Assembly (NCBI GenBank): GCA_020427345.1
Contig: JAGQOO010000001.1
Coordinates: 8,922-72,921, forward strand
DNA length: 64,000 bases
Source of the DNA: Phycisphaerales bacterium
Lineage (GTDB): Bacteria > Planctomycetota > Phycisphaerae > UBA1845 > Fen-1342
Reading direction: 5' to 3'
Shown: positions 1-64,000 of the stretch, in pieces
How the letters are laid out: every line of letters begins with the position of its first letter
Position numbering within the stretch: position 1 is the stretch's first letter
Position numbers and translations under genes: made by a program
Notes under the pieces: generated by a model
Databases searched by the model: none
Seen by the model: the letters and a program-made list of their open reading frames with translations, nothing else
Told to the model about the DNA's origin: nothing

Positions 1-2040
1 ACACAGATCGGCGAACTCGCCCGCGATGTCCTGAGCGCGCCCGCCGGAAAGCCGCCCCTGATACTGCGGCTGGAGCGATTCACGCGTCTGGTGGGCGTGT
101 CGGTGCTCGTCGCGGCCGCAGGTATCGCGGTGCTGGGCGTCGCGGTCCAACACTACGGCTGGGGCGAAATGTTCATGTTCGCCGTAGCCCTTGCGGTATC
201 GGCGATCCCGGAGGGACTCCCAATCGCGATCACGGTCGCCCTCGCGGTCGGAGCGACCCGAATGGCCAGACGCGGTGTGATCGTGCGGAAGCTCGGAGCG
301 GTGGAAGGGCTCGGCAGCTGCACACTGATTGCAAGCGACAAAACGGGCACGCTTACGTGCAACGAACTAACAGCGCGCGAACTTTCGCTCGCCGATGGCG
401 AACGACTAGAGGTCACCGGGCAGGGCTTCGCCCCCGCAGGCAGCATTCTGCGCAATGGCGGCGTCGTCGAGCGCGGCGAGTCGGCGTCCCTCGACGCCCT
501 GTGCATGGCGGCGGTGCTCTGTAACGAGGCCGATCTTTATCTGCGCGATGGGCAATGGCGTTGGCGTGGCGATCCGACCGATGTCGCCCTGTTGTCGATG
601 GCTCACAAGCTGGGCTGGCGGAGGGAGCTGACACTCGACAAACACCCGCAATGCAACGAGATTCCGTTTGAACCCGAGATTCGCTTTGCCGCCACGTTCA
701 ACAAGCTGGACGTTGGGACAGGTGTGTTCGTCAAAGGCGCGCCGGAGAGAGTGCTGCCGATGTGCGATCTCGATCCGCCGGCGCGATCGACGTTCGCCGA
801 ACGAGCCGAAGAGATGGCGGCCCGGGGTTTTCGCGTTCTGGGCATCGCATCGGGCGCAGCGCCTGACGGGCTTTCCACTGACTCAGCGCCGCCCGAACCC
901 ACGGGACTCACGTTTCTGGGATTCGTTGGCATGATCGATCCGCTTCGATCGGGCGCGGCCGAGGCCGTCGAAGTCTGTGGTCGAGCGGGGATTTCCGTGT
1001 CGATGGTCACCGGCGATCATCCCACAACGGCGCTGGCGGTCGCGCGCGAACTCGGCCTTGCGGACTCGCTCGCGCAGGTCGTTACCGGCGACGCGCTGGC
1101 AGGGTCAGACCCTGACAGCTTTCGAGAAAAGGTGGGCCGCTCGCGCGTCTTCGCCCGCGTCGCGCCCGGGCAGAAACTGTCGATCGTCGCCGCGCTCGAG
1201 CGACGCGGCCATCTCGTAGCGGTTACCGGCGACGGGGCCAACGACGCGCCGGCTTTGCGTGCGGCGAATATCGGCGTCGCCATGGGACGATCAGGCACTG
1301 ATGTCGCCCGAGAGGCCAGCGACCTCGTGATCAGCGATGACAACTTCGCGACGATTGTCGCCGGCGTCGAGGAAGGCCGCATCGCGTACGACAACATCCG
1401 GAAAGTCATCTTCCTGCTCATCTGCACGGGCGCGGCGGAGGTGATCCTCATTGCGCTAGCAGTGGCGACCGGATCGCCGTTGCCGCTGCTGCCCGCCCAA
1501 CTGCTCTGGCTCAACCTCGTCACCAACGGCATACAGGACGTTGCGCTCGCGTTCGAACCCGGCGAAGCGGATGTGCTGCTCCGCCGACCGCGCCCGCCGC
1601 GCGAACGCATATTCAACAGCGTCATGGTGCGTAACTGCCTGTTCTCGGCGGCGGTGATGGGACTCATGGGGTTCGCCGCGTACAAGTGGATGCTGAACGC
1701 CGGATGGACCGAGGCGTCATCACGGAACGGCCTGCTCCTGCTGATGGTGCTGTTCGAGAATGTCCTGATCGGAAATTGCCGCTGCGAAATCGGAGCCGCC
1801 CTGGGGCTATCACCGCTTCGAAGTCCGCTATTGCTCCTGGGGGCAGTGTCGGCGTTTCTGGTCCACGTCGCGGCGATGCACTTCCCGATCGGACAGCAAC
1901 TGCTCAAGACCGAACCTGTTGGCGGACCTGTATGGATTGCATTTGGGGCAATGGCTGTCTGCCTCTTTGCGCTCGTGGAGCTTCACAAGTGGGCTTGGAG
2001 AATCAGTACGGAGCGAAGCGCCTCGAAGTGCTCGGTGTGA
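1..2040 (+). CDS. P-type (P2-like, Ca2+/Mg2+-type) cation-transporting ATPase, 5' end cut by window edge
   Basis: Frame 1 is open from nt 1 (TQIGELARD...) into the 91..2040 ORF. Contains the PEGLP motif, the DKTGTLT phosphorylation motif, the TGDGANDAPAL hinge motif and C-terminal TM helices. Confidence 0.9.
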   Translation, partial: TQIGELARDVLSAPAGKPPLILRLERFTRLVGVSVLVAAAGIAVLGVAVQHYGWGEMFMFAVALAVSAIPEGLPIAITVALAVGATRMARRGVIVRKLGAVEGLGSCTLIASDKTGTLTCNELTARELSLADGERLEVTGQGFAPAGSILRNGGVVERGESASLDALCMAAVLCNEADLYLRDGQWRWRGDPTDVALLSMAHKLGWRRELTLDKHPQCNEIPFEPEIRFAATFNKLDVGTGVFVKGAPERVLPMCDLDPPARSTFAERAEEMAARGFRVLGIASGAAPDGLSTDSAPPEPTGLTFLGFVGMIDPLRSGAAEAVEVCGRAGISVSMVTGDHPTTALAVARELGLADSLAQVVTGDALAGSDPDSFREKVGRSRVFARVAPGQKLSIVAALERRGHLVAVTGDGANDAPALRAANIGVAMGRSGTDVAREASDLVISDDNFATIVAGVEEGRIAYDNIRKVIFLLICTGAAEVILIALAVATGSPLPLLPAQLLWLNLVTNGIQDVALAFEPGEADVLLRRPRPPRERIFNSVMVRNCLFSAAVMGLMGFAAYKWMLNAGWTEASSRNGLLLLMVLFENVLIGNCRCEIGAALGLSPLRSPLLLLGAVSAFLVHVAAMHFPIGQQLLKTEPVGGPVWIAFGAMAVCLFALVELHKWAWRISTERSASKCSV

Positions 2041-2062
2041 TCCGCGAAGATGGACCCGTCAT

Positions 2063-2968
2063 TCACGATCCAGCGACGCGCTGCTGTGCGATCAACGACA
2101 TAGCGAAACAAACCAGCGCCGCCCCGGTCAATTGCGGACTACCCAGCAGCGCCAGCAGCCACGCGTCCAGCAACGAAATCCCCGCGACCCAGCCGCCGAT
2201 CACTCGAGCGGCTCTCGGCGGCGCGCCTGCCGCGACCGGCGAGGACAGCGCCGACCGCGCGATCCAAACCAGGTACAGCTGCCACGAAACGAGCACCGCG
2301 GCCGCGATCAGCGCATGTCGCCACGACGCCGGTCGCAGCCAGATCGCCGGCGCCAACGAGACCGCCATCAGCAGCGCCGCAACGCCCGTCGGCCCCCGCG
2401 CGCCCGGCTTGGCTTCCCGCCGGGCCGCGATCGTCACCAGCGTTACATACGCCAGAATCGCCAGCGCCGCCGGCGTCATCCGGAGCCAATCAAAACCGCA
2501 TGAGATCGTGACCGTCGCGTAGAAGTAAACCAGCGCGCGGCAAATTCCCATCAATGGCGTCGCCCACGCGAACCGTTTGTGCAGAACGTCGTACGCCACA
2601 ATCGCCGCGACAAGCGTCGCGCACGTCACAACCGCCGGCGGTCCGAGCAACAAGCTCAGCCCGAATCCGCCTACCAACAAAACGCCCGCGATCCAGAACG
2701 CCGTGGTCCGCGAAATGTCGCCGCGAGGAATCGGCCGATTCGCGCGCTCAATCGCGTCGCGCGGCGCGTCGACCGCGTCATTCAATACCATGCCGCCGAC
2801 ATACAGCAGCACGACAGACAAGAGGCAGATCAATACCGGCGTCGACCACGCCTGCGACATATCGCCCGCCGCCACGCCGACGCCGACTAGCACGTTACTG
2901 ACGCACGTCGGCAAGTTCGACACGCGTCCCAGCGCCAGCATCGCCCGCAATCGCTGCGACAAAGTCAT
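2063..2968 (-). CDS. eboC: UbiA-family aromatic prenyltransferase (EboC-like)
   Basis: Multi-TM protein with the UbiA motif NDAVDAPRDAIERANRPIPRG. Start chosen at MTLSQRL (ATG at 2968), which overlaps the upstream stop as ATGA. The longer 2063..3205 ORF is an N-terminal over-extension. Confidence 0.8.
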   Translation of the reverse strand: MTLSQRLRAMLALGRVSNLPTCVSNVLVGVGVAAGDMSQAWSTPVLICLLSVVLLYVGGMVLNDAVDAPRDAIERANRPIPRGDISRTTAFWIAGVLLVGGFGLSLLLGPPAVVTCATLVAAIVAYDVLHKRFAWATPLMGICRALVYFYATVTISCGFDWLRMTPAALAILAYVTLVTIAARREAKPGARGPTGVAALLMAVSLAPAIWLRPASWRHALIAAAVLVSWQLYLVWIARSALSSPVAAGAPPRAARVIGGWVAGISLLDAWLLALLGSPQLTGAALVCFAMSLIAQQRVAGS

Positions 2969-4188
2969 CGCCACACGCGTCGAACCTGATCCCGCAGCCA
3001 CCCGATTTCGGCGGACATGCTCTCTGCCAGCGAGCTCGCCCGTACGGCGGCTGGCGCGACTTGCCATGCGTATGTTTCGATCTCGAGCGGCGCGCCGACT
3101 TCGCGCGCGCGCAGGACATTCAGACACTCGACAATGTCGTCGCGCGTCGTCCGCAGAGCGCCGAAGCCGTCGAGGTGAATCGGAATGTGGAAGTGCGTGC
3201 GCCATTCGATCGCGCAGTCGGCGTCTGGCGCACGCAGCGCATCCGGCAGGTCGTCGAAAGACCAGGTTTGTCCATCAGCCGCGCGCACCGCGGTTTGGTG
3301 CAGATAACGGCGCTCGACAATCTCTGCCAATGCTGCGCGAATCGCGCCACTCGAGGCTTCGGCGTCAACAACTCCCCTTGGAATGGACGATACCTGAACG
3401 CGCCCGATATCGATCCCTGCCGTCAGATATGCGCTGATCGTCGCTTCCTGCGGCTCAAACAGCGCCGCCGCGTGGCAGATGTCGTGACAGATGCGAATGT
3501 GTCGCCGATTCAAGCCCGCGTCGCCGACCGCGTCCAGATGTCGCTCAAAGAACGCGACGACATCACTTGCGCGCTGCAGCGCGCAACCTGGCTCGGGCTC
3601 GATGTCCACGCGGACGCGCAGACCGCTTTCCATCTCCAATCGCGCCAGCCAATCGGTCAGTTCCGCCAATCGCTGCCCGCAGGCGCGCCGATCCGCTTCA
3701 GTCAGGTGCTCGCGCCACCCCAGTGGAACCGTCGTCACGCTGCTGGCTTTCGCGCCATCCGGCGCCAATTCCGTCAGCATCAGCGCCAATCGACGCGTGT
3801 AGTCACACCGCTCGCGCGTTGTCCAATTCGGCATATACACGTCATGCCGCACGGTATCCGCGTGAAACGCGCCAAACGGGAAGCCGTTGAAGCCGATCAC
3901 AAACACGTTCCGCTCAGCGAGCACACTGCGCCACTCGCCAAGCAACCGGCGCGAATCGTCGCGCAACGGCGCGTCAGGATCGGGGACAATCTCGCGCGCA
4001 ACACCGTCCGGCAGCCACAATCCGACGCCAATCTCCGCCAACCCCGCGGCTTCGCGCGCTTGCGCCAGCTCCTCAACAATCCCCCTTCGCGCTTCAGCGA
4101 TCGTCGACGCCCGCGCAACGTTGGCGCAATACGCGATTACCGGCGCTCTTGGAGTAAACTGGGGTTCGGGCGGCCCCGGCGCGGTCAT
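2965..4188 (-). CDS. eboE: Xylose-isomerase-like TIM-barrel protein (EboE-like)
   Basis: Motifs NGFPFGAFH, VRVDIEPEPGC and IRICHDICHAA fit the sugar-phosphate isomerase/epimerase-like TIM-barrel pattern. ATGA-coupled to the TatD-like gene upstream and the UbiA-like gene downstream. Confidence 0.6.
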   Translation of the reverse strand: MTAPGPPEPQFTPRAPVIAYCANVARASTIAEARRGIVEELAQAREAAGLAEIGVGLWLPDGVAREIVPDPDAPLRDDSRRLLGEWRSVLAERNVFVIGFNGFPFGAFHADTVRHDVYMPNWTTRERCDYTRRLALMLTELAPDGAKASSVTTVPLGWREHLTEADRRACGQRLAELTDWLARLEMESGLRVRVDIEPEPGCALQRASDVVAFFERHLDAVGDAGLNRRHIRICHDICHAAALFEPQEATISAYLTAGIDIGRVQVSSIPRGVVDAEASSGAIRAALAEIVERRYLHQTAVRAADGQTWSFDDLPDALRAPDADCAIEWRTHFHIPIHLDGFGALRTTRDDIVECLNVLRAREVGAPLEIETYAWQVAPAAVRASSLAESMSAEIGWLRDQVRRVWR

Positions 4189-5018
4189 ACAGACGCCGGC
4201 TCCACACGGAATCGCGGAGACTGCGACAAGAAAGCCAGCGGATTCTCAAACGTGACGCGCTGAATCAACTGATCCACGTGCCCGCGCCGACGCATCTCCC
4301 GCCGCGCGAGCGGGACTGACAGCGGGTCGCTCGGCCCCCAATCGCCGGCAGAATTCATGCAGATGCGATCAACGCCGTGTGTTTCGAGAATATCCACAGC
4401 GCGTTGCGGCGTGCACTTCGTTTCCGGATAGAGCGTCATGGCGCACCAGTACCCGCCATCGAGCGCGATCCGAACCGTGTGCTCTTCGACATGATCGATC
4501 AACACGCGATGCGGCGCCAAGCCGGAGTTTTTCAGCGCATCCACAATCAGCCGCGTGCCTTTGAGCTTATCCTCCAGGTGCGGCGTGTGAATCAACACCA
4601 GCGCGTCGTGGCGCTTCGCGAGCGCTAGTTGCTCTTCAAAGATCGCCAGTTCGTTTCGGCTGTTCTTGTTCAGGCCGATTTCGCCGACACCCAGCACGTT
4701 TGGCCGATCGAGATATTGCGGAATCAAACCGATCACTTCGCGCGAAAGTCCGGTGTCCTCCGCTTCTTTGGCGTTGATACACAACCAGCAATGATGCTGA
4801 ATCCCGTACATCGCCGCCCGACGCGGTTCGGTTTCCGTCAGTTGGCGGAAGTAGTCAGCAAATCCTTCGGCCGAGCGGTCAAAACCCGCCCAGAACGCGG
4901 GCTCGGTAATCGCGACGCAGCCGGCGTCCGCCATCCGCGCGTAATCATCCGTAATGCGCGAGACCATGTGAATGTGCGGGTCAATGTACCTCACTGCGCG
5001 CCCCGCCAAGCGCCGCAC
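4185..5018 (-). CDS. eboB: TatD-family metal-dependent hydrolase (EboB-like)
   Basis: N-terminal YIDPHIHM (HxH), then VLIHTPH, LIDHVEEH and NSAGDWG, typical amidohydrolase/TatD metal-ligand spacing. ATGA overlap with the next gene. Confidence 0.8.
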   Translation of the reverse strand: MRRLAGRAVRYIDPHIHMVSRITDDYARMADAGCVAITEPAFWAGFDRSAEGFADYFRQLTETEPRRAAMYGIQHHCWLCINAKEAEDTGLSREVIGLIPQYLDRPNVLGVGEIGLNKNSRNELAIFEEQLALAKRHDALVLIHTPHLEDKLKGTRLIVDALKNSGLAPHRVLIDHVEEHTVRIALDGGYWCAMTLYPETKCTPQRAVDILETHGVDRICMNSAGDWGPSDPLSVPLARREMRRRGHVDQLIQRVTFENPLAFLSQSPRFRVEPASV

Positions 5019-5293
5019 GCGCCTTTCTCGTCGGCGGCGTCGATTGGGCGCGATGTGTGATCACTGAAGGCTTCGAGCACGCGGCGGGCGCGGTCGGATT
5101 TGCCGTCGGTCAGGATCGCGATCGCGGAAACGAGCGCACGGGCGCGAAAATCAGCGAAAGGCGCTCCATCTGAACAGTCGGCCGCGCGTTCCACGCGATC
5201 GAGAAACGCGGCGATGTCGATCAGTTTCGCGCGATGCGCGAGAAAGTCGGCGTCGATCACCTGCTGGCGTGTCCGCTGCGCGAATTCGCTCAT
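4991..5293 (-). CDS. Small hypothetical protein in the slot usually held by eboA
   Basis: 100-aa ORF starting MSEFAQRTRQ. Its ATG at 5293 overlaps the stop of the DHQS-like gene (ATGA) and its 3' end overlaps the TatD-like start by 28 nt. No motif recognised. Confidence 0.5.
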   Translation of the reverse strand: MSEFAQRTRQQVIDADFLAHRAKLIDIAAFLDRVERAADCSDGAPFADFRARALVSAIAILTDGKSDRARRVLEAFSDHTSRPIDAADEKGACGAWRGAQ

Positions 5294-6474
5294 TTCCCGC
5301 TCCCGCACAGGCGCTGCTTCGCGCCGAATCGCGCACTGACCGCCTGAATCGCGGCGCTCATCGCGGCGCGATCGATGTCATGCGCGTCGAACCCGGCGCC
5401 GATTCCGCGCAATAGCGTAATCGTCAGCGGGCCGCCAAGATGTTCGCGAAACTCATCCAATCCCGCCAGAACCGCGTCGGGGTCTTCCATACTCGGATGG
5501 TAAAGCTCAAACCCCAGCCCCGCGAGCAGTTCCAGAGCGCGCTCCGCGTGCGCGGCGCTCAGCGCGCCGATTCCATGCGAATACACGACATCGATGGCGA
5601 TACCCATCGCAACCGCCTCGCCGTGGGTCACGCCAAACTCCGACAAAGCCTCGATGCGATGCGCCGCCCAGTGACCGAAATCCAACGGGCGACCGACGCC
5701 CGTCTCGAAGGGGTCGCCCCCTTCGACAATATGGCGCAGATGGGCTTCGGCCGATCGCATAATCAGCGGATTCGCAATCGACAGGTCGCGCGCGACGATG
5801 CCGGCGCTATCGCGTTCGAGTTGTTCGAACAACTCAGTGTCGCGAATCAGCGCGATTTTCGCGATTTCCGAAAAGCCGCCGCGCCAGTCGCGCTCCGACA
5901 GTGTCCGCAACAGCAGGGGATCGTTGATGACCGCAACCGGTGGCGCGAACGTGCCACAGAAGTTCTTGGATCCGAACGTATTGACGGCGTTCTTCACCGC
6001 GACGCCAGAGTCACATTGGGCCAATGTCGTGCTGGGTAGACGAATCAGGCGCAAGCCGCGGTGCGTCGTTGCAGCGGCGAATCCAACAACATCCAGCAAG
6101 GCGCCGCCGCCGATGGCGACAACGTACGACTGGCGACAAAGGCGCGCATCGCGCATCGCGCGGATCGCGTCTTCCAGCACCCGGGGCTGGTTTTTGGCGC
6201 ATTCGCCACCGCCGATCACTACCGGCTCAGCGACCGCGGCGAGGCAATCCGCATGGGCCGCGCAATACTCGCCGACGTCGTCAATCACGCTCGGCTTTGC
6301 CTGAGCGAGCCCGTCGTCGACGAAAAACCGGCAACGGGCGGGCGATTGCGACATCGTTTCTCGAACCGCATCAGCGAGCGCGGGGTTACCCGGGGCCAGC
6401 GCGTTTTCCGCTACGCGAAAGCGAAACCGGTAGCGGACGCTGAAATCGAAGTCGAGTCGCTCGTTTTGCGGCAT
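5290..6474 (-). CDS. eboD: 3-dehydroquinate-synthase-like sugar phosphate cyclase (EboD-like)
   Basis: GGGALLDVVGFAAATTHRGLRLIRLPSTTLAQCDSGVAVKNAVN is the DHQS nucleotide/metal-site pattern. C-terminal HWAAH...HGEAVAMG. First gene of the minus-strand operon. Confidence 0.85.
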   Translation of the reverse strand: MPQNERLDFDFSVRYRFRFRVAENALAPGNPALADAVRETMSQSPARCRFFVDDGLAQAKPSVIDDVGEYCAAHADCLAAVAEPVVIGGGECAKNQPRVLEDAIRAMRDARLCRQSYVVAIGGGALLDVVGFAAATTHRGLRLIRLPSTTLAQCDSGVAVKNAVNTFGSKNFCGTFAPPVAVINDPLLLRTLSERDWRGGFSEIAKIALIRDTELFEQLERDSAGIVARDLSIANPLIMRSAEAHLRHIVEGGDPFETGVGRPLDFGHWAAHRIEALSEFGVTHGEAVAMGIAIDVVYSHGIGALSAAHAERALELLAGLGFELYHPSMEDPDAVLAGLDEFREHLGGPLTITLLRGIGAGFDAHDIDRAAMSAAIQAVSARFGAKQRLCGSGK

Positions 6475-6684
6475 CGCTGGCCCTGAGAGTGTTTTCGCGT
6501 CAGTTCCCGGTCCATATTGTATTTCGGCCTGAACCGGGCCGCATCGCCGGTTCCGGCAAAAAGTGCGCGAAACTCATCGTCAACATTATCAAGGCCGACT
6601 CCGGGGTCGGGTCGATAAACGAAAGTAAGGCGCGGCGCCGTTCGCCGCCGGCATGTCAAATCTCTACCGACGGATGGAGTTCCC

Positions 6685-8217
6685 ATGATGAAGCGTTTCG
6701 CTTTGGCGCCGCTGATGGTTGTTCCCCTGGTTCTCACGGGGTGTTTCCCGGCAGACACACTAAACCAGGATCAAACGGACACGACCAGCGGCCGAACGAT
6801 TTCGGGCATTATTGGCGACGCCGCAGCGCAGAGCAGCAGCGGCACGTACATGATTGTCGCACAGTCAGCCGAGACGATGCAGATTTACACGGACACGACG
6901 GACAGCCTCGGGGCGTTCCAGGTCAATGTTCCCGACAGCGAAGGCGAGTTGTTCATGGTCACCGTCGTGTCGCCGAACAGCCAGGTGGCGGGCCCGGTCG
7001 TGTTCGAGCGCAAGGGCGATATGGGCATGACAGGGCTGGAGCTTATGGGCGACGTCTCGCTCGGCAAGGTCGATCTGCCGGCGACGCTGGATGGCGGCCC
7101 GATCGAGCCCGGCTCCGGCGCGGATTTCGGCGATTCGACGGTCGCCACGGACGTCATGGCGCTGCTCGATGAGAACGGCGTTCCGCTGGGTGTGCCCAAC
7201 ATCGGCAAGGGCGACGGCGCGGCGGGCAATATGTCGAGCAACCCGCGGCAGGCGTGCGACGTCGACCTCGACGGCCTGATCGACATCTTTGACGCCGACG
7301 ATGACGGCGACGGCGTCGTCGACGAGTTCGACGATGACGCGATGCTCAATCCGGCCGAAGCGGATGGCATCCAACTCAACTTCTTCATGAACTTGAAGCT
7401 GAATGGTGAGCAGGCGCGTGTGTTTTACGACGGCGACACGACCGGCATCGCCGAGTCACTGAAGGAAGACACCGTGATCACGTTCGAGGTTCGTGGCACG
7501 GATTCGCTGGACTCGGCCATTGACTCGGTGCGAATTCTAAGCACGCCGGCGCCGTCGTATCTGAGCGGGGCGACGCTGCTTGGGTCTGGGTCATTGTGGT
7601 CGGATGAGGGGTACAAGCTTGAGGAAGATGGGGCGAATCACTTCCAGGCGTTTGTCATCCCGCACGCCGACATCAACGCCGGCGACACGTTCCAGGTTGA
7701 GGTCACATTCGCGGACAGCTCGACCAAGACCTACGCCCGTATGATCAACTACGTGTTCAAGAGCATCCCGCGGATCGAGAAGACGGGCGAATCGTCATCG
7801 CTGGAGGATGTCGTCCTCCCGGGCACGATCGAGTTTGACGGCGCATCGGATGTCACGTTCGAGTGGGCGCCGCCGGTCGACGAGACCGGCGCGCTGATGA
7901 CGGATTTGAACTACTTCTTCGAGGTGTTTTTCTACTCGGCGACGGACAATTCGCAGGTTGACGGGATCACCGGCGGTTCGACATGGCCGACTGCCATCAG
8001 CGGGTGGTCGACAGAGTTTCGTCGCTTTGAAGTGTCAGCTTCAGATCTGATCCTCACCGACTCAAATACGTTCATGGTCACGATGCCGAAGGATATCTTC
8101 GTCGACACGGTCAAGACCAGCGATGGCGACGTGGCAATCGGGAGCTACAAGATCGATATCGCCGCCCAGAATAATGGCAACAACTCGGCTGTAATGCTCG
8201 ACTTCGAGAAAAAGTAA
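6685..8217 (+). CDS. Secreted lipoprotein with acidic Ca-binding-like repeat, unknown function
   Basis: Signal peptide with lipobox MMKRFALAPLMVVPLVLTGC. Acidic repeat DVDLDGLIDIFDADDDGDGVVDEFDDD (thrombospondin-type-3/EF-like). Followed by a strong terminator. Confidence 0.75.
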   Translation: MMKRFALAPLMVVPLVLTGCFPADTLNQDQTDTTSGRTISGIIGDAAAQSSSGTYMIVAQSAETMQIYTDTTDSLGAFQVNVPDSEGELFMVTVVSPNSQVAGPVVFERKGDMGMTGLELMGDVSLGKVDLPATLDGGPIEPGSGADFGDSTVATDVMALLDENGVPLGVPNIGKGDGAAGNMSSNPRQACDVDLDGLIDIFDADDDGDGVVDEFDDDAMLNPAEADGIQLNFFMNLKLNGEQARVFYDGDTTGIAESLKEDTVITFEVRGTDSLDSAIDSVRILSTPAPSYLSGATLLGSGSLWSDEGYKLEEDGANHFQAFVIPHADINAGDTFQVEVTFADSSTKTYARMINYVFKSIPRIEKTGESSSLEDVVLPGTIEFDGASDVTFEWAPPVDETGALMTDLNYFFEVFFYSATDNSQVDGITGGSTWPTAISGWSTEFRRFEVSASDLILTDSNTFMVTMPKDIFVDTVKTSDGDVAIGSYKIDIAAQNNGNNSAVMLDFEKK

Positions 8218-8241
8218 CAGCACGATACGATCCGGTCATGT

Positions 8242-8278
8242 GGAACGCGGCCCCCCGTGGGCCGCGTTCCTTTATTTT
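8242..8278 (+). terminator. Rho-independent terminator
   Basis: Perfect 12-bp stem ggaacgcggccc / gggccgcgttcc with a 5-nt loop, followed by tttatttt. Lies 25 nt after the stop at 8217. Confidence 0.85.
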
Positions 8279-8371
8279 GCGCGTGGCGTCGGCGCCACGG
8301 CTCCGCGCCAAACGGTATCATGCTGGCTTCCATCAAAGGGCGTTCCTGCGGCAACGAGGAGTAGCGGCGAT

Positions 8372-9595
8372 ATGAACCTGAAGCTCTGGATTTCGGCGAT
8401 TGTAATGACGGCGATCTTGGGTTGCGCCCAGCGCCACGATGAATCGGTCTCAACGACGCCGCCCCCCGAAACGACTCATCGCGCGGATCCGGGGCCACCC
8501 CCGACGCGCGGCATGGGGGAGATGGCGCTCCTCCCGGACGACGGTTCGGGCACGGTCGCTCAGCGGTCGGAGGCGAGCCCCCGGGGCGACGCGCCTCGGC
8601 CCCCGGCGCAATCGTCATCTTCCCAATCGACCGCGTCAGAGTCGGAAGCCGCGTCGACGGGCGTCACCACCACGAGCGCGCCGACTGTGGTTGAGGCGGT
8701 TGGAGACGCAATCACGCTGAAGCCGCGTTATGAAGAAGGCGCCGTGGATTACTTTGAAACGAACCAGACGCTTGAGCGTGAACTCGTGCGCGGCGATGAC
8801 GCGACGCGGTCGAAGATCACGCAGATCATTGGCGTGCAGCGCCAGGTTCTGTCCGTTGACGAGGATGGCGGCGCGCAGATGGAATTGACCTTCCACCGTT
8901 TTGGCCGCATCGATGACACGGGCCGTTCTCCGCTTGACTACGACACCGATCGGGATGACTACGGGCACGCTCCGACCCCGCTCGGCCAGTCGCTACGGAC
9001 ATTAATCGGCTCGAACTTCAAACTCACCGTCGACGGTGAGGGGGACGCGACTGAACAATTGGGTCTGGCCAACCTGCGGGATCGGGTCACCAGCGCGGCG
9101 GATCAGCCGACGCGGCTCGCGATCATGACGGAGTTGTCCGACGAGCGCGTGTTTTACCGCTGGGGAACGTCAATCTACGCGCTGTGCAGCCCAGAGCCGG
9201 TTCGCGTCGGCGACAGTTGGACACGCACGGTACTGCAGGAAGACCCGACGACGGGTTCGCGGACGAATTACTACTACAACAAGCTTGAGCGCATCGAAGA
9301 AGAAAACGGTCATCGCGTCGCGATCATCTCCTTTACCGGCGAAATCAAACAGGATCAGCCCGGGTTGTTCTCGCTGGTCAGCGGCACGTTCGAGGGGACA
9401 GCCGCGTTCGACATTGATCTTGGCCGCTTTGTGCGCAAGACAACCGAGGCCGACATGCGATGGCGCATCGGAACAGCGCCGGCGGACGGGACTGAGGATG
9501 GCGCCATTCGAGTCATGAATCGGGCGCAGGAAACCGTGCGCATCATGTCGCCGGCCGAGCGCTCCGCCGAGTATCAGAGGCTGCATGGGAAGTAG
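8372..9595 (+). CDS. Lipoprotein, unknown function
   Basis: Start moved to the ATG at 8372 (aggag RBS 10 nt upstream). Lipobox MNLKLWISAIVMTAILGC, then a Pro/Ser-rich linker and a globular C-terminal part. Confidence 0.7.
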   Translation: MNLKLWISAIVMTAILGCAQRHDESVSTTPPPETTHRADPGPPPTRGMGEMALLPDDGSGTVAQRSEASPRGDAPRPPAQSSSSQSTASESEAASTGVTTTSAPTVVEAVGDAITLKPRYEEGAVDYFETNQTLERELVRGDDATRSKITQIIGVQRQVLSVDEDGGAQMELTFHRFGRIDDTGRSPLDYDTDRDDYGHAPTPLGQSLRTLIGSNFKLTVDGEGDATEQLGLANLRDRVTSAADQPTRLAIMTELSDERVFYRWGTSIYALCSPEPVRVGDSWTRTVLQEDPTTGSRTNYYYNKLERIEEENGHRVAIISFTGEIKQDQPGLFSLVSGTFEGTAAFDIDLGRFVRKTTEADMRWRIGTAPADGTEDGAIRVMNRAQETVRIMSPAERSAEYQRLHGK

Positions 9596-10409
9596 GCGCG
9601 GGAAAGACTCCCCCGTTGAGTTGCGCGGCCGCCCGCCGCGCCCGCCCGAGCCGAAGTTGCTGTTCCTCGACGAGGACATGCTCGTCGTCGACAAGCCGGC
9701 CGGGTATCTGTCCGCGCCGGGGCGCGGCGACGCGCCGTGCGTTCTGGACGCCTTGCGCGCCATGCCGGAGCTTCCGGACGACGCCCCTTTGCGAATTGTG
9801 CACCGGCTGGATCGCGACGCGAGCGGATTATTGTGCGTCGCGCGAACCCGCCAGGGCCAGCGCGGCCTCGTCGGGCAGTTTATGGACCGGGTAGTTGAAA
9901 AGGCCTATCACGCGATCGTGCTCGGCGTCATTCCGGACGCCGGGCAGGTCAACGCGCCGATTTCGTGGGACGATCGCGAAGGTCGCTCGCGCATCGGTGG
10001 AAGGCGCGCGAAACCCTCCCTTACGCGATACGCGCCGCTGGAGGCGCTGTTCGGTCATACGCTGGTCGAGTGTCAGCCGGTGACCGGGCGCACGCATCAG
10101 ATTCGTGTGCACATGGCTCACTACGGGCATCCGCTGGCGGTCGATCCGGATTACGGCGGGGCGAGCGAGTTGCGGTTGTCGGATCTGAAAACCAACTACC
10201 ACGCCAGCACGCGACGCCCGGAGCGGCCGCTGATTTCGCGGCTGACGCTGCACGCGGCCCGGCTGGGGCTGCGGCACCCGATTTCCGGCGAGCCGCAGGC
10301 GTTTGAGTCGCCCTGGCCGAAGGACTTTCGAGCGGCTGTGACGCAACTGCGGCGGCTTCTAGGCCGAGACGACGCAGCCGCCCCGAATGACGTCATTCTC
10401 GACCAGTAA
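9585..10409 (+). CDS. RluA-family pseudouridine synthase
   Basis: LVVDKPAGYLS, catalytic HRLDRDASGLL and TGRTHQIRVHMA motifs. Confidence 0.9.
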   Translation: MGSRRGKDSPVELRGRPPRPPEPKLLFLDEDMLVVDKPAGYLSAPGRGDAPCVLDALRAMPELPDDAPLRIVHRLDRDASGLLCVARTRQGQRGLVGQFMDRVVEKAYHAIVLGVIPDAGQVNAPISWDDREGRSRIGGRRAKPSLTRYAPLEALFGHTLVECQPVTGRTHQIRVHMAHYGHPLAVDPDYGGASELRLSDLKTNYHASTRRPERPLISRLTLHAARLGLRHPISGEPQAFESPWPKDFRAAVTQLRRLLGRDDAAAPNDVILDQ

Positions 10410-10502
10410 TCCGCGCTATTTCCGCAATCACGAGTGGCAGACGGCCCAATCGCGCGCCTATGAATGAGTGGCAAGGTTCGCCAATTTCTTCTGGAGGGGA
10501 TT

Positions 10503-11219
10503 ATGAGACGTTGGGCCTGGTTGGCGGCGGTTTGTCTGAGCGGGGCGGCCCTTGGCGAGACGGTGAACCTGTACCCCTCGCGCGACACGACGATTTACTC
10601 GGAAGATTCGGGCGCCAGCAACGGGCTTGGGCAGTGGATGTTCGCCGGGCGGACCGGAACCGGCTCGACGCGGCGGGCGTTGGTCAACTTCCGGGTCGCT
10701 GGCATCATCCCCGATGGCGCCGTGATCGAGAACGTGTCGGTCCGGCTGCACATGTCGCGCACGACCTCCGGAGCGCAGGACGTCGGATTGCACCGGCTGC
10801 TTGCCTCATGGGGCGAGAACATCTCCGACGCCGGCGGCAACGAGGGGGCGGGCGCCCCTGCCAGCCCGAACGATGCGACTTGGCGGTATCGGTTTTATGA
10901 CGCGATCGCGTGGAATACGCCCGGCGGCGACTTTGTCGGCGCCGCAAGCGCGACCAAGAGCGTCGCGAGCGTGGAATACTATGTTTTCAGTTCGACGCAG
11001 ATGACCGCTGATGTGCAGCACTGGCTGGATAACCCGGACGAAGAGTTCGGTTGGCTGATCAAGGGAAACGAATCCTCCAGCCGGACGGCGAAGCGATTTG
11101 ATTCCGGCGACAATTCAACAAACGATTTCCGGCCGATATTGAAGGTGACGTACAGCGTTCCGGAGCCGGCGGCGGCGTTGTTGTTACTGGTTGGGGCGTT
11201 TGCCCTCCGACGCCGCTAA
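10503..11219 (+). CDS. PEP-CTERM-anchored secreted protein
   Basis: Start at the ATG at 10503 (ggagggga RBS). Signal peptide MRRWAWLAAVCLSGAALG. C-terminus VPEPAAALLLLVGAFALRRR matches PEP motif + TM helix + basic tail. Confidence 0.8.
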   Translation: MRRWAWLAAVCLSGAALGETVNLYPSRDTTIYSEDSGASNGLGQWMFAGRTGTGSTRRALVNFRVAGIIPDGAVIENVSVRLHMSRTTSGAQDVGLHRLLASWGENISDAGGNEGAGAPASPNDATWRYRFYDAIAWNTPGGDFVGAASATKSVASVEYYVFSSTQMTADVQHWLDNPDEEFGWLIKGNESSSRTAKRFDSGDNSTNDFRPILKVTYSVPEPAAALLLLVGAFALRRR

Positions 11220-11313
11220 CGACAGCGCGGACGAACGGCGACATCGCCCCCTAATTCGCCCGCCCCTCGCTACACTCCCTCATTCTGGCGACAACAAGAA
11301 TGGGGACATCCCG

Positions 11314-12498
11314 ATGCGAATCGCATACTTCGACTGTTTCTCCGGCGTGGCCGGCGATATGACGCTGGCGGCGCTGCTGGACGCCGGCTGTCCGCGCGAC
11401 GCGCTGGATGATTGCGTGCGGCGGCTGAACCTGCCGGGCGTTTCGCTGCGCGTCGAGCGCGTCAAGCGGCATGGAATCTCGGCGAATCACGTCACTGTCG
11501 AGATTCCCGATGAAGCGAAGAAGGCCCATCGCCATCTCTCCCATATCGAGAAGATCATTGATGCGGCGGACCTGCCGACGGCAGTCGCGGACAATGCGAA
11601 ACGCGTCTTCCGGCGATTGGCCGAAGCCGAGGCGAAGGTGCACGGCACAACCGTCGAGAAAGTGCACTTTCACGAGGTCGGCGCTGTCGACGCGATTGTC
11701 GATGTCGTCGGCGCGTGCGCGGGATTGGCGGAACTTCGCATTGATCGTGTGGTGTGCGCGCCGATTCCGACTGGCCATGGCACGGTGATGTGCGAACATG
11801 GGCTGATGCCCGTGCCTGCGCCGGCGACCGCGGAACTGCTTGTCGGCGTGCCGCTGGCGGCTTGCGACGAGCCCGCCGAACTGACGACGCCAACCGGCGC
11901 GGCGCTGATGACGACATTGGCGAGTTCGTTCGGGCCGCCGCCATCGATGCGACTGAACGCAATCGGAGTTGGGGCCGGCACGCGCGAGGGTAAGACCCGC
12001 GCGAATATTCTTCGGATCATGATTGGCGAAGTCGCCGCGGCTGACGGCGAGACGAGCGACTCGGTGGTGGTGCTGGAGTCGCAGATTGACGACGCGACCG
12101 GGCAGGAGCTGGCGCACGCCGCGCAAAAATTGCTTGAGGCCGGAGCGCTCGATGTCATGCTGATTCCGGCGCAAATGAAGAAAGGCCGGCCGGGGAGTTT
12201 GCTGACAGTGCTGGCGGGCGCCGAAAACGCGGATTTGCTTCAGTCGATGGTATTGCGGGAAACGCCGACGTTCGGCGTGCGGCGGAGCGAGGCGCGACGG
12301 GTGAAACTGGCCCGCGAAATCGTGCGGGTCGACACGCGTTTTGGACCGATCGAGTTAAAGGTCGGACAGCGCGGGGACACGCGGCGGGCCTGGCCGGAGT
12401 ATGAGTCGTGCGCGGAAGCGGCCCGGCGCCATGAGGCGCCGCTGGCCGAGGTGCAGCAGGAGGCGTTGCGCGTCTGGCGAAATGAGCATACTGGCTGA
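11314..12498 (+). CDS. larC: LarC-family (nickel-pincer cofactor nickel-insertion) protein
   Basis: N-terminus MRIAYFDCFSGVAGDMTLAALLDAG is characteristic of LarC/UPF0272. About 394 aa. The longer ORF from 11191 is an over-extension. Confidence 0.8.
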   Translation: MRIAYFDCFSGVAGDMTLAALLDAGCPRDALDDCVRRLNLPGVSLRVERVKRHGISANHVTVEIPDEAKKAHRHLSHIEKIIDAADLPTAVADNAKRVFRRLAEAEAKVHGTTVEKVHFHEVGAVDAIVDVVGACAGLAELRIDRVVCAPIPTGHGTVMCEHGLMPVPAPATAELLVGVPLAACDEPAELTTPTGAALMTTLASSFGPPPSMRLNAIGVGAGTREGKTRANILRIMIGEVAAADGETSDSVVVLESQIDDATGQELAHAAQKLLEAGALDVMLIPAQMKKGRPGSLLTVLAGAENADLLQSMVLRETPTFGVRRSEARRVKLAREIVRVDTRFGPIELKVGQRGDTRRAWPEYESCAEAARRHEAPLAEVQQEALRVWRNEHTG

Positions 12499-13132
12499 CA
12501 TCACATTCGGTTCGTGGACGCCCGCACTGCTGGTGATGGGCGCCATTGTCGTCATGATGGGGATGATCCGGCGGAACTACCGGCCTACCGGCACGGTGCG
12601 CGAGGTGGCCCGCGACAACATGGCGCGATTGAAAGAACAGCGCGATGTGCGTGACTCGATGGACAAGTTGCTGATCGAACTGGAGGAAGTTTCGCGGACG
12701 GTTTCGGCGGAGATCGAGACGCGTTTCGCGAAGCTCGAAGTCGCGATCAAAGACGCGGACGCGCGGCTGGCGGAGTTGCGGTCGCTGGCCGAGTCGGGCG
12801 TCCGGGCGGAAAACCCCACAGACCGAGATGGCGCCGACGTCGAGGGATTGAATGCTGCCCCGACGGACGACCGCGCCCGTCAGGGCGCGACCGAGATTGA
12901 TGTGCTGCTCGACGATTTCGAACCGAACCCCAGGCCATCCCCAACCGTAACCGTAACGATCCCCAAGCCAATCGTTGACGATCGCCGGCTGGCGATGGCG
13001 GAGGCGCTCAAACAGAAAGTCCACGAACTTCAGGACGCGGGCCGGCGGCCCATGGAAATCGCGGAGTCGCTGGGCGTTACGCTGGGTGAAGTGGAGTTGC
13101 TGCTGCAATTGAGGGCGTATGGCGGTCGATAG
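12482..13132 (+). CDS. Membrane-anchored coiled-coil protein with C-terminal HTH-like segment (DUF2802-like architecture)
   Basis: The ATG at 12482 overlaps the larC 3' end by 17 nt. One TM helix (WTPALLVMGAIVVMMGMI), a coiled coil, and C-terminal MEIAESLGVTLGEVELLLQL resembling sigma-70 region-4-type HTH. Confidence 0.55.
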   Translation: MSILADITFGSWTPALLVMGAIVVMMGMIRRNYRPTGTVREVARDNMARLKEQRDVRDSMDKLLIELEEVSRTVSAEIETRFAKLEVAIKDADARLAELRSLAESGVRAENPTDRDGADVEGLNAAPTDDRARQGATEIDVLLDDFEPNPRPSPTVTVTIPKPIVDDRRLAMAEALKQKVHELQDAGRRPMEIAESLGVTLGEVELLLQLRAYGGR

Positions 13133-13305
13133 CCGCTCGGCCTCCGTTCGCAACGCCCCTGACTATCGGTCCTTACCCGCCTCGGCGGGCAAGAAACCTG
13201 TTGCCTCGTGCCGATTTGATCGAATAAGATGTATGTGGAATACTGTTGTAAGGTAGCCGCTGGAGTAACGGCTGCCTGGCCGGCTTCAGAGGTATCGCGG
13301 AAACC

Positions 13306-13554
13306 ATGTCAGTTCATCCTATCTCTTCGAGCATGTTGCTTGCGGCCGCCATTGAAGGCGCCCAGTCCGACCAAGCAAAGCCGTTCAACTATGTAGTGGC
13401 GTGGACCGACGTCGAAGCGGCCCAACCGTCGATCAAGCTGAAGGGTTTTGACAACCCGGACAGCGTGGCCAGCTACTTTGCGGGACAGGATAATGTGCGG
13501 TACATTGCTCACGCTCGTGGGCATGGCGAGGACCGCATCTTCATCGGCCTATGA
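13306..13554 (+). CDS. Small hypothetical protein (82 aa) in low-GC islet
   Basis: ORF with local codon usage different from the bulk. No recognisable motif. Lies 37 nt upstream of the retropepsin-like gene. Confidence 0.4.
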   Translation: MSVHPISSSMLLAAAIEGAQSDQAKPFNYVVAWTDVEAAQPSIKLKGFDNPDSVASYFAGQDNVRYIAHARGHGEDRIFIGL

Positions 13555-13591
13555 TCGCCCTTTACGAGCGATTTGCTCGAAAAGGGACTCT

Positions 13592-14128
13592 ATGCCCGTT
13601 ATCCAGGTGTTGCACTCCCAGCATCGCCCATTCGCCGCGGCCACTCTTGAATACGACAATACGCCGCTGGACAAAGTCCCGATCAAGTTCCTGATCGATA
13701 CAGGCGCGACGCGGTCGGTAATCACTCCGTGGTACGAGCGACAACTGCGTGACAAGTACCCAAACATCAACCTCAAGTTTATGCCGGACGCAATCAAGGC
13801 CGTGCAGACGCTGAATGGAGAGGTTCCCGTGCGGGCGCTGCCGAGGGTGGCACTGCGCTTCGACACCTTATCCGGAGCCCCGCTGGTGATTCCGCTGAAG
13901 TGGATCTACTTCCTGCAACCCGATCCACCGGACAGAAAAAAGGCAAAGTCGCCTCCAGCTCCGCTCGAACACTCGCTGCTGGGGCAGGACGTAATCTCGC
14001 AACACGCGCTAATGACTGTTCGCGTTGAAGGGGGCGTATTGACGCAACAATCCGAGCGCGTCAGCAAATGGACCGAGGAACTTTGCGGTCCGGCGGCGCC
14101 CGCACCAACCACTGAGTGGGTTAGCTAA
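13592..14128 (+). CDS. Retropepsin-like (clan AA) aspartic protease
   Basis: Start at the ATG at 13592 (MPVIQVL...). Active-site signature FLIDTGATRSVI (D-T-G-A). Confidence 0.7.
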   Translation: MPVIQVLHSQHRPFAAATLEYDNTPLDKVPIKFLIDTGATRSVITPWYERQLRDKYPNINLKFMPDAIKAVQTLNGEVPVRALPRVALRFDTLSGAPLVIPLKWIYFLQPDPPDRKKAKSPPAPLEHSLLGQDVISQHALMTVRVEGGVLTQQSERVSKWTEELCGPAAPAPTTEWVS

Positions 14129-14191
14129 CGACGACGGGCTTGACCGGCGTTCTCCTCGACTTGGATTTGTTAGGGGGATCGCCTTCGCAGC

Positions 14192-15034
14192 CTACTCAGC
14201 GGACACTTCTGGCTCCTCGCTATCCGCCGCGACTTTGTCGCTTGTCAGCCAGCGGTCGAGCGCTTCGCGGGATTCGTTCGCGATGATCATCGGCGCGAGA
14301 TACTCCCGGGCGAACGTGCGCGTCGCCCAGCCGACGTGTGTGCCATCCGCGCCGCGCGATTTCAGACGCCGCGTCCAGCGCACCTGGCGCAGGCGCTTGT
14401 CATAAAGGCGGCTGTTCGCGTCGTCGAGGTCGGCGGGCCGATCAAAGCCGATCGCGCCGGCGGAGGGACCCGTGTTGCGGTCGATCGTGCCGAATACCGA
14501 CGTGCCGACCTGCAGGCTAAGGTCGTGTTCCGAATAGAAGTTGATGATGCCGCTGCGCGTGCGGCGCAGTGCGGTTGACAGGTCATAGTTCGGGGAAATG
14601 GCGGGCGCGAGAAGCATCGCCATGTCGATCTGTCGGCCCGGTGGAAGCGCTTCGAGCGCCAGGATCGCGATTCCGGCGCCGCCCGAATGGCCGACAAGGT
14701 GAATGGGCGCGCCGGGGTTCGCGTCGCGGTATTCGAGGATGCGCTTGGCGAGCTTGGCCGCTTCGTCGCGGTTTCGGTCGAGCATGGCGAGGTTGCCCAG
14801 GAAGTTGCCGGGCACCTGCGTGGTCCAATCGTATATCTCGACGTGCGACATGACACCGCCCTCGATCAAGCCGCGGGCGATGCGTTCATTCCACAGGCTG
14901 CGGCCCTCGATGCCGGGCAGCACCAACACCAGACCCTTGCGCGAGTCGCGGGCCGTATAGCCATGGTTCATGGCGCAGCCGGTGAGTGCCAGCAGGGCCG
15001 CTCCGATCGTGAGTATTGCGGTTCGGCGAGTCAT
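14192..15034 (-). CDS. Alpha/beta-fold hydrolase lipoprotein
   Basis: Start at the ATG at 15034. Lipobox MTRRTAILTIGAALLALTGC. Nucleophile elbow HLVGHSGGAGIAI (GxSxG). Confidence 0.7.
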   Translation of the reverse strand: MTRRTAILTIGAALLALTGCAMNHGYTARDSRKGLVLVLPGIEGRSLWNERIARGLIEGGVMSHVEIYDWTTQVPGNFLGNLAMLDRNRDEAAKLAKRILEYRDANPGAPIHLVGHSGGAGIAILALEALPPGRQIDMAMLLAPAISPNYDLSTALRRTRSGIINFYSEHDLSLQVGTSVFGTIDRNTGPSAGAIGFDRPADLDDANSRLYDKRLRQVRWTRRLKSRGADGTHVGWATRTFAREYLAPMIIANESREALDRWLTSDKVAADSEEPEVSAE

Positions 15035-15134
15035 TCGTTCCCTCAGATCCCACTTGCAAAGCCGGTTTTTCTCATCATATCGGCGATTGGGAGCCGTTTG
15101 GGTGAATCGGGCCTGACCGCCGGTCTTTGGGCGC

Positions 15135-15617
15135 CTAACGCCCCGAAACGAACGACCAGCGCCGGCCTCGCCAGCCCAACCACAAGGGAGCAACGCCGAG
15201 GAGCGTGAGCGCGATCGCGGTGACGGTCGCCGTGGACAGGGCCCGGCGAATGAGCACATCACCGGCGGCGGGGTCGGCCACCCACAGCACGGCCTCAGCG
15301 ATCAGCGCGGCAATGAAGGCGATGATCGCGCGAATCCACCAGACGCGGCCGTCGGCCCAGCCGCGGGCGACCGTAACGAAGACGGACGCCGCCCCAAGCG
15401 CGAACGCGTGGACACCGAGGGGCCCGGTGGAACCAAGATCCTGAACAAAGCCGGTGAGCCAGGCGGCGATGCGGGCGTCGTGGCGATTTGCCCCGAATGA
15501 GACCGCGCACGCGAGAATCAAAAACAGATCAATCGCGTTCCAGCCCAAGCGGCCGATCAGCATGGTCTGGCCGAAGTAGGCCATGACGAGCAGCGCGGCG
15601 AAGAGCCCCCAGCGCAC
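15135..15617 (-). CDS. mreD: MreD-like polytopic membrane protein
   Basis: Four to five TM helices. AWLTGFVQDLGSTGPLGVHAFALGA resembles the conserved MreD segment (E. coli [24 protein letters not shown], recalled from memory). The start abuts the stop of the upstream lipoprotein gene. Confidence 0.5.
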   Translation of the reverse strand: MRWGLFAALLVMAYFGQTMLIGRLGWNAIDLFLILACAVSFGANRHDARIAAWLTGFVQDLGSTGPLGVHAFALGAASVFVTVARGWADGRVWWIRAIIAFIAALIAEAVLWVADPAAGDVLIRRALSTATVTAIALTLLGVAPLWLGWRGRRWSFVSGR

Positions 15618-16232
15618 CTATCCGCCTCTTCTCGGCAGGTTGGTCGGCAGGGTCGCGTTGTCCATCGGCACGCGGAGCAGCTTTGGCGGAGATTCGATTT
15701 CGCGGCCGTCGTTGCGCTGGTAGGAAAAGACGATCTGTACCCAGTCGCCGCCCAGATTCAGATCGTCTGGCCAGGACAGGATGAAGCCGTAGTAGTAGCC
15801 CCCGATGGCCGCCTTTCGCACGGCGAATCCCATTGCCTCGCTTGCGGGGAGTTCCCACTCGTGGGCGAGTTCGCGCTGGGGGTCACCTTTGTCGTCGGCG
15901 TAGAGACGATAGAGATGGGCGCGGATCACGCCGTCGACAAACGCGCCCTTCTCCGTCTTGCCCGAGACGAAGTAGGTGGCGACGCGAAACGCGCGGACGC
16001 GACCATCGCGCAAACCCCACGGATCGCGCGGCCAGTACTGAATGATCTCGATGATATCATCGCGCGCCGGCACGCGCGTCGGCTCCACCTCGCGCGGCTT
16101 GACGGTCGGGCGGGAATCTGTGTTCAGGATGCGCACATCCGACGGCACCTGTCCCTTGGGCGGCGCCTCGCATCCGGCGCCGACCAACGCCATCCCCATT
16201 CCCGCAATGACAATCGCAATCAACCGCATCAT
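15618..16232 (-). CDS. Lipoprotein immediately downstream of the secretin (candidate pilotin/accessory)
   Basis: Lipobox MMRLIAIVIAGMGMALVGAGC. Starts 12 nt after the secretin stop. No other motif recognised. Confidence 0.65.
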   Translation of the reverse strand: MMRLIAIVIAGMGMALVGAGCEAPPKGQVPSDVRILNTDSRPTVKPREVEPTRVPARDDIIEIIQYWPRDPWGLRDGRVRAFRVATYFVSGKTEKGAFVDGVIRAHLYRLYADDKGDPQRELAHEWELPASEAMGFAVRKAAIGGYYYGFILSWPDDLNLGGDWVQIVFSYQRNDGREIESPPKLLRVPMDNATLPTNLPRRGG

Positions 16233-16244
16233 TCTCCGATCGCG

Positions 16245-19200
16245 CTACTTGTTCTGGGGCGTCAGCGTGTTTGACCCGGTCAGCTTGACTTTGCGCTGAT
16301 CCTGCAGGGTCAGCGGAATCTCGTACGCGTTTCCGTTCAACTGCGGGGCGCCCCCGCGCGAACCGAGCGGAATGTCATATCCGGCGTTGCGCGGCGCGGC
16401 GCCCGGGGTTGGCGAACGCGGCCCCGGGAATGGGCCGAGCGTGTCATCCGCCGTTGTAGGCGCGAGGCGCTCCGGACGAACGCGCAGGTTGCCCATCAGG
16501 CGACTGCTGAGCACGTCCGGCGGGAGAATGCCGCTTTCGTCGCGGGCGCGAACCGAGACATCGCGGAAATCATCCACCGTACGCACCACCCGCGGCGTGA
16601 GAACAAGCAGCAGCTCATTGCGCCGGGTTTCGTTCGTGCGATTGGACGCAAGGAGCCCGAGAATCGGCACATCGCCGAGGATCGGAATCTTCTGCTCGCG
16701 GCGGTTTTCGCGCGATGTGATCAAACCGCCGAGCACAACCGTCTCGGCGTCGCGCACGCTGACGGTCGTTTCGGCTTCGCGACGGAAGAAGACCGGGGCC
16801 GTGACGCCCTGGCCGACGTCGACAGTCGAATCGGTCAGGTCGGACACTTCCTGATGGACTTCCATGCGAACGAAATTGTCAGGATTGATCTGCGGCGTCA
16901 CTTCGAGGCGAATACCGATTCGCTCGCGGGCAACCTGCGTCGTCACCTGGCCGGCGACGCTCGTGCTGGTCCCGGTCACATAGGGGACGTCGTTGCTGAT
17001 GTCGATGATCGCCTGCTGGCCGTCCATGGCGACGATCTGCGGACGGCTGAGCACGTTGAGACTGCCTTCGTTCTGTAACGTGCGGAGCAGGAAGTTGAAG
17101 TCGGCGCCGGTGATGGTGAAGCTGAAACCGCCGAGGCCGGTTCCGGCGGCGCCAAGGTCTGTGCCGCCGACGAAGTCGAACGTGGTCGTGTCGGTCGGGC
17201 CGGCCTTGGTGAACTGCAAATCCTGGAACGCGAATTCGACACCGAGGTCAAGCGAGTTGTCGACCGTGACTTCGACAATGAGCACTTCGATCATCACCTG
17301 CGACGGTGGTTGATCGAGCTGGTTCAGCAGGTCGAGCACTTCCTCGCGCCGACGCGGGGAGAAGTCGACGATCAGGCGGTTGCTTTCTTCGGCCGAATAG
17401 ACGCCAATCTGGCGCTCGATTTTGGCGGTCGCCGAAATCTGATTTTCAAGTTCGCCGAGGATCTGCTGCTGGCCCTCATTGTACTGAGTGATCTGCTCGC
17501 GTAACGAGGCCGGTGGCGAGTACCGAGGGTTGTAAACGATCTGCTGGCGCGGCTGGTCCTCGACGCTGTCGAGCTGAATGACGAGTTCCTCAAGCAAATC
17601 GAGGTAGCCCTCGGTGCCGGCGGCGACGATCGAATTGGTGCGCGGCTCCGTTGTAAACCGCAGCTCCTGTCGGCCCGCGGCAGCCCCGATTACGGCGATG
17701 TCTGACGTTCCGCCGGCGCCTTGGCCAGATTGCTGCTGCTGCTCAAACAGGTCGTTTAGCATCGTGACCATTTGTTCCGCGTCACTGTTCCGCAGGCGGA
17801 TGACGCGAATCGGCACCGCGTCCGGCGGTTGATCGACGGCCGCGATCAGCGAGTCGAGCAACTCGACGCTTTCCGGCGGCATGATGACGACGATCTCGTT
17901 GGTGCGCGTATTGTCGATCACGGTGATGTTCTGGCGCACGCCGCGCGGCAGGCCGTTGATTTTCAAGTCCGGCCGTGACGCGAGAATCAGGTTGACCGCC
18001 GAACCGGCTTCGTCGGTTCGCGAGCCCGCGCCGCCGGCTCCACCGCCGTCGCCTGTGACTGTGCCGGCCTCGAGACCGAGGATGTTGCGAAGCAACTCGC
18101 CCGCGAGTTCGACATCGGTTTGCGTGAGTTTGTAGATTTTCACGACGGCGTTGTTGCGCGCTTCGGCGCTATCGAGCTGATCGAGCAGCGACTCAATGTC
18201 GTGCACGATTATCGGTGGGCCGACGACGACAATCGCGTTTGTCGACGGATCGTGGAATACGGTTACATCGCTGCCGGCCCCTTGCTGGCCCGACACCTGA
18301 TAGATTTCCTGGGCCCGCTGCGCGAGTTGCTCGGCGTCACCACGCCGAACGGGAATCACCCGAGTCACGCGTCCGCCGGGGTCGAGCGGTTTGTCGAGGA
18401 TTTCGATCCAGCGTTCGAGTTGGGTCATATCCTCGCGCGCCGCGGAGAGCAGCAGGCTGTTGGAGTACGGATCGGCGGCGATGTAGATCGGCGTGCCTTC
18501 CGATTGCTGGCCCTGCGCGCCGCCGCCGCTGCGCGAGCGATCGACCATTTCCTGCAACAGGCGGGCGATATTCGAGGCGGAGCCGAGCAGCACGGGACGC
18601 AGACGCACTTCGGTCGTCGGGACGGCGTCGCGGTCGAGGTTGTCGATGTACATCTTGGCTTCGTTGAGATAGTCGCGCGTGCCGACGAGCAGCAACGAGT
18701 TTGTGCGGTTGTCCGCAAGCACGTGCAGAATGTTCTTCTGCCCGTCGGGGGACACGTCTCGCTCCGATTCGCGGCGGCGGTCGAACATTTCCTGCAGCAG
18801 CGAAGCGAGTTTGACCGCGTCCGCCTTCTGCATGCCGAGCATTTCCGTCGCGACGATCTGCGACGCGTCGGCGTCATCGAGCGATGTTGCGAGGGTGCGG
18901 ACCATCTCCAGCATTTCCGGCGCGGCTACTACGATCAGCGAGTTTGAACGATCGTCGGCGCGTAGGATCGCGCCGTCACGAGCGCGATTCGCCTCGACGC
19001 CGATTGCCTGCATGCGCTGATCGATCACTTCGGTCAGTTGTTCGGCGATCTGCGACGCCTGCGTTTGGCGCAAGTGGATGACTTCGGGCTGGAGACGAAA
19101 CTCCGTCGATGGGCGATCAAGTTCCTGAATCACGCCCGCCGCGAGCAAGACGGCGTCGGTCTGGCCGATGACGAAGACGGTGTTGGTTCGCGCCTCGTGT

Positions 19201-22200
19201 TGTACGACGACATTGTACGGCAAGCCGCGCGGCGCGAGGCCCGGCGGCTGAGGCGGCATGACGCCGCGATCGAAACTCTGCTGCGTGGATTCGGAAGGCG
19301 GCATCAGCGCCTTCTTGCCGTTGTCGAACATCGCCTGCACGAGCGTGGCGACGGTTTCCGCCTGCGCGTATTCGAGACGGTACGATTTGATTTCGATGTC
19401 GTGGGCTTCGGGCAGCGTGTCGAACACGCGGACGATCTCTTGCAACGCGTTGTTGTTCTCTTCCGACGAGAAGACCATCAGCGAGTTGGAGCTCGCGACC
19501 GGAAGAATCCGGATCGGCTTATCCAGATTCAGCGGCGGGAGCTCCGTGCCATCGCCCAGTGTCAGCAGTAGTTGTCGCAGCAGGCGCCCCTGCGCGTTGT
19601 CGCGGGCCAGGTCCGATTCGATCATCTGATTCAGGACCTCGGCGAGGTCCTCGGCGCGGTTGTTCTTCAACGGCAGGATGAGAATGCGACCGGTCGAAAA
19701 CGCGGCGACGGACTTGTCCTGCTCGATATCGACATCGATGCCCTTGAGCAGTTCTTCGACCTGATCAAGATGGGCGTCGGTGCCCACGATGATGACCTTG
19801 TTGGAGCGCGCATCCGCCGTCACGCTCGGCTGCTCGGCGGCGGGAATACCCTGATTCGTGTACAGGCGCTGCAGGATCGGCTCCAGCAGCGCGACGGCTT
19901 CGGCGGCACGGAGATTCTGAACGGCATAAACGCGAGTCGTGAATCCGATCTGCGAATCAACATCGAGGCGCTGAATCAGCGCTTCGATCCACGGCATGTT
20001 GCGCTCGGAGGCGGTCACGATCAGCGAATTGCTGCGCGACTCGGCGATGACGCTGAAGCGGTCGCCGCGATCGGGCGTATCGGTGCGCGTGCCGATGAAC
20101 TCGGTGATGGCGGTTGTGATGATCGGCTCGATCGCGGCCGCAGTCGTATTCTTGAGCTTGAACACGCGGATGTCGCCGGCCGATGAGGCCTGCTCCATCA
20201 GCGCGAGCATCTGCTTGACGAAGTCGATGTCGCGCCGATCGCCGGTGATCATCACCTGGCGACTGTCGATCGGCGTGACAACAACATCACCACGCAGCTG
20301 GCCGCTGATGCTCTGAAGCGGCGTGCCATCACTCGGCGCGGGCTCGGCGCCGGGCGCTTGGGTATCGTCCGCGACGAGTTCGGCGTCGTTCGGCTCATCG
20401 CCGGCGTCCTGCAACCACATCGTGGCGATGAAGCGACCGAACCCGCCGGCGCCGGCTTCAACACGCGGCTTTCCCGGCTCGGTCCGATTGCGCCGACCAC
20501 TGTTGGTCCGCGGCGTCGAGCGCGGGACGTTAACCGGGCGACTCGGCGTCGGGCTTGGCGGAGACGCGCTTGGGCTGGCGCTGGGCGTCGGCGCGGACAT
20601 TGACGAGCGCGGCGTGCGATTCCGCGTGCCGGAGCGCGGACGCACGGACGAGCCACTGGACGAGCGACCGGAGGTCGGGCGAATACTCGATGAGCTTCCG
20701 CCGCCGCCACCACCGCGACGGTTGTTCTGCATCTCGTTGATGCGATCCGCCGCCTCGGTCGAGCTGATGTTGGTCAGCTGGATGATGACGGTCTGGTAGT
20801 CGTCGGGGCGAATGTCGGCGAGCTGGCGAACAATGCCCTCAGCCATGCCGTACATCGCCGGATCGCCGTACACAAGCAGCGTGTTGGTCGTGTCGTCGGC
20901 TTCGATTGTGATGGTGCGGGCCTGGCGACCGGTGGCGTCGGCGCGAGCGCGCTCGCCGTCATTCAGCACGCGCTGCAACCGCCCCGCCAGCGAAACAGCA
21001 TCCTGCCCGAGCGGAATCTGGATGACACGCACGCCGTGCTGCTGCAGGTCCGGACTGTCAAACTCTTCGATCAGGCGCTGCGCTTTGCCGACCTGCGCCT
21101 GCGTGCCCCAGACAATGATCTTGTGACCATCGTCGTTCGGCGTGACAACCGCGGCTGTCAATCCCGTCGCCTCATCGAGCAAGTACGGCGTAATGCTCGA
21201 AACGACTTCGGACGGCAGCGCGTTCTTGACATCAAAGCTGGCGATTTCGCGACGGTTGGACGATTCCAGCACCTGAATGATCAGGTTGTCGACCTTGTCG
21301 ATGTCTTCCGATACGCCGAAGACCAGCACCGAATTCGTCGCGGGTTCGGCCACGGCCTGGACATCGAGGGTTTCACCGGAACCGCCGGAGCCGCCCGACA
21401 TCGCGGCCATCATCGGATTGCGCCCGCCGCCGCGTTGCATGGCGGCTTCGGCGCTGGCGCCGGAGGCGAAGTTGTTGATGGCGGCGGCGACGACGTCGGC
21501 GTTGGCTTCCTGGAGCGAAAAGACGCGGAAGGTCTTGCGCTGCGCCTCCGGGGTTTCTACATCGGCGACCGCGAGCAGCGTCTTGACGAAGGCGAACGTC
21601 TGCTCTGATCCCAGAACCGTGACGCTGTTCGTGCGCGTATCGGGCACGGCCGTAAAAGCGTCGATGTCAAGCCCGCCGCCGCCTTCGAGCTGTCTGGACA
21701 GCATCATGTACTTGGCGAAGGCCTGTTCGACCTGCGTCACAACTTCCTCGGCCCGCGCGTGTTTGAGCGGGAAGTTGCGAATCTCAAGGCCCATGCTGTT
21801 CTGATCGAGCACGAGCGCCATTTCACTCATCTGTTTGTAAATGTGATCCGGCGCGCGGACAAAGATCTTCTTGGCCGCCTGATCGCCGATCACCACGATG
21901 CGCCCCGTCATCGACGCGACCTGGCGCGAGCCGCCGCCGCGACGCTGACCGCCTTCGAGTTCCGAACCGCCGATGCCACCGAACATCTGCGCTAGTTTGT
22001 CGGCGAGCTTTTCGGGATTGGCGATATTGACCGGGATTTCGCGCACGTCGAGCTTGGCGAGTTCGTCGAGCCGCTTGGCCGTCGCAAGGATTTCACGCCG
22101 CGCGTCGCCCGGCCCCCACACGATGATGGAATTGGACACGGGGTCCGCGGATACGCGGATGTCGGTGAGCGGCACATCCGACCCGCGCCGACCGCCGCCC

Positions 22201-25200
22201 CGCGAACCGCCGCCGTAAATCTCCTGCGCGGTGCCGGCGATCGCCGTCGCGTCGCCGTACTGGCAGACATACGTTTCGGCCTCGGACATCGCGCCTTCGA
22301 TATCGACGGCGCGAATCTGCTCTTCGACGCGTGGCACGTCGCGCTCGCGACAGGAATAGACAATCGCGTTAATGCGGGCGTCGCCGGAGACCCAGACCGG
22401 GCCGATATCGCTCGGGCTGCCACCACGGCCGCGCGCGTCGCCACCGCCGCTGACATTCGCGAACAACTCGCTGAGCAATGGCAGGACGTCGCTGACCTTG
22501 GCGTTCTGCAGTTCAAAGCGGTTGACGACAATGACGCCGCCGGGCGTATCTTCGAGTTCCTTGATGGTGGCCTGAATCACGGCCATGACTTCGACCGGCG
22601 CGGACACGAGCAACGTGTTGGACTGGGCGTTGGGGACGATTTCCGTCGCTTCGATCTTGGCGGGTTCGAGGCCTTCGATCTTGACGGCGCGCGACTCCTC
22701 AACGTCCATGATCTGCGACCCGCCGCCGCGACTGCGGAGGTTATCCAGAGCGCGGGTGCTGCGACCGCCCTGGCGGCCGCCGAGACCGAGCGCGCCGTTT
22801 AGCGCGTCCGCGGCTTCTTCGGCGCCGATGTTCTCCAGCCGGAACAGGCGAATGATGACCTCGCCCGGCGGGATGTCGAGTTCGCGGAGAAGCGTGCGCA
22901 CTTCCGGCAGCAGCGACGCCTGGCACTTAACGATCAAGTAGTTGTTGCCCGGATCGGTGGCGATGCGCAGGCCACTTCCGCCGCCCGCCCCCGCCGCGGC
23001 TTGCTGCTGTTGCTGCATCACCTGTTGGAGCATCTGCTGCTGTTGCTGCTGCTGGCGGTCGTCTTCGCCGCCCTTGTCGCCGCCCTGCTGATTGCGCTGA
23101 TTGGGCAGTTGCGGGCGAACCTGCTGACGCGCGGCAGTGCGCTGGTTGAACATCATGTCGAGGATGCGCGAGGCGGTGTTCACATCGCCGTAGCGGAATT
23201 CGAAGATGCGAATGACTTCGCCTTCGTCGAGGTCTTCTTCAATGAGGTCGATCCTGTCTTCGAAATCGCGAACGGCCATCTCCGGGCCTTTGATCACAAA
23301 TGTGCCGTCGGGCATAGCGACAACCTGAACGCGTCCGTCCGGGCTGGTCGGCGGGCTTGAGCCCTGCACCACGTCACCCGCATTTCGCCCTTCGTCGGCG
23401 GCCTGAAGGTCAGCGCCTGCCGCCGCCGGCCCACTGTGCCATGCCGCAAATCGGGCCAGATCATTGTCTCTTGAAGCTGCGGAAGAAGTGGGTCCGGCAT
23501 TCGTTTTCTCTTCCTTCCGCGCGCCGGTTGGCTCAGTCCGAGCCCGCTTACGACGGATACGTTCAGGCACTTCGCCTTCGTCCCACAACGGTTCCACGAT
23601 CGACGGTCCGGTCTCGCTCACACCGCCAGTGGGCAGGATGACGTCAATGTCCGGGCTGTTCTGCGCGGAGAGCACGTCAAGAAATTGCCGCTGGCTCGCC
23701 TTCGGCTTGAACGTCTTGATGACGTAGCTCATTGGCGTAGCCGCTTCGATCTTGCGAACCATCTTCTCGATACGTTCAAACTCGTGGGGGTAACAGATCA
23801 CCTTGACCTGGTTGCCGGTCCACGTCGAATCGATCACAGGCCCGCCTTCGCTCTCCGGCGGGAACATGTCGGACACGTCATAAGCGATATCGAACGCGTC
23901 GCCGTTGACGATCTTGATGAAATACAACTCGCGATCGCCCAAACCGGTCGCGTCTTCGTCAGGAGCCTTGTCGAGTAGTTGCAGGTAGGTCTCGACCTGA
24001 CGCATCATCTGCTTGTTCGCGGACACAAGCAGTTCGTTCTTCCACTCGTCCGCCGTAATGGAGACCGAATCCGCGTCAGCGCCTTTGAACGGCGCCATCT
24101 GCGACAGCAACTCCTCCATCTGCGGAGCGCGCTTGTACTTCAACGCGAAAATCTGGAACTCGGGGACGGCGTTACTGCGCGTGTCGAGTTCCTTGATGAG
24201 TTCGTAGAGTTTTTGAATCTCTTCCTTGCGGCCTGAGAGAATGATCGAGTTACTTCCCGTGTCCGCCACAACGCGAACGGATGAATCACCGCTGCTCCCG
24301 AAGCCGGGGAAGAACCCGCGGCCGCCGCGACCGCGACCGCCGAAAAAGCCGCTGAACCCGCCCGAGCCGGTCGTCTGGCGCACGGTGTCGGCGATTTCCT
24401 CGGCTGAGCCGTTTTCGATCTCGATGATCTGCGTGATTTCGCCTTCGGACTGCGTGTCCATCATCTTGACGAGATCGTCGGCGAGGTCCTGCAACTGCGG
24501 CGGCGCGAAGACGACGACGCGGTTGTTGTCGGAATCCGGCACGACGGACGTCGGAATGCCCTGTGCGCCGCCGCGGCGGCCGGCGGGCGACTCCATCGCT
24601 TTCGCGCGCAACATCTGATCGAGGCTTTGCGCGACGATCTCAGCCTTGGCGAACTTCAACTCATAACTGCGGGCCTCGGCCGTATCCGGCTTCTTCATCT
24701 CGATCTTGGTGATCATCGAATCGATGAAGGGCAGATTCCGCGCGGGGGCCATGACGATCAGCGTATTCGTTGTCGGCTCGGCGAAGGCGCCGGGCTGCAA
24801 CTGGCCACGCCGCTGCGTCTGCCCCATCGAGCGCAGGAAGAACTGCACCTGCATCGCGACCTGCGTCGCGTCGAGCACTTCCAGATCGTACGTCTTGATC
24901 TGAATGTTCTGCTCGTCCGGCTTGTCGATCATGTCGACGAGCGCCCGAATCTGCTCCAGCGAAGCCTCCGGCGCGCGGACGATCAGCGTGCCGTTCGCCG
25001 GGCGCACCTGCACGAGCTGATTTTCGCGCGTCTGACCGCGACGCGAAGCCCCGAAGATCTCATTGATCGTCTGCGAGACTTCCCACGGATCAGCGTTGAC
25101 CAGCGGGATCGACACCCATGGCGTGTCATCCTGCGCGGCGCTGGCGTCGAGTTCGGCGACAAGGGCCTTGACCTCGTCCATCTTGGCCGCGGGCGCCTGC

Positions 25201-28200
25201 ACAACCAGCGTCGAACCGCCGCCGACTGGATAAAACGCGTATTCGGTATTGGCCTTTTTGCCGGTTTGCCGCGAGTTGTATTTCCCGTTCAGGACGTTGA
25301 TGAGCTCGTATGGGTTCATGATGTTGTGCAGCTCAACGGTATCGAGCAGGATCGACGTGTTGGCGGCGCGCTCGTCGAGCGCCTTCGCCCACGATTCGAT
25401 ATCGTTGAAATCTTCATCCGCGCCGGAAACGATGATCGAGTTGGTCATCGGCTCGGCGCTGATCTGCAACGTGCGTTTCGTGCGGATTTGCTCGCGGAGG
25501 ACTTGCTGCAGCACATTGAAGACGTGCTGCGCATCGGCATTGGCCAGCTCGATCGTTCGAATCTGATTCGTCTTGGTCGCGGTCTGATCGAGTTCCTGAA
25601 TCAACTCCTCGGCCATCGACATCGCGTAGCGCGGCGCGTTGACGAGCACGTTGTTCAACCGTGTATCGACGCTGACGTTGATCAGACTCGCCGCGGCACG
25701 ACCGCGCGTATACCCCACGCGGACGTTCAGCTGGTTACGCAACTGATCGGCGACGTATGCGGCTTCAGCGTTATCAATGTGGAAGTTGCGGCGGATCGGC
25801 TCAACGTCTTCGGACTTGGCGACAAACTCGTTGACGAGGCGCTCGATTTCGGGGAACTCGTCGCGCGGCGCGCTGACAATCAGCGTGCCGGTCGTCGCGT
25901 CAGACGACACAACGCGGCGGAGCTTATCCGGACGAGCCGGGGCATTGCCGAGCACGCGCTCCAGATTGCGGGCCAGGTCGCTGACGTCCATACCCGCGAC
26001 CGCAAAGGTCTTCACCTCGACCGGCGTCTCGGGCGCGCCCTTTGACTCTACGTCGTACTGGGACAGCAGCGAGAGCCCCATCTGCACCGCGACCTGCGGG
26101 GCGTTGAGGATCACGCGATTGGTGCGGTCGTCGCCGGTAACGCGAATCAGCCGGGCAACGGTTGATCCGAATTGACGCTCAACGGCGGGCGTCAGCTGAT
26201 CGCGCAGCCAGTTCGCCGCGTCATTCGCGTTCGCGTGCTCGAGTGTTCGGAACTCGATCTGCTGTTCGATTTCCTCGCCGATCGCCTGATACTCGGTCAA
26301 GAGTCGCTCCGCCTCGGCGAGCGTCGATCGGCTGGCGGTGACGAGGATGGTCTCGGTGGTCGGGTCGGCCTCAAAGCGGGCGACGACATTCGGCTGCTGC
26401 CGCGACTGCTCGCGGAAGGCGTTATTCAGGCGGCTCGCGATCGAACTAACGCTCTGCCCCTGCCCGGGCAGGCGGATGGTCTTGATGACAATGTCCTGAC
26501 CGGCGGGATCGTCGAGTTTGGCGATCAGCGCTTCGATGGCGGGGAACTTGTCCACCGGCGCCTCGACGACCAATTGCGGACCGGAGTCGAACGCCTGGAC
26601 GCGCGAGTCGGACGCGCCGCGATTGCGACCACGACCGCCGCCGCCGCCACCGTGCAGGCTCATGATGGCGCTGGCGACTTCGCGCGGGTTGCTGAACTTG
26701 GGCGTGTAGTAGCGCGTTTCGGGCTGCTGCTCGGCGACGCGCTGTTCGTAGTCGGTCACGAACGCGCGCACTTCGTCAACCGTGCTTGTATTCGCGCGGA
26801 TGATCAGCGAGTTTGTCGCGGGCTCGGCCTCGATGCTCGGACCGGAGCCGCCGCCCTGACCGCGCCTTCGGCCGCGCGCGTCTTCGGGCAGCAACATCTG
26901 GGCGTACTGTGCGACTTCGGCGGCGTCCGCATAGGCCAGGGGAATAATGACCAGCGGAGCGCCGTCAGGCTCGACATCGAGTTGCTGTACCAGCGATATC
27001 ATTTCGTCGATGGCGGGCTGAACGGCGCGGACCATGATGTCGCCGTTCTCGGTCACTGTGATTTCGGAATTCGAACGACCGAGCGTCGGGTGCTGATATT
27101 GGCGGAAAAACCGTTCGAGCGTATCCGCGATCGACTGGGCGTTGCCCTTTTCGATCTGGAACGTGTGCGTCACGGGCATGTCGCTGACGGCTTTGGCGTC
27201 GAGGTCACGGATCACCGGCTCGACATCCTCGGTCCATTCATCATCCGTGCACACCACGATGAGCAAACCGGCTTCGTCCAGCGGAATGACCTGCGACGTC
27301 GGCGCAGCTTTGGAAGGCGCTCGGCGTCCACCGCGACCGCGCGGCGCCGCGCTGCCCGCATTTCCCGACAGAATCGGGTTGATCACCTGAGCCACACGGC
27401 TAGGCGTGACGTTGACCAGTTCGACGACATGCCGGTTCTGTCGCTGATCTTCGGGGATTTCGATATCGAGATCGCGGATGACCTCGGCGACGCGGGTCAT
27501 GTCCTCGCGATCGGCGACAACATGCAGCGCGTTCTGACGCGTATCGGCGACAATCGAGGGGCCGCGCGCTCCGCCGCCGCGCGCCCGTTGCGGCGCGGCG
27601 CCCTGGACAATCTGCTGTACCAGCGGCTCGATCTCGGTCGCGTCAGCGTACTTGAGTTCGAACGTCTGAACGTTGCTGGCGACTGGCTGGTCGATGCCTT
27701 CGAGCAACTCGTCGACGCGCTTGTGGCCGTCGTCCGTCGCATAAACGACGATCGCGTTACGGCGGGCGTCGGGGACGATGCGCACCGTCTTCTTGGCCTT
27801 TTCGAAAACGTCTTCGACGATAATGTCTTCGGGGTTGGCCTGATTCTGCTGCGCCGGCTGGTTCGGCTGACGCCTTACGGTGCGACCGCGCTGCGGAACC
27901 GGGCGTCCGGGCGTGCGAGACTCGCCCTGCTCCTGCTCGAAAATCTGGTTCAGCAGGTTGGCCACTTCTTCGGCGTCGGCGTATTGGATGACCTTGACCT
28001 TGGTCGTGAACTCGCCGATCTCGGGTTTCACGTCCACCTGCTCGATGAACGATTCAACTTCTTTCAATTCTTCAGGCGTGCCCTTGGCGATAATGCTGTT
28101 TGTTCGCGTGTCGGCGATGATCTTGAGCGTGTCAAAGCTCTCCTGGTCCATCTGCTGCGCGGCGGGTTGCGGCTGGCTGCGCTGCGTCGTGGCGCGCGTG

Positions 28201-29903
28201 CGGAATCGCGACACGGGCGAATTCAGTTCGAAGAAATCGCGCAGCATGCCTTCGATCACCTGCGCGTTGGTCTGGATCTTGAAAATCTTCGTGTTACGCG
28301 GGTCGTAGAACTCGTCCTTCAGCACGTCCAGCAACTGCATGAACCGCTCGACATCCATCGCGAACCCGTTGATGCGAATCTTGTTCGCCTCGCCGACGAC
28401 GACGGGCAGCGCGCGATCCGGCATGCTCGGGGCGATCAGGTCGCGCACATCTTCGGCGCGGCGGTCTTTGATCTGAATCAGCACAGAAACGAACTGCAAC
28501 GGGCGCAGGTTCGCCGCCCGGAATGCCTCGATGCCGTCATAAATCTGCGTCGTCTCGAGGAATTTCGGAATATCCCCTTCGCGAAGCACGTACGTAAACC
28601 GCTCATCGGAGTACAGGAAATACCCCTGCATCAGCAGCAGGTAGTTCAACTCCTCAACAGCCTCTTCCTGCGTGAAGCGCTCCGTCGTTGTGTAGGTCAG
28701 GTCGCCGCCGATGATCGCATCCTCGGCGCCGAGCGCCGGTTTGCCGATACGCTCGATGAAGTACGCGATCACGTCCTCAAACGGCATTCCGTCAAACGCA
28801 AACCACTCGGTGCGACCATCCTCAGTGGGCGGCCGCGTGATCTGCACGTCCGGGGATTCGATCAACCGCGCAGAGTCCGTCAGACCGCCTTCGCCGATCT
28901 CCGGCTGTGCTTCACCGGCCGGATGAGTGGCGCGGTTGGGGCGGCGCGGCGATGTTCGCGTCGGCCGCTCCGGCGTCGGCTTGACCGGCTGCTTGTCACG
29001 TCCGCGATCGCGCGCGGTGCGCGGGGTTTGGCGTTCCGGCTTCTGGATCGGATCAATCCCGGGGTCGATCTCCGGCTGCCCGGTCGGCTGCTCCTCAACT
29101 ACGGGCGGTTCGGCGGGCGGGTCCTGCCCCGGCTCGACTACCGGCTGATCCTCGACCGGCTCGCCAGTCCCCTGCGACGCGTTGGGTTCGCCGGCGGGTG
29201 GCGGTGGCTCGTCAACCGGCTCCGTGGTCGGCGGCTCAATGTCAAGCCCCTCATCCGGAACGGCGGGCGAATCCCCGGTGTCCGGCACGGGTTGGGGGGC
29301 GACCGTCGGGGACTGTCGCCGACCTCGAGGCGCCGTCCGGGGGATCGTCGGATCCTCGGGATCGCCGGGGCGGATCTGCTGCTCGCCCTCAGCCTGGGCG
29401 GAGCCACTGTCGGCCAGATCACGCCGTCGAGCCTCTTCGCGGGCCTCGTTGGCGGCCCGAACTTTGTTCGCTGCTTCCGGGCGCACCTTCGACTTTTCGG
29501 CCGCGGCCGTGCCGGGCCGCGGGCGCGGTTTGGTGACGTCCGCCGTATTGATCGGCTTGACCGGGTTGGCCCGACCTTCCTTAGCTGGATCGCCATCGTC
29601 ATCAGACAGGCGCGTGGGGTTCTGCTTGTTTGTCTTGCGCGGCGGACGCTTCGATGGCGCCTTGGCGGGCTCCACGGGCTTGGCGGGGTCGGTCTTCGCC
29701 TCGTCGGCGGGCTTGGCCTCGGGCTTGGACTTGTCGTCGGCAGGTTTGTCTTCGACCGGTTTTTCCGGCTTGACGGGCTCAGCGCCCTTGGGCGGGTCGG
29801 CGGGCGGCTTGTCCTGACTGACCACGATTCCGGCCGCCAGCCATGCGCCGAGGATCAGGACGATCGGACCCACTACCGTTCTACGCTGTTGAGAAACCGA
29901 CAT
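16245..29903 (-). CDS. gspD: Giant secretin (GspD/PilQ family), 4,552 aa, with about 40 tandem Secretin_N-like modules
   Basis: Uninterrupted 13.66-kb ORF. The C-terminal secretin domain (nt ~16584-17297) contains NVLSRPQIVAMDGQQAIIDISNDVPYV, IPILGDVPILGLLASN and ELLLVLTPRVV. An N0-like domain (WFAFDGMPFEDVIAYFIERIGK) is present. Modules ending ...ADxRTNSLIVxA...LIxxLD recur about 41 times by eye. N-terminal TM helix followed by about 370 aa of P/K/E-rich disorder. Confidence 0.9.
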   Translation of the reverse strand: MSVSQQRRTVVGPIVLILGAWLAAGIVVSQDKPPADPPKGAEPVKPEKPVEDKPADDKSKPEAKPADEAKTDPAKPVEPAKAPSKRPPRKTNKQNPTRLSDDDGDPAKEGRANPVKPINTADVTKPRPRPGTAAAEKSKVRPEAANKVRAANEAREEARRRDLADSGSAQAEGEQQIRPGDPEDPTIPRTAPRGRRQSPTVAPQPVPDTGDSPAVPDEGLDIEPPTTEPVDEPPPPAGEPNASQGTGEPVEDQPVVEPGQDPPAEPPVVEEQPTGQPEIDPGIDPIQKPERQTPRTARDRGRDKQPVKPTPERPTRTSPRRPNRATHPAGEAQPEIGEGGLTDSARLIESPDVQITRPPTEDGRTEWFAFDGMPFEDVIAYFIERIGKPALGAEDAIIGGDLTYTTTERFTQEEAVEELNYLLLMQGYFLYSDERFTYVLREGDIPKFLETTQIYDGIEAFRAANLRPLQFVSVLIQIKDRRAEDVRDLIAPSMPDRALPVVVGEANKIRINGFAMDVERFMQLLDVLKDEFYDPRNTKIFKIQTNAQVIEGMLRDFFELNSPVSRFRTRATTQRSQPQPAAQQMDQESFDTLKIIADTRTNSIIAKGTPEELKEVESFIEQVDVKPEIGEFTTKVKVIQYADAEEVANLLNQIFEQEQGESRTPGRPVPQRGRTVRRQPNQPAQQNQANPEDIIVEDVFEKAKKTVRIVPDARRNAIVVYATDDGHKRVDELLEGIDQPVASNVQTFELKYADATEIEPLVQQIVQGAAPQRARGGGARGPSIVADTRQNALHVVADREDMTRVAEVIRDLDIEIPEDQRQNRHVVELVNVTPSRVAQVINPILSGNAGSAAPRGRGGRRAPSKAAPTSQVIPLDEAGLLIVVCTDDEWTEDVEPVIRDLDAKAVSDMPVTHTFQIEKGNAQSIADTLERFFRQYQHPTLGRSNSEITVTENGDIMVRAVQPAIDEMISLVQQLDVEPDGAPLVIIPLAYADAAEVAQYAQMLLPEDARGRRRGQGGGSGPSIEAEPATNSLIIRANTSTVDEVRAFVTDYEQRVAEQQPETRYYTPKFSNPREVASAIMSLHGGGGGGRGRNRGASDSRVQAFDSGPQLVVEAPVDKFPAIEALIAKLDDPAGQDIVIKTIRLPGQGQSVSSIASRLNNAFREQSRQQPNVVARFEADPTTETILVTASRSTLAEAERLLTEYQAIGEEIEQQIEFRTLEHANANDAANWLRDQLTPAVERQFGSTVARLIRVTGDDRTNRVILNAPQVAVQMGLSLLSQYDVESKGAPETPVEVKTFAVAGMDVSDLARNLERVLGNAPARPDKLRRVVSSDATTGTLIVSAPRDEFPEIERLVNEFVAKSEDVEPIRRNFHIDNAEAAYVADQLRNQLNVRVGYTRGRAAASLINVSVDTRLNNVLVNAPRYAMSMAEELIQELDQTATKTNQIRTIELANADAQHVFNVLQQVLREQIRTKRTLQISAEPMTNSIIVSGADEDFNDIESWAKALDERAANTSILLDTVELHNIMNPYELINVLNGKYNSRQTGKKANTEYAFYPVGGGSTLVVQAPAAKMDEVKALVAELDASAAQDDTPWVSIPLVNADPWEVSQTINEIFGASRRGQTRENQLVQVRPANGTLIVRAPEASLEQIRALVDMIDKPDEQNIQIKTYDLEVLDATQVAMQVQFFLRSMGQTQRRGQLQPGAFAEPTTNTLIVMAPARNLPFIDSMITKIEMKKPDTAEARSYELKFAKAEIVAQSLDQMLRAKAMESPAGRRGGAQGIPTSVVPDSDNNRVVVFAPPQLQDLADDLVKMMDTQSEGEITQIIEIENGSAEEIADTVRQTTGSGGFSGFFGGRGRGGRGFFPGFGSSGDSSVRVVADTGSNSIILSGRKEEIQKLYELIKELDTRSNAVPEFQIFALKYKRAPQMEELLSQMAPFKGADADSVSITADEWKNELLVSANKQMMRQVETYLQLLDKAPDEDATGLGDRELYFIKIVNGDAFDIAYDVSDMFPPESEGGPVIDSTWTGNQVKVICYPHEFERIEKMVRKIEAATPMSYVIKTFKPKASQRQFLDVLSAQNSPDIDVILPTGGVSETGPSIVEPLWDEGEVPERIRRKRARTEPTGARKEEKTNAGPTSSAASRDNDLARFAAWHSGPAAAGADLQAADEGRNAGDVVQGSSPPTSPDGRVQVVAMPDGTFVIKGPEMAVRDFEDRIDLIEEDLDEGEVIRIFEFRYGDVNTASRILDMMFNQRTAARQQVRPQLPNQRNQQGGDKGGEDDRQQQQQQQMLQQVMQQQQQAAAGAGGGSGLRIATDPGNNYLIVKCQASLLPEVRTLLRELDIPPGEVIIRLFRLENIGAEEAADALNGALGLGGRQGGRSTRALDNLRSRGGGSQIMDVEESRAVKIEGLEPAKIEATEIVPNAQSNTLLVSAPVEVMAVIQATIKELEDTPGGVIVVNRFELQNAKVSDVLPLLSELFANVSGGGDARGRGGSPSDIGPVWVSGDARINAIVYSCRERDVPRVEEQIRAVDIEGAMSEAETYVCQYGDATAIAGTAQEIYGGGSRGGGRRGSDVPLTDIRVSADPVSNSIIVWGPGDARREILATAKRLDELAKLDVREIPVNIANPEKLADKLAQMFGGIGGSELEGGQRRGGGSRQVASMTGRIVVIGDQAAKKIFVRAPDHIYKQMSEMALVLDQNSMGLEIRNFPLKHARAEEVVTQVEQAFAKYMMLSRQLEGGGGLDIDAFTAVPDTRTNSVTVLGSEQTFAFVKTLLAVADVETPEAQRKTFRVFSLQEANADVVAAAINNFASGASAEAAMQRGGGRNPMMAAMSGGSGGSGETLDVQAVAEPATNSVLVFGVSEDIDKVDNLIIQVLESSNRREIASFDVKNALPSEVVSSITPYLLDEATGLTAAVVTPNDDGHKIIVWGTQAQVGKAQRLIEEFDSPDLQQHGVRVIQIPLGQDAVSLAGRLQRVLNDGERARADATGRQARTITIEADDTTNTLLVYGDPAMYGMAEGIVRQLADIRPDDYQTVIIQLTNISSTEAADRINEMQNNRRGGGGGGSSSSIRPTSGRSSSGSSVRPRSGTRNRTPRSSMSAPTPSASPSASPPSPTPSRPVNVPRSTPRTNSGRRNRTEPGKPRVEAGAGGFGRFIATMWLQDAGDEPNDAELVADDTQAPGAEPAPSDGTPLQSISGQLRGDVVVTPIDSRQVMITGDRRDIDFVKQMLALMEQASSAGDIRVFKLKNTTAAAIEPIITTAITEFIGTRTDTPDRGDRFSVIAESRSNSLIVTASERNMPWIEALIQRLDVDSQIGFTTRVYAVQNLRAAEAVALLEPILQRLYTNQGIPAAEQPSVTADARSNKVIIVGTDAHLDQVEELLKGIDVDIEQDKSVAAFSTGRILILPLKNNRAEDLAEVLNQMIESDLARDNAQGRLLRQLLLTLGDGTELPPLNLDKPIRILPVASSNSLMVFSSEENNNALQEIVRVFDTLPEAHDIEIKSYRLEYAQAETVATLVQAMFDNGKKALMPPSESTQQSFDRGVMPPQPPGLAPRGLPYNVVVQHEARTNTVFVIGQTDAVLLAAGVIQELDRPSTEFRLQPEVIHLRQTQASQIAEQLTEVIDQRMQAIGVEANRARDGAILRADDRSNSLIVVAAPEMLEMVRTLATSLDDADASQIVATEMLGMQKADAVKLASLLQEMFDRRRESERDVSPDGQKNILHVLADNRTNSLLLVGTRDYLNEAKMYIDNLDRDAVPTTEVRLRPVLLGSASNIARLLQEMVDRSRSGGGAQGQQSEGTPIYIAADPYSNSLLLSAAREDMTQLERWIEILDKPLDPGGRVTRVIPVRRGDAEQLAQRAQEIYQVSGQQGAGSDVTVFHDPSTNAIVVVGPPIIVHDIESLLDQLDSAEARNNAVVKIYKLTQTDVELAGELLRNILGLEAGTVTGDGGGAGGAGSRTDEAGSAVNLILASRPDLKINGLPRGVRQNITVIDNTRTNEIVVIMPPESVELLDSLIAAVDQPPDAVPIRVIRLRNSDAEQMVTMLNDLFEQQQQSGQGAGGTSDIAVIGAAAGRQELRFTTEPRTNSIVAAGTEGYLDLLEELVIQLDSVEDQPRQQIVYNPRYSPPASLREQITQYNEGQQQILGELENQISATAKIERQIGVYSAEESNRLIVDFSPRRREEVLDLLNQLDQPPSQVMIEVLIVEVTVDNSLDLGVEFAFQDLQFTKAGPTDTTTFDFVGGTDLGAAGTGLGGFSFTITGADFNFLLRTLQNEGSLNVLSRPQIVAMDGQQAIIDISNDVPYVTGTSTSVAGQVTTQVARERIGIRLEVTPQINPDNFVRMEVHQEVSDLTDSTVDVGQGVTAPVFFRREAETTVSVRDAETVVLGGLITSRENRREQKIPILGDVPILGLLASNRTNETRRNELLLVLTPRVVRTVDDFRDVSVRARDESGILPPDVLSSRLMGNLRVRPERLAPTTADDTLGPFPGPRSPTPGAAPRNAGYDIPLGSRGGAPQLNGNAYEIPLTLQDQRKVKLTGSNTLTPQNK

Positions 29904-30078
29904 GCGTTTTCCTCTTGCCGCCGACGGTTGGACCGCCGGATGATGATGCGAAAGTCAATGTCGATGGCAGCCGCCGGTCGCGTCGGCGGTCGCAGGCTTA
30001 TACCGATGTCGCCGCGCTCAGATTGCGTCCGCGCCGAAGTCGCGCGCTCAGTCGCGACAAGCGCATCGGGCACGGGGC

Positions 30079-31293
30079 TTATGTATCGGGGCAGTTCGGC
30101 TCCGGCTGCGACGCCTCGCCGGAAAGCTCCCCTGTCGCGTCGTCCGGACGCTCTTCGGGCGAATCATCCGAATGGGCCCTGGACGGCTGGTTCCCGAACC
30201 GCGCCGCTCGGTATTCCGAGATCGCGGCAAGTTGCCGCGGATCGTCGGCGCTGAGTTCCTCGCGATCCGCCCACGTGGCGCCCAGCGGGTAGAAATAATA
30301 CCGCCTCGGCGCCGGCTCCGACACTTGCACGATCAGCCCGCTCGGGTGAACGAAAACAAGGCGGCCGTCGTCAAACTCCGCGCTTTCCGCGTACTTCTGC
30401 GGCGGCAGATCCAGCCGTCCGTCATCAATCACATACGCCGTGTAATGACCATGCATCGAACTGACGCCCGCGAGACGCTTCTGGTCGGCGTCGCGGCGAC
30501 GGTTGACGGGCGGCGGAGGAGGAGGCGGAGTTGTGTCCTGAGTGACTTCCGGTTCTTTGTGCGTGGGCGGTGGTGGCGGCGGCGGAGGCGGTGGCACATA
30601 CGACGCGAAGATGTTCTGCTTCCGCAGCGTCATGAACTGCTGCTCTGAAATCAGCGGCTCCTCGCGGCGGGCATGCAAGTTGTCGATCGGCTCGCGCGTG
30701 ATGCCCTTTACGTCATCCGGCAGGATGAGCGCTTCGATCTTGATGGTGACGTCCAGATCCGGGCCGGCCGGCGATCGCTCCGGCTGGTTCTTCCGCTTGT
30801 TCTTGGAGGCCGGCTGCACTTTCGAAGCCAGGTCGAGCGATGTGATCTTGACCAGGTACTGCCGGCTATATAGCGCGTCGATAAACTCAATCGTCTTGTC
30901 GTAGTTCGCGGTAAACCCGATATCAATCGGCAGCTCGACGAACCCCTTGCGATAGTCGGCCGGGCGCTTTTCCCCTTTTTGCGAAACCCTCGCCCCGCGA
31001 ATCCCCATGTCTTCCAGCAACTGGTTGATGTCCCGCCGAAACTCGTTCATGGCCTGGCCGGGATCATCGCCGATCGTCTGATTGACCATCGCCGCCCAAG
31101 CCTTCTTGAGTTGTTTTTCACCACCTGTGATTTGCTCGAGTCTCGCCTTGTCAGAGGTGAGGTCAGTGATTTCCTGATCCATGTTGCGCAGCGGCGTGAC
31201 GACGCCGCGCTGCACGACCTGCCACACACCAAGCACGATCACCATGCCGCCGGCGACAATCATCAGGAGTTTTTCTCGCGGAATCGCGTTCAT
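30079..31293 (-). CDS. PilO(GspM)-like protein fused through poly-Pro linkers to a PilP(GspC-HR)-like domain
   Basis: N-terminal TM helix (LLMIVAGGMVIVLGVWQVV) plus coiled coil. PilO-like core FVELPIDIGFTANYDKTIEFIDALYSRQYLVKITSLDL. Pro runs PPPPPPPPPP and PPPPPPP. C-terminal beta-rich LAGVSSMHGHYTAYVIDDGRLDL...GRLVFVHPSGLIVQV. Confidence 0.6.
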   Translation of the reverse strand: MNAIPREKLLMIVAGGMVIVLGVWQVVQRGVVTPLRNMDQEITDLTSDKARLEQITGGEKQLKKAWAAMVNQTIGDDPGQAMNEFRRDINQLLEDMGIRGARVSQKGEKRPADYRKGFVELPIDIGFTANYDKTIEFIDALYSRQYLVKITSLDLASKVQPASKNKRKNQPERSPAGPDLDVTIKIEALILPDDVKGITREPIDNLHARREEPLISEQQFMTLRKQNIFASYVPPPPPPPPPPTHKEPEVTQDTTPPPPPPPVNRRRDADQKRLAGVSSMHGHYTAYVIDDGRLDLPPQKYAESAEFDDGRLVFVHPSGLIVQVSEPAPRRYYFYPLGATWADREELSADDPRQLAAISEYRAARFGNQPSRAHSDDSPEERPDDATGELSGEASQPEPNCPDT

Positions 31294-31311
31294 CAGCGTT
31301 GATACTCCGGG

Positions 31312-32931
31312 CTATGTGTTGCGCAGGTGCGCTCGTCGTTCTTTCTCGCGCTGATCCGCCTTATCAATCCAATCGCGGACTTCCACGATGTCGATTGTCA
31401 CGGTCATCCGGCGCTGGAACTTCGCGTCGCTGGTCGCGCTCTGTTGTGCGTCACCGGCCTTGGCGCGATACAGGGGCTTTCCCTTGTCATCCATCAGCCG
31501 GCCGATCGCCTGCACCAGATTCAGCACGGTCGCCTGATCTTTGGCGTCGAGTTCGACTGTAATGGAGCCGTTATCCCTGGCGGTGAACTTCAATGCGAGC
31601 AGCGACTCCCTTGGCGTGCCGACCTGTCCGATCTCGTCAATCACCTGCGCGATCTGCGCTTGATGCCTGAGCCAGAGCGTGTCGATGCGCTCTTTGTCCC
31701 AGTCCTGCGCCTCCATCACGCGGACATCCAGCGCGCGGGCGGCCTTGGCCTCGTCGCGCAGCGTCGAGATGTCTTCCTTGAGCGTGTCGATCCGCTGTGA
31801 GCGCCCCCGAAACTCCGTTACCGTCCAGGCGATTAGCGCGACGGCGACAACCGCCGCCGCCAGGCCGGCCAGCCGCGTGCGTTTGATCAGCTCGGCGCGC
31901 GGCGGGATCGGTCGCTTGGGGTTCAGGAAGTCGAGTTCGAGGAGGCCCTCGCGGCTGAGCCCCCAGGCGAGGCCGAGCGTGGCTGAGAACGCTCGCAGTT
32001 TGATCGCGTCGTTTTCCGGCGCGCTGAGCACGGTTGTCGGGTCGTAGAAGTTGGTCGGCGTTTCAAACCGCGCTTCGACCGCCTCCAGCAGCCCCGCCTC
32101 GATGCCCGTTCCGCCGGCAATGATGATCTGATCGATGTGGCCATCGACCTCGCCGGCGCGATACGCCTGCAGCGTGCGCGTGATTTCCAGCATCAGATCG
32201 CGCACGGAGCCGGCTTCAAACTCGTCGGAGAGTTCGCGGTCGGTCAGTTCCGCCTTGGACGAGACGCGGCTGTCTTCCATCACCAGTTCGCCGAACTGGA
32301 ACGGCACGCCGACGTTCGCCGAGCGCGAGAACGCGAGGCGCTCGTTGCGAACCACGTCGATCTCGGTCATCGTCGGGCCGACATCCACTAACAGAACCGT
32401 GCGATCGCGCATCGCCGGCAGATGCCGCACGGCGACCATGTTCGCGTAAGGGCGCAGGCCGATCCGCGCCGGCGTCAGACCCGCCGCCGCGCAAGTGCGT
32501 TTGATATGCTCGAGCGCGTCCTTGCGCACCGCGGCCAGCAGCACCTGCGTCACTTTCTTGTCTTCGGTCTCGAAAATCGCGTAGTCGATTTCCGCGTCAT
32601 CCAGCGGAAACGGCAGTTCCTTCATCGCCTGAAATCGCACCGCCGCCGCGACTTCGCCGAGCGGTGTCGGGGGCAGTGTCAGCCGGTTAATCACAACGCG
32701 ATCGCGCGGGACATCGACAATCACGCGGCGATGGCTGAGGTTCCGGCGTTCGAGCGAGCGCTTGATGAAATCGCCCATGCTCTCCGGGTTTTCGGTGTCG
32801 ACATTCGCCGGCAGTCGTACTGAATGGGCGTCTTCCAGCGAGATATCGCCCCGGCCGATCTTCGCGACGAGCATGCGCAGCGAGCGTTTGTCCCAGTCGA
32901 GACACAGCACTTTGCGCGGCAGCTTGATCAA
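31312..32931 (-). CDS. PilM-PilN fusion (GspL-like) assembly-platform protein
   Basis: Actin-like ATPase fold signatures (VLCLDWDKRSLRMLV, VLLVDVGPTMTEIDVV, IIIAGGTGIEAG). Then LDFLNPKRP (PilN-type NLLP-like motif), a TM helix (LAGLAAAVVAVALIAWTV) and a periplasmic domain. Confidence 0.7.
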   Translation of the reverse strand: MIKLPRKVLCLDWDKRSLRMLVAKIGRGDISLEDAHSVRLPANVDTENPESMGDFIKRSLERRNLSHRRVIVDVPRDRVVINRLTLPPTPLGEVAAAVRFQAMKELPFPLDDAEIDYAIFETEDKKVTQVLLAAVRKDALEHIKRTCAAAGLTPARIGLRPYANMVAVRHLPAMRDRTVLLVDVGPTMTEIDVVRNERLAFSRSANVGVPFQFGELVMEDSRVSSKAELTDRELSDEFEAGSVRDLMLEITRTLQAYRAGEVDGHIDQIIIAGGTGIEAGLLEAVEARFETPTNFYDPTTVLSAPENDAIKLRAFSATLGLAWGLSREGLLELDFLNPKRPIPPRAELIKRTRLAGLAAAVVAVALIAWTVTEFRGRSQRIDTLKEDISTLRDEAKAARALDVRVMEAQDWDKERIDTLWLRHQAQIAQVIDEIGQVGTPRESLLALKFTARDNGSITVELDAKDQATVLNLVQAIGRLMDDKGKPLYRAKAGDAQQSATSDAKFQRRMTVTIDIVEVRDWIDKADQREKERRAHLRNT

Positions 32932-32946
32932 AACGGCGCTCCCTGT

Positions 32947-34545
32947 TTACTGCGGCATTTCCAGTTGAAGCGTGTCGTCATCCAGCGGCCACGCCAGCCC
33001 CAACTGCGTCAACTCGCGATGATATCGGATTTGCGGCAACGGGCCGATCATCTCGAAGATCCACTCGAACCGGCGCGAGATCTTCGTATGATCCGCGTAT
33101 CCGACGCACTCCACATGAAACTGATACGCCTTTGTAGTGGCCAGGGGCGCAAACTGCTGGAAGGTCGGCACGCTGACGACGCCGGCCGTGACCGGCCAGG
33201 CGACGGTGCGAAGGGCCTGCGGGTCGTTTTCGCGAAGGTCATTGCGCGTGGCAATCATCGCGGCGACGATCTCGTCATTCACGCCGGGCAATAAACGCAG
33301 AATCCGAGCCGGAGCCACGTTGATATTGATCCGACCCGGAATCAGCCCCTGCTGCTGCGCCGGCGGAACAACAGTAAACCGGTCCATCAGAAACGGCAGC
33401 TCTTCGAGCGTGATTGGGCTGCCGGCGAGCGCCCCGCCGGGCGCAGGCGTGTTGCTTTCTGACTCGGTCGGCGGCGCGCCGGCGCCGGCATACAAGTCCG
33501 CCGGGCTTCGGAGCGACTGCACCGTCTGCTGGTCAAGCGCGCTGATGAACGCCAATGACGCTTGGCTCAGCGGGACTTCATTCGGCACGCGGTTCGGATC
33601 CTCGTCCTTGCGCTTCTGCCAATCCGCCATGCCGGTTTGAATCGCCGCCGCGCCGCCGTTGATATTGATCCGGCGTTGATTGTCCGTCGCCACCTCGGGC
33701 TCGCCCGACCACACTGTGAGAAATGGCGCGATGCCGGGATTCAGAATCCCGTCGGCGTTGTCATAGAACGGAAAACTCGCGTCGCCATCGTCCTCGTTCT
33801 GGTCGAGGATGCCATTGCGGTTGACGTCTTCGCCATACAGGATCGCGGCGGTCACGTTCTTGACGAGCAGCAGTTCCTCAACGGTGTCAAACGGCCCGTT
33901 CTTGACGGCGTACGGCGGCTCAAGCGTGCTGTAGTATTCCGTTTCGGCGCCGTTTGCCCGCGCCTCATCGTCGTCGTCGCGCCAGTCGAGGATGGCGTCG
34001 ATAATCTGCTCGACGTTGTCGATCTGGAGGTCCGTGAGGATTGGCGTGATCAACGCCGCGATCTGCTCGTCGCTGGCGACATTAATGTTCAACTTGGCGG
34101 ATTCCGGCGTTGGACCGAAACGAATAAAACGCTGATCGGTCGACGTCGCCATGTCGTAGGCCGCCGCGACGATCGAATAGCGCCAGGCCCGGACGATCGG
34201 ATCGCCCGACTGAAACATATCGAGGCGCGACCCGAGTTCGCGGACCGGGTCGGATTGGCGATCGTAGCTTTCCGCCCAGACCAGGCCGTGATGGAACAAA
34301 TCCGGGCGATGCCACCAGACGGACGGATCGTCGCGCTTCCAGCGCAACAGCGCGATCAGTTCCTGATAGCCGGACTCCGCCGCCAGCTTCGCCTGCTGCA
34401 TATCGTTGGCCGCATAGCCGCCCTGCATCTCGGCGCGAACGAAGAAGAGGAACCCGCCCAAGGTGACAATCAGCAACCCGATCACGACCAGCGTGACCGG
34501 CAAAATGAACGCCCGGCGGCGGCAATTCGCAAGTCGCGACATCAC
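32947..34545 (-). CDS. gspK: GspK-like minor pseudopilin
   Basis: N-terminus RRRAFILPVTLVVIGLLIV has the pseudopilin helix without Glu+5, as in GspK. Large size (532 aa). HhH-like INVASDEQIAALI and RININVAPARILRLLPGV. Confidence 0.8.
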   Translation of the reverse strand: MMSRLANCRRRAFILPVTLVVIGLLIVTLGGFLFFVRAEMQGGYAANDMQQAKLAAESGYQELIALLRWKRDDPSVWWHRPDLFHHGLVWAESYDRQSDPVRELGSRLDMFQSGDPIVRAWRYSIVAAAYDMATSTDQRFIRFGPTPESAKLNINVASDEQIAALITPILTDLQIDNVEQIIDAILDWRDDDDEARANGAETEYYSTLEPPYAVKNGPFDTVEELLLVKNVTAAILYGEDVNRNGILDQNEDDGDASFPFYDNADGILNPGIAPFLTVWSGEPEVATDNQRRININGGAAAIQTGMADWQKRKDEDPNRVPNEVPLSQASLAFISALDQQTVQSLRSPADLYAGAGAPPTESESNTPAPGGALAGSPITLEELPFLMDRFTVVPPAQQQGLIPGRININVAPARILRLLPGVNDEIVAAMIATRNDLRENDPQALRTVAWPVTAGVVSVPTFQQFAPLATTKAYQFHVECVGYADHTKISRRFEWIFEMIGPLPQIRYHRELTQLGLAWPLDDDTLQLEMPQ

Positions 34546-35507
34546 GGCGCCGCCTCCTCGCCCGTCAGGCCGAGTTGCTCGATCACCTGCTGACTGACGC
34601 GCTGCATGCGATTGCGGAAAAAGCGATCAGCCGCGGGGATACGCACGACAATGCTGTAGCGATCAGAATGCTCTTGCGCGTCGCCGAGCGCATATTCCGG
34701 CTGATCGATCGGATACTCGTCGAGATCGCGGTCCTCGAGGTCGTCAGTCGTCAACGGGTTGTAGCCGAGGGTCACCTGCACCAGCTGCGGCAGGGTATTG
34801 CCCGTATTGGTCTGATCGACAGCCGAGTTCCAGTCCGTCGTCCACTCGACTCCGTCGAAATAGCGGAACTCAAGGTACTTGAACTCGTTGCTCCACAGAT
34901 CCACGCGGATCTGTAAAGGGTCGTCGTCGTTGATAATCGTCTGGCCGAGCGTCTTCTTCTCCGTGCGAATAATTCCCCCGACCAGCGGCTCGCCATTTTC
35001 ATCGCGGTCATCGGGATCAACCCACACTTCGTAGTGGACAAGTCGAACATCATGCTGGGCTTGCGGCGGCTCGTCGGATTCGCGCAGGAAGGTGTACTGA
35101 TGGTCGGCAGGCAGCGCAGTCGTCAGAAACGTAATCGTGCGGCGCGTGCCGATCATGCGCACGTCGCCGGTGCCGCCCTGACTGTTCGGGTCCTCTGCCG
35201 CGGCGGATTCCTCGTCGGTCGTGGCGAGCACAGCCGGGAAGTGCAGAGCGTCCATGCCGACGCACCCGATCAGTTCGGTTTCAAAGTTGGCGAGGACCTG
35301 GCGCGCCAGGGCGGTCTTGTCGGCTTGCTCGCTGAGCTGCTGTCGGACATCGATCGCCTGCCAGAAGAACGTCAGCAGGACAGTCAACATCAGCACCATC
35401 AGCGTAATGGCGATGAGCGCTTCGAGCAGGGTGACCGCTCGGCGTTGATAGCGACAGGCCGCGGCGCGCATGGGCCGACATTGTCCGCGGCGCGGCCCCT
35501 TCATCAC
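34542..35507 (-). CDS. Minor pseudopilin (GspJ-position)
   Basis: Prepilin-type N-terminus QRRAVTLLEALIAITLMVLMLTV with Glu at +5. ATGA overlaps on both sides. Confidence 0.65.
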   Translation of the reverse strand: MMKGPRRGQCRPMRAAACRYQRRAVTLLEALIAITLMVLMLTVLLTFFWQAIDVRQQLSEQADKTALARQVLANFETELIGCVGMDALHFPAVLATTDEESAAAEDPNSQGGTGDVRMIGTRRTITFLTTALPADHQYTFLRESDEPPQAQHDVRLVHYEVWVDPDDRDENGEPLVGGIIRTEKKTLGQTIINDDDPLQIRVDLWSNEFKYLEFRYFDGVEWTTDWNSAVDQTNTGNTLPQLVQVTLGYNPLTTDDLEDRDLDEYPIDQPEYALGDAQEHSDRYSIVVRIPAADRFFRNRMQRVSQQVIEQLGLTGEEAAP

Positions 35508-36562
35508 TCGCCCCCGGAAACCCCGGCCTTGCCGCCGCCGTTGCGCGCTCGACCGCCGCCGGGCGAGCGATCACCGCGACGGGTGATGTCTGTCCCGTCG
35601 CGCGGCGGCGCGCCACCGTTCTGGTTCATCATGCTGATGAGTTCCTGAATCGTAGCGTCGTCGAACTTGCCGCTGCCGCGCAGGAGTTCGATGGCGGCAG
35701 ACTGCTCCGCCGTAAGCGGAGGGCCGTTGTTGTTCCCGCCACCGGCGCCAGCGCCGTTCTGGCCACCGCGCCCCCCCGTTTGCCCCCCGCCGCCAAAGGC
35801 GCCACCCAAATCACCGAGGGCGCCGGGGTCGAAGCCATCAAGCGGATTGCCGTCTGCGCCCCCCGCTCCACCCGCCCCACCGGCCATGACGCCGGAGCCG
35901 AGCGTCTGGAACAACTGAAGCAGCGCCGGATTGGCGGCGACCATGGCGATGAGTTCCGCCGGATCGCGCGGAAGGGCCTGCACGAATTCCTGTGGGTCGA
36001 ACGACGCGGGATCAAGCCCGAATTGTTCGGTCAGGCCGGCGAAGAACTCCAATTCGGATTCCGTTGCGCCGAAATCCTCCGCCATGTCGATGCGGCCCTC
36101 CTCCTCGGCCGCCTGCAGCATGTGCAGCTCGCGCACAACCGCGGCTCCATCGATCGAATCGAGTTTGTCGCGGTCGGTTTGCCGCAGCACTTCAATCGAC
36201 ACCACGCGCAGGCCGTTATCGATGTTCTCCGGATCGACCGGGGCCTCGGTGCGACGCCAGAAGAACCCGCGATTGGCATCGCCGAAGCGGCCCGACCAGA
36301 CCTTGGCGTCGCCATCGGTCGTAATCTCGGGTTCAACTTCGAGGAAGAAGTTCGCGCGATCCACGTCCAAGCGCGCCATCAGCCGATCGGCGATCTGCGA
36401 CGCGCGGGATTGCTCCTCGGTCGCTTCGATCATGCGCACACCGCTGATGAGCTGCGCGCCGAGCAGGCCCAGCGCTGTGACCATGATCGTCAGGGCGACG
36501 ATCACCTCCAGCAGCAGAACGGCGCGGCGATTCAACGCGATTGAGTTATCTGCGCGGCGCAT
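35504..36562 (-). CDS. Minor pseudopilin (GspI-position) with long Gly-rich C-terminal extension
   Basis: Start tentatively at the ATG at 36562 (MRRADNSIALNRRAVLLLEVIVALTIMV), but earlier in-frame ATGs exist. C-terminal region GGAGGAGGADGN...GGGGQTGGRGGQNGAGAGGGNNNG. Confidence 0.6.
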   Translation of the reverse strand: MRRADNSIALNRRAVLLLEVIVALTIMVTALGLLGAQLISGVRMIEATEEQSRASQIADRLMARLDVDRANFFLEVEPEITTDGDAKVWSGRFGDANRGFFWRRTEAPVDPENIDNGLRVVSIEVLRQTDRDKLDSIDGAAVVRELHMLQAAEEEGRIDMAEDFGATESELEFFAGLTEQFGLDPASFDPQEFVQALPRDPAELIAMVAANPALLQLFQTLGSGVMAGGAGGAGGADGNPLDGFDPGALGDLGGAFGGGGQTGGRGGQNGAGAGGGNNNGPPLTAEQSAAIELLRGSGKFDDATIQELISMMNQNGGAPPRDGTDITRRGDRSPGGGRARNGGGKAGVSGGE

Positions 36563-37241
36563 CGAGGGGCTCCACTTCGTTCGGCTCCACATCCAGCGGC
36601 GACGGACGGTCAAACTCGTCCGGGTCAAGCTTGTCGGCGTCCTCAAACGTCACACGGCCAAGTCGGCCATCTAGCGTCATCCGGATGCCGCGGCCTTCCT
36701 GATCACGCAGCACCCACCGCGCCGAGTTGCTTCGGCCATCCGGCTGAAACTGAATGATGTGCTTGAGGTCAAGCTCATCAATCGGCGTCGGCTCCGGCTC
36801 CAGATCGTCGAACGGGATAATGTCATCCTCGATCTGCACCGGCGGCGGACCATCCGGCAGCGGCGATATCTCCGCCACCCAAACCCCGTCCAGCAGCACA
36901 GAGCCGCGGGCCCAGTCCGTGTTGATCGGCACAAAACGATCCGGCGCGAGCACGGGGTCCTGCTGCACGGACACGCGTATGACGCCGTCACGCCGAAAGA
37001 TCAGCCGATGAGCGCGTGTGTCGGTCATGCTCCGCGCGCGGAGCATGGCGATCATCGACTTGACCTTCGAAACGCTCAGCGGCAAGCGCTCGCCCTGTGC
37101 CGTGCCGAAAAACACGGGCCAGGAGAACGCCGCCATGACGCCGATCAGCACGATCACGAGCAGCAGTTCAACGAGCGTAAACGCTCGACGCCTGCGGGCG
37201 CGCGGGAAGCACTGGCGAGTCGGCGGCGACATCATTCGCAA
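36546..37241 (-). CDS. gspH: GspH-like minor pseudopilin
   Basis: RRRAFTLVELLLVIVLIGVMAAF is a prepilin-type N-terminal methylation-domain helix. 231 aa. Positioned directly after gspG. Confidence 0.7.
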   Translation of the reverse strand: MRMMSPPTRQCFPRARRRRAFTLVELLLVIVLIGVMAAFSWPVFFGTAQGERLPLSVSKVKSMIAMLRARSMTDTRAHRLIFRRDGVIRVSVQQDPVLAPDRFVPINTDWARGSVLLDGVWVAEISPLPDGPPPVQIEDDIIPFDDLEPEPTPIDELDLKHIIQFQPDGRSNSARWVLRDQEGRGIRMTLDGRLGRVTFEDADKLDPDEFDRPSPLDVEPNEVEPLDAPRR

Positions 37242-37258
37242 CTCAGGAGGAGCGTGAG

Positions 37259-37708
37259 TTACGCATCCTTCCAGTTATTGATGTCGTCGTCGGTTCCCGC
37301 CTGACCATCCGGACCGGGGCTGGACAGGTCAAAACTGTCCTCGTTGTACTGCCCCGGGCATTCGTACTCGTAATCGTGCCCCCATGCGTCCTTCAGGTCG
37401 GCGGCGTTCTTGATGTACGGGCCACGCCACTTCGCCTGGGCTTCCTCATCGTCCGGCTGCTCGACCAGCGCCATCAGGCCGTTTTCCGAGGACAGCGGAT
37501 AGTGCGTCATGTGCATGCGGTACAGGTCCAGCGCCCCGTTGAACCCGGTCTTCACAGCCGCCTTGGTCAAGTCCTGGCGCGCGCCCTTGTCCGCGCCGAA
37601 GAACTGCGGCACGACGATGGCGGCGAGAATGCCGATGATCACGATCACCATCAGCACTTCGAGCAGCGTGAACGCGCGACGTACGATTCGATTCCGCTTC
37701 TGATTCAT
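37259..37708 (-). CDS. gspG: Major pseudopilin GspG
   Basis: Start at the ATG at 37708 (MNQKRNRIVRRAFTLLEVLMVIVIIGILAAIVVPQF). C-terminal GspG hallmarks KWRGPYIK, KDAWGHDYEY and GPDGQAGTDDDINNW (Ca site). Confidence 0.9.
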   Translation of the reverse strand: MNQKRNRIVRRAFTLLEVLMVIVIIGILAAIVVPQFFGADKGARQDLTKAAVKTGFNGALDLYRMHMTHYPLSSENGLMALVEQPDDEEAQAKWRGPYIKNAADLKDAWGHDYEYECPGQYNEDSFDLSSPGPDGQAGTDDDINNWKDA

Positions 37709-37754
37709 TGTTGAGTGTCTCCAAAACGGTTGTTTCAGCAGGCCGTTCATATCC

Positions 37755-38960
37755 CTATTTGAACCCACTGGTCGACATCTTCAAGATCGGCACCAGCAGG
37801 GCGATCGCGATAAACAACACCATAAACCCGAGCATCATCAGCATCAGCGGCTCAAGCAAACGCACAAACAGATCGATCTGCCGCGCCGTGCGCTGCTCCT
37901 GCGTATTCGCGATTTCCAGCAACACCTTTTCAAGCGTGTTACTTTCTTCCGCCACCGCCAACATATCTACCATCGCCGGCGGAAAGAGGTTGCTCTCACC
38001 CAGCGGATGTGTCAGCGACTCGCCCTGGCGAACGCTCTCGGCGGCCTCCTCAATCGTGTCGGCCAGCAACTGGTTGCCGGCCGATTCCTTCGCGACCTTC
38101 AGCGATTGCAGGATCGGAATGCCGTTCGCCAGCAGCGTGCCAAAGATACGGCAAAACCGGCACAGCGCCACCATCGTAAAAATCCGGCCCACGCCCGGCG
38201 TCTTCAACTGCAGGAACGACCACGTTTGTCGCCCGGGCTCGCTTTGAAAGAAAATCGTCAGGCCGACCACGGTGATAAATACGATCCCGATCAACGTCAG
38301 ATACTGCGTCGCGAGAAAGTCGCTGACGCCGAATACGACGATCGTCGGAAGGGAGAGCTGCTGGCTCTCAATCAGCGGTCGCACTTTCGGAACGACATAT
38401 GACATGATAAACGTCACCGCCCCGACACCGACCGTCATCAGCACGAGCGGATAGATCATCGAGCCGAGGAATTTATTTCGAAGCTCATCCTGCCGCGCAA
38501 CGAACTCCGACAATCGCGTCAGGACGTCTTCCATGAAGCCGCCCTTCTCGCCCGCGCGCACCATGGCCACGTGCAACCGCGGAAACGCGTTCGGGTGTTT
38601 TTCCATCGCGTCCGCCAGCGTGTCGCCGCCGGCCACATCATCATGGACTTCAATGAGCACCCGCGCCAAAGACGCGTTCGAACTCTGCCGCGCCAACACA
38701 TTCAACCCGCGCAGCAGCGGAACACCCGCGCGCAGCAGGTCCGCCAACTGTTCGTAGGTCACGCCGATGGCGGACTTGTTAACGCGCCGCGCCTTGCCCG
38801 TCAGCACCGAGGCGCCCGTCGCTTCGACCTCGCGGAGCTCGATCGGGGCGAGCGTCCGCTCGTCCAGAATGCGCGTAGCGGCCATTTCCGTGTCCGCCAC
38901 AAGCGTGCCGGTTACGGCTTGTCCGTCCGAACTTCTGGCTTTGAACGCGAACGTCGGCAT
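37755..38960 (-). CDS. gspF: GspF/PilC inner-membrane platform protein
   Basis: Start at the ATG at 38960 (gaggag RBS). Duplicated T2SSF-type domains with 3 TM helices. Ends in typical ...ALLVPILKM. Confidence 0.9.
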   Translation of the reverse strand: MPTFAFKARSSDGQAVTGTLVADTEMAATRILDERTLAPIELREVEATGASVLTGKARRVNKSAIGVTYEQLADLLRAGVPLLRGLNVLARQSSNASLARVLIEVHDDVAGGDTLADAMEKHPNAFPRLHVAMVRAGEKGGFMEDVLTRLSEFVARQDELRNKFLGSMIYPLVLMTVGVGAVTFIMSYVVPKVRPLIESQQLSLPTIVVFGVSDFLATQYLTLIGIVFITVVGLTIFFQSEPGRQTWSFLQLKTPGVGRIFTMVALCRFCRIFGTLLANGIPILQSLKVAKESAGNQLLADTIEEAAESVRQGESLTHPLGESNLFPPAMVDMLAVAEESNTLEKVLLEIANTQEQRTARQIDLFVRLLEPLMLMMLGFMVLFIAIALLVPILKMSTSGFK

Positions 38961-39239
38961 ACGACGCGCAGACTCCTCTCGTCGCGCCGACCACCCGACG
39001 CGAACCCTTATACCCTGTGCCGGCCGGCCGGATGCGAAGCGCAACCCCATACGCAGCGGCGGGTTTATGAGACGCCCGCCGGGCATTCCGGCCAGTGGCC
39101 TTTCAGCCACAACCTTGTGATTTTACGCGGTTTGGGTACATTGTGACAGCAACCAGCCGGACCGCTTCGCCCGCCCAGCGCGGCCGTGTTTCCCAGGGGG
39201 GCCGTACGAAGGGTCCGAAACCTCCGAACGGAGTCTGAC

Positions 39240-40733
39240 ATGGCGAACCCGGATCGCCCCGCCGGTAGCGAATCCTTCGCGGATTTGACTCTCGCAGAAC
39301 CGATGATCGCGGCCCTCGCCGCCCAAGGCATCGACGAGCCCACCGACTTCCAACGTCAGGTGATGCCGCTGATGTTCGAGCGCAGGGACATCCTGGCCCA
39401 GACGACCACCGGCGCCGGCAAGTCCGCCGCCTACCTGCTGCCCCTCTTGCAGTCCCTGCAAGCCGACGCGGGAATGCAGGCCGTCATCATCGCCCCGACA
39501 CCGTCACTCGCCCGTCAATTGCATCGCAAGGCCGGCCGTTTCCGTGACGCCTGCGCCGTGCGCGCGTGGATCGCCACCGGAAGCCGCGATGACGACGAGG
39601 CCGAGGACAACCGCCCCGCGCAGGTGCTCATCGCGACCGAACGCGGCGTGCGCGACCTGCGCGCCGAAGGTCGGTTTGACGCCAGCGCATTGAAGTCGAT
39701 CATCATCGACGAGGCCGATGTTGTGCTCGATTCCACGCGCGGCGATATTCACGCGATGCTCGGCGGCCTCGAAGCCGAATATCAGCTCGTCGTCATTGCC
39801 GGTCTGATCGACGACAACGTCAGCGACCTGTCCGAGGAGTTTCAGCGCGATCCAGTGCGGATCGAAATCGCGGCGGACAACACGCCGTACAAAGCCGCTT
39901 CGCAGCGGGCCTTTGATGTGCATGATGACGATGATCGCCTCGATGTGCTCGTCGGATGGTTGCAGCACGAGAAGCCGCCCCTCGCGGTCGTCTTCACCAA
40001 CAACAAGCAGCACGAGCGCACGGTCGTAGAGGCGCTGCGCCGGGCCCGCATCGGCGTGCGCGGCATCGACGAGCCGCATCGTCGGCGTGGTCGTTCGGGC
40101 GGCGGCGATCGGCGTGGCCCGCGGACGGCGGATGTCGTCGTTTGCGCCGATCCGACGCCAATTCGGGTCTCCACCATGCCGGTTTCGCACGTCGTGCATT
40201 TTGAGCTACCCGACAATCCCGCCGAGTATCGTGCGCGACTCGACCGCTGCCTGCGCCTCAAGCGCGACGGGTTCAGTGTCGCACTGCTGACACCCGAAGA
40301 CGCCGACCGGCGCGCCAAGATCGAAGCCGAACGCGGCGCCGCGCTAGAGACGCGCGAAACGCCCGAGCCGAGCGGCGAGTGGCGCGCAAACGACCTGCCA
40401 CCCGATCCCAACGATCGCCGCCAGGGCCGCGGCGGCCCGGGACGGCGCGACAACCGCGGCGGCGGCGGACGCGGTGGTCCCGGACGCGGTGGACCTGGCG
40501 GAAGAGGTGGAGGCGGTCGCGGTGGCGACGGTCGCCGCAGAGACGGCAACCGCGGAGGCGGCGGCGGACGCGATCAGGGCTCATCCAACCAGGGTGGCCA
40601 GCCCGGCGTGCAGGAAGCCAAACCGGCAACGCCGCCCCCGGTCCGTCGCGATGAAGAACTCGACTCGCGCGGCGTCCCGCCGGCCAAGCGAACGCTCGGC
40701 AGTCGCTTTGCGCCGAAGCGGAAGCGCCGCTAG
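39240..40733 (+). CDS. Divergent DEAD-box helicase-like protein with RGG-rich tail
   Basis: Q motif (PTDFQ), motif I AQTTTGAGKS, Ia APTPSLARQ and DEAD box IIDEAD. Motifs III, V and VI are degenerate (ARLDRCLR instead of HRxGRxGR). C-terminal GGRGG repeats. Confidence 0.75.
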   Translation: MANPDRPAGSESFADLTLAEPMIAALAAQGIDEPTDFQRQVMPLMFERRDILAQTTTGAGKSAAYLLPLLQSLQADAGMQAVIIAPTPSLARQLHRKAGRFRDACAVRAWIATGSRDDDEAEDNRPAQVLIATERGVRDLRAEGRFDASALKSIIIDEADVVLDSTRGDIHAMLGGLEAEYQLVVIAGLIDDNVSDLSEEFQRDPVRIEIAADNTPYKAASQRAFDVHDDDDRLDVLVGWLQHEKPPLAVVFTNNKQHERTVVEALRRARIGVRGIDEPHRRRGRSGGGDRRGPRTADVVVCADPTPIRVSTMPVSHVVHFELPDNPAEYRARLDRCLRLKRDGFSVALLTPEDADRRAKIEAERGAALETRETPEPSGEWRANDLPPDPNDRRQGRGGPGRRDNRGGGGRGGPGRGGPGGRGGGGRGGDGRRRDGNRGGGGGRDQGSSNQGGQPGVQEAKPATPPPVRRDEELDSRGVPPAKRTLGSRFAPKRKRR

Positions 40734-40787
40734 GCGCACGAGCGCCGCGACGGCAAGCGCTACCGACGGCATGCGCAACGGCCGTGT

Positions 40788-40809
40788 GCCACTGCTCTTG
40801 AGCAGTGGC
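40788..40809 (+). terminator. Hairpin downstream of the helicase-like gene (possible terminator)
   Basis: gccactgctc / gagcagtggc inverted repeat 55 nt after the stop at 40733. No clear U-tract. Confidence 0.35.
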
Positions 40810-40917
40810 GCCTTTGGCGCAATCCGCCAACCCAGGCCAGCCGCTCCACGGCCAGATGGCCGTGGCACACGCTAAACTTGTCCCTGTTCCAGGCCCACTC
40901 CGCAACAGGAGCCGAGC

Positions 40918-43212
40918 ATGACGCTCTGTCCCCACTGGCGCGTCCGGTTGTTCCGCATTGCCGCGCTCGCGCTCGCCGCTACTCAACCCGCGATCGCCGA
41001 TGAGCCCGTTACGCTCAACTCCCCAACCGGCGAACTCGCGTTTCGCTACACCGACCTTGCAGGAAACGCACAAACCGCCTCCTTCGGCCCGCTGTTCGTG
41101 GACGACGAGCCTCTCATGCAATACGCGCTTAACGCTTCTCTCACCTGGCGATCCGGCCCGGCCCGCTTCGCGATCGAACCAGTCAGCGATCGCGCCGTGG
41201 CAACTCACTGGACGCTCGACGCGCCGCGCCGGTTGCGCCTCAAAATCCACGGCACGCATGCCAGCTTCGGCGGCGGCGAGCGGTTTACGATGCTCAACCT
41301 GCAGGGCCACATCCTCGACATGGTCAGCACCGACCACCCCGAAGCCAAAGGCGGCGCGTCATACAAACCCGTGCCGTTCTACATGAGCAGCGCCGGATAC
41401 GGCGTGTGGATCGACTCATTCTCGCCCGGCCGCATCGAATTCAACGCGAGTGATCGCTTCGCGGTCACGCTCGAATACAACACGAACGACCTGCGCATCG
41501 TCCTGATACGGGGCCCGACATTCGCGGCGATTCTCGACGAATTCACGCGACTCAGCGGCCGCCCGCGCGTACCGCCCGATTGGGCCTTTGGCGTCTGGAA
41601 AAGCCGCGACGTGCACCGCAACGCCGCCGATGTGCTCGAAGACATCGAGTCGCTCCGCAAACACGACATCCCGGCGTCCGTGCTCGTGATCGATAGTCCG
41701 TGGGAAACCGGCTACAACGATTTCGAACTCAACCGCGAGCAGTTCAATGACCCTGACGCGCTGTTTGCGCGCGTCCGCCGCCTCGGCTTCTATCCATGCT
41801 TCTGGCTGACCCCGTTTATCAACAACGACAATCGCCAGGACATGACGGGTATCGTCTCCGGCGCGACATCCACGTTCGCCGAAGCCGCGCAGCGCGGGTA
41901 CTTCGTGAAAGACGCCGACGGCAACCCCGTCATTACCGAATGGTGGAAAGGCCGCGGCGCGCTGATCGACTTCACCAACCCAGACGCGACCAATTGGTGG
42001 CAGACGCAGGTCGCCAAAATCCGCCAATGGGGCGGACACGCCATCAAATGCGACGACGGCGAAGGCAACTTCATCAAGTCCGCGCGCTTCGCCGACGGAT
42101 CATCCGCCGACGAGATGCGCAACCGCTACAGCATGCTCTATCTCGCCGCCACGCGCGCGTTTCTCGATGAATCCCTCGACGGCGACGGCGTCATCATCGG
42201 CCGCAGCGGCTTCACCGGCATGCACCAATACGCGATGGGCTGGGCCGGCGACAACGCGTCGGACTGGACGTTTGAAAACGGCTTGCCGACGGCGATCATC
42301 GCCGCGCAGACCGCCTCGCTCTCGGGTCAGCCGTTCTGCGGCAGCGACATCGCCGGCTATTTCGGCAAGCCGCCGAAAGAGCTGTTCATCCGCTGGACGC
42401 AGTTCAGCTGCTTCGCGCCGCTGATGATGGTGCACATGACATCGAATCTCGGGCCGTGGGATTTCGACGAGCAGACGCTCGCGATTTTCCGCGATTACGC
42501 GAAGCTGCACACGCGCCTGTTCCCGTACATGCGCGACGCGGCGCGATTCGCGGCGGAAACCGGCATGTCGCTGATCCGCCCGATGCCGCTCGCGTTTCAG
42601 GACGAATCCGACGCATGGCCGCACACGTTCCAGTTCATGTTCGGCCGCGACCTGCTCGTCGCGCCGCTCTATCAACCCGGCACGCAGCGGAGCGTGTATC
42701 TGCCAAAAGGCGATTGGATCGACTATTGGACGCTTGAGCCGCTGACCGGGCCGCAAACGCTGCAAGTCGAAGCGCCGCTTGAGCGCATGCCGCTATATGT
42801 CCGCGCCGGCGCCATCATCCCGCTATTGCCGGAAGATGTGGACACATTGATCCCACGCCACGACGACATGGCCCGCGACGTGGTCGCGATCGACGATCGG
42901 CGGGTGTTGCAAGTCTGGCCGGGGGATGAAGCCCAGCAAGCCGAGGTGGGAGACGACTCGCAGACGCCTTCGACCGAAACCCGCGACGGCGTGAGCGCCC
43001 GCCTGCGCCGGAATGGCGACCAGTTCACGCTCGAAATCACATGCGACCCGCCCCGCCGCCTGGCAATCGAAATCGCCCAGCGCTCCGTCAGCGGAATCTC
43101 CGCGAGCGGCGGTATGCGGTTTGATCTGGGAAGCGGGGAAACGCCGGAACGGACGGTGATTGCGTTCAAGAATGAAGTGAAATCGACGATTGTGCGGTGG
43201 CGGGGAGACTAG
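40918..43212 (+). CDS. Glycoside hydrolase family 31 (alpha-glucosidase/alpha-xylosidase-like), secreted
   Basis: Signal peptide (LFRIAALALAATQPAIA). GH31 signatures GGHAIKCDDGEG (nucleophile region) and MGWAGDNASDW. Confidence 0.8.
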   Translation: MTLCPHWRVRLFRIAALALAATQPAIADEPVTLNSPTGELAFRYTDLAGNAQTASFGPLFVDDEPLMQYALNASLTWRSGPARFAIEPVSDRAVATHWTLDAPRRLRLKIHGTHASFGGGERFTMLNLQGHILDMVSTDHPEAKGGASYKPVPFYMSSAGYGVWIDSFSPGRIEFNASDRFAVTLEYNTNDLRIVLIRGPTFAAILDEFTRLSGRPRVPPDWAFGVWKSRDVHRNAADVLEDIESLRKHDIPASVLVIDSPWETGYNDFELNREQFNDPDALFARVRRLGFYPCFWLTPFINNDNRQDMTGIVSGATSTFAEAAQRGYFVKDADGNPVITEWWKGRGALIDFTNPDATNWWQTQVAKIRQWGGHAIKCDDGEGNFIKSARFADGSSADEMRNRYSMLYLAATRAFLDESLDGDGVIIGRSGFTGMHQYAMGWAGDNASDWTFENGLPTAIIAAQTASLSGQPFCGSDIAGYFGKPPKELFIRWTQFSCFAPLMMVHMTSNLGPWDFDEQTLAIFRDYAKLHTRLFPYMRDAARFAAETGMSLIRPMPLAFQDESDAWPHTFQFMFGRDLLVAPLYQPGTQRSVYLPKGDWIDYWTLEPLTGPQTLQVEAPLERMPLYVRAGAIIPLLPEDVDTLIPRHDDMARDVVAIDDRRVLQVWPGDEAQQAEVGDDSQTPSTETRDGVSARLRRNGDQFTLEITCDPPRRLAIEIAQRSVSGISASGGMRFDLGSGETPERTVIAFKNEVKSTIVRWRGD

Positions 43213-43426
43213 GCGCCTTGAACGATCATCGCGAACTACCGGAGTACAAGCTGGTAACTGAGGACCGCCGACAGGCAGCGGATCCGGCCGTTCATCAACC
43301 CAGTAGTTTTGCGCCGCCGCGCCAGAGCGGCGTGAATTCCGACTTACGGCGCGATGGTAGGGGCGACAGTGAGTACCCGCGCGATGCGCGAAATCGAGAC
43401 GGCGGCGGCGGCGTGGTATCGGTGTA

Positions 43427-43455
43427 GACGCGCGCTTGAGCGCGGCGCGTTTTTG
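43427..43455 (+). terminator. Possible Rho-independent terminator
   Basis: GC-rich imperfect hairpin gacgcgcgc-ttga-gcgcggcgcg followed by ttttt. Lies about 215 nt after the GH31 stop. Confidence 0.4.
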
Positions 43456-43557
43456 TAGAGGCGCGACGCCGAGATGGCCGCGACATACGGACGTTGCTAT
43501 CGAGCGCCGCGCTCGGCCCAAGGGAGCCCAGCGCGCCGTCGACGACCGCCCTTCGCG

Positions 43558-43580
43558 TCATCCCCGCCAAGCGGGGAACC
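43558..43580. repeat. REP-like palindromic element, single copy (inverted relative to the array)
   Basis: gtcaTCCCCGCcaaGCGGGGAac: 7-bp stem and 3-nt loop. Its reverse complement, TCCCCGC-ttg-GCGGGGATGAC, matches the 55469 copy. Confidence 0.7.
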
Positions 43581-43601
43581 ACAGAGTGAAGCATGGGCCC
43601 C

Positions 43602-43733
43602 CGCTTGCGCGGGGGTGACGGCCACTGCCTGCTTGCGCGGGGTGACGGTCACTGCCTGCTTGCGCGGAGGTGACGGTCACTGCCCGCTTGCGCGGGCGTG
43701 ACGGTCACTGCCCGCCTGCGCGGCCGTGGCACA
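43602..43733. repeat. Tandem array of a 27-28-bp unit (4 full copies plus a partial copy)
   Basis: Units gcttgcgcgggggtgacggccactgcct (43602-43629), 43630-43656, 43657-43684, 43685-43712, and a degenerate copy at 43713-43733. Units are directly abutting with no spacers. Each junction can fold as a CCCGC-ttgc-GCGGG hairpin. Confidence 0.85.
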
Positions 43734-43824
43734 CGCGGCGCCGCCCTGTGTTGCCCTGCGCGACAACGAAGCCGCGTATCACCGTCACGCGGCGCTCACG
43801 AATGCCACCGCGTTTCCAGCCTCG

Positions 43825-46800
43825 CTAGTTCGGTCCAGTCATTCGCCCCAGAATGTCGCTCGCGTCCGGCTGGCTGACGACATCGTCGTCGTTTGTATCC
43901 GCGCACGCGCATTCGCCCGTGGCGGCGCCGCCGAAACAGCGTTGCAACGTCGCGATGTCTCGAACATCGATGTCACCGTCGAAGTCGGTGTCGCCGTCGC
44001 AGCATTCAACCACCGTCAGGATTGCCGGTTCGCTGATGACGCTGCCGGCGATATTGCTGAGTTCGCAATCGTACGTCGCGCTGTCGGTCAATTCTGTCGC
44101 CGGAATCGAGTAAGAACTTCCGACCGCGCCGCCGATCGGCACGCCGTTGCGACGCCATTCATATGCGATTGCCGGATAGCCGAGCGCCGTGACGTGAAAA
44201 CTCGCCTGCTCGCCGGCACAAACCATCGTTGAGCCGGATTGCTCGCTGATAACGGGCGCCAGATGAACCGTCGTCTGCTCCACGACCGAGTTGTTCGCCA
44301 GGTTCGGGTCGATCTCGTTCAAGCCGATCGCGGCGACGACGTCCAGCACGCCGCCGGTGAGGCCGCCGATCGTGGTGTCGATGATGACGCCCGCGGTTTG
44401 GCCGGCGGGGATCGTTCCGAGATACGCGCTGACCTCGTCCAGCGTCGTGGAGCAAACGCCCTGCGATGGCGTGCAACCGGCTGGCGCCATTCCGGCAGGA
44501 ATCGCGACGTTCAGCCGGACGCCGTGCGCGTCGGTCGCGCTGTCGTTATGCACACTCGCGAGATACTGGTTTGTGCCGCCGGCGTTTACGGGATCAGCGG
44601 CATCGTCGAGCGTGACGTACAAATCCGTTTGATCGCAGGTCGAAAGCCGCTCGGTCGGGATAATGAGCGCGCCGGGCGCACTGGGCGAATCCCACGCGAG
44701 TCGGGCGACGGCGCCGCCGCCGTTCTCGTAATACTCCATGACAATCTCGACCGGCGTGTTCGCGGTCAGAGCAATCGAGCCAGTGTGCACAGTCGGCGCT
44801 TGATCGATCCACGAATCGATGACGAGGGTGTCGTCTACCCATACGCGCGCGCCGTCGTCGATCTCGACATAAAACGTGTACGTCTCGCTGAATTGCGGCG
44901 TCACGCAGCCTGTCCAGCGAACGGAAAACGTATCGGAATCGATCGCGGGATCCGGCGACCCGCCGCCCCATGTAAAGTCGACGACCGGATCAAGTCGCGT
45001 CAGCACGAGGTTGGTCAAGTCGATGTTGTTGAAATACTCACCGCGCAGGCCCTGCGCGCCGCCGCCATCGCCGACGATGATGTAATCGGCTTTGCGCGTC
45101 GTTCGCAGACCGGTGGACGCGGTGACGGCGAGGCGCACATCGTACGCGCCCGACGCCGTGTATGTGTGAATCGGATTTTGCTCCGCGCTGGTCTGCCCGT
45201 CGCCGAAGTCCCAGTCCCAGGCGACAATGTCGGGCGCGTTAGATGTGTCGGTGAATTGCACGTTCATCGGCGCCTGCGGGCCGTACGTGACATCCGACGT
45301 GAAATCCGCCGAGCCGACGAAGCGCACGCGCAGAATGCTGGCGCCGCGATCGATGGGCGTGTCGTAGTCGGCGTCTTTGTAGAAGTCGCTGAAGTAAAGG
45401 CCGTCCGGGCCGGCCGCCAGCGCGACGATGGTGGCTTTGCCGGAGCCGCCGTATTCGATCAGCGGCGTCGGGCCGCTGACCAGCGCGCCGTTTTGGTCGA
45501 GCACGAATTCGGAAATGCGCTTACCGTTCGACTGCGGTCCTGTGGCATACGTCGGACCGGATTCGGCGACGAACATGTGGTCCATTTTGTCGGCCGGAAA
45601 GCCGCTGCCGCCCCAGGTTTCGGGCTCGATGAAGACGCACTTCGTCGGCGCGTGCGCGGGAACCCAGTTGTAGATCGCGAAGTTGAACATGCTGGCGTCG
45701 GTGTCATTCCAGCCGAAATTCTGTGCCGGGTTGACCTTCGCCAGCCGATCGACGCTCGGGCCGTTTTCGACTTCGTACAGCGCCTGATCCGCCGCGCGCC
45801 AGATACCGCCAAACGGATTGCGCAGCCCGTATGCGTACACATAATCGCGCGAGTTGATGCCGTTACTGGCGTTGTAGAACGGGTTATCGATTGCGGCTGT
45901 GCCGTCGAGATTCATGCGCAGAATCTTGCCGCGGAACGAGTTGAGGTTCTGAGCGGTCGTGTAGTCGAATCCGTCGCCGAGATGCACATAGAGCTTGCCG
46001 TCCGGGCCAATCGTAACGGTTGAGATCTGGTGCGACTGTCCCTGACTCTCGCCCGGCATGGTCAGAATATTTGTCATGGTTGACGCGAGGTGTCCGCCGT
46101 TGTCGCTTGTGAAGCGCACGACTTTGGGGTAGTGCGGTCCGTTCGGCGGCGCTCCGTCGTATAGCATTGTCGCGAAGACATCGCCTGTGACGGGGTCGAC
46201 CGTGATCCCGGTCAGACCCTGCTCGCCGGAGCCGGGAAAGTTGCCGGTGGGGTTGAAGTTCAGCAGGCCATTCGCGTAGTCATGATGCGTGCCGTCGCGA
46301 TGCACGGTGCGAATGGCGCCATAGAGCTCCGTGACATAGAAGATCGGAGCCGCTGGCGCCGGCGACGGGTTGGGAATGAAAGCGATGTTCACCGGCAGCT
46401 GAAACCCTGTCGCCACGCGTTCGACGACGTAGCCCGGTTGACGCACGAGCCACGGAACCGGGGCGCCGCGGGCGACCGTCTCAAACACCGGCGTCGTGTC
46501 GCCTTCACTCGCTTCAAACGTCGCGCCGCTGGCGGACACCCACAGCAGCGCGTCAGCGCCGGGATTGACCGATCGACTCGGCACGTAGATCGTGTGCTCG
46601 ATCCCGTCGTCATCAAAGAACGAGAAATCGCTTTCGGGCAGGGCCAATGCGGCCACGCCCCCGGCGGACATCCGCACGCGCACCGCCTCGTGATCGGCCA
46701 GCGCCGGCGGGTTGATGATGGTATTCGTAACGCCGTCATTGCCTTGCAGTTCGATCATCAATTCCCCGTTCGCCGACTCGAGGCGAATCGACGGGTCGGG

Positions 46801-47325
46801 GCTGCCGGGCGGGAGGATGACCGGATCGCCATCCGTCGCGTTCCATGTCGGCGCGACGGCGTCGATGTCGTTCACAAGCAGTGGCAGCAGTTCGAGCTGT
46901 GAAGTCGTTGTAAACAGGCGCTCGCCGTACCCGCTCCACTCTGTCGCTGGGTCGCCGCTGTCGTCGCGGTGCCGTACGCGCAGTCGATAGTCCACGTCGG
47001 GGCGCAGTTCGGTCTCGCCGGCGTGCGAATTCATGAACACGCCGTCGCCGAGATGCGTATGCACACGCTCCACGCCAGTAATGCATGGCGTGATCCATAC
47101 CAACTCCGAGGGCGAGACTGTCCAGATCTCCCAGTCGGAACACAAGTGCTGATCGCCGGGATCGGCGTCGGAAAACGCCGCGCATTCCATGTGCACATCC
47201 GCCGGATTGACCAGTTGGCCGTCGACTCCGGGTTCATTAACGGACGGAGCATCAGGCGGCGTATTGGCTAGCGCGATCCCCCCGCAGGCGAGACCGGTTA
47301 TGGCGAGACCGATAATGCGGCGCAT
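43825..47325 (-). CDS. Secreted 1,166-aa mosaic protein: GSDH-like beta-propeller, PKD, PA14, DUF11-like, Ig-like and dockerin-like domains
   Basis: Signal peptide [20 protein letters not shown]. Propeller signatures [42 protein letters not shown] and [30 protein letters not shown]14 GLRGEYFNN...FSVRWTG...[18 protein letters not shown]-terminal [12 protein letters not shown]...DTNDDDVV. Confidence 0.8.
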
Positions 47326-47446
47326 GGCTATTCCCCGACTTGGTCAGACAAATCGACCGGCGCTATCTTACCGAGACGGGGGGGAGAAAACGCCGCCATC
47401 TGCGCCGATGCGCAGACTACGCGATTCTTTCCCTCCCTCCCCGCCT

Positions 47447-47515
47447 ACCGTCATCCCCAGCGAAAAGCGCGGATCCAGTCCGCCGCGCGCGGATTCCGCG
47501 AGCGTGGGAATGACG
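47447..47515. repeat. Two degenerate, mutually inverted copies of the REP-like element
   Basis: 47447-47473 reverse-complements to atccgcgcttttcgctGGGGATGACGG. 47491-47515 reads attccgcgagcgtGGGAATGACGc. Both lie in the intergenic region upstream of the 1,166-aa gene. Confidence 0.5.
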
Positions 47516-47589
47516 CTAATTTGGAGGGCGCGGGTCGATGAAGACAACGTCAACGTTCTCGGCAGTGTGAAACTCAGCATCTTGGAGGC

Positions 47590-47928
47590 ATGGCAGTGGC
47601 GAAACGAGCGGCTGATCCGAGCGAGGTGTTGCGCGAAGCCGCGCGGGCGTACGCGGATGTTGACGAGGGTATGTCGTGCTCGCAGACATCGTTCAAGGTG
47701 CGCGGCAAGGCGTTCTTGTTCGTAGGTGAACAAGGCGGGCGCTTCAAGGCGATGTTCAAGCTCGACGACTCGCTCGACCAGGCCGAGAGCCTCGCCGCCG
47801 ATGCGCCGAAGGATGTGCAAGTCGGCAAGAACGGTTGGGTGACAGCGCGGTTCACAACCGAACAACCGATGGCTGCGCGGGTTTGGAAGAAGTGGCTGAA
47901 AGAGAGCTACGCGCTGGCGGCTGGATGA
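47590..47928 (+). CDS. Small YjbR/MmcQ-like protein
   Basis: 112 aa. The pattern ...FKVRGKAFLFVG...NGWVTARF...WLKESYAL resembles the YjbR family. Assignment is from memory only. Confidence 0.4.
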   Translation: MAVAKRAADPSEVLREAARAYADVDEGMSCSQTSFKVRGKAFLFVGEQGGRFKAMFKLDDSLDQAESLAADAPKDVQVGKNGWVTARFTTEQPMAARVWKKWLKESYALAAG

Positions 47929-47942
47929 GGCGCCGGCGCCTC
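47927..47942. terminator. Perfect 16-nt palindrome between convergent genes (possible bidirectional terminator)
   Basis: gaggcgccggcgcctc, overlapping the stop of 47590..47928 and lying 5 nt from the stop of 47947..48396. No U-tract. Confidence 0.3.
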
Positions 47943-47946
47943 GGGT

Positions 47947-48396
47947 CTATCTCGGCTTCGTCCGGGCCTTCGTTTTCTTCGTAATGTTCAATTCAGCCGC
48001 GGCGCGGATGAGGGCTTTCAGCGCCTTTTCGCTAATCTTGTCGCCTTCGCGCATGTCGATTGCGCGACGCGTGTTCCCATCGAGGCCGGCGTTGAACAGG
48101 CCCGCCGGGTCGGGTAGCGCGGCGCCGCGCGCGAAGGTCAGCTTCACCTTGTCTTTGTACGTTTCGCCGGTGCAGATGATGCCGGCGTATGACCAGACCG
48201 GAACGCCGGCCGGATTCGACGGCTTCCGCCACTTCGTTTCTTCGACGATGTCGGGGACAGCTTGTTTAATGAGGGCGCGAACGCGGGCGAGCATGTTAGC
48301 GCGCCAGTCGCGATGCGCGCGAGTGGTCGAGTTCGCATCGAACGGGGCGGGCGGGATTCCGGGTTTGTTTCCGGCCCGCTTCATCGCCGTTTCCAA
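47947..48396 (-). CDS. DUF1801 (YdhG-like) domain protein
   Basis: VPDIVEETKWRKPSNPAGVPVWSYAGIICTGETYKDKVKLTFARGAAL is the typical DUF1801 core. Confidence 0.65.
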   Translation of the reverse strand: METAMKRAGNKPGIPPAPFDANSTTRAHRDWRANMLARVRALIKQAVPDIVEETKWRKPSNPAGVPVWSYAGIICTGETYKDKVKLTFARGAALPDPAGLFNAGLDGNTRRAIDMREGDKISEKALKALIRAAAELNITKKTKARTKPR

Positions 48397-48944
48397 TCGA
48401 ATCCGTCAAGCCTGAGACGCGTGTCCGGGCGGCCATTCCAATCAACGACCAAGCCGCCCGCCTCAAGGACATCGGCGATCGATCGGCCGATCGCGACGCC
48501 CTTCGCCTTGTCATCATCAAGTACGCCGAACGCCAACATCAACCCGTCGCCGGCGAGCGTCCGGGCGACATCCTGCCCGTGGTAGAAGCAATAGCCGGCG
48601 ACGACATTGCGCCCGCGCTCGTGTGCGACCTCCCGAACATCTCCGATCCCATCCGAAATCGTGTTGCCTGCGTTATGGAGCGAAATGATGCCGCGCGAAT
48701 TCAGGGCTTCGAATGACCGATCCAGACGGTCACAATCCGTGGTCTCGGGCCACGACCTCTTTGCAACGGCCCGTTTTTGAAATTCGGCCGCCGCGAACGC
48801 ACGCAGCAGCGCCGGATCGGCGTCCCTCTTACCTTCCGCTTCGAGCGCGTCCGCTATCAGCACGTCAACTTTGTCCACCGAATGGAAGCCTGACCAGACC
48901 CAGACTCTGATCTCGGCTTGGATGTAGTGGGTGATTGCATTCAT
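48381..48944 (-). CDS. Hypothetical protein
   Basis: 187-aa ORF co-directional with and overlapping the next gene by 16 nt. No motif recognised with confidence. Confidence 0.5.
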   Translation of the reverse strand: MNAITHYIQAEIRVWVWSGFHSVDKVDVLIADALEAEGKRDADPALLRAFAAAEFQKRAVAKRSWPETTDCDRLDRSFEALNSRGIISLHNAGNTISDGIGDVREVAHERGRNVVAGYCFYHGQDVARTLAGDGLMLAFGVLDDDKAKGVAIGRSIADVLEAGGLVVDWNGRPDTRLRLDGFDWKRR

Positions 48945-48997
48945 TCCCGCTCCATTGTGAGCAAATTCGAAGGAACCGGCCTGCTCCTGCGCCGCCC

Positions 48998-49489
48998 CTA
49001 CGCCTTCCAGCCCGGCAGCCGGCTCGCCTGCTTCACCCAGTCGGCGAACCGCGCTTCGTCCAGTTCGCCTTCGTAGACATCAAGATGGCGCGCTTCCGCG
49101 GTTTTCGACGCGCCCGGCGGCGGCGGGCGCAACGCCGCGCCGTTGAAGAACGTTACCTTGATGTATCTCGTGTAACAATGGAAGCCCACGAACCAGCCCC
49201 GCCCCTCGACGCCATAAAACGGCGAATTCCACTTCACCGCCTTGCGCACGTCCGGGACCGCGGTAGTAATCAACGCGTCCAGCCGGCGGGCGATGTCGCC
49301 CTTCCAATCCGGTATCGCCGCGATGTACGCCTGCACCGGCGCGTCGCCGTCAGCTTTGGCGATCTGCGGATTACCGCCGGCGAGGAGTTTGGGCTTGGCG
49401 GCCCTGCGAGCGGCGGGCTTGGTTGCCGACTTGGCGGCCTTGGCCCGCTTCGCGACCTTCTTGGACTTTGGCGCCGACCTCTTGGCCAT
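48998..49489 (-). CDS. DUF1801 domain protein with Lys/Ala-rich N-terminus
   Basis: Start at the ATG at 49489 (MAKRSAPKSKK...). Core VPDVRKAVKWNSPFYGVEGRGWFVGFHCYTRYIKVTFFNGAAL. Confidence 0.65.
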   Translation of the reverse strand: MAKRSAPKSKKVAKRAKAAKSATKPAARRAAKPKLLAGGNPQIAKADGDAPVQAYIAAIPDWKGDIARRLDALITTAVPDVRKAVKWNSPFYGVEGRGWFVGFHCYTRYIKVTFFNGAALRPPPPGASKTAEARHLDVYEGELDEARFADWVKQASRLPGWKA

Positions 49490-49653
49490 GCTGGTCACTC
49501 CTGAATGTCCCCAAGTGGATCTCATTTGAGCATACTGCGGGAGCTGGGCGAATTCACGGCGATACGTGCGAAGGCACGGTCCCGCTCGCGCTGGTCCCGA
49601 AAAACCAACTCGGCAGTATTGACAACAATATTTGTCAAAGCTAATCTGCGGGG

Positions 49654-50250
49654 ATGATGGACCTGAGCGTCATCGACGATCCCGCTTCCGCCAGCGTCGC
49701 GCTGGACCCTGTGCGTAGCCGCCTTTTGTCCGAGCTCCGCACGCCGGCATCCGCGGCTACGCTCGCCGGTCGCGTCGGGTTGCCGCGGCAGAAGGTGAAT
49801 TACCACCTGCGCACGCTCGAAGCCCACGGGCTCATCCGTGTGGACAGCCAGAAGCGCTGGGGCGGCCTGACCGAGCGGCGAATGGTGGCGACGGCGTCGT
49901 CTTACGTCGTGTCGCCGGAAGCGCTCGGCCCGGTGGCGGCAGACCCGGCGCGCGACATGGACCGTCTGTCCGCCAGCTATCTCGTGGCCCTCGCGGCCCG
50001 CGTCGTTCGCGAAGTCGGGCGGCTGATGCGTAAGTCTGAAGAAGTCAACAAGCGCCTCGCGACGCTTTCCATCGATACCGAAGTGAGATTCCGGTCCGCC
50101 GAGGATCGCGCCGCATTCAGCGGCGAACTGACCGCCGCGGTCGCCGCGCTGGTCTCCCGCTATCACGACGAATCCGCGCCGGGCGGACGTCGCCATCGCC
50201 TGATGGTTGGGGCGTATCCAGCGCCCGGCGTCGCTGGAGGCGGGTCGTGA
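49654..50250 (+). CDS. ArsR/SmtB-type winged-HTH transcriptional regulator
   Basis: DPVRSRLLSELRTPASAATLAGRVGLPRQKVNYHLRTLEAHGLI. Confidence 0.75.
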   Translation: MMDLSVIDDPASASVALDPVRSRLLSELRTPASAATLAGRVGLPRQKVNYHLRTLEAHGLIRVDSQKRWGGLTERRMVATASSYVVSPEALGPVAADPARDMDRLSASYLVALAARVVREVGRLMRKSEEVNKRLATLSIDTEVRFRSAEDRAAFSGELTAAVAALVSRYHDESAPGGRRHRLMVGAYPAPGVAGGGS

Positions 50251-50426
50251 TCCTTGGCGCTCGTTGATCGTCCCCCTGACGCTTGGAGGATACGATTGCT
50301 CGTACCATGCAATGCCGAGGGTGCTCGCTGTAGAAGATGTTGAGCCATTGGGAAGGTGAGAATTGGGTTTGCGTAACGGTAAGTAAATCTCTGTTGATTC
50401 AATTTCGATCGACCGCAAAGACTATC

Positions 50427-51251
50427 ATGTCAAGACCATCGCGTCGCCAGCATTACATCGCGCGCTTTTACCTGCGGAACTTCTCAGAGCCGCCTCTCTC
50501 AGATAGCCTTTGCGTGTACGATCTACGGAAAAGAAGATGGGAAAGGCGGACGCCTCTCGGCGTCGGCTGGTTTCCGCATCTATGCTCAGAAACGCAGATG
50601 GATGGGACGCGATCAGACGCATTCGATCAGTTTCTAAAGCTCAAGGTCGAGGATCCAGCAGCGCCGGCTTTGAGGAAGCTGGCGAGTGGTGCCTGCCTGG
50701 ACGCGAGCGAGCGAGCCGCCATATCGATGTTTATCGCACTCACGGCCGCGCGATCGCCGCGGCAGATTGCCGCTGTAGTTGACCGCCATTTGGCCAAACT
50801 CACGAATGCTGATCGTGTAGAACTAGACGCGTCGGTTCGCCTTTGGTGCGAGTGCACCGGAACGCGATTGGATTCTAAGGCCTATGGCGAGTTCCTAAAG
50901 CCGAGCAGTTTTGGGGCGATTTGGGCTTGGTCAATAAACCTTCATATGCGCTTGCTTCAATGGGAGTGGCGTCTCGTTCATACGACGCGAGAGAGTCCAT
51001 TCATTACCAGCGATAGGCCGGTGCTTGCGCAGTGGGATAAGAGGCAGGACGTGCGTTTGGTGACCTTCCCCATCTCATCTGAAGTCGCCCTAGTGATATT
51101 CAGCGGTGGCCAATTCAATGAGGGCCGATGTCGCTCCATCGAAACGCGGTCGATGAACTGCGGGACTATGGAGCGAGCGACTGACTTCGTGGTCTCGTGC
51201 AATCAGACCTTCCCCGGGGCCGATCTCTTGGCGAGCCAGAGAGTGTCGTGA
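50427..51251 (+). CDS. DUF4238-family protein (low-GC islet)
   Basis: Start at the ATG at 50427. N-terminal RRQHYIARFYLRNF matches the DUF4238 signature (HYxPxFYLxxF). Confidence 0.6.
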   Translation: MSRPSRRQHYIARFYLRNFSEPPLSDSLCVYDLRKRRWERRTPLGVGWFPHLCSETQMDGTRSDAFDQFLKLKVEDPAAPALRKLASGACLDASERAAISMFIALTAARSPRQIAAVVDRHLAKLTNADRVELDASVRLWCECTGTRLDSKAYGEFLKPSSFGAIWAWSINLHMRLLQWEWRLVHTTRESPFITSDRPVLAQWDKRQDVRLVTFPISSEVALVIFSGGQFNEGRCRSIETRSMNCGTMERATDFVVSCNQTFPGADLLASQRVS

Positions 51252-51298
51252 CGGCGGCCGGCACGACTAACGGGAGTGTTGGACTACGGCATTGACAG

Positions 51299-51898
51299 AT
51301 GAGGGACGTAATGGCTTACCTAGCAAATCAAGACGGCGTGCCCGACGGAACGACATATGAACAAATCAACGCACGGTGCCGTGCAATCTCTTGGCCCGAC
51401 AAGACCGAGATAATGGACGGACTCAATACGAAGCCCGGTTCCTCAGGGATAGATGATCCTTCGCAACTCAGTCTGTGCAAGCGGTTCTGGAATGAATACG
51501 TCTATCCGGAGTACGAAAAGAAGTACTTTGAGCTGTTCCCTGCAGACCGTGCAAGAAAGGGTACTCCGGACCCCACGGACTGCCTCTTGGATTACAACCG
51601 GAAAATGACCCTTGCACTATGCGAGTGGTTGAAACAATACGGTCACTTTCATTTTTTTAAAGGACGCGTCGTATTCATTAAGTATAGCCCCTTCGGCCTT
51701 TCATGGGGTCACATGTTAGTTTCAGGTCCTCCTGTAAGTGTCTACTCACACGACCAGATCACTCATTTGCTCGATGAACTGCTGCAATGTTGTGTGGAGC
51801 GCCGCCCCAAGGAAGTGAGCTCAAGTAGATGTGCGATGGGACTGGCGTTTGCCGCCGGACTGCTCGCAATGATGCTATTCAATTGGATCGCGGCGTAA
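51299..51898 (+). CDS. Hypothetical protein with C-terminal TM helix (low-GC islet)
   Basis: 199-aa ORF. The local line 51601-51660 is 37% GC. C-terminal MGLAFAAGLLAMMLFNWIAA. No known motif. Confidence 0.5.
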   Translation: MRDVMAYLANQDGVPDGTTYEQINARCRAISWPDKTEIMDGLNTKPGSSGIDDPSQLSLCKRFWNEYVYPEYEKKYFELFPADRARKGTPDPTDCLLDYNRKMTLALCEWLKQYGHFHFFKGRVVFIKYSPFGLSWGHMLVSGPPVSVYSHDQITHLLDELLQCCVERRPKEVSSSRCAMGLAFAAGLLAMMLFNWIAA

Positions 51899-51984
51899 TG
51901 ACGCGACCTGGAGCATGGCCTTGAGGTCGGCCGTCGGCCCGTGTTATTGGCTCCGTCCAGGCCAGTTAAGAGAAAGGAAACGAC

Positions 51985-52806
51985 ATGAGCGTACAGAAAG
52001 ACCCATCCGGGCGCCGATCGATTCAGGTCGAAGTCGAGGTTCCGGGGACGCCGGAGGAAGTTTGGCGCGCGATCGCCACCGGACCGGGCATCTCGGCGTG
52101 GTTCGTGCCGACGCGGAGCGAGGAGCGTGAAGGCGGCGAAATCGTCTCCAACTTCGGGCCGGGCATGGACTGCCCCGCGAAGATCACCGCGTGGGAAGCC
52201 CCCCACCGCTTTGTCGCCGAAGGCCTGATGGGCGGCCCGGGCTCGCCGAGCGTGGCGACCGAGTGGAGCGTCGAAGCCCGCGCCGGCGGCAAGTGTGTGG
52301 TGCGCGTTGTGCACAGCCTCTTCGCCAGTACCGATGACTGGGACAATCAGCTCGACGGACTCGAGCAGGGCTGGCCGGCGTACTTCCGCGTGCTGCGTCG
52401 TTACCTCGAAAACTTCAAGAACAAGCCGTGCGCGGCGATGCAGTTTGTCGGCTTCTCGGCCGAGGCCGAATCAGACGCCTGGGCGAAAGCCGGCGGCGAA
52501 CTCGGCCTGGTCAAGGTCGCCGAGGGGCAGAAGTGGAGCGCGCCCGCCGGTGTGCCGCGCATGGCCGGCGCTATCGACATGCTCGGAAAAGGGAAACACG
52601 CAAACAGCCTGCTGTTGTCGCTCGACACGCCCGTGCCCGGAACTGCGTACATCGGCGCGTTTTCATGCGGCGGCATGGTGATGGTGTGTTTGAGCGTCTA
52701 TCTGTACGGCGACGATGCGAAGAGCGTCGTGAAGCGCGATGAGCCGATGTGGCAGAAATGGGTGGACGATCGGTTCCCGATGCCGCAGATGGGAGCGGCG
52801 GAGTAA
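51985..52806 (+). CDS. SRPBCC/AHSA1-like domain protein
   Basis: RSIQVEVEVPGTPEEVWRAIATGPGISAWFVPT is a typical SRPBCC N-terminus. aaaggaaa RBS. This family is usually partnered with ArsR-type regulators. Confidence 0.65.
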   Translation: MSVQKDPSGRRSIQVEVEVPGTPEEVWRAIATGPGISAWFVPTRSEEREGGEIVSNFGPGMDCPAKITAWEAPHRFVAEGLMGGPGSPSVATEWSVEARAGGKCVVRVVHSLFASTDDWDNQLDGLEQGWPAYFRVLRRYLENFKNKPCAAMQFVGFSAEAESDAWAKAGGELGLVKVAEGQKWSAPAGVPRMAGAIDMLGKGKHANSLLLSLDTPVPGTAYIGAFSCGGMVMVCLSVYLYGDDAKSVVKRDEPMWQKWVDDRFPMPQMGAAE

Positions 52807-52961
52807 ACATCTGGGATTTCGAGTAGGGTATTCGGCCTCGGCTCGCCGCACATCTCAGCGGGGCGCCGACGTCGCAGGAACGGTGATTGCCGTTTTGCGG
52901 GCGGGGCGGGCGTCGTCGTCGAGGCGGGTACGCCGTGCGTGAGGACGGCCATAAAAGCGAG

Positions 52962-54173
52962 ATGGAGCGCACCGTCCGACTGTACCGTTGGTACGCGCTC
53001 ACGTTCAACGCGTACTTCTGGATGCCCGTCTTCGTCCTCTACTTTCTCCGGCACATGCCGCTTGCGGATGTGCTGCGCCTCGAATCGGTCTATTACCTCG
53101 GCGTTGTTCTGTTGGAGGTTCCGTCGGGTTATTTCTCTGACCGCATCGGAAGGCGCCCAACGCTCCTGCTCGCGTGCGGATTCCTCATAGCGGCGTACTC
53201 GCTGTTTGCCGCAGGCTCGTCATTCGCCGTGTTCGCCATCGCCCAGATCCTTCTGGCCGCGGGGCTCGCGTTCAACAGCGGGACTGATACGTCGCTTCAC
53301 TACGATGCCCTGACTACGCTCGGTCGCGATTCGGAGTACGGCACGCGCGAGGCGCTCGCCGCCCGCAACGCTTTGCTCGCGTCCGCCGTGGGCGGTCTGC
53401 TTGGCGGATTGGCCGGATCCTTCGATTTGCGCCTGGCATATGTCCTCTCCGCGGCGTCGGCCGTCGCGTCGCTGATTATCGTGATCGCGATGCGGGAGCC
53501 GACTTCGCATGAACGGACGTTGGCGCCGCCCGGGCCGGTCCATCAGGCAAAGCTATGCCTCGGCTTGCTTAGCGACGGTTCGCTCATATGGACGTTCGCC
53601 TACGCGGTCTTCATGACGGTCATCAATCATGTGCCGTACGAGTTCTATCAGCCGTACCTTCAGCTTGCGTTCGCCGAGAATTCGGCCCTCCGCGGCGGCT
53701 CCCCTGCTCTCGCGGGTGTGCATATGGGGGTCGCGATGCTGCTCGCCTCAAGCGTGGCCGGTCGGAGCATCCGCCTTCGTGATCGGCTCGGTTACACGCC
53801 AGTCCTGCTGATTGCGGCCGCCTTGCAGGCTGTCATCATCGTGGCCATGGGCTTGGTGCTCCATCCGATCGTCCTGGTGCTAGTCCTGCTTCGTTCCATC
53901 CCTCGGGCATTGTCCGCGGCGCCACTCAACTCGTTCATTTCGCCGCGCGTGCCGAAAGGTCAACGCGCGACATACTTGTCGATTCAGAGCCTGGCGGGCC
54001 GGCTGGCCTTCGCCGGAGTCCTCGCGGCGATATCGTTCGTGGGCCAGCCCGGGGAGGTGGATGGCAGTTGGGCCAGCGTCAGCAGTCGCCTTCTCGGTTG
54101 CGCGGCGCTCGCGATTGCCGGGCTCTTGCTACTTTCGGCTACGGCCGCATGGCGCGACCCGCAGAAGGAGTAA
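52962..54173 (+). CDS. MFS transporter
   Basis: Start at the ATG at 52962. About 12 TM segments. Loop 2-3 motif GYFSDRIGRRPTLL. Confidence 0.8.
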   Translation: MERTVRLYRWYALTFNAYFWMPVFVLYFLRHMPLADVLRLESVYYLGVVLLEVPSGYFSDRIGRRPTLLLACGFLIAAYSLFAAGSSFAVFAIAQILLAAGLAFNSGTDTSLHYDALTTLGRDSEYGTREALAARNALLASAVGGLLGGLAGSFDLRLAYVLSAASAVASLIIVIAMREPTSHERTLAPPGPVHQAKLCLGLLSDGSLIWTFAYAVFMTVINHVPYEFYQPYLQLAFAENSALRGGSPALAGVHMGVAMLLASSVAGRSIRLRDRLGYTPVLLIAAALQAVIIVAMGLVLHPIVLVLVLLRSIPRALSAAPLNSFISPRVPKGQRATYLSIQSLAGRLAFAGVLAAISFVGQPGEVDGSWASVSSRLLGCAALAIAGLLLLSATAAWRDPQKE

Positions 54174-54229
54174 GCGACTGGTGTCAGAACCGCGCGGGTG
54201 AGGCGCGACCGACTCCATCGCGCGGCAAG

Positions 54230-55342
54230 TCAAGCGGTCCGATGCGCCTTCCGGCCGCCGCGCACCGGCTTTTCCGCGCCGATGCGGACACCAAGCAGTG
54301 CCCGGCACGTGTCGGCGCAACGATCCACAAGGCCGCGCGCCCCATCGTGCAACGCGGCGCTTTCCTGCACGGCCCGCATGTTGTTTTCCATGTCCTCTGC
54401 CGACCAGCCGCGGCTGTGGGCGATAAACGGGAATTGCGGGAACTGGCAGCCCAACTCGCCGAAGAATGTCATCAACTGCCCCACCACGCCCTGCACATTG
54501 TCCTGCCCGCCGGTCACGATGAACCCGGCGACCCTGTTGCGAAGCATGATCCGGTCGGCGATCGTCTCCTGGTTCTGGACGCAGTTCATTCGCTCGACCA
54601 TCTTGTAGTAGAGCGAACTGGCCTGCCCCCAGCGGATCGGCGTCGCAATCAGGAAGATGTCGGCCCACTGCACAATCGCCTCATACACGCGATCCATCTG
54701 ATCGTCGGGGTCCATCTGCGTGATCGAGCACGGCCACGTGCAGGCGTGCGCGCTTTTCGAGTAGTACCCCTCGCACGCGCGGAATATCAGCTCCGCCAGC
54801 CGGATCAGGCGCGTTTCAACCCCCTTCGTTTCCGCATGGGCGAGCGCGGTATTGAGGAGATCATCTGACGTCGAGTAGCGCGGATTGGCGGTGTCCATGT
54901 TTGTGGTCGAGATTCCCACAAGCCGTAGCGGCGCATCGAGCGCAGGGCCACCGGGCCCGCCGCGGACCGTCAGTTTCGTCAGCGGATGGGGAGGATGCGG
55001 GTGTCGCGTGCGCTGCGTCTTCGCCGAGAGGTTGACCAGCACGCGCCCCTGCTCAACGCGCACGTCATACACCGGGACGGCGTCATCCTCGTAGCCCGGC
55101 TCACCCTGCCCGGTCCGGCAATGGAATCTCCAGTTGTGCCACGGGCAGACGACATACTCGCCGTCGATTCGCCCGTCGCCGAGCGGTCCTCCGACGTGGT
55201 TGCACCGGCCCGAGATCGCGCTGAACTGGCCGTCGCGATACACCAGCGCGATCGGCGTGTTGCCCGCCAGGAGTTGACGAAGCGGTTGCGAGGCGAGTTC
55301 ATCCGCGGCGCCCACGTCGCGCCAGTCATCGCTTGAAGGCAT
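54230..55342 (-). CDS. Rieske [2Fe-2S] domain fused to flavodoxin-like NADPH-dependent FMN reductase / iron-sulfur flavoprotein domain
   Basis: N-terminal CNHVGGPLG...CPWHNWRF (CxH...CxxH). C-terminal LVGISTTNMD...ATPIRWGQASSLYKMVERM...GFIVTGGQDN (flavodoxin-like fold) with a Cys-rich CEGYYSKSAHACTWPC segment. Confidence 0.75.
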   Translation of the reverse strand: MPSSDDWRDVGAADELASQPLRQLLAGNTPIALVYRDGQFSAISGRCNHVGGPLGDGRIDGEYVVCPWHNWRFHCRTGQGEPGYEDDAVPVYDVRVEQGRVLVNLSAKTQRTRHPHPPHPLTKLTVRGGPGGPALDAPLRLVGISTTNMDTANPRYSTSDDLLNTALAHAETKGVETRLIRLAELIFRACEGYYSKSAHACTWPCSITQMDPDDQMDRVYEAIVQWADIFLIATPIRWGQASSLYYKMVERMNCVQNQETIADRIMLRNRVAGFIVTGGQDNVQGVVGQLMTFFGELGCQFPQFPFIAHSRGWSAEDMENNMRAVQESAALHDGARGLVDRCADTCRALLGVRIGAEKPVRGGRKAHRTA

Positions 55343-55353
55343 TCGTGTGCGTC

Positions 55354-55857
55354 CTACTTTCGAGATCGCCGGCGCGTTATGCGTCGGCGGGACGCCAAGC
55401 CAGGCGTTCGGCGCGTGGCATGGTTGATCCGGGCTGACCGCAATAATACCGCGCGTGTTTCTCGCGCTGCGAGTAGGTCCCCGCTTTCGCGGGGATGACG
55501 GAGGCGACTGGGTTCTTTCGCGGGGAAGAACTCCCGCCCTCGATAACGCATAAGCGCATCAAGACCCGCACAGGCGATATACAGGACCACCAGGGCCACA
55601 ACGCAGACCCACACCCATCTGGGAACAGGGCCGCGGTCGCGATATGGCAGCAAGAGCAACGCGCACAGTCCGAGCACGCAGAAACCCGCGCCGAGGGTCA
55701 TCAGCAAGTAATGCCCCCAATCGGCGCCCTGAAACTGTCGGTCGCCGGCGAGCCATATCAGCCCTGTGCCGGCGCACGCCGCCAACAGGAGAATTGGGCC
55801 GGCGACGCGGTACCGCCCTTTTGAAGGCGCCGACGCCTCAATACGCCGCCGGGTCAT
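55354..55857 (-). CDS. Possible small membrane protein; extent doubtful
   Basis: Three hydrophobic helices in the N-terminal ~110 aa. The 3' third is Arg-rich and runs across the REP-like palindrome at 55469-55492, so it may be a GC-driven ORF extension. Confidence 0.3.
   Translation of the reverse strand: MTRRRIEASAPSKGRYRVAGPILLLAACAGTGLIWLAGDRQFQGADWGHYLLMTLGAGFCVLGLCALLLLPYRDRGPVPRWVWVCVVALVVLYIACAGLDALMRYRGREFFPAKEPSRLRHPRESGDLLAARETRAVLLRSARINHATRRTPGLASRRRITRRRSRK
55469..55492. repeat. REP-like palindromic element (best-preserved copy)
   Basis: TCCCCGC-tttc-GCGGGGA followed by TGACGG. Perfect 7-bp stem. Confidence 0.7.
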
Positions 55858-56061
55858 CTCTTGCTCCGGGTCGCCCTCACGCCGTGCGCGGGCCGTCTGT
55901 TCACGAGCGGCTCAACCCCGCGACCGTATCCCAATAAGGAGATATGGTCACGAAGGTTGCATTGTCCGCATTCGCCATGGAGACTCCTGAGCGCACCGCC
56001 GCTATTGTCCATCTGAGTATTCTACTCGCGTCGATCCTGGAAATGAGCCACCTCCGCCCCG

Positions 56062-56109
56062 AACAAACAAAACCGCGGGCGTACGGGCGAGACGCCCGTA
56101 CCACCCGCG
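56062..56109 (-). terminator. Rho-independent terminator of the metalloprotease gene
   Basis: The minus strand reads CGCGGG-tg-GTACGGGCG-tct-CGCCCGTAC-g-CCCGCG followed by GTTTTGTTTGTT. Begins 20 nt after the stop at 56129. Confidence 0.8.
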
Positions 56110-56128
56110 ATCTTGCCGCCCCCATTAC

Positions 56129-58756
56129 TTATCTGGCGCGTCGAACGCGCATCATCCGCTTCTGCCCGAACAGCGCGAACATTGACGCCATCGTCATGGG
56201 GAACAACCCGAACCCGCACAGGCCGCCGACCGGGTCGATCTCCTCGATGTCCAACTCCGGCGCCTTGACGCCGTTCGCGTCGAGATTGTTCGGATCGTCG
56301 TCTCGCGGCTCTCTCGCGTTCGCCGTGTTCGGGTCGACATTCACGTCATTCGGCTCTTCGGTGATGTCGTTCGGCTCAACAACCACCGTGTTCGGCTCCG
56401 TCGCGTTCGGATCCGCATTGTTGCCCTGCCCGTCGAACGGATCGTCCGGGAACGCGTCTAGGCAGTCGTTCACGCCGTCGTCGTCACGGTCGGAGCGATT
56501 GTCGATGTCCGGGCATTCGTCACAGGCGTCGATCACACCGTCGCCGTCGCTGTCCGGCTGGCACTCATCGGGCACGCCGTCGCCGTCGCAATCGGCGCTC
56601 GTCCCGTTTGCGATGTCGTTCGCGTCGGGCTGGCCGTTCGCGTTGCAATCCAGCAGCGCGCGAGCCGTGTACCGGAACGTGATCCGCGTCGGGCCGGCCG
56701 GAGAGTTGTTGTTGATGACCAGTTCGACCTCGCGCTCGCCTGATTGCTGCGGCGCGAACTGCACGCTGAACGAAGCGGCGGCCGACGGCGTCAGCACGGT
56801 CGAAGCCAGCGACGAGGTCGCTTCTGCCGCCGCGGGTCCGGCCAGCGACACGCTCGCGTTCAGCGTGGCGGCGCCGGTGTTCGTTACGCGCATCGGAACG
56901 CTCAGCGTCTCGCCGACAAACACCTCGCCGAGATCGATGACCTCGCCGTCGTTCGTCGAAACGCCGTCCACTTCCACCGCCAACTCCGGCTCGAGCGCGG
57001 CCAGCGCGGCGCCGCTGACGATGAAACCGTAATCCGGGTTGTTCGGATCGTCGCTCAGGATCGTGACCAGCGCGACGCGCTGTCCCTGGGCGGTCGGCGC
57101 GAAGCCGATCGGCAGCGTCGACAATCCGCCCGCCGGGATCGTGCGCGGACCGGCGTTCCCGACGGTGTAGTCGCCCGCGCCTGGGCCCTGCACCTGGATG
57201 TTACTGATTTCCAGCGGGCCGGCGCCGACGTTGCGCAGCGTCAACGCGAAGCCGGACTGCTGACCGATCGGCGTGTCGTCAAAATGCAGCGTCGAGCTGA
57301 CGCCGATCGGGGTCAGGCCGTTCGACACGGTGAGGATGCCCGGATCGCGCGGCGCCTCGATGGCCTCGTTGCTGATGCGCAGTTCGTAGCGCTGCACGTC
57401 CTCGATGCCGTCGTTCGAATACACCTCGGCGACCATGAAGCCTGCCTGCGTGTAGCCGATCGGCGGGTGATATTCGCCCTCGCCGGCGCTGTTGAAATCG
57501 ATCTGGGCGACCATGCTGAACTGGTTGTTCGCGGCCGACGTGCGGCGCCACAGCCGCAAGCCGAGATTCCGCGCGGCCGCCGCGTCGACGACCTCGGTTG
57601 TCCCGCTGGACTGAGCGCCAAACTCATAGGTCGATCCGATCGGCGTTACTCGAATCGCGATCGGAGCGCCCGCGAAAGCGGTGAAGCCGTAGAAGTCGCT
57701 GGCGCCATCGCGCTCCAGCGCCAAGTCCGTCGCGACAAACAACTGGGGGCCGGAGGCGACATCGCGAATCGGGCCGAACAGAAACGTGTTGTCAGCCAGC
57801 GCGTCGTTGTCCTCAAAGCGATCGCCATAGAGATGCTGCACACCGCGAATGTCGTCTTCCTGCGGCCCGTCAAACGCGGTGTTAAGCGCCGGCTCCATCA
57901 GCTTGGTCGCGTTCTGCGGCAATGTGTGCGCGAGACCGAGTCCGTGGCCGTGCTCGTGCGCCAGCGTGTTGCGGAGATTGCGGAAGTTACTCGCCGGCGA
58001 AGTGAACAGCCCGATGTCATCGCTGTCCAGAATCATGTCGCCGCCGAACGCGGGGTAGAAGTTCACCGCAAGCGGGCCGGCGCCGAGCGGCTTCATTGCG
58101 ATGCGGATATCGCCGCGGAAGCCGAGCGCGCCGAGCGCGCCCGGAAACACGGCGCCGTCGTCACTGACTTCGACGAAAGTGATATTGGTGACTTCGCTCC
58201 AGCGGTCGAGCACAGCGCGGAAACGCGCCTTCCACGCCGCGCGTCCGCCCGGAAAGCTCGCGTCGAGCGTCGCGAACAGGTTGCTTGCGGCTTGCGGCTC
58301 GCCGATCGCGGAGGGAATCAGCGTGCCATCCGGCACAAAGCTGTACGTGATCGTCATCGGCTCGCCGGTGGCGACGGAGCCGTCCGTCGCGGTGAACGTC
58401 CAAACGCCGGAGCCGGCCACAAAGGCCGCGAGTTCTTCGTCGTTTAGCGCGCCCAGAGTGTCAGCAATCGTCGCGTTATCGGCGCCGGGCTCGAACATGA
58501 CACTCATGCTCGACAGTTCCGAGCAAAGACCGCATTCGTGCCCATCGGCGGTATCGCGAGCGTGCGACATGCGCGTCAGGACGGCGTTCAGTCGTTGATC
58601 GCGGATGCGACCGGGGCCCGCGTTGGCGACACTGACCGCGATGCATGCGAGCAGTGCGATCGCCACGGCGAGACGGAGGATTCCGGCGACGCGATCGTCG
58701 TCAAAGCGGCTTTCGGCGACACGGGGCGGGGACGGACGGCGTAGATTGCGATTCAT
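56129..58756 (-). CDS. Secreted metzincin (M10/matrixin-serralysin-like) metalloprotease with beta-sandwich repeats, TSP3-like repeats and a C-terminal TM/basic tail
   Basis: HEHGHGLGLAH (HExxHxxGxxH) plus LMEP Met-turn. Repeats LTLRNVGAGPLEISN / MRVTNTGAATLNAS. DCDGDGVPDECQPDSDGDGVIDACDECPD. C-terminus GGLCGFGLFPMTMASMFALFGQKRMMRVRRAR. Confidence 0.85.
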   Translation of the reverse strand: MNRNLRRPSPPRVAESRFDDDRVAGILRLAVAIALLACIAVSVANAGPGRIRDQRLNAVLTRMSHARDTADGHECGLCSELSSMSVMFEPGADNATIADTLGALNDEELAAFVAGSGVWTFTATDGSVATGEPMTITYSFVPDGTLIPSAIGEPQAASNLFATLDASFPGGRAAWKARFRAVLDRWSEVTNITFVEVSDDGAVFPGALGALGFRGDIRIAMKPLGAGPLAVNFYPAFGGDMILDSDDIGLFTSPASNFRNLRNTLAHEHGHGLGLAHTLPQNATKLMEPALNTAFDGPQEDDIRGVQHLYGDRFEDNDALADNTFLFGPIRDVASGPQLFVATDLALERDGASDFYGFTAFAGAPIAIRVTPIGSTYEFGAQSSGTTEVVDAAAARNLGLRLWRRTSAANNQFSMVAQIDFNSAGEGEYHPPIGYTQAGFMVAEVYSNDGIEDVQRYELRISNEAIEAPRDPGILTVSNGLTPIGVSSTLHFDDTPIGQQSGFALTLRNVGAGPLEISNIQVQGPGAGDYTVGNAGPRTIPAGGLSTLPIGFAPTAQGQRVALVTILSDDPNNPDYGFIVSGAALAALEPELAVEVDGVSTNDGEVIDLGEVFVGETLSVPMRVTNTGAATLNASVSLAGPAAAEATSSLASTVLTPSAAASFSVQFAPQQSGEREVELVINNNSPAGPTRITFRYTARALLDCNANGQPDANDIANGTSADCDGDGVPDECQPDSDGDGVIDACDECPDIDNRSDRDDDGVNDCLDAFPDDPFDGQGNNADPNATEPNTVVVEPNDITEEPNDVNVDPNTANAREPRDDDPNNLDANGVKAPELDIEEIDPVGGLCGFGLFPMTMASMFALFGQKRMMRVRRAR

Positions 58757-58849
58757 GGGTTGGCTCCTGCATTGGGGTTCGTTCGAAGCCCCAAAGGGCC
58801 TCTCCCCCCTGTCACGAGCGAGCCGGAGCCGCGGACCGAGCCAATTAAG

Positions 58850-58893
58850 AAAAAAACGCCGCAGCCCGCCGGAAGCGGGTAGGGGCGGGCGTT
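58850..58893 (-). terminator. Rho-independent terminator after gspE
   Basis: The minus strand reads ACGCCCGCCCCTACCCGC-ttcc-GGCGGGCTGCGGCGT followed by TTTTTTT. Lies about 75 nt after the stop at 58968. Confidence 0.65.
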
Positions 58894-58967
58894 TCGCTAA
58901 TCACGAGCACAGAGTCCGGGTGGGAAGAGAGGCGACGGCCCGGCCAAGGGGTTGCCGGGCCGGAAAC

Positions 58968-60647
58968 TTACACCTTGGTGCTGGCGACGACCTCTTCCAG
59001 TGTCGTGACGCCCTTGCGCACCAGCCGCCAGCCATCTTCGCTGAGCAGCTTCATGCCCGCTTCGCGCGCGGTGGGGACGAGTTGCGCAGCGGACTTCCGC
59101 TGCAGGATCAACTCGCGCAGCTTGTCGTTCATGGTCATCAGCTCGAAAACGGCTGTTCGGCCGGCATAGCCGGTATTGCGGCAGCGCTTGCACCCGGCGC
59201 CGCGCCACAGTGTTTCGCCCTTCTTGTACCCGAATTCGGTCGGGAGCATTTCGGGCTTCTCGGGTTTGTATTCTTCCTTGCAATCCGGACAGATGCGGCG
59301 GACGAGCCGCTGGGCCATGATCGCTTCGACCGAACTGGCGATCAGGAAGGGCTCAACGCCCATGTCGATGAGGCGCGTCGTCGCTGATGGCGCGTCGTTC
59401 GTGTGCAGTGTGCTGAACACAAGGTGACCGGTGAGCGACGCGTTGATGGCGGTCTCCGCGGTTTCGCGGTCGCGAATTTCGCCGACCAGAATGACGTCGG
59501 GGTCGTGTCGCAGGAATGACCGCATTGCGCGGGCAAACGACAAACCCACCTTCTGCAACACCTGCACCTGGTTGATGCCGGGCAGGTAGTACTCGATCGG
59601 GTCTTCAATCGTCAGGATCTTCAGGTCGTCGCTGGCGATTGTCGCGAGTGATGAGTACAGAGTCGTCGTTTTGCCGGAGCCGGTCGGCCCAGTGACGAGC
59701 ACGATGCCGTGCGGACGGTCGATGATCTCGCGATAGCGCTCAAGCGTTTCACCTTCCATGCCAACCGAGCCGAGCTCCAGCGCCAGCGCATTCTTGTCGA
59801 GAATACGCAACACGACGCCTTCGCCGAACGCCATCGGAATCACGCTGACGCGGAAGTCGATTTCCTTGCCCTTGGCCTTGATCTTGAAGCCGCCGTCCTG
59901 CGGCAGGCGCTTCTCGGCAATGTTCAAGCCGGACAGAATCTTGATACGGCTGACGACAGCGTTTTGAAAGCGGCGAATCTCCGGTGGCACGTTCGCATGC
60001 GTGAGATGGCCGTCGATGCGATAGCGGACCCCGAAGTCGTTCTCGTACGGCTCATAGTGGATATCGCTGGCGCGCTGCGTGATCGCTTCGAGCAGAATCT
60101 CGTTGACGAGCTTGATCACGGACGCTTCCTGCGCCATCTGCACGTCGATGTCGTTCGATTCGACCGTGTGCTCATCGACGACTTCAATGCCGGCGTCCGC
60201 CACCATTTCAGTAATGACGTCGCCACCAACGCCGTAGAACGTCTTGATCAGCTTGTGAATCTCAAGCTGCGTCGCGAGCACGGGCTCGATCTGGCAGCCG
60301 GCGGCGGACCGGATCTCGTCCAACGCGTACATGTTGAACGGGTCGGAAGTCGCGACGCGGATGCTCTTGCCGCCGCGCGTCGGGGCGATCGGCATCACGT
60401 TGTATTTGTGCACGAGCCGGCTGGGGACTTTTCGTAGGATTTCGCGATCGACATCGGATTCGTCGAGCTCGACGACGGGCATCGCGAACTGCTCCGCGTA
60501 GACATCGAGGACGTCACGCTCGGAAACGGCGCCGCTGCGGATCAGGAGCTGGTCCATCCGCTCGCCATTGGTTTTGGCGCGGGTGGCTTCGTTGATCTGT
60601 TCGGGGGTGATCAGCCCCTTTTTCAGTAATGCGTCGGTTATCGGCAT
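58968..60647 (-). CDS. gspE: GspE/PilB-family secretion ATPase
   Basis: N-terminal T2SSE_N-type domain (LITPEQINEA...VLDVYAEQFAMPVVEL). Walker A GPTGSGKTTT, Asp box, Walker B ILVGEIRD, His box. Tetracysteine CPDC...CKRC. Confidence 0.92.
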   Translation of the reverse strand: MPITDALLKKGLITPEQINEATRAKTNGERMDQLLIRSGAVSERDVLDVYAEQFAMPVVELDESDVDREILRKVPSRLVHKYNVMPIAPTRGGKSIRVATSDPFNMYALDEIRSAAGCQIEPVLATQLEIHKLIKTFYGVGGDVITEMVADAGIEVVDEHTVESNDIDVQMAQEASVIKLVNEILLEAITQRASDIHYEPYENDFGVRYRIDGHLTHANVPPEIRRFQNAVVSRIKILSGLNIAEKRLPQDGGFKIKAKGKEIDFRVSVIPMAFGEGVVLRILDKNALALELGSVGMEGETLERYREIIDRPHGIVLVTGPTGSGKTTTLYSSLATIASDDLKILTIEDPIEYYLPGINQVQVLQKVGLSFARAMRSFLRHDPDVILVGEIRDRETAETAINASLTGHLVFSTLHTNDAPSATTRLIDMGVEPFLIASSVEAIMAQRLVRRICPDCKEEYKPEKPEMLPTEFGYKKGETLWRGAGCKRCRNTGYAGRTAVFELMTMNDKLRELILQRKSAAQLVPTAREAGMKLLSEDGWRLVRKGVTTLEEVVASTKV

Positions 60648-60762
60648 AGCTGTAAGTCCAAATCCATCAGCCAGTTATGACCTGACCCTGTCTCAGCCGC
60701 CACTCGGGCAGCGCGCGTCTCCCCGCTGCTTTGTACCCGCCTATCGCGGCGGCGCTGCGGCG

Positions 60763-61032
60763 TCACCCGATTGTGGCTTCATCGACCACGCCGACGATCA
60801 CCGATCGCAACGGGGCGGCGGGGTCTCCCACAATGGACCGGGCGGAATTGCCCTCGTCCACCACGAGCACGGTGTCACCTACGCCGGCTTCCACATTGGC
60901 GATCGCGACCACGTACCCCTTACCGGCCGAGCCGTCCGGGTTCAGCCGGTCGACCATCAGCAGCCGATGCCCGACATAGAAGCCGTGCTTTATGGTAGCG
61001 ACGACTTCGCCGCTGACACGTCCGAGAATCAT
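60763..61032 (-). CDS. BMC-P (EutN/CcmL-family) vertex protein, copy 3
   Basis: MILGRVSGEVVATIKH...GDTVLVVDEGNSAR..., 89 aa. The ATG at 61032 overlaps the upstream stop (ATGA). The longer 60763..61524 ORF is an artefact. Confidence 0.85.
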   Translation of the reverse strand: MILGRVSGEVVATIKHGFYVGHRLLMVDRLNPDGSAGKGYVVAIANVEAGVGDTVLVVDEGNSARSIVGDPAAPLRSVIVGVVDEATIG

Positions 61033-61322
61033 GGCGTTTTGTCCGCCTGCCAGTCGGTTCGCGTGACGGCGTCCACGATGCCGATGATGGCGTGATCCAC
61101 CGGGACGAAGGTCTCTTCCAACGCCATGGCGGCTTCGCGCCCGGATTCGTACAGCACGAGCGTGCCGGGGCCGGCCATGCGGGTCGCGTCGGTCGCGACG
61201 AATGGGACGCCGGTATCCGCGCCGACCCGATCCAAAGCCTGGACAACGAGCAGCGGCACGCCCGTCAGCCCGGGCGTTTTCTGGGTCGCCACAACCGTGC
61301 CGATTACACGCCCGAGGAGCAT
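61029..61322 (-). CDS. BMC-P (EutN/CcmL-family) vertex protein, copy 2
   Basis: MLLGRVIGTVVATQKTPGLTGVPLLVVQ...GTLVLYESGREAA...DHAIIGIVD. Confidence 0.85.
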   Translation of the reverse strand: MLLGRVIGTVVATQKTPGLTGVPLLVVQALDRVGADTGVPFVATDATRMAGPGTLVLYESGREAAMALEETFVPVDHAIIGIVDAVTRTDWQADKTP

Positions 61323-61891
61323 GACCCGAACTCCGAGCTTTGATCAAGGCAGGCGCGCAACGCGTCCGCGCGGCGGGGGATGATGGCGTGTTTGGCTGTA
61401 TGACGCGGCGACATGGTTCGCAATGCCGCTTCGATCGACGCTTCAATATCCGCCTGCACGCCGCAGAATTGCGCGACGCCGCGTCCGCCCAGCGCGTCGC
61501 CAAGGCGGAGATCGACAATCTCAATCGGCGCGGTTTTCACGGCGCGATCGACACCGCCGACGAGCGCCGGCATGGCCGGGCACTCCAGCACGGCGAGCGT
61601 GTCGGCTTCCGCGGAAACGCGACGGCCCCATAGCGCGGCCTGGAGTTTGTGGTGCGCGTCAGGCAGGAAAATCGCGTCGCCGAGAACGCCGGCTGGTTCG
61701 CGCCGCGCGACGGCGTCGGCGACCTCGACAGCCCCCACTTCCCCGCCGACGAGCAGCAGGTATTTCCCCGGGTGCGTCGTGCCGGCGCGAAACAGCGTCA
61801 GCGGCGCCTGTTTGATCATTCGATCCGCAACGCGCGTGCCGTCAGCGACGCTGTCAAACTCGTACATCGCGATGGCGGGGGTGGGGTTCAT
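61304..61891 (-). CDS. BMC-T tandem-BMC-domain shell protein (PduT-like)
   Basis: Start at the ATG at 61891 (ATGA overlap with the aldehyde dehydrogenase stop). Two BMC-like halves: AIAMYEFDSVADGTRVADRMIKQAP...PGKYLLLVGGEVGAVEVA and LAVLECPAMPALVGGVDRAVKTAP...VQADIEASIEAA. Confidence 0.7.
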   Translation of the reverse strand: MNPTPAIAMYEFDSVADGTRVADRMIKQAPLTLFRAGTTHPGKYLLLVGGEVGAVEVADAVARREPAGVLGDAIFLPDAHHKLQAALWGRRVSAEADTLAVLECPAMPALVGGVDRAVKTAPIEIVDLRLGDALGGRGVAQFCGVQADIEASIEAALRTMSPRHTAKHAIIPRRADALRACLDQSSEFGSCSSGV

Positions 61892-63399
61892 ACGATTCGG
61901 AAGTGATCCACGAGCACGCAGCGCCGCTCGCGCGAGAACGCGCGCGGGCCGGTGAGGCCCTCGCCGGTCGGACTGGCGATGGAGAACGATGTATGGCCCT
62001 CGCCGCCTTCGCCCAAACCGGCGAAACACGGCCCGTTCTTGACGAATATGCTGCAGTTAATCACGCGGGCCATGCGGCTGAGTTTCTCGATGTTGCGCGA
62101 GAACATCGAAGCCGTGTGGCCGCGCCCGCCTTCCGCCTGAACAGCCAGATCGATCGCCTCGTCACAGTTCGCGACGCGAACGACCGGCATGACCGGCATG
62201 AGCTGTTCGGTCCAGACCAGCGGGTGATCTTGCTCGACATCCATTACGGCGAGGCGCACATCGTCTCCGACGTTCATTCCGATCTTCGCGAGTATGACAG
62301 ACGCGTTTCTGCCGATCAGATCGCGATCGACGATGCTCTGCAGCGGCGCGGCGCGGCGCTCTTTGAAAATCACGGCTTCCAACTGACGTGTCTGCTGGGC
62401 ATTCAGCACCACCGCGCCGTTTCGCTTCATCACTTCGAGCAACTTGTCCGCCACGCTGCGAACGACAAAGACCTCTTTCTCGTCCGTGCATATGACGTTG
62501 TTGTCGAACGACGCGCCGCGCACGATGTCGCGGCCGGCGAGTTCGATATCGGCGGTTTCATCGACCACGACCGGCGGATTGCCCGGGCCGGCGCAGATCG
62601 CGCGTTTGCCGCTTCCCATCGCCGCCTGAACGACGCCCGGACCGCCGGTAACGACGAGGAGGCGGATACCGGGATGCTTCATCAGCGCCTGTGCGGATTC
62701 GATGGTCGGCTCGGCAACGCATGTGATCAGGTTCGGCGGTCCGCCGACGGACGCGATTGCTTGGTTGATCAGCGCGACGTTGTAGATCGAGACGGCCTTC
62801 GCGCTCGGATGCGGATTGAAGACGACCGTGTTACCGGCGGCCAGCATTCCGATCGAGTTGCAGATGATCGTCGATGTCGGGTTTGTTGACGGCGTAATCG
62901 CTGCAATAACGCCGAACGGCGCCCGCTCCATCAGCGTCAACCCGCGATCACCCGTCGACGCGATCGGCGTCAGGTCTTCGGTACCCGGTGTTTTGCTGGA
63001 GACGAGCCGGTTCTTGACGAGCTTGTCCTGCCAACGGCCCAGGCCGGTCTCCGCATGGGCGCGCTTCGCCAAATCCTCGGCGTGTTCGAGCATGCTCGCG
63101 CGGATCGCGGCGATCAGCTTCGCGCGACTCGCCAGCGGGGTTTTGCCGAAGGCGACGAACGCCTCGCGAGCGGCGGCGACGGCGGCATCGACCGTCGGAA
63201 ACGCGCCCGGAGAGCCAATGGGCGGCACAGCATTGGCGGGTGGGGCAGGCATCTTGCCTGCCGACGCCGCTGAGGCGCTTTGCGCACTGGCACGCGGCGA
63301 TACGGATTCGCCACACGCGCGCGGCGGTGCGATTGGCGCGCCCATCTGCTGCGCAACCATTCGCGCGATCTGCTCAACTTGCGCGTCGCTCAGCGCCAT
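61888..63399 (-). CDS. CoA-acylating aldehyde dehydrogenase (PduP/EutE-like) with N-terminal encapsulation peptide
   Basis: N-terminal amphipathic ALSDAQVEQIARMVAQQM plus an A/P/S-rich linker. ALDH core with catalytic-Cys region FDNNVICTDEKE. Confidence 0.88.
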   Translation of the reverse strand: MALSDAQVEQIARMVAQQMGAPIAPPRACGESVSPRASAQSASAASAGKMPAPPANAVPPIGSPGAFPTVDAAVAAAREAFVAFGKTPLASRAKLIAAIRASMLEHAEDLAKRAHAETGLGRWQDKLVKNRLVSSKTPGTEDLTPIASTGDRGLTLMERAPFGVIAAITPSTNPTSTIICNSIGMLAAGNTVVFNPHPSAKAVSIYNVALINQAIASVGGPPNLITCVAEPTIESAQALMKHPGIRLLVVTGGPGVVQAAMGSGKRAICAGPGNPPVVVDETADIELAGRDIVRGASFDNNVICTDEKEVFVVRSVADKLLEVMKRNGAVVLNAQQTRQLEAVIFKERRAAPLQSIVDRDLIGRNASVILAKIGMNVGDDVRLAVMDVEQDHPLVWTEQLMPVMPVVRVANCDEAIDLAVQAEGGRGHTASMFSRNIEKLSRMARVINCSIFVKNGPCFAGLGEGGEGHTSFSIASPTGEGLTGPRAFSRERRCVLVDHFRIV

Positions 63400-63402
63400 G
63401 CG

Positions 63403-63702
63403 TTACGCCTCGTCGCCTTTGCGGTAGCGCGTCTCGCCACCGATCTCGACTTCGTCGACAATCGCCATGATGACCGCGTCGCATGGCCGATTGTTGGTGG
63501 CCTCGGTCTGCCGCGCTGAGCTGCCCGTCGCGAACAGCACCCATTCGCCCGGCCCGCAGCCGACACTGTCCACGGCGACGACGGCGGCGCCCGTCGGTTC
63601 GCCGTTCATGTCGACCGGCTGCGCGAGCATGAACCTCAGACCGGTCATGCTGTCGGTCTTGCGGGTCGAGACGACCGTGCCGATTACCTTCGCCAGGATC
63701 AA
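63403..63702 (-). CDS. BMC-P (EutN/CcmL-family) vertex protein, copy 1
   Basis: [30 protein letters not shown]...[13 protein letters not shown]...DAVIMAIVD. Confidence 0.85.
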
Positions 63703-63761
63703 GGCGCGGCCTCCATGAGCTGGAGATCCGTTTTATGCCTGTTGCGGTTCATGCGCGCGCT

Positions 63762-64000
63762 CTACTTCTTTTTCGCCTGCTCCTGACGTCCGAGCGGCAA
63801 CACGACGTCGATGTTCGTGTGCGGCCGCGCGATGACGTGCACGGAGACGATTTCGCCGACGCGCGCGGCGGCCGTCTGGCCGGCGTCGCACGCGGCCTTT
63901 ACCGCCGCCACGTCGCCGCGAATCACGGCGGTAACGTAGCCGCCGCCGATGCGCTCGTACGAAACGAGTTCCACTTTCGCGGCCTTCACCATGGCGTCCG
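63762..64000 (-). CDS. BMC-H hexamer shell protein (PduA/EutM-like), 5' end beyond the window
   Basis: The reading frame is open to nt 64000 (...[40 protein letters not shown]...[10 protein letters not shown]). The canonical BMC domain lacks its first ~25 aa here. Confidence 0.88.

Follow-up and report, generated by a model that had tools for sequence, protein, structure and literature searches.

Secretins are among the best-studied machines of the bacterial envelope, and their periplasmic part has been regarded as a short vestibule formed by three to six rings; the canonical GspD architecture is N0-N1-N2-N3-secretin(-S domain) in ~650 aa. The 64-kb stretch of Phycisphaerales DNA analysed here (hereafter, the window) raises the question of whether a single gene of 13.66 kb can encode a true secretin and, if so, what its periplasmic part might build. 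The ORF, which the initial annotation had taken to be uninterrupted, indeed runs without a break through all 4,552 codons, and the mass of the chain is roughly estimated at ~0.5 MDa. The features of this gene and of its neighbours are collected in Table 1; neither tRNA genes nor Rfam families were detected in scans of the window.

Table 1. Features of the giant secretin gene and associated genes, in window coordinates
Feature	Position	Strand	Description
Giant secretin gene	16245..29903	(-)	4,552 aa, ATG start, single unbroken ORF
Signal peptide	29817..29903	(-)	aa 1-29, ...AAGIVVS↓QDKPP; predicted from aligned orthologue N-termini
Low-complexity segment	28812..29816	(-)	aa 30-364, P/A/E/D/R/K-rich; by composition
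N0-like domain	28509..28811	(-)	aa ~365-465; by predicted fold
N1-type module array	17304..28505	(-)	aa 467-4200; 41 modules, possibly 42
Long gap in array	23211..23735	(-)	aa 2057-2231; sole long gap
Split module M29	20184..20789	(-)	aa 3039-3240; β1-α1, ~120-aa insert, β2-β3-α2
Secretin gate/barrel domain	16581..17303	(-)	aa 4201-4441; Pfam PF00263
C-terminal tail	16248..16580	(-)	aa 4442-4552; ~40 aa clade-conserved, then P/G-rich
Lipoprotein	15618..16232	(-)	204 aa; signal peptide and lipobox ...LVGAGC↓E; directly downstream of secretin
GspM-like	30079..31293	(-)	404 aa; two poly-proline tracts, extra C-terminal domain; weak GspM match
PilM/GspL-like platform protein	31312..32931	(-)	539 aa; cytoplasmic actin-like domain, TM helix, periplasmic part
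Pseudopilin genes GspG-K	32947..37768	(-)	N_methyl motif and T2SSK_1st matches
GspK	32947..34545	(-)	weak match
Putative GspJ-like	34542..35507	(-)	orthologue at locus L003 has a faint T2SSJ match
GspI-like	35504..36646	(-)	weak match
GspH-like	36546..37241	(-)	weak match
GspG	37259..37768	(-)	TIGR01710 123 bits, above cut-off 88.85
GspF/PilC-type platform protein	37755..39110	(-)	inner membrane; first operon gene
GspE/PilB-type ATPase	58968..60647	(-)	T2SSE 448 bits and MshEN (Pfam)

The C-terminal end of the protein matches Pfam Secretin (PF00263) over aa 4276-4441 with 161 bits (cut-off 27.5) along model positions 2-169 of 169, bearing out the canonical secretin domain that had been proposed there. 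Alignment of the secretin domain with that of 15 giant homologues gave 26 invariant columns. Secretin_N (PF03958) reaches 1000 bits in 32 separately significant stretches, while Pfam gave no AMIN match in the protein. Among NCBIfam families, GspD (TIGR02517) reaches 988 bits (cut-off 351), although repetition over 20 stretches inflates this total; the best single stretch is aa 3990-4450 (model positions 121-600). PilQ (TIGR02515, 325 versus 284) and the T3SS secretin (TIGR02516, 309 versus 238) also pass their cut-offs. We conclude that the 4,552-aa protein is a true secretin with an N0-like domain, ~41 N1-type modules, and a C-terminal Secretin domain.

The modules follow the pattern β-α-[G/R-rich loop]-β-β-α in 60-106 aa, except for a few with long inserts. 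A profile iterated on the protein's own sequence detected 40 of them between aa 539 and 4200, separated by linkers of 4-15 aa with a single exception, a gap of 175 aa. This profile was not significant at aa 467-538 or at aa 2058-2231. Because the AlphaFold2 (AF2) model shows at aa 471-531 a β-α-β-β-α fold (pLDDT ~90) that the profile missed, we counted this segment as the 41st module. The ~41 modules originally counted by eye are, therefore, recovered as 40 by HMM and one by AF2, and Pfam too finds many Secretin_N modules rather than a few. In sequence comparison with the PDB, the modules match N1-N3 of solved GspD structures, and AF2 secondary structure and Foldseek show that they fit the N domains of GspD, PulD, and XcpQ. 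Identity between modules averages 19% with a maximum of 35%, and there is no higher-order periodicity among them, identity by lag being flat at 0.18-0.20. Their loops contain 20% G and 12.5% R versus 7.4% G and 7.5% R for the whole array. The gap at aa 2057-2231 contains two half-module-like blocks, conserved across orthologues of the clade, around a variable segment of ~110 aa, and is possibly a degenerate 42nd module with a long insert.

At the other end of the chain, the N-terminal hydrophobic segment had been read as a single TM helix. Its h-region is long (~19 aa), and it aligns at the same place with the N-termini of orthologues, which are canonical Sec signal peptides (...A↓Q[DE]); based on this alignment, the segment is more probably a cleavable signal peptide than a membrane anchor. 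The following 335 residues (P 67, A 35, E 34, D 30, R 30, and K 23, with P accounting for 20%) are probably disordered. The start of the N0-like domain lies anywhere from residue ~40 to 470 among orthologues. The N0-like domain was modelled by AF2 with a pLDDT of 80-90, and the top Foldseek matches of this region are PulD (6hcg) and the N0-N1-N2 crystal structures 4ec5, 4e9j, and 3ezj, with a probability of 1.0. The region can be aligned across 100 giant homologues. By sequence, there was no Pfam match to PF21305, and phmmer against N0 of PDB 5wq7 gave 0.4 bits, which is not significant; the N0-like domain of the initial annotation is, thus, supported by fold and not by sequence alone.

A conserved operon, gspF-G-H-I-J-K-L/pilM-M, ends with the giant secretin gene, directly downstream of which comes a lipoprotein gene that is conserved as well. 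Only GspG passes its NCBIfam equivalog cut-off, while F, H, I, K, and M fall below theirs. Specifically, the GspF/PilC-type protein matches Pfam T2SSF with 182 bits and TIGR02120 with 340 bits (cut-off 424), the PilM/GspL-like protein matches PilM_2 with 115.6 bits and TIGR01175 with 118 bits (cut-off 133), and the GspM-like protein reaches 26 bits, under the cut-off. GspK carries an HHH_3 match that narrowly passes the Pfam cut-off. No GspC match was found in the operon. An identical gene order is found at L003, a 1.19-Mb contig that encodes an orthologue of 4,708 aa (~31% identity) and where a 379-aa gene lacking a Pfam match occupies the GspM position. The GspE/PilB-type ATPase, which has no second of its type in the window, lies 20 kb from the operon and may be considered a candidate motor for the machine. 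Of 83 loci (80 from a genome scan and L001-L003), 72 have a homologue of the lipoprotein directly downstream of the secretin gene and in the same orientation, and the lipobox Cys is present in most orthologues inspected. The 204-aa protein has no Pfam or NCBIfam match, including to known pilotin families; from its position it may be a candidate pilotin or assembly partner. The C-terminal tail of the secretin contains a block conserved among the aligned homologues, RTV(E/D)D(F/Y)R..S...RD...(I/L)P...L...LM..LRV.PE.L, which could possibly be a pilotin-binding, S-domain-like segment.

Among known systems, the T2SS secretins GspD, PulD, and XcpQ (TIGR02517; 5wq7, 5wq8, 6hcg, 3ezj, and 4e9j) share with the giant secretin the C-terminal domain, the N0 and N1-type folds, and the genomic partners gspF, G, H, I, J, K, L, and M; moreover, the pilotins PulS and AspS are encoded next to T2SS secretin genes as is the lipoprotein here. 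However, GspD has four periplasmic domains (N0-N3) in ~650 aa, and it differs from the giant protein in that the latter has a low-complexity N-terminus of ~335 aa, no detectable GspC, and no gspE in its operon. Because of its 41-42 modules and 4,552 aa, we class the protein as a GspD variant and not as an ordinary GspD. T3SS secretins (InvG, EscC, and MxiD; TIGR02516; 5tcq, 6q14, and 7ah9) share the secretin and N0/N1/N3 motifs and give significant fold matches, but they have three N domains, and no T3SS genes were found among the window ORFs scanned, leaving the giant secretin without injectisome genes nearby. PilQ of T4P is defined by AMIN domains and a pilMNOP context, whereas the giant secretin gave no AMIN match, has no PilN/O/P matches around it, and is associated with a GspG-type major pilin, although TIGR02515 passes its cut-off.

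In the split module M29, AF2 models each half as structured (pLDDT 74-88), while the insert between them has a pLDDT below 50 and consists of an R/G/S-rich stretch followed by a hydrophobic segment, GFGRFIATMWLQDAG. At exactly this site, the reading frame of a sister clade (e.g. L062, OY776568.1) ends in a stop codon and, after an intergenic gap, the downstream half begins as a second gene with a signal peptide of its own. Orthologues retain a longer signal-peptide-like segment at the M29 insert. Judged by this sequence comparison, the hydrophobic segment in the 4,552-aa protein is a relic of the gene-split junction of the sister clade.

We suggest, as a reading that we hold to be rather likely, that the giant secretin is the outer-membrane secretin of a T2SS or type IV filament-like machine in which the periplasmic part is extended into a conduit of stacked rings. 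In this model, the chain would be exported by Sec via its cleavable signal peptide, and the C-terminal domain would multimerise and insert in the outer membrane, possibly assisted by the downstream lipoprotein as a pilotin. Known secretins multimerise as 12-15 copies. The modules of all protomers would form coaxial stacked rings, as do N1-N3 of GspD and N1-N5 of Thermus PilQ, and these may stack into a tube of ~120-180 nm reaching across an enlarged and variable periplasm from the outer-membrane pore to an inner-membrane platform of GspF, the GspL/M-like proteins, and a GspE-type ATPase. The initial annotation had proposed a conduit on the order of 100 nm that could relate to planctomycete surface pits, which by homology would likewise be conceivable. 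A GspG pseudopilus with a GspH-K tip would grow within the tube and push cargo or a fibre outward. The tube would probably comprise two sub-assemblies, an inner one (N0 and ~29 modules) and an outer one (~11 modules and the barrel), joined at the module whose halves are separate genes in the sister clade.

We also considered that, in the same machine, the modules might serve as a concertina or a flexible tether that can extend, or might pack side by side in layers to make a wide basket, rather than forming one rigid stack of closed rings. Such an arrangement could follow a periplasm of changing width or make a broad cup instead of a 150-nm tube. In the monomer AF2 models, the domains are confident but the inter-module geometry is not (pTM 0.34-0.38), three modules have disordered inserts of 50-120 aa, and many G/R-rich loops have low confidence; likewise, the rings of Thermus PilQ are flexible with variable distances between them (PMC5745081). 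Planctomycetes have an enlarged periplasm, and in Planctopirus envelope-spanning crateriform complexes, described as short 'press-stud' links, keep the cytoplasmic membrane close to the wall (PMC5394234), which would fit poorly with a straight 150-nm tube if the structures are related. On the other hand, the inter-module linkers are very short and uniform, as fits tight stacking, and in every case imaged so far, N1-type domains of known secretins have formed rings (PMC5745081; PMC4463427). Moreover, each module keeps its orthologous identity between species: the modules are 1:1 collinear with those of two orthologues of ~31-36% identity (P0123 and P0135; Spearman 0.99), the best score typically being ~2x the second best, which suggests fixed, position-specific contacts. 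On balance, we regard the tether or basket as unlikely, although worth keeping in mind, and retain the stacked conduit.

A second possibility concerns what passes through the channel, namely that the machine is the base of a surface fibre (e.g. crateriform pili-like fibres) or an uptake channel for DNA or polysaccharide rather than a protein-secreting T2SS, with the giant secretin as its envelope-spanning core and the R/G-rich loops binding polyanionic cargo. With its PilM-type platform, its enlarged minor pilins, and the HHH_3 match in GspK, the operon has the general make-up of type IV filament systems, TIGR02515 PilQ is also above its cut-off, the module loops are enriched in R and G, and the family is spread across Planctomycetota, in which the crateriform structures and 12-nm fibres have no known components (sources including PMC5394234). 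We nevertheless find this alternative improbable, at about the level of the tether, because the major pilin passes the GspG equivalog cut-off, and neither AMIN domains nor PilN/O/P matches nor a retraction ATPase were found in the window. More speculatively, and with low probability, giant secretins could be the core of the crateriform 'press-stud' structures and fibres or of an equivalent trans-periplasmic organelle, i.e. a multi-megadalton tube or basket of ~600 ring-building domains (~15 chains x 41 modules) with an inner and an outer sub-assembly docked via the split module, and with disordered R/G-rich loops that line its lumen or surface and handle polyanionic cargo.

The stacked conduit that we favour would be far outside the range of described secretins. 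To our knowledge, the secretins imaged so far have at most about six rings. In agreement with the initial annotation, characterised secretins have few N domains and none comes close to ~41: Thermus PilQ, called 'one of the largest', has six rings (PMC5745081), and one survey gives the secretin family a mean length of 555 +/- 151 aa (PMC4827864). The 757-aa PilQ of Thermus thermophilus is the precedent for extra N-domain rings, its six stacked rings forming a channel ~35 nm long and 15 nm wide across a wide periplasm (PMC5745081; PMC4463427). It differs from the giant secretin, for which ~42 rings are predicted, in being a T4P/DNA-uptake secretin in a pilMNOPQ context and in being built from one polypeptide type only, without a split-module junction. 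A description of a secretin longer than 3,000 aa was not found in the openly accessible literature searched. Planctomycete 'giant genes' were reportedly described by Reva and Tummler in 2008. Such genes, of >5 kb as is the giant secretin gene, are many in the phylum and have cell-surface or transport roles according to two reviews; the types listed there are cadherin, dockerin, DUF11, haemagglutinin, and NRPS/PKS, and a term search of these texts found no mention of a giant secretin (PMC12673574, PMC11573180).

The protein is not an isolated case: its family comprises at least 102 cluster representatives with lengths of 3,000 aa or more. In an exhaustive search, 102 of the best 145 cluster representatives were 3,000-5,532 aa long, all from Phycisphaerae/Planctomycetota MAGs, and the number of modules in the giant family has a median of 38 and reaches 56. 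Among the 28 loci of the closest clade that extend a full 10 kb upstream, the ORF runs off the locus (>3,660 aa) at 27 and is broken across three frames at the remaining one (L021); a short secretin was found at none of the loci with enough upstream sequence. Orthologues are, therefore, uniformly giant and not uniformly short. A homologue search with the C-terminal 431 aa had returned fragments of at most 755 aa only, and these were rejected as short orthologues once the exhaustive search found giants; the first search seems to be blind to giants because a near-identical protein of 4,551 aa (P0121) was in the collection and yet was not returned. Similarly, a 628-aa secretin right after rpoB at L001 (CP070685.1) was rejected because the sequence upstream contains runs of N, indicating an assembly gap or masked stretch. 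Automatic annotation labels giant secretins plainly as 'GspD' and many MAGs truncate them, so that they are easily overlooked. There is no cultured host among the 80 best GTDB species.

The giant secretin is under strong purifying selection, with a dN/dS of ~0.12 over 3,662 codons in comparison with L004 (85% protein identity). It is hardly credible that the long ORF is a repeat mis-assembly, a chimera, or a decaying unexpressed gene: the source is apparently an uncultured organism and public assemblies sometimes break the gene (runs of N at L001 and L044, frameshifts at L002 and L021), but repeat mis-assembly is very unlikely because the modules share only ~19% identity and the gene contains no DNA repeats >35 nt, the low dN/dS speaks against decay, and dozens of independent assemblies from different species, including several contigs of 0.3-1.2 Mb and a record labelled 'chromosome: 1', share the architecture as collinear unbroken ORFs.

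If the rings stack, 30-56 rings per chain would make these proteins the longest known protein conduit in the bacterial envelope and would show how machines for secretion or pili work across a periplasm as greatly enlarged as that of Planctomycetota. The module that is naturally divided between two genes is a test case, already at hand, for domain complementation as a means of docking. Finally, the giant secretin, with its conserved operon and lipoprotein partner, offers a concrete candidate gene for envelope-spanning structures that lack known components.

The giant secretin is encoded by a single ORF of 4,552 codons with an ATG start (window 16245..29903, minus strand), uninterrupted as the initial annotation had described it, and its product clearly belongs to the secretin family. 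The canonical C-terminal secretin domain proposed there was recovered complete by Pfam at aa 4276-4441 (161 bits), and Secretin_N reached 1000 bits in total with 32 individually significant stretches, so that such domains are not just few. The NCBIfam GspD model TIGR02517 scored 988 bits, and the PilQ and SctC models likewise exceeded their cut-offs, as expected of any secretin. A profile iterated on the giant secretin itself delineated 40 modules spanning aa 539-4200. An AlphaFold2 model covering aa 365-830, with 18 orthologues in the input alignment, predicted an N0-like domain at aa ~365-465 (pLDDT 80-90). Between this domain and modules 1-3, whose loops were modelled with low confidence, the prediction placed an extra beta-alpha-beta-beta-alpha module at aa 471-531 (pLDDT ~90), which had escaped the profile. 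The top Foldseek matches in the PDB were PulD (6hcg), XcpQ N0-N2 (4ec5/4e9j) and GspD N0-N2 (3ezj), each with probability 1.0; this fold and these matches bear out the N0-like domain that had been placed before the modules. Because 40 modules come from the profile and one from AlphaFold2, the total is 41, in agreement with the ~41 previously counted by eye. The sole long gap in the array, aa 2057-2231, comprises two orthologue-conserved, half-module-like blocks flanking a variable insert; because the module profile gives no support for a module in this gap, we consider a further, degenerate module possible. Inter-module linkers are short (4-15 aa), and the alpha1-beta2 loops are richer than the array as a whole in G (20% vs 7.4%) and R (12.5% vs 7.5%). 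Antisense to the gene lie a 1,360-aa ORF (26172-30254, plus strand) and several of 200-470 aa, which are probably shadow ORFs of a high-G+C gene and not genes.

The secretin gene is the final large gene of a minus-strand operon (see table), and the giant protein is the secretin of a T2SS-type operon with an N0 domain and ~41 ring-building modules. A 4,708-aa orthologue on a 1.19-Mb metagenome contig has an identical gene order, divergent upstream DEAD-box helicase included. No GspC was detected. The lipoprotein has a homologue at the same position in 72 of the 83 loci examined, with the lipobox cysteine in most orthologues inspected. It had no match to any Pfam or NCBIfam family and is a candidate for a new pilotin or assembly factor. 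The GspM-like protein has 404 aa, with the tracts PPPPPPPPPPP and PPPPPPP and an additional C-terminal domain, against a usual GspM length of ~160 aa, and is possibly a rigid spacer carrying the platform into the periplasm. The minor pseudopilins (window 32947-36646, minus strand) look unusually large compared with typical sizes: the GspI-like protein, with a long G-rich low-complexity region, has 380 aa, the product of the J-position gene 321 aa and GspK 532 aa, the latter with an HHH_3 (helix-hairpin-helix) match barely over the Pfam cut-off (27.1 vs 27 bits).

Operon members in the window and loci of relatives in which the secretin gene is split
Feature	Coordinates	Strand	Remark
GspF	37755-39110	-	operon member
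GspG	37259-37768	-	score over equivalog cut-off
GspH-, I-, J-like pseudopilins	between GspG and GspK	-	operon members
GspK	32947-34545	-	operon member
PilM/GspL-type platform protein	31312-32931	-	operon member
GspM-like protein	30079-31293	-	poly-proline tracts
Lipoprotein, 204 aa	15618-16232	-	signal peptide and lipobox ...LVGAGC/E, directly downstream of secretin
Split-gene loci L045-L070	e.g. L047 5312-6410, L062 6221-6932, L054, L070		split inside one module

N1-type domains of GspD, InvG and PilQ build stacked rings. Thermus PilQ has six rings, and its channel, ~35 nm in length and 15 nm in width, lets the complex bridge a wide periplasm (PMC5745081, PMC4463427). By analogy, 42 rings of ~3-4 nm each would give a tube of roughly 120-180 nm. 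With a rise of ~1 nm per subunit, a pseudopilus as long as this tube would need just ~150 GspG subunits. In planctomycetes the periplasm is enlarged, and 'press-stud' complexes span the envelope (PMC5394234). Three points count against a straight tube: the monomer models carry no inter-module geometry (pTM 0.34-0.38), secretin stacks beyond six rings are not known to have been seen and the press-stud complexes keep the membranes close together. A live alternative is that the modules are arranged flexibly or packed laterally. It is likewise a live alternative that the machine serves a fibre or uptake and not protein secretion. The sole GspE-type ATPase of the window sits 20 kb from the secretin operon. 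This ATPase, of the GspE/PilB type and carrying an MshEN domain, is encoded immediately upstream of an 875-aa matrixin-like metalloprotease that contains HYDIN/ASH Ig-like domains. The pair (window 56129-60647, minus strand) lies 20 kb from the operon, and the metalloprotease is a possible secreted substrate.

The N-terminal hydrophobic stretch, initially taken for a TM helix, aligns with canonical cleavable signal peptides of orthologues and is probably itself cleaved. On this alignment the mature giant secretin probably begins with a ~335-aa proline-rich charged segment and has no TM-helix anchor; an uncleaved stretch that stays as an anchor is possible.

Position-by-position comparison shows that the array is old and constrained at each position. 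Window module i pairs best with module i in two giant orthologues, P0123 and P0135 (Spearman 0.99), the matching-module score typically being ~2x the runner-up. These proteins share ~31-36% identity with it over the C-terminal query (phmmer) and ~41% over the N-terminal region; the one indel comprises two or four modules after module 13. Because the best matches are collinear, each module has its own conserved identity. Module-to-module identity averages 19% (maximum 35%), no periodicity by lag was found among the modules, and at the DNA level direct repeats in the gene do not exceed 35 nt and no notable tandem array is present. L004, a relative recovered by the genome scan, shares 80% DNA identity over 6.7 kb of the gene aligned by blastn and 85% protein identity, with dN 0.10 and dS 0.86 (Nei-Gojobori, 3,662 aligned codons). 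Because there are no long repeats, the modules are divergent, dN lies far below dS and the orthologues are collinear, we rejected an artefact as the source of the long ORF.

The last 705 aa were searched exhaustively with HMMER against 1.84 billion cluster representatives, which gave 42,488 matches; from the best 150 we analysed 145 new representatives. Giants of 3,000-5,532 aa with the secretin domain at the extreme C-terminus make up 102 of these (median 38 modules, maximum 56), and across all 145 length tracks module number (r = 0.96). Entries with a source name are Phycisphaerae proteins called 'type II secretion system protein D' or 'hypothetical protein'. A protein of 4,551 aa that is nearly identical to the giant secretin is also on record. 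Scanning one genome per GTDB species with the secretin-domain alignment identified at least 564 relatives, the best 80 of which are all MAGs, nearly all labelled Phycisphaerae, Planctomycetota or Planctomycetia, with one 'Verrucomicrobiales' and one 'Alphaproteobacteria' bin as outliers. Within the nearest clade (61-94% secretin-domain identity to the window), an uninterrupted ORF runs off the locus in 27 of the 28 loci with a full 10 kb upstream (>3,660 aa, 30-36 modules visible); in the 28th, L021, the gene is broken across three frames. The ORF likewise runs off the locus in a more distant group labelled Planctomycetia/Planctomycetaceae, and a 4.6-Mb contig carries a frameshifted copy of ~3,500 aa and ~27 modules. 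Among loci with sufficient upstream sequence, no short orthologue was seen. Two apparent ones were rejected because of runs of N upstream, namely CP070685.1 (L001/L044), with a short ORF annotated as 628 aa and 'partial' right after rpoB, and CP070691.1 (L053), also titled 'chromosome', with a short ORF. Other assemblies (L002, L021) split the gene into many frames. Because truncations and frameshifts are frequent in public assemblies, surveys of called proteins will undercount the family. The original observation is upheld, in that HMM domains are many, the ORF is neither chimeric nor interrupted and orthologues are not uniformly short; the architecture stands as described, but the giant secretin is one member of a large family and not a singular case.

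A sister clade of 20 loci (~50% identity), which include a record with the title 'chromosome: 1' and a contig of 863 kb, has the secretin divided between two neighbouring genes ~200-350 nt apart. The upstream ORF closes with a half-module (beta1-alpha1), after which come an arginine-rich tail and a stop codon. Its downstream neighbour opens with a textbook signal peptide, for instance MNKLCIVLVLNVLALSAMA/QEP in L062, and continues with a P/A/K-rich linker, a half-module (beta2-beta3-alpha2), 12-13 more modules and the secretin domain. This break coincides exactly with module M29 of the window protein (aa 3039-3240), which carries a 120-aa low-complexity insert. The insert begins R/G/S-rich, resembling the split-clade tail, and holds a short hydrophobic relic, GFGRFIATMWLQDAG, that in fused-clade orthologues is longer and signal-peptide-like, ending ...Q(N/S/A)A. 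In AF2 models both M29 halves are structured (pLDDT 74-88) and the insert is disordered. We infer a two-part assembly, the inner part made of N0 and ~29 modules and the outer of ~11 modules and the barrel, and a junction module that is able to form from two chains.

Elsewhere in the window, a EutN/CcmL pentamer protein adjoins an aldehyde dehydrogenase (60763-63399, minus strand), possibly as part of a bacterial microcompartment locus extending past the window. In a 1,166-aa protein (43825-47325, minus strand), a glucose/sorbosone dehydrogenase beta-propeller occurs together with PKD, PA14, DUF11 and Ig domains, a composition that suggests a carbohydrate-related protein at the surface or secreted. 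The stretch 50001-52000 (G+C 0.56 vs ~0.63-0.65 elsewhere) is possibly a small acquired island; it encodes a DUF4238 protein (50337-51251) and also has ORFs that lack annotation.

One survey puts the secretin family length at 555 +/- 151 aa (PMC4827864), and Thermus PilQ with its six rings has been termed 'one of the largest' (PMC5745081). The openly accessible full-text literature searched, which includes reviews on planctomycetes and surveys of giant genes and of outer-membrane proteins, makes no mention of secretins of such size. The architecture of the giant secretin is far outside that of characterised secretins, and the physical scale of its assembly probably lies likewise far outside the characterised range.
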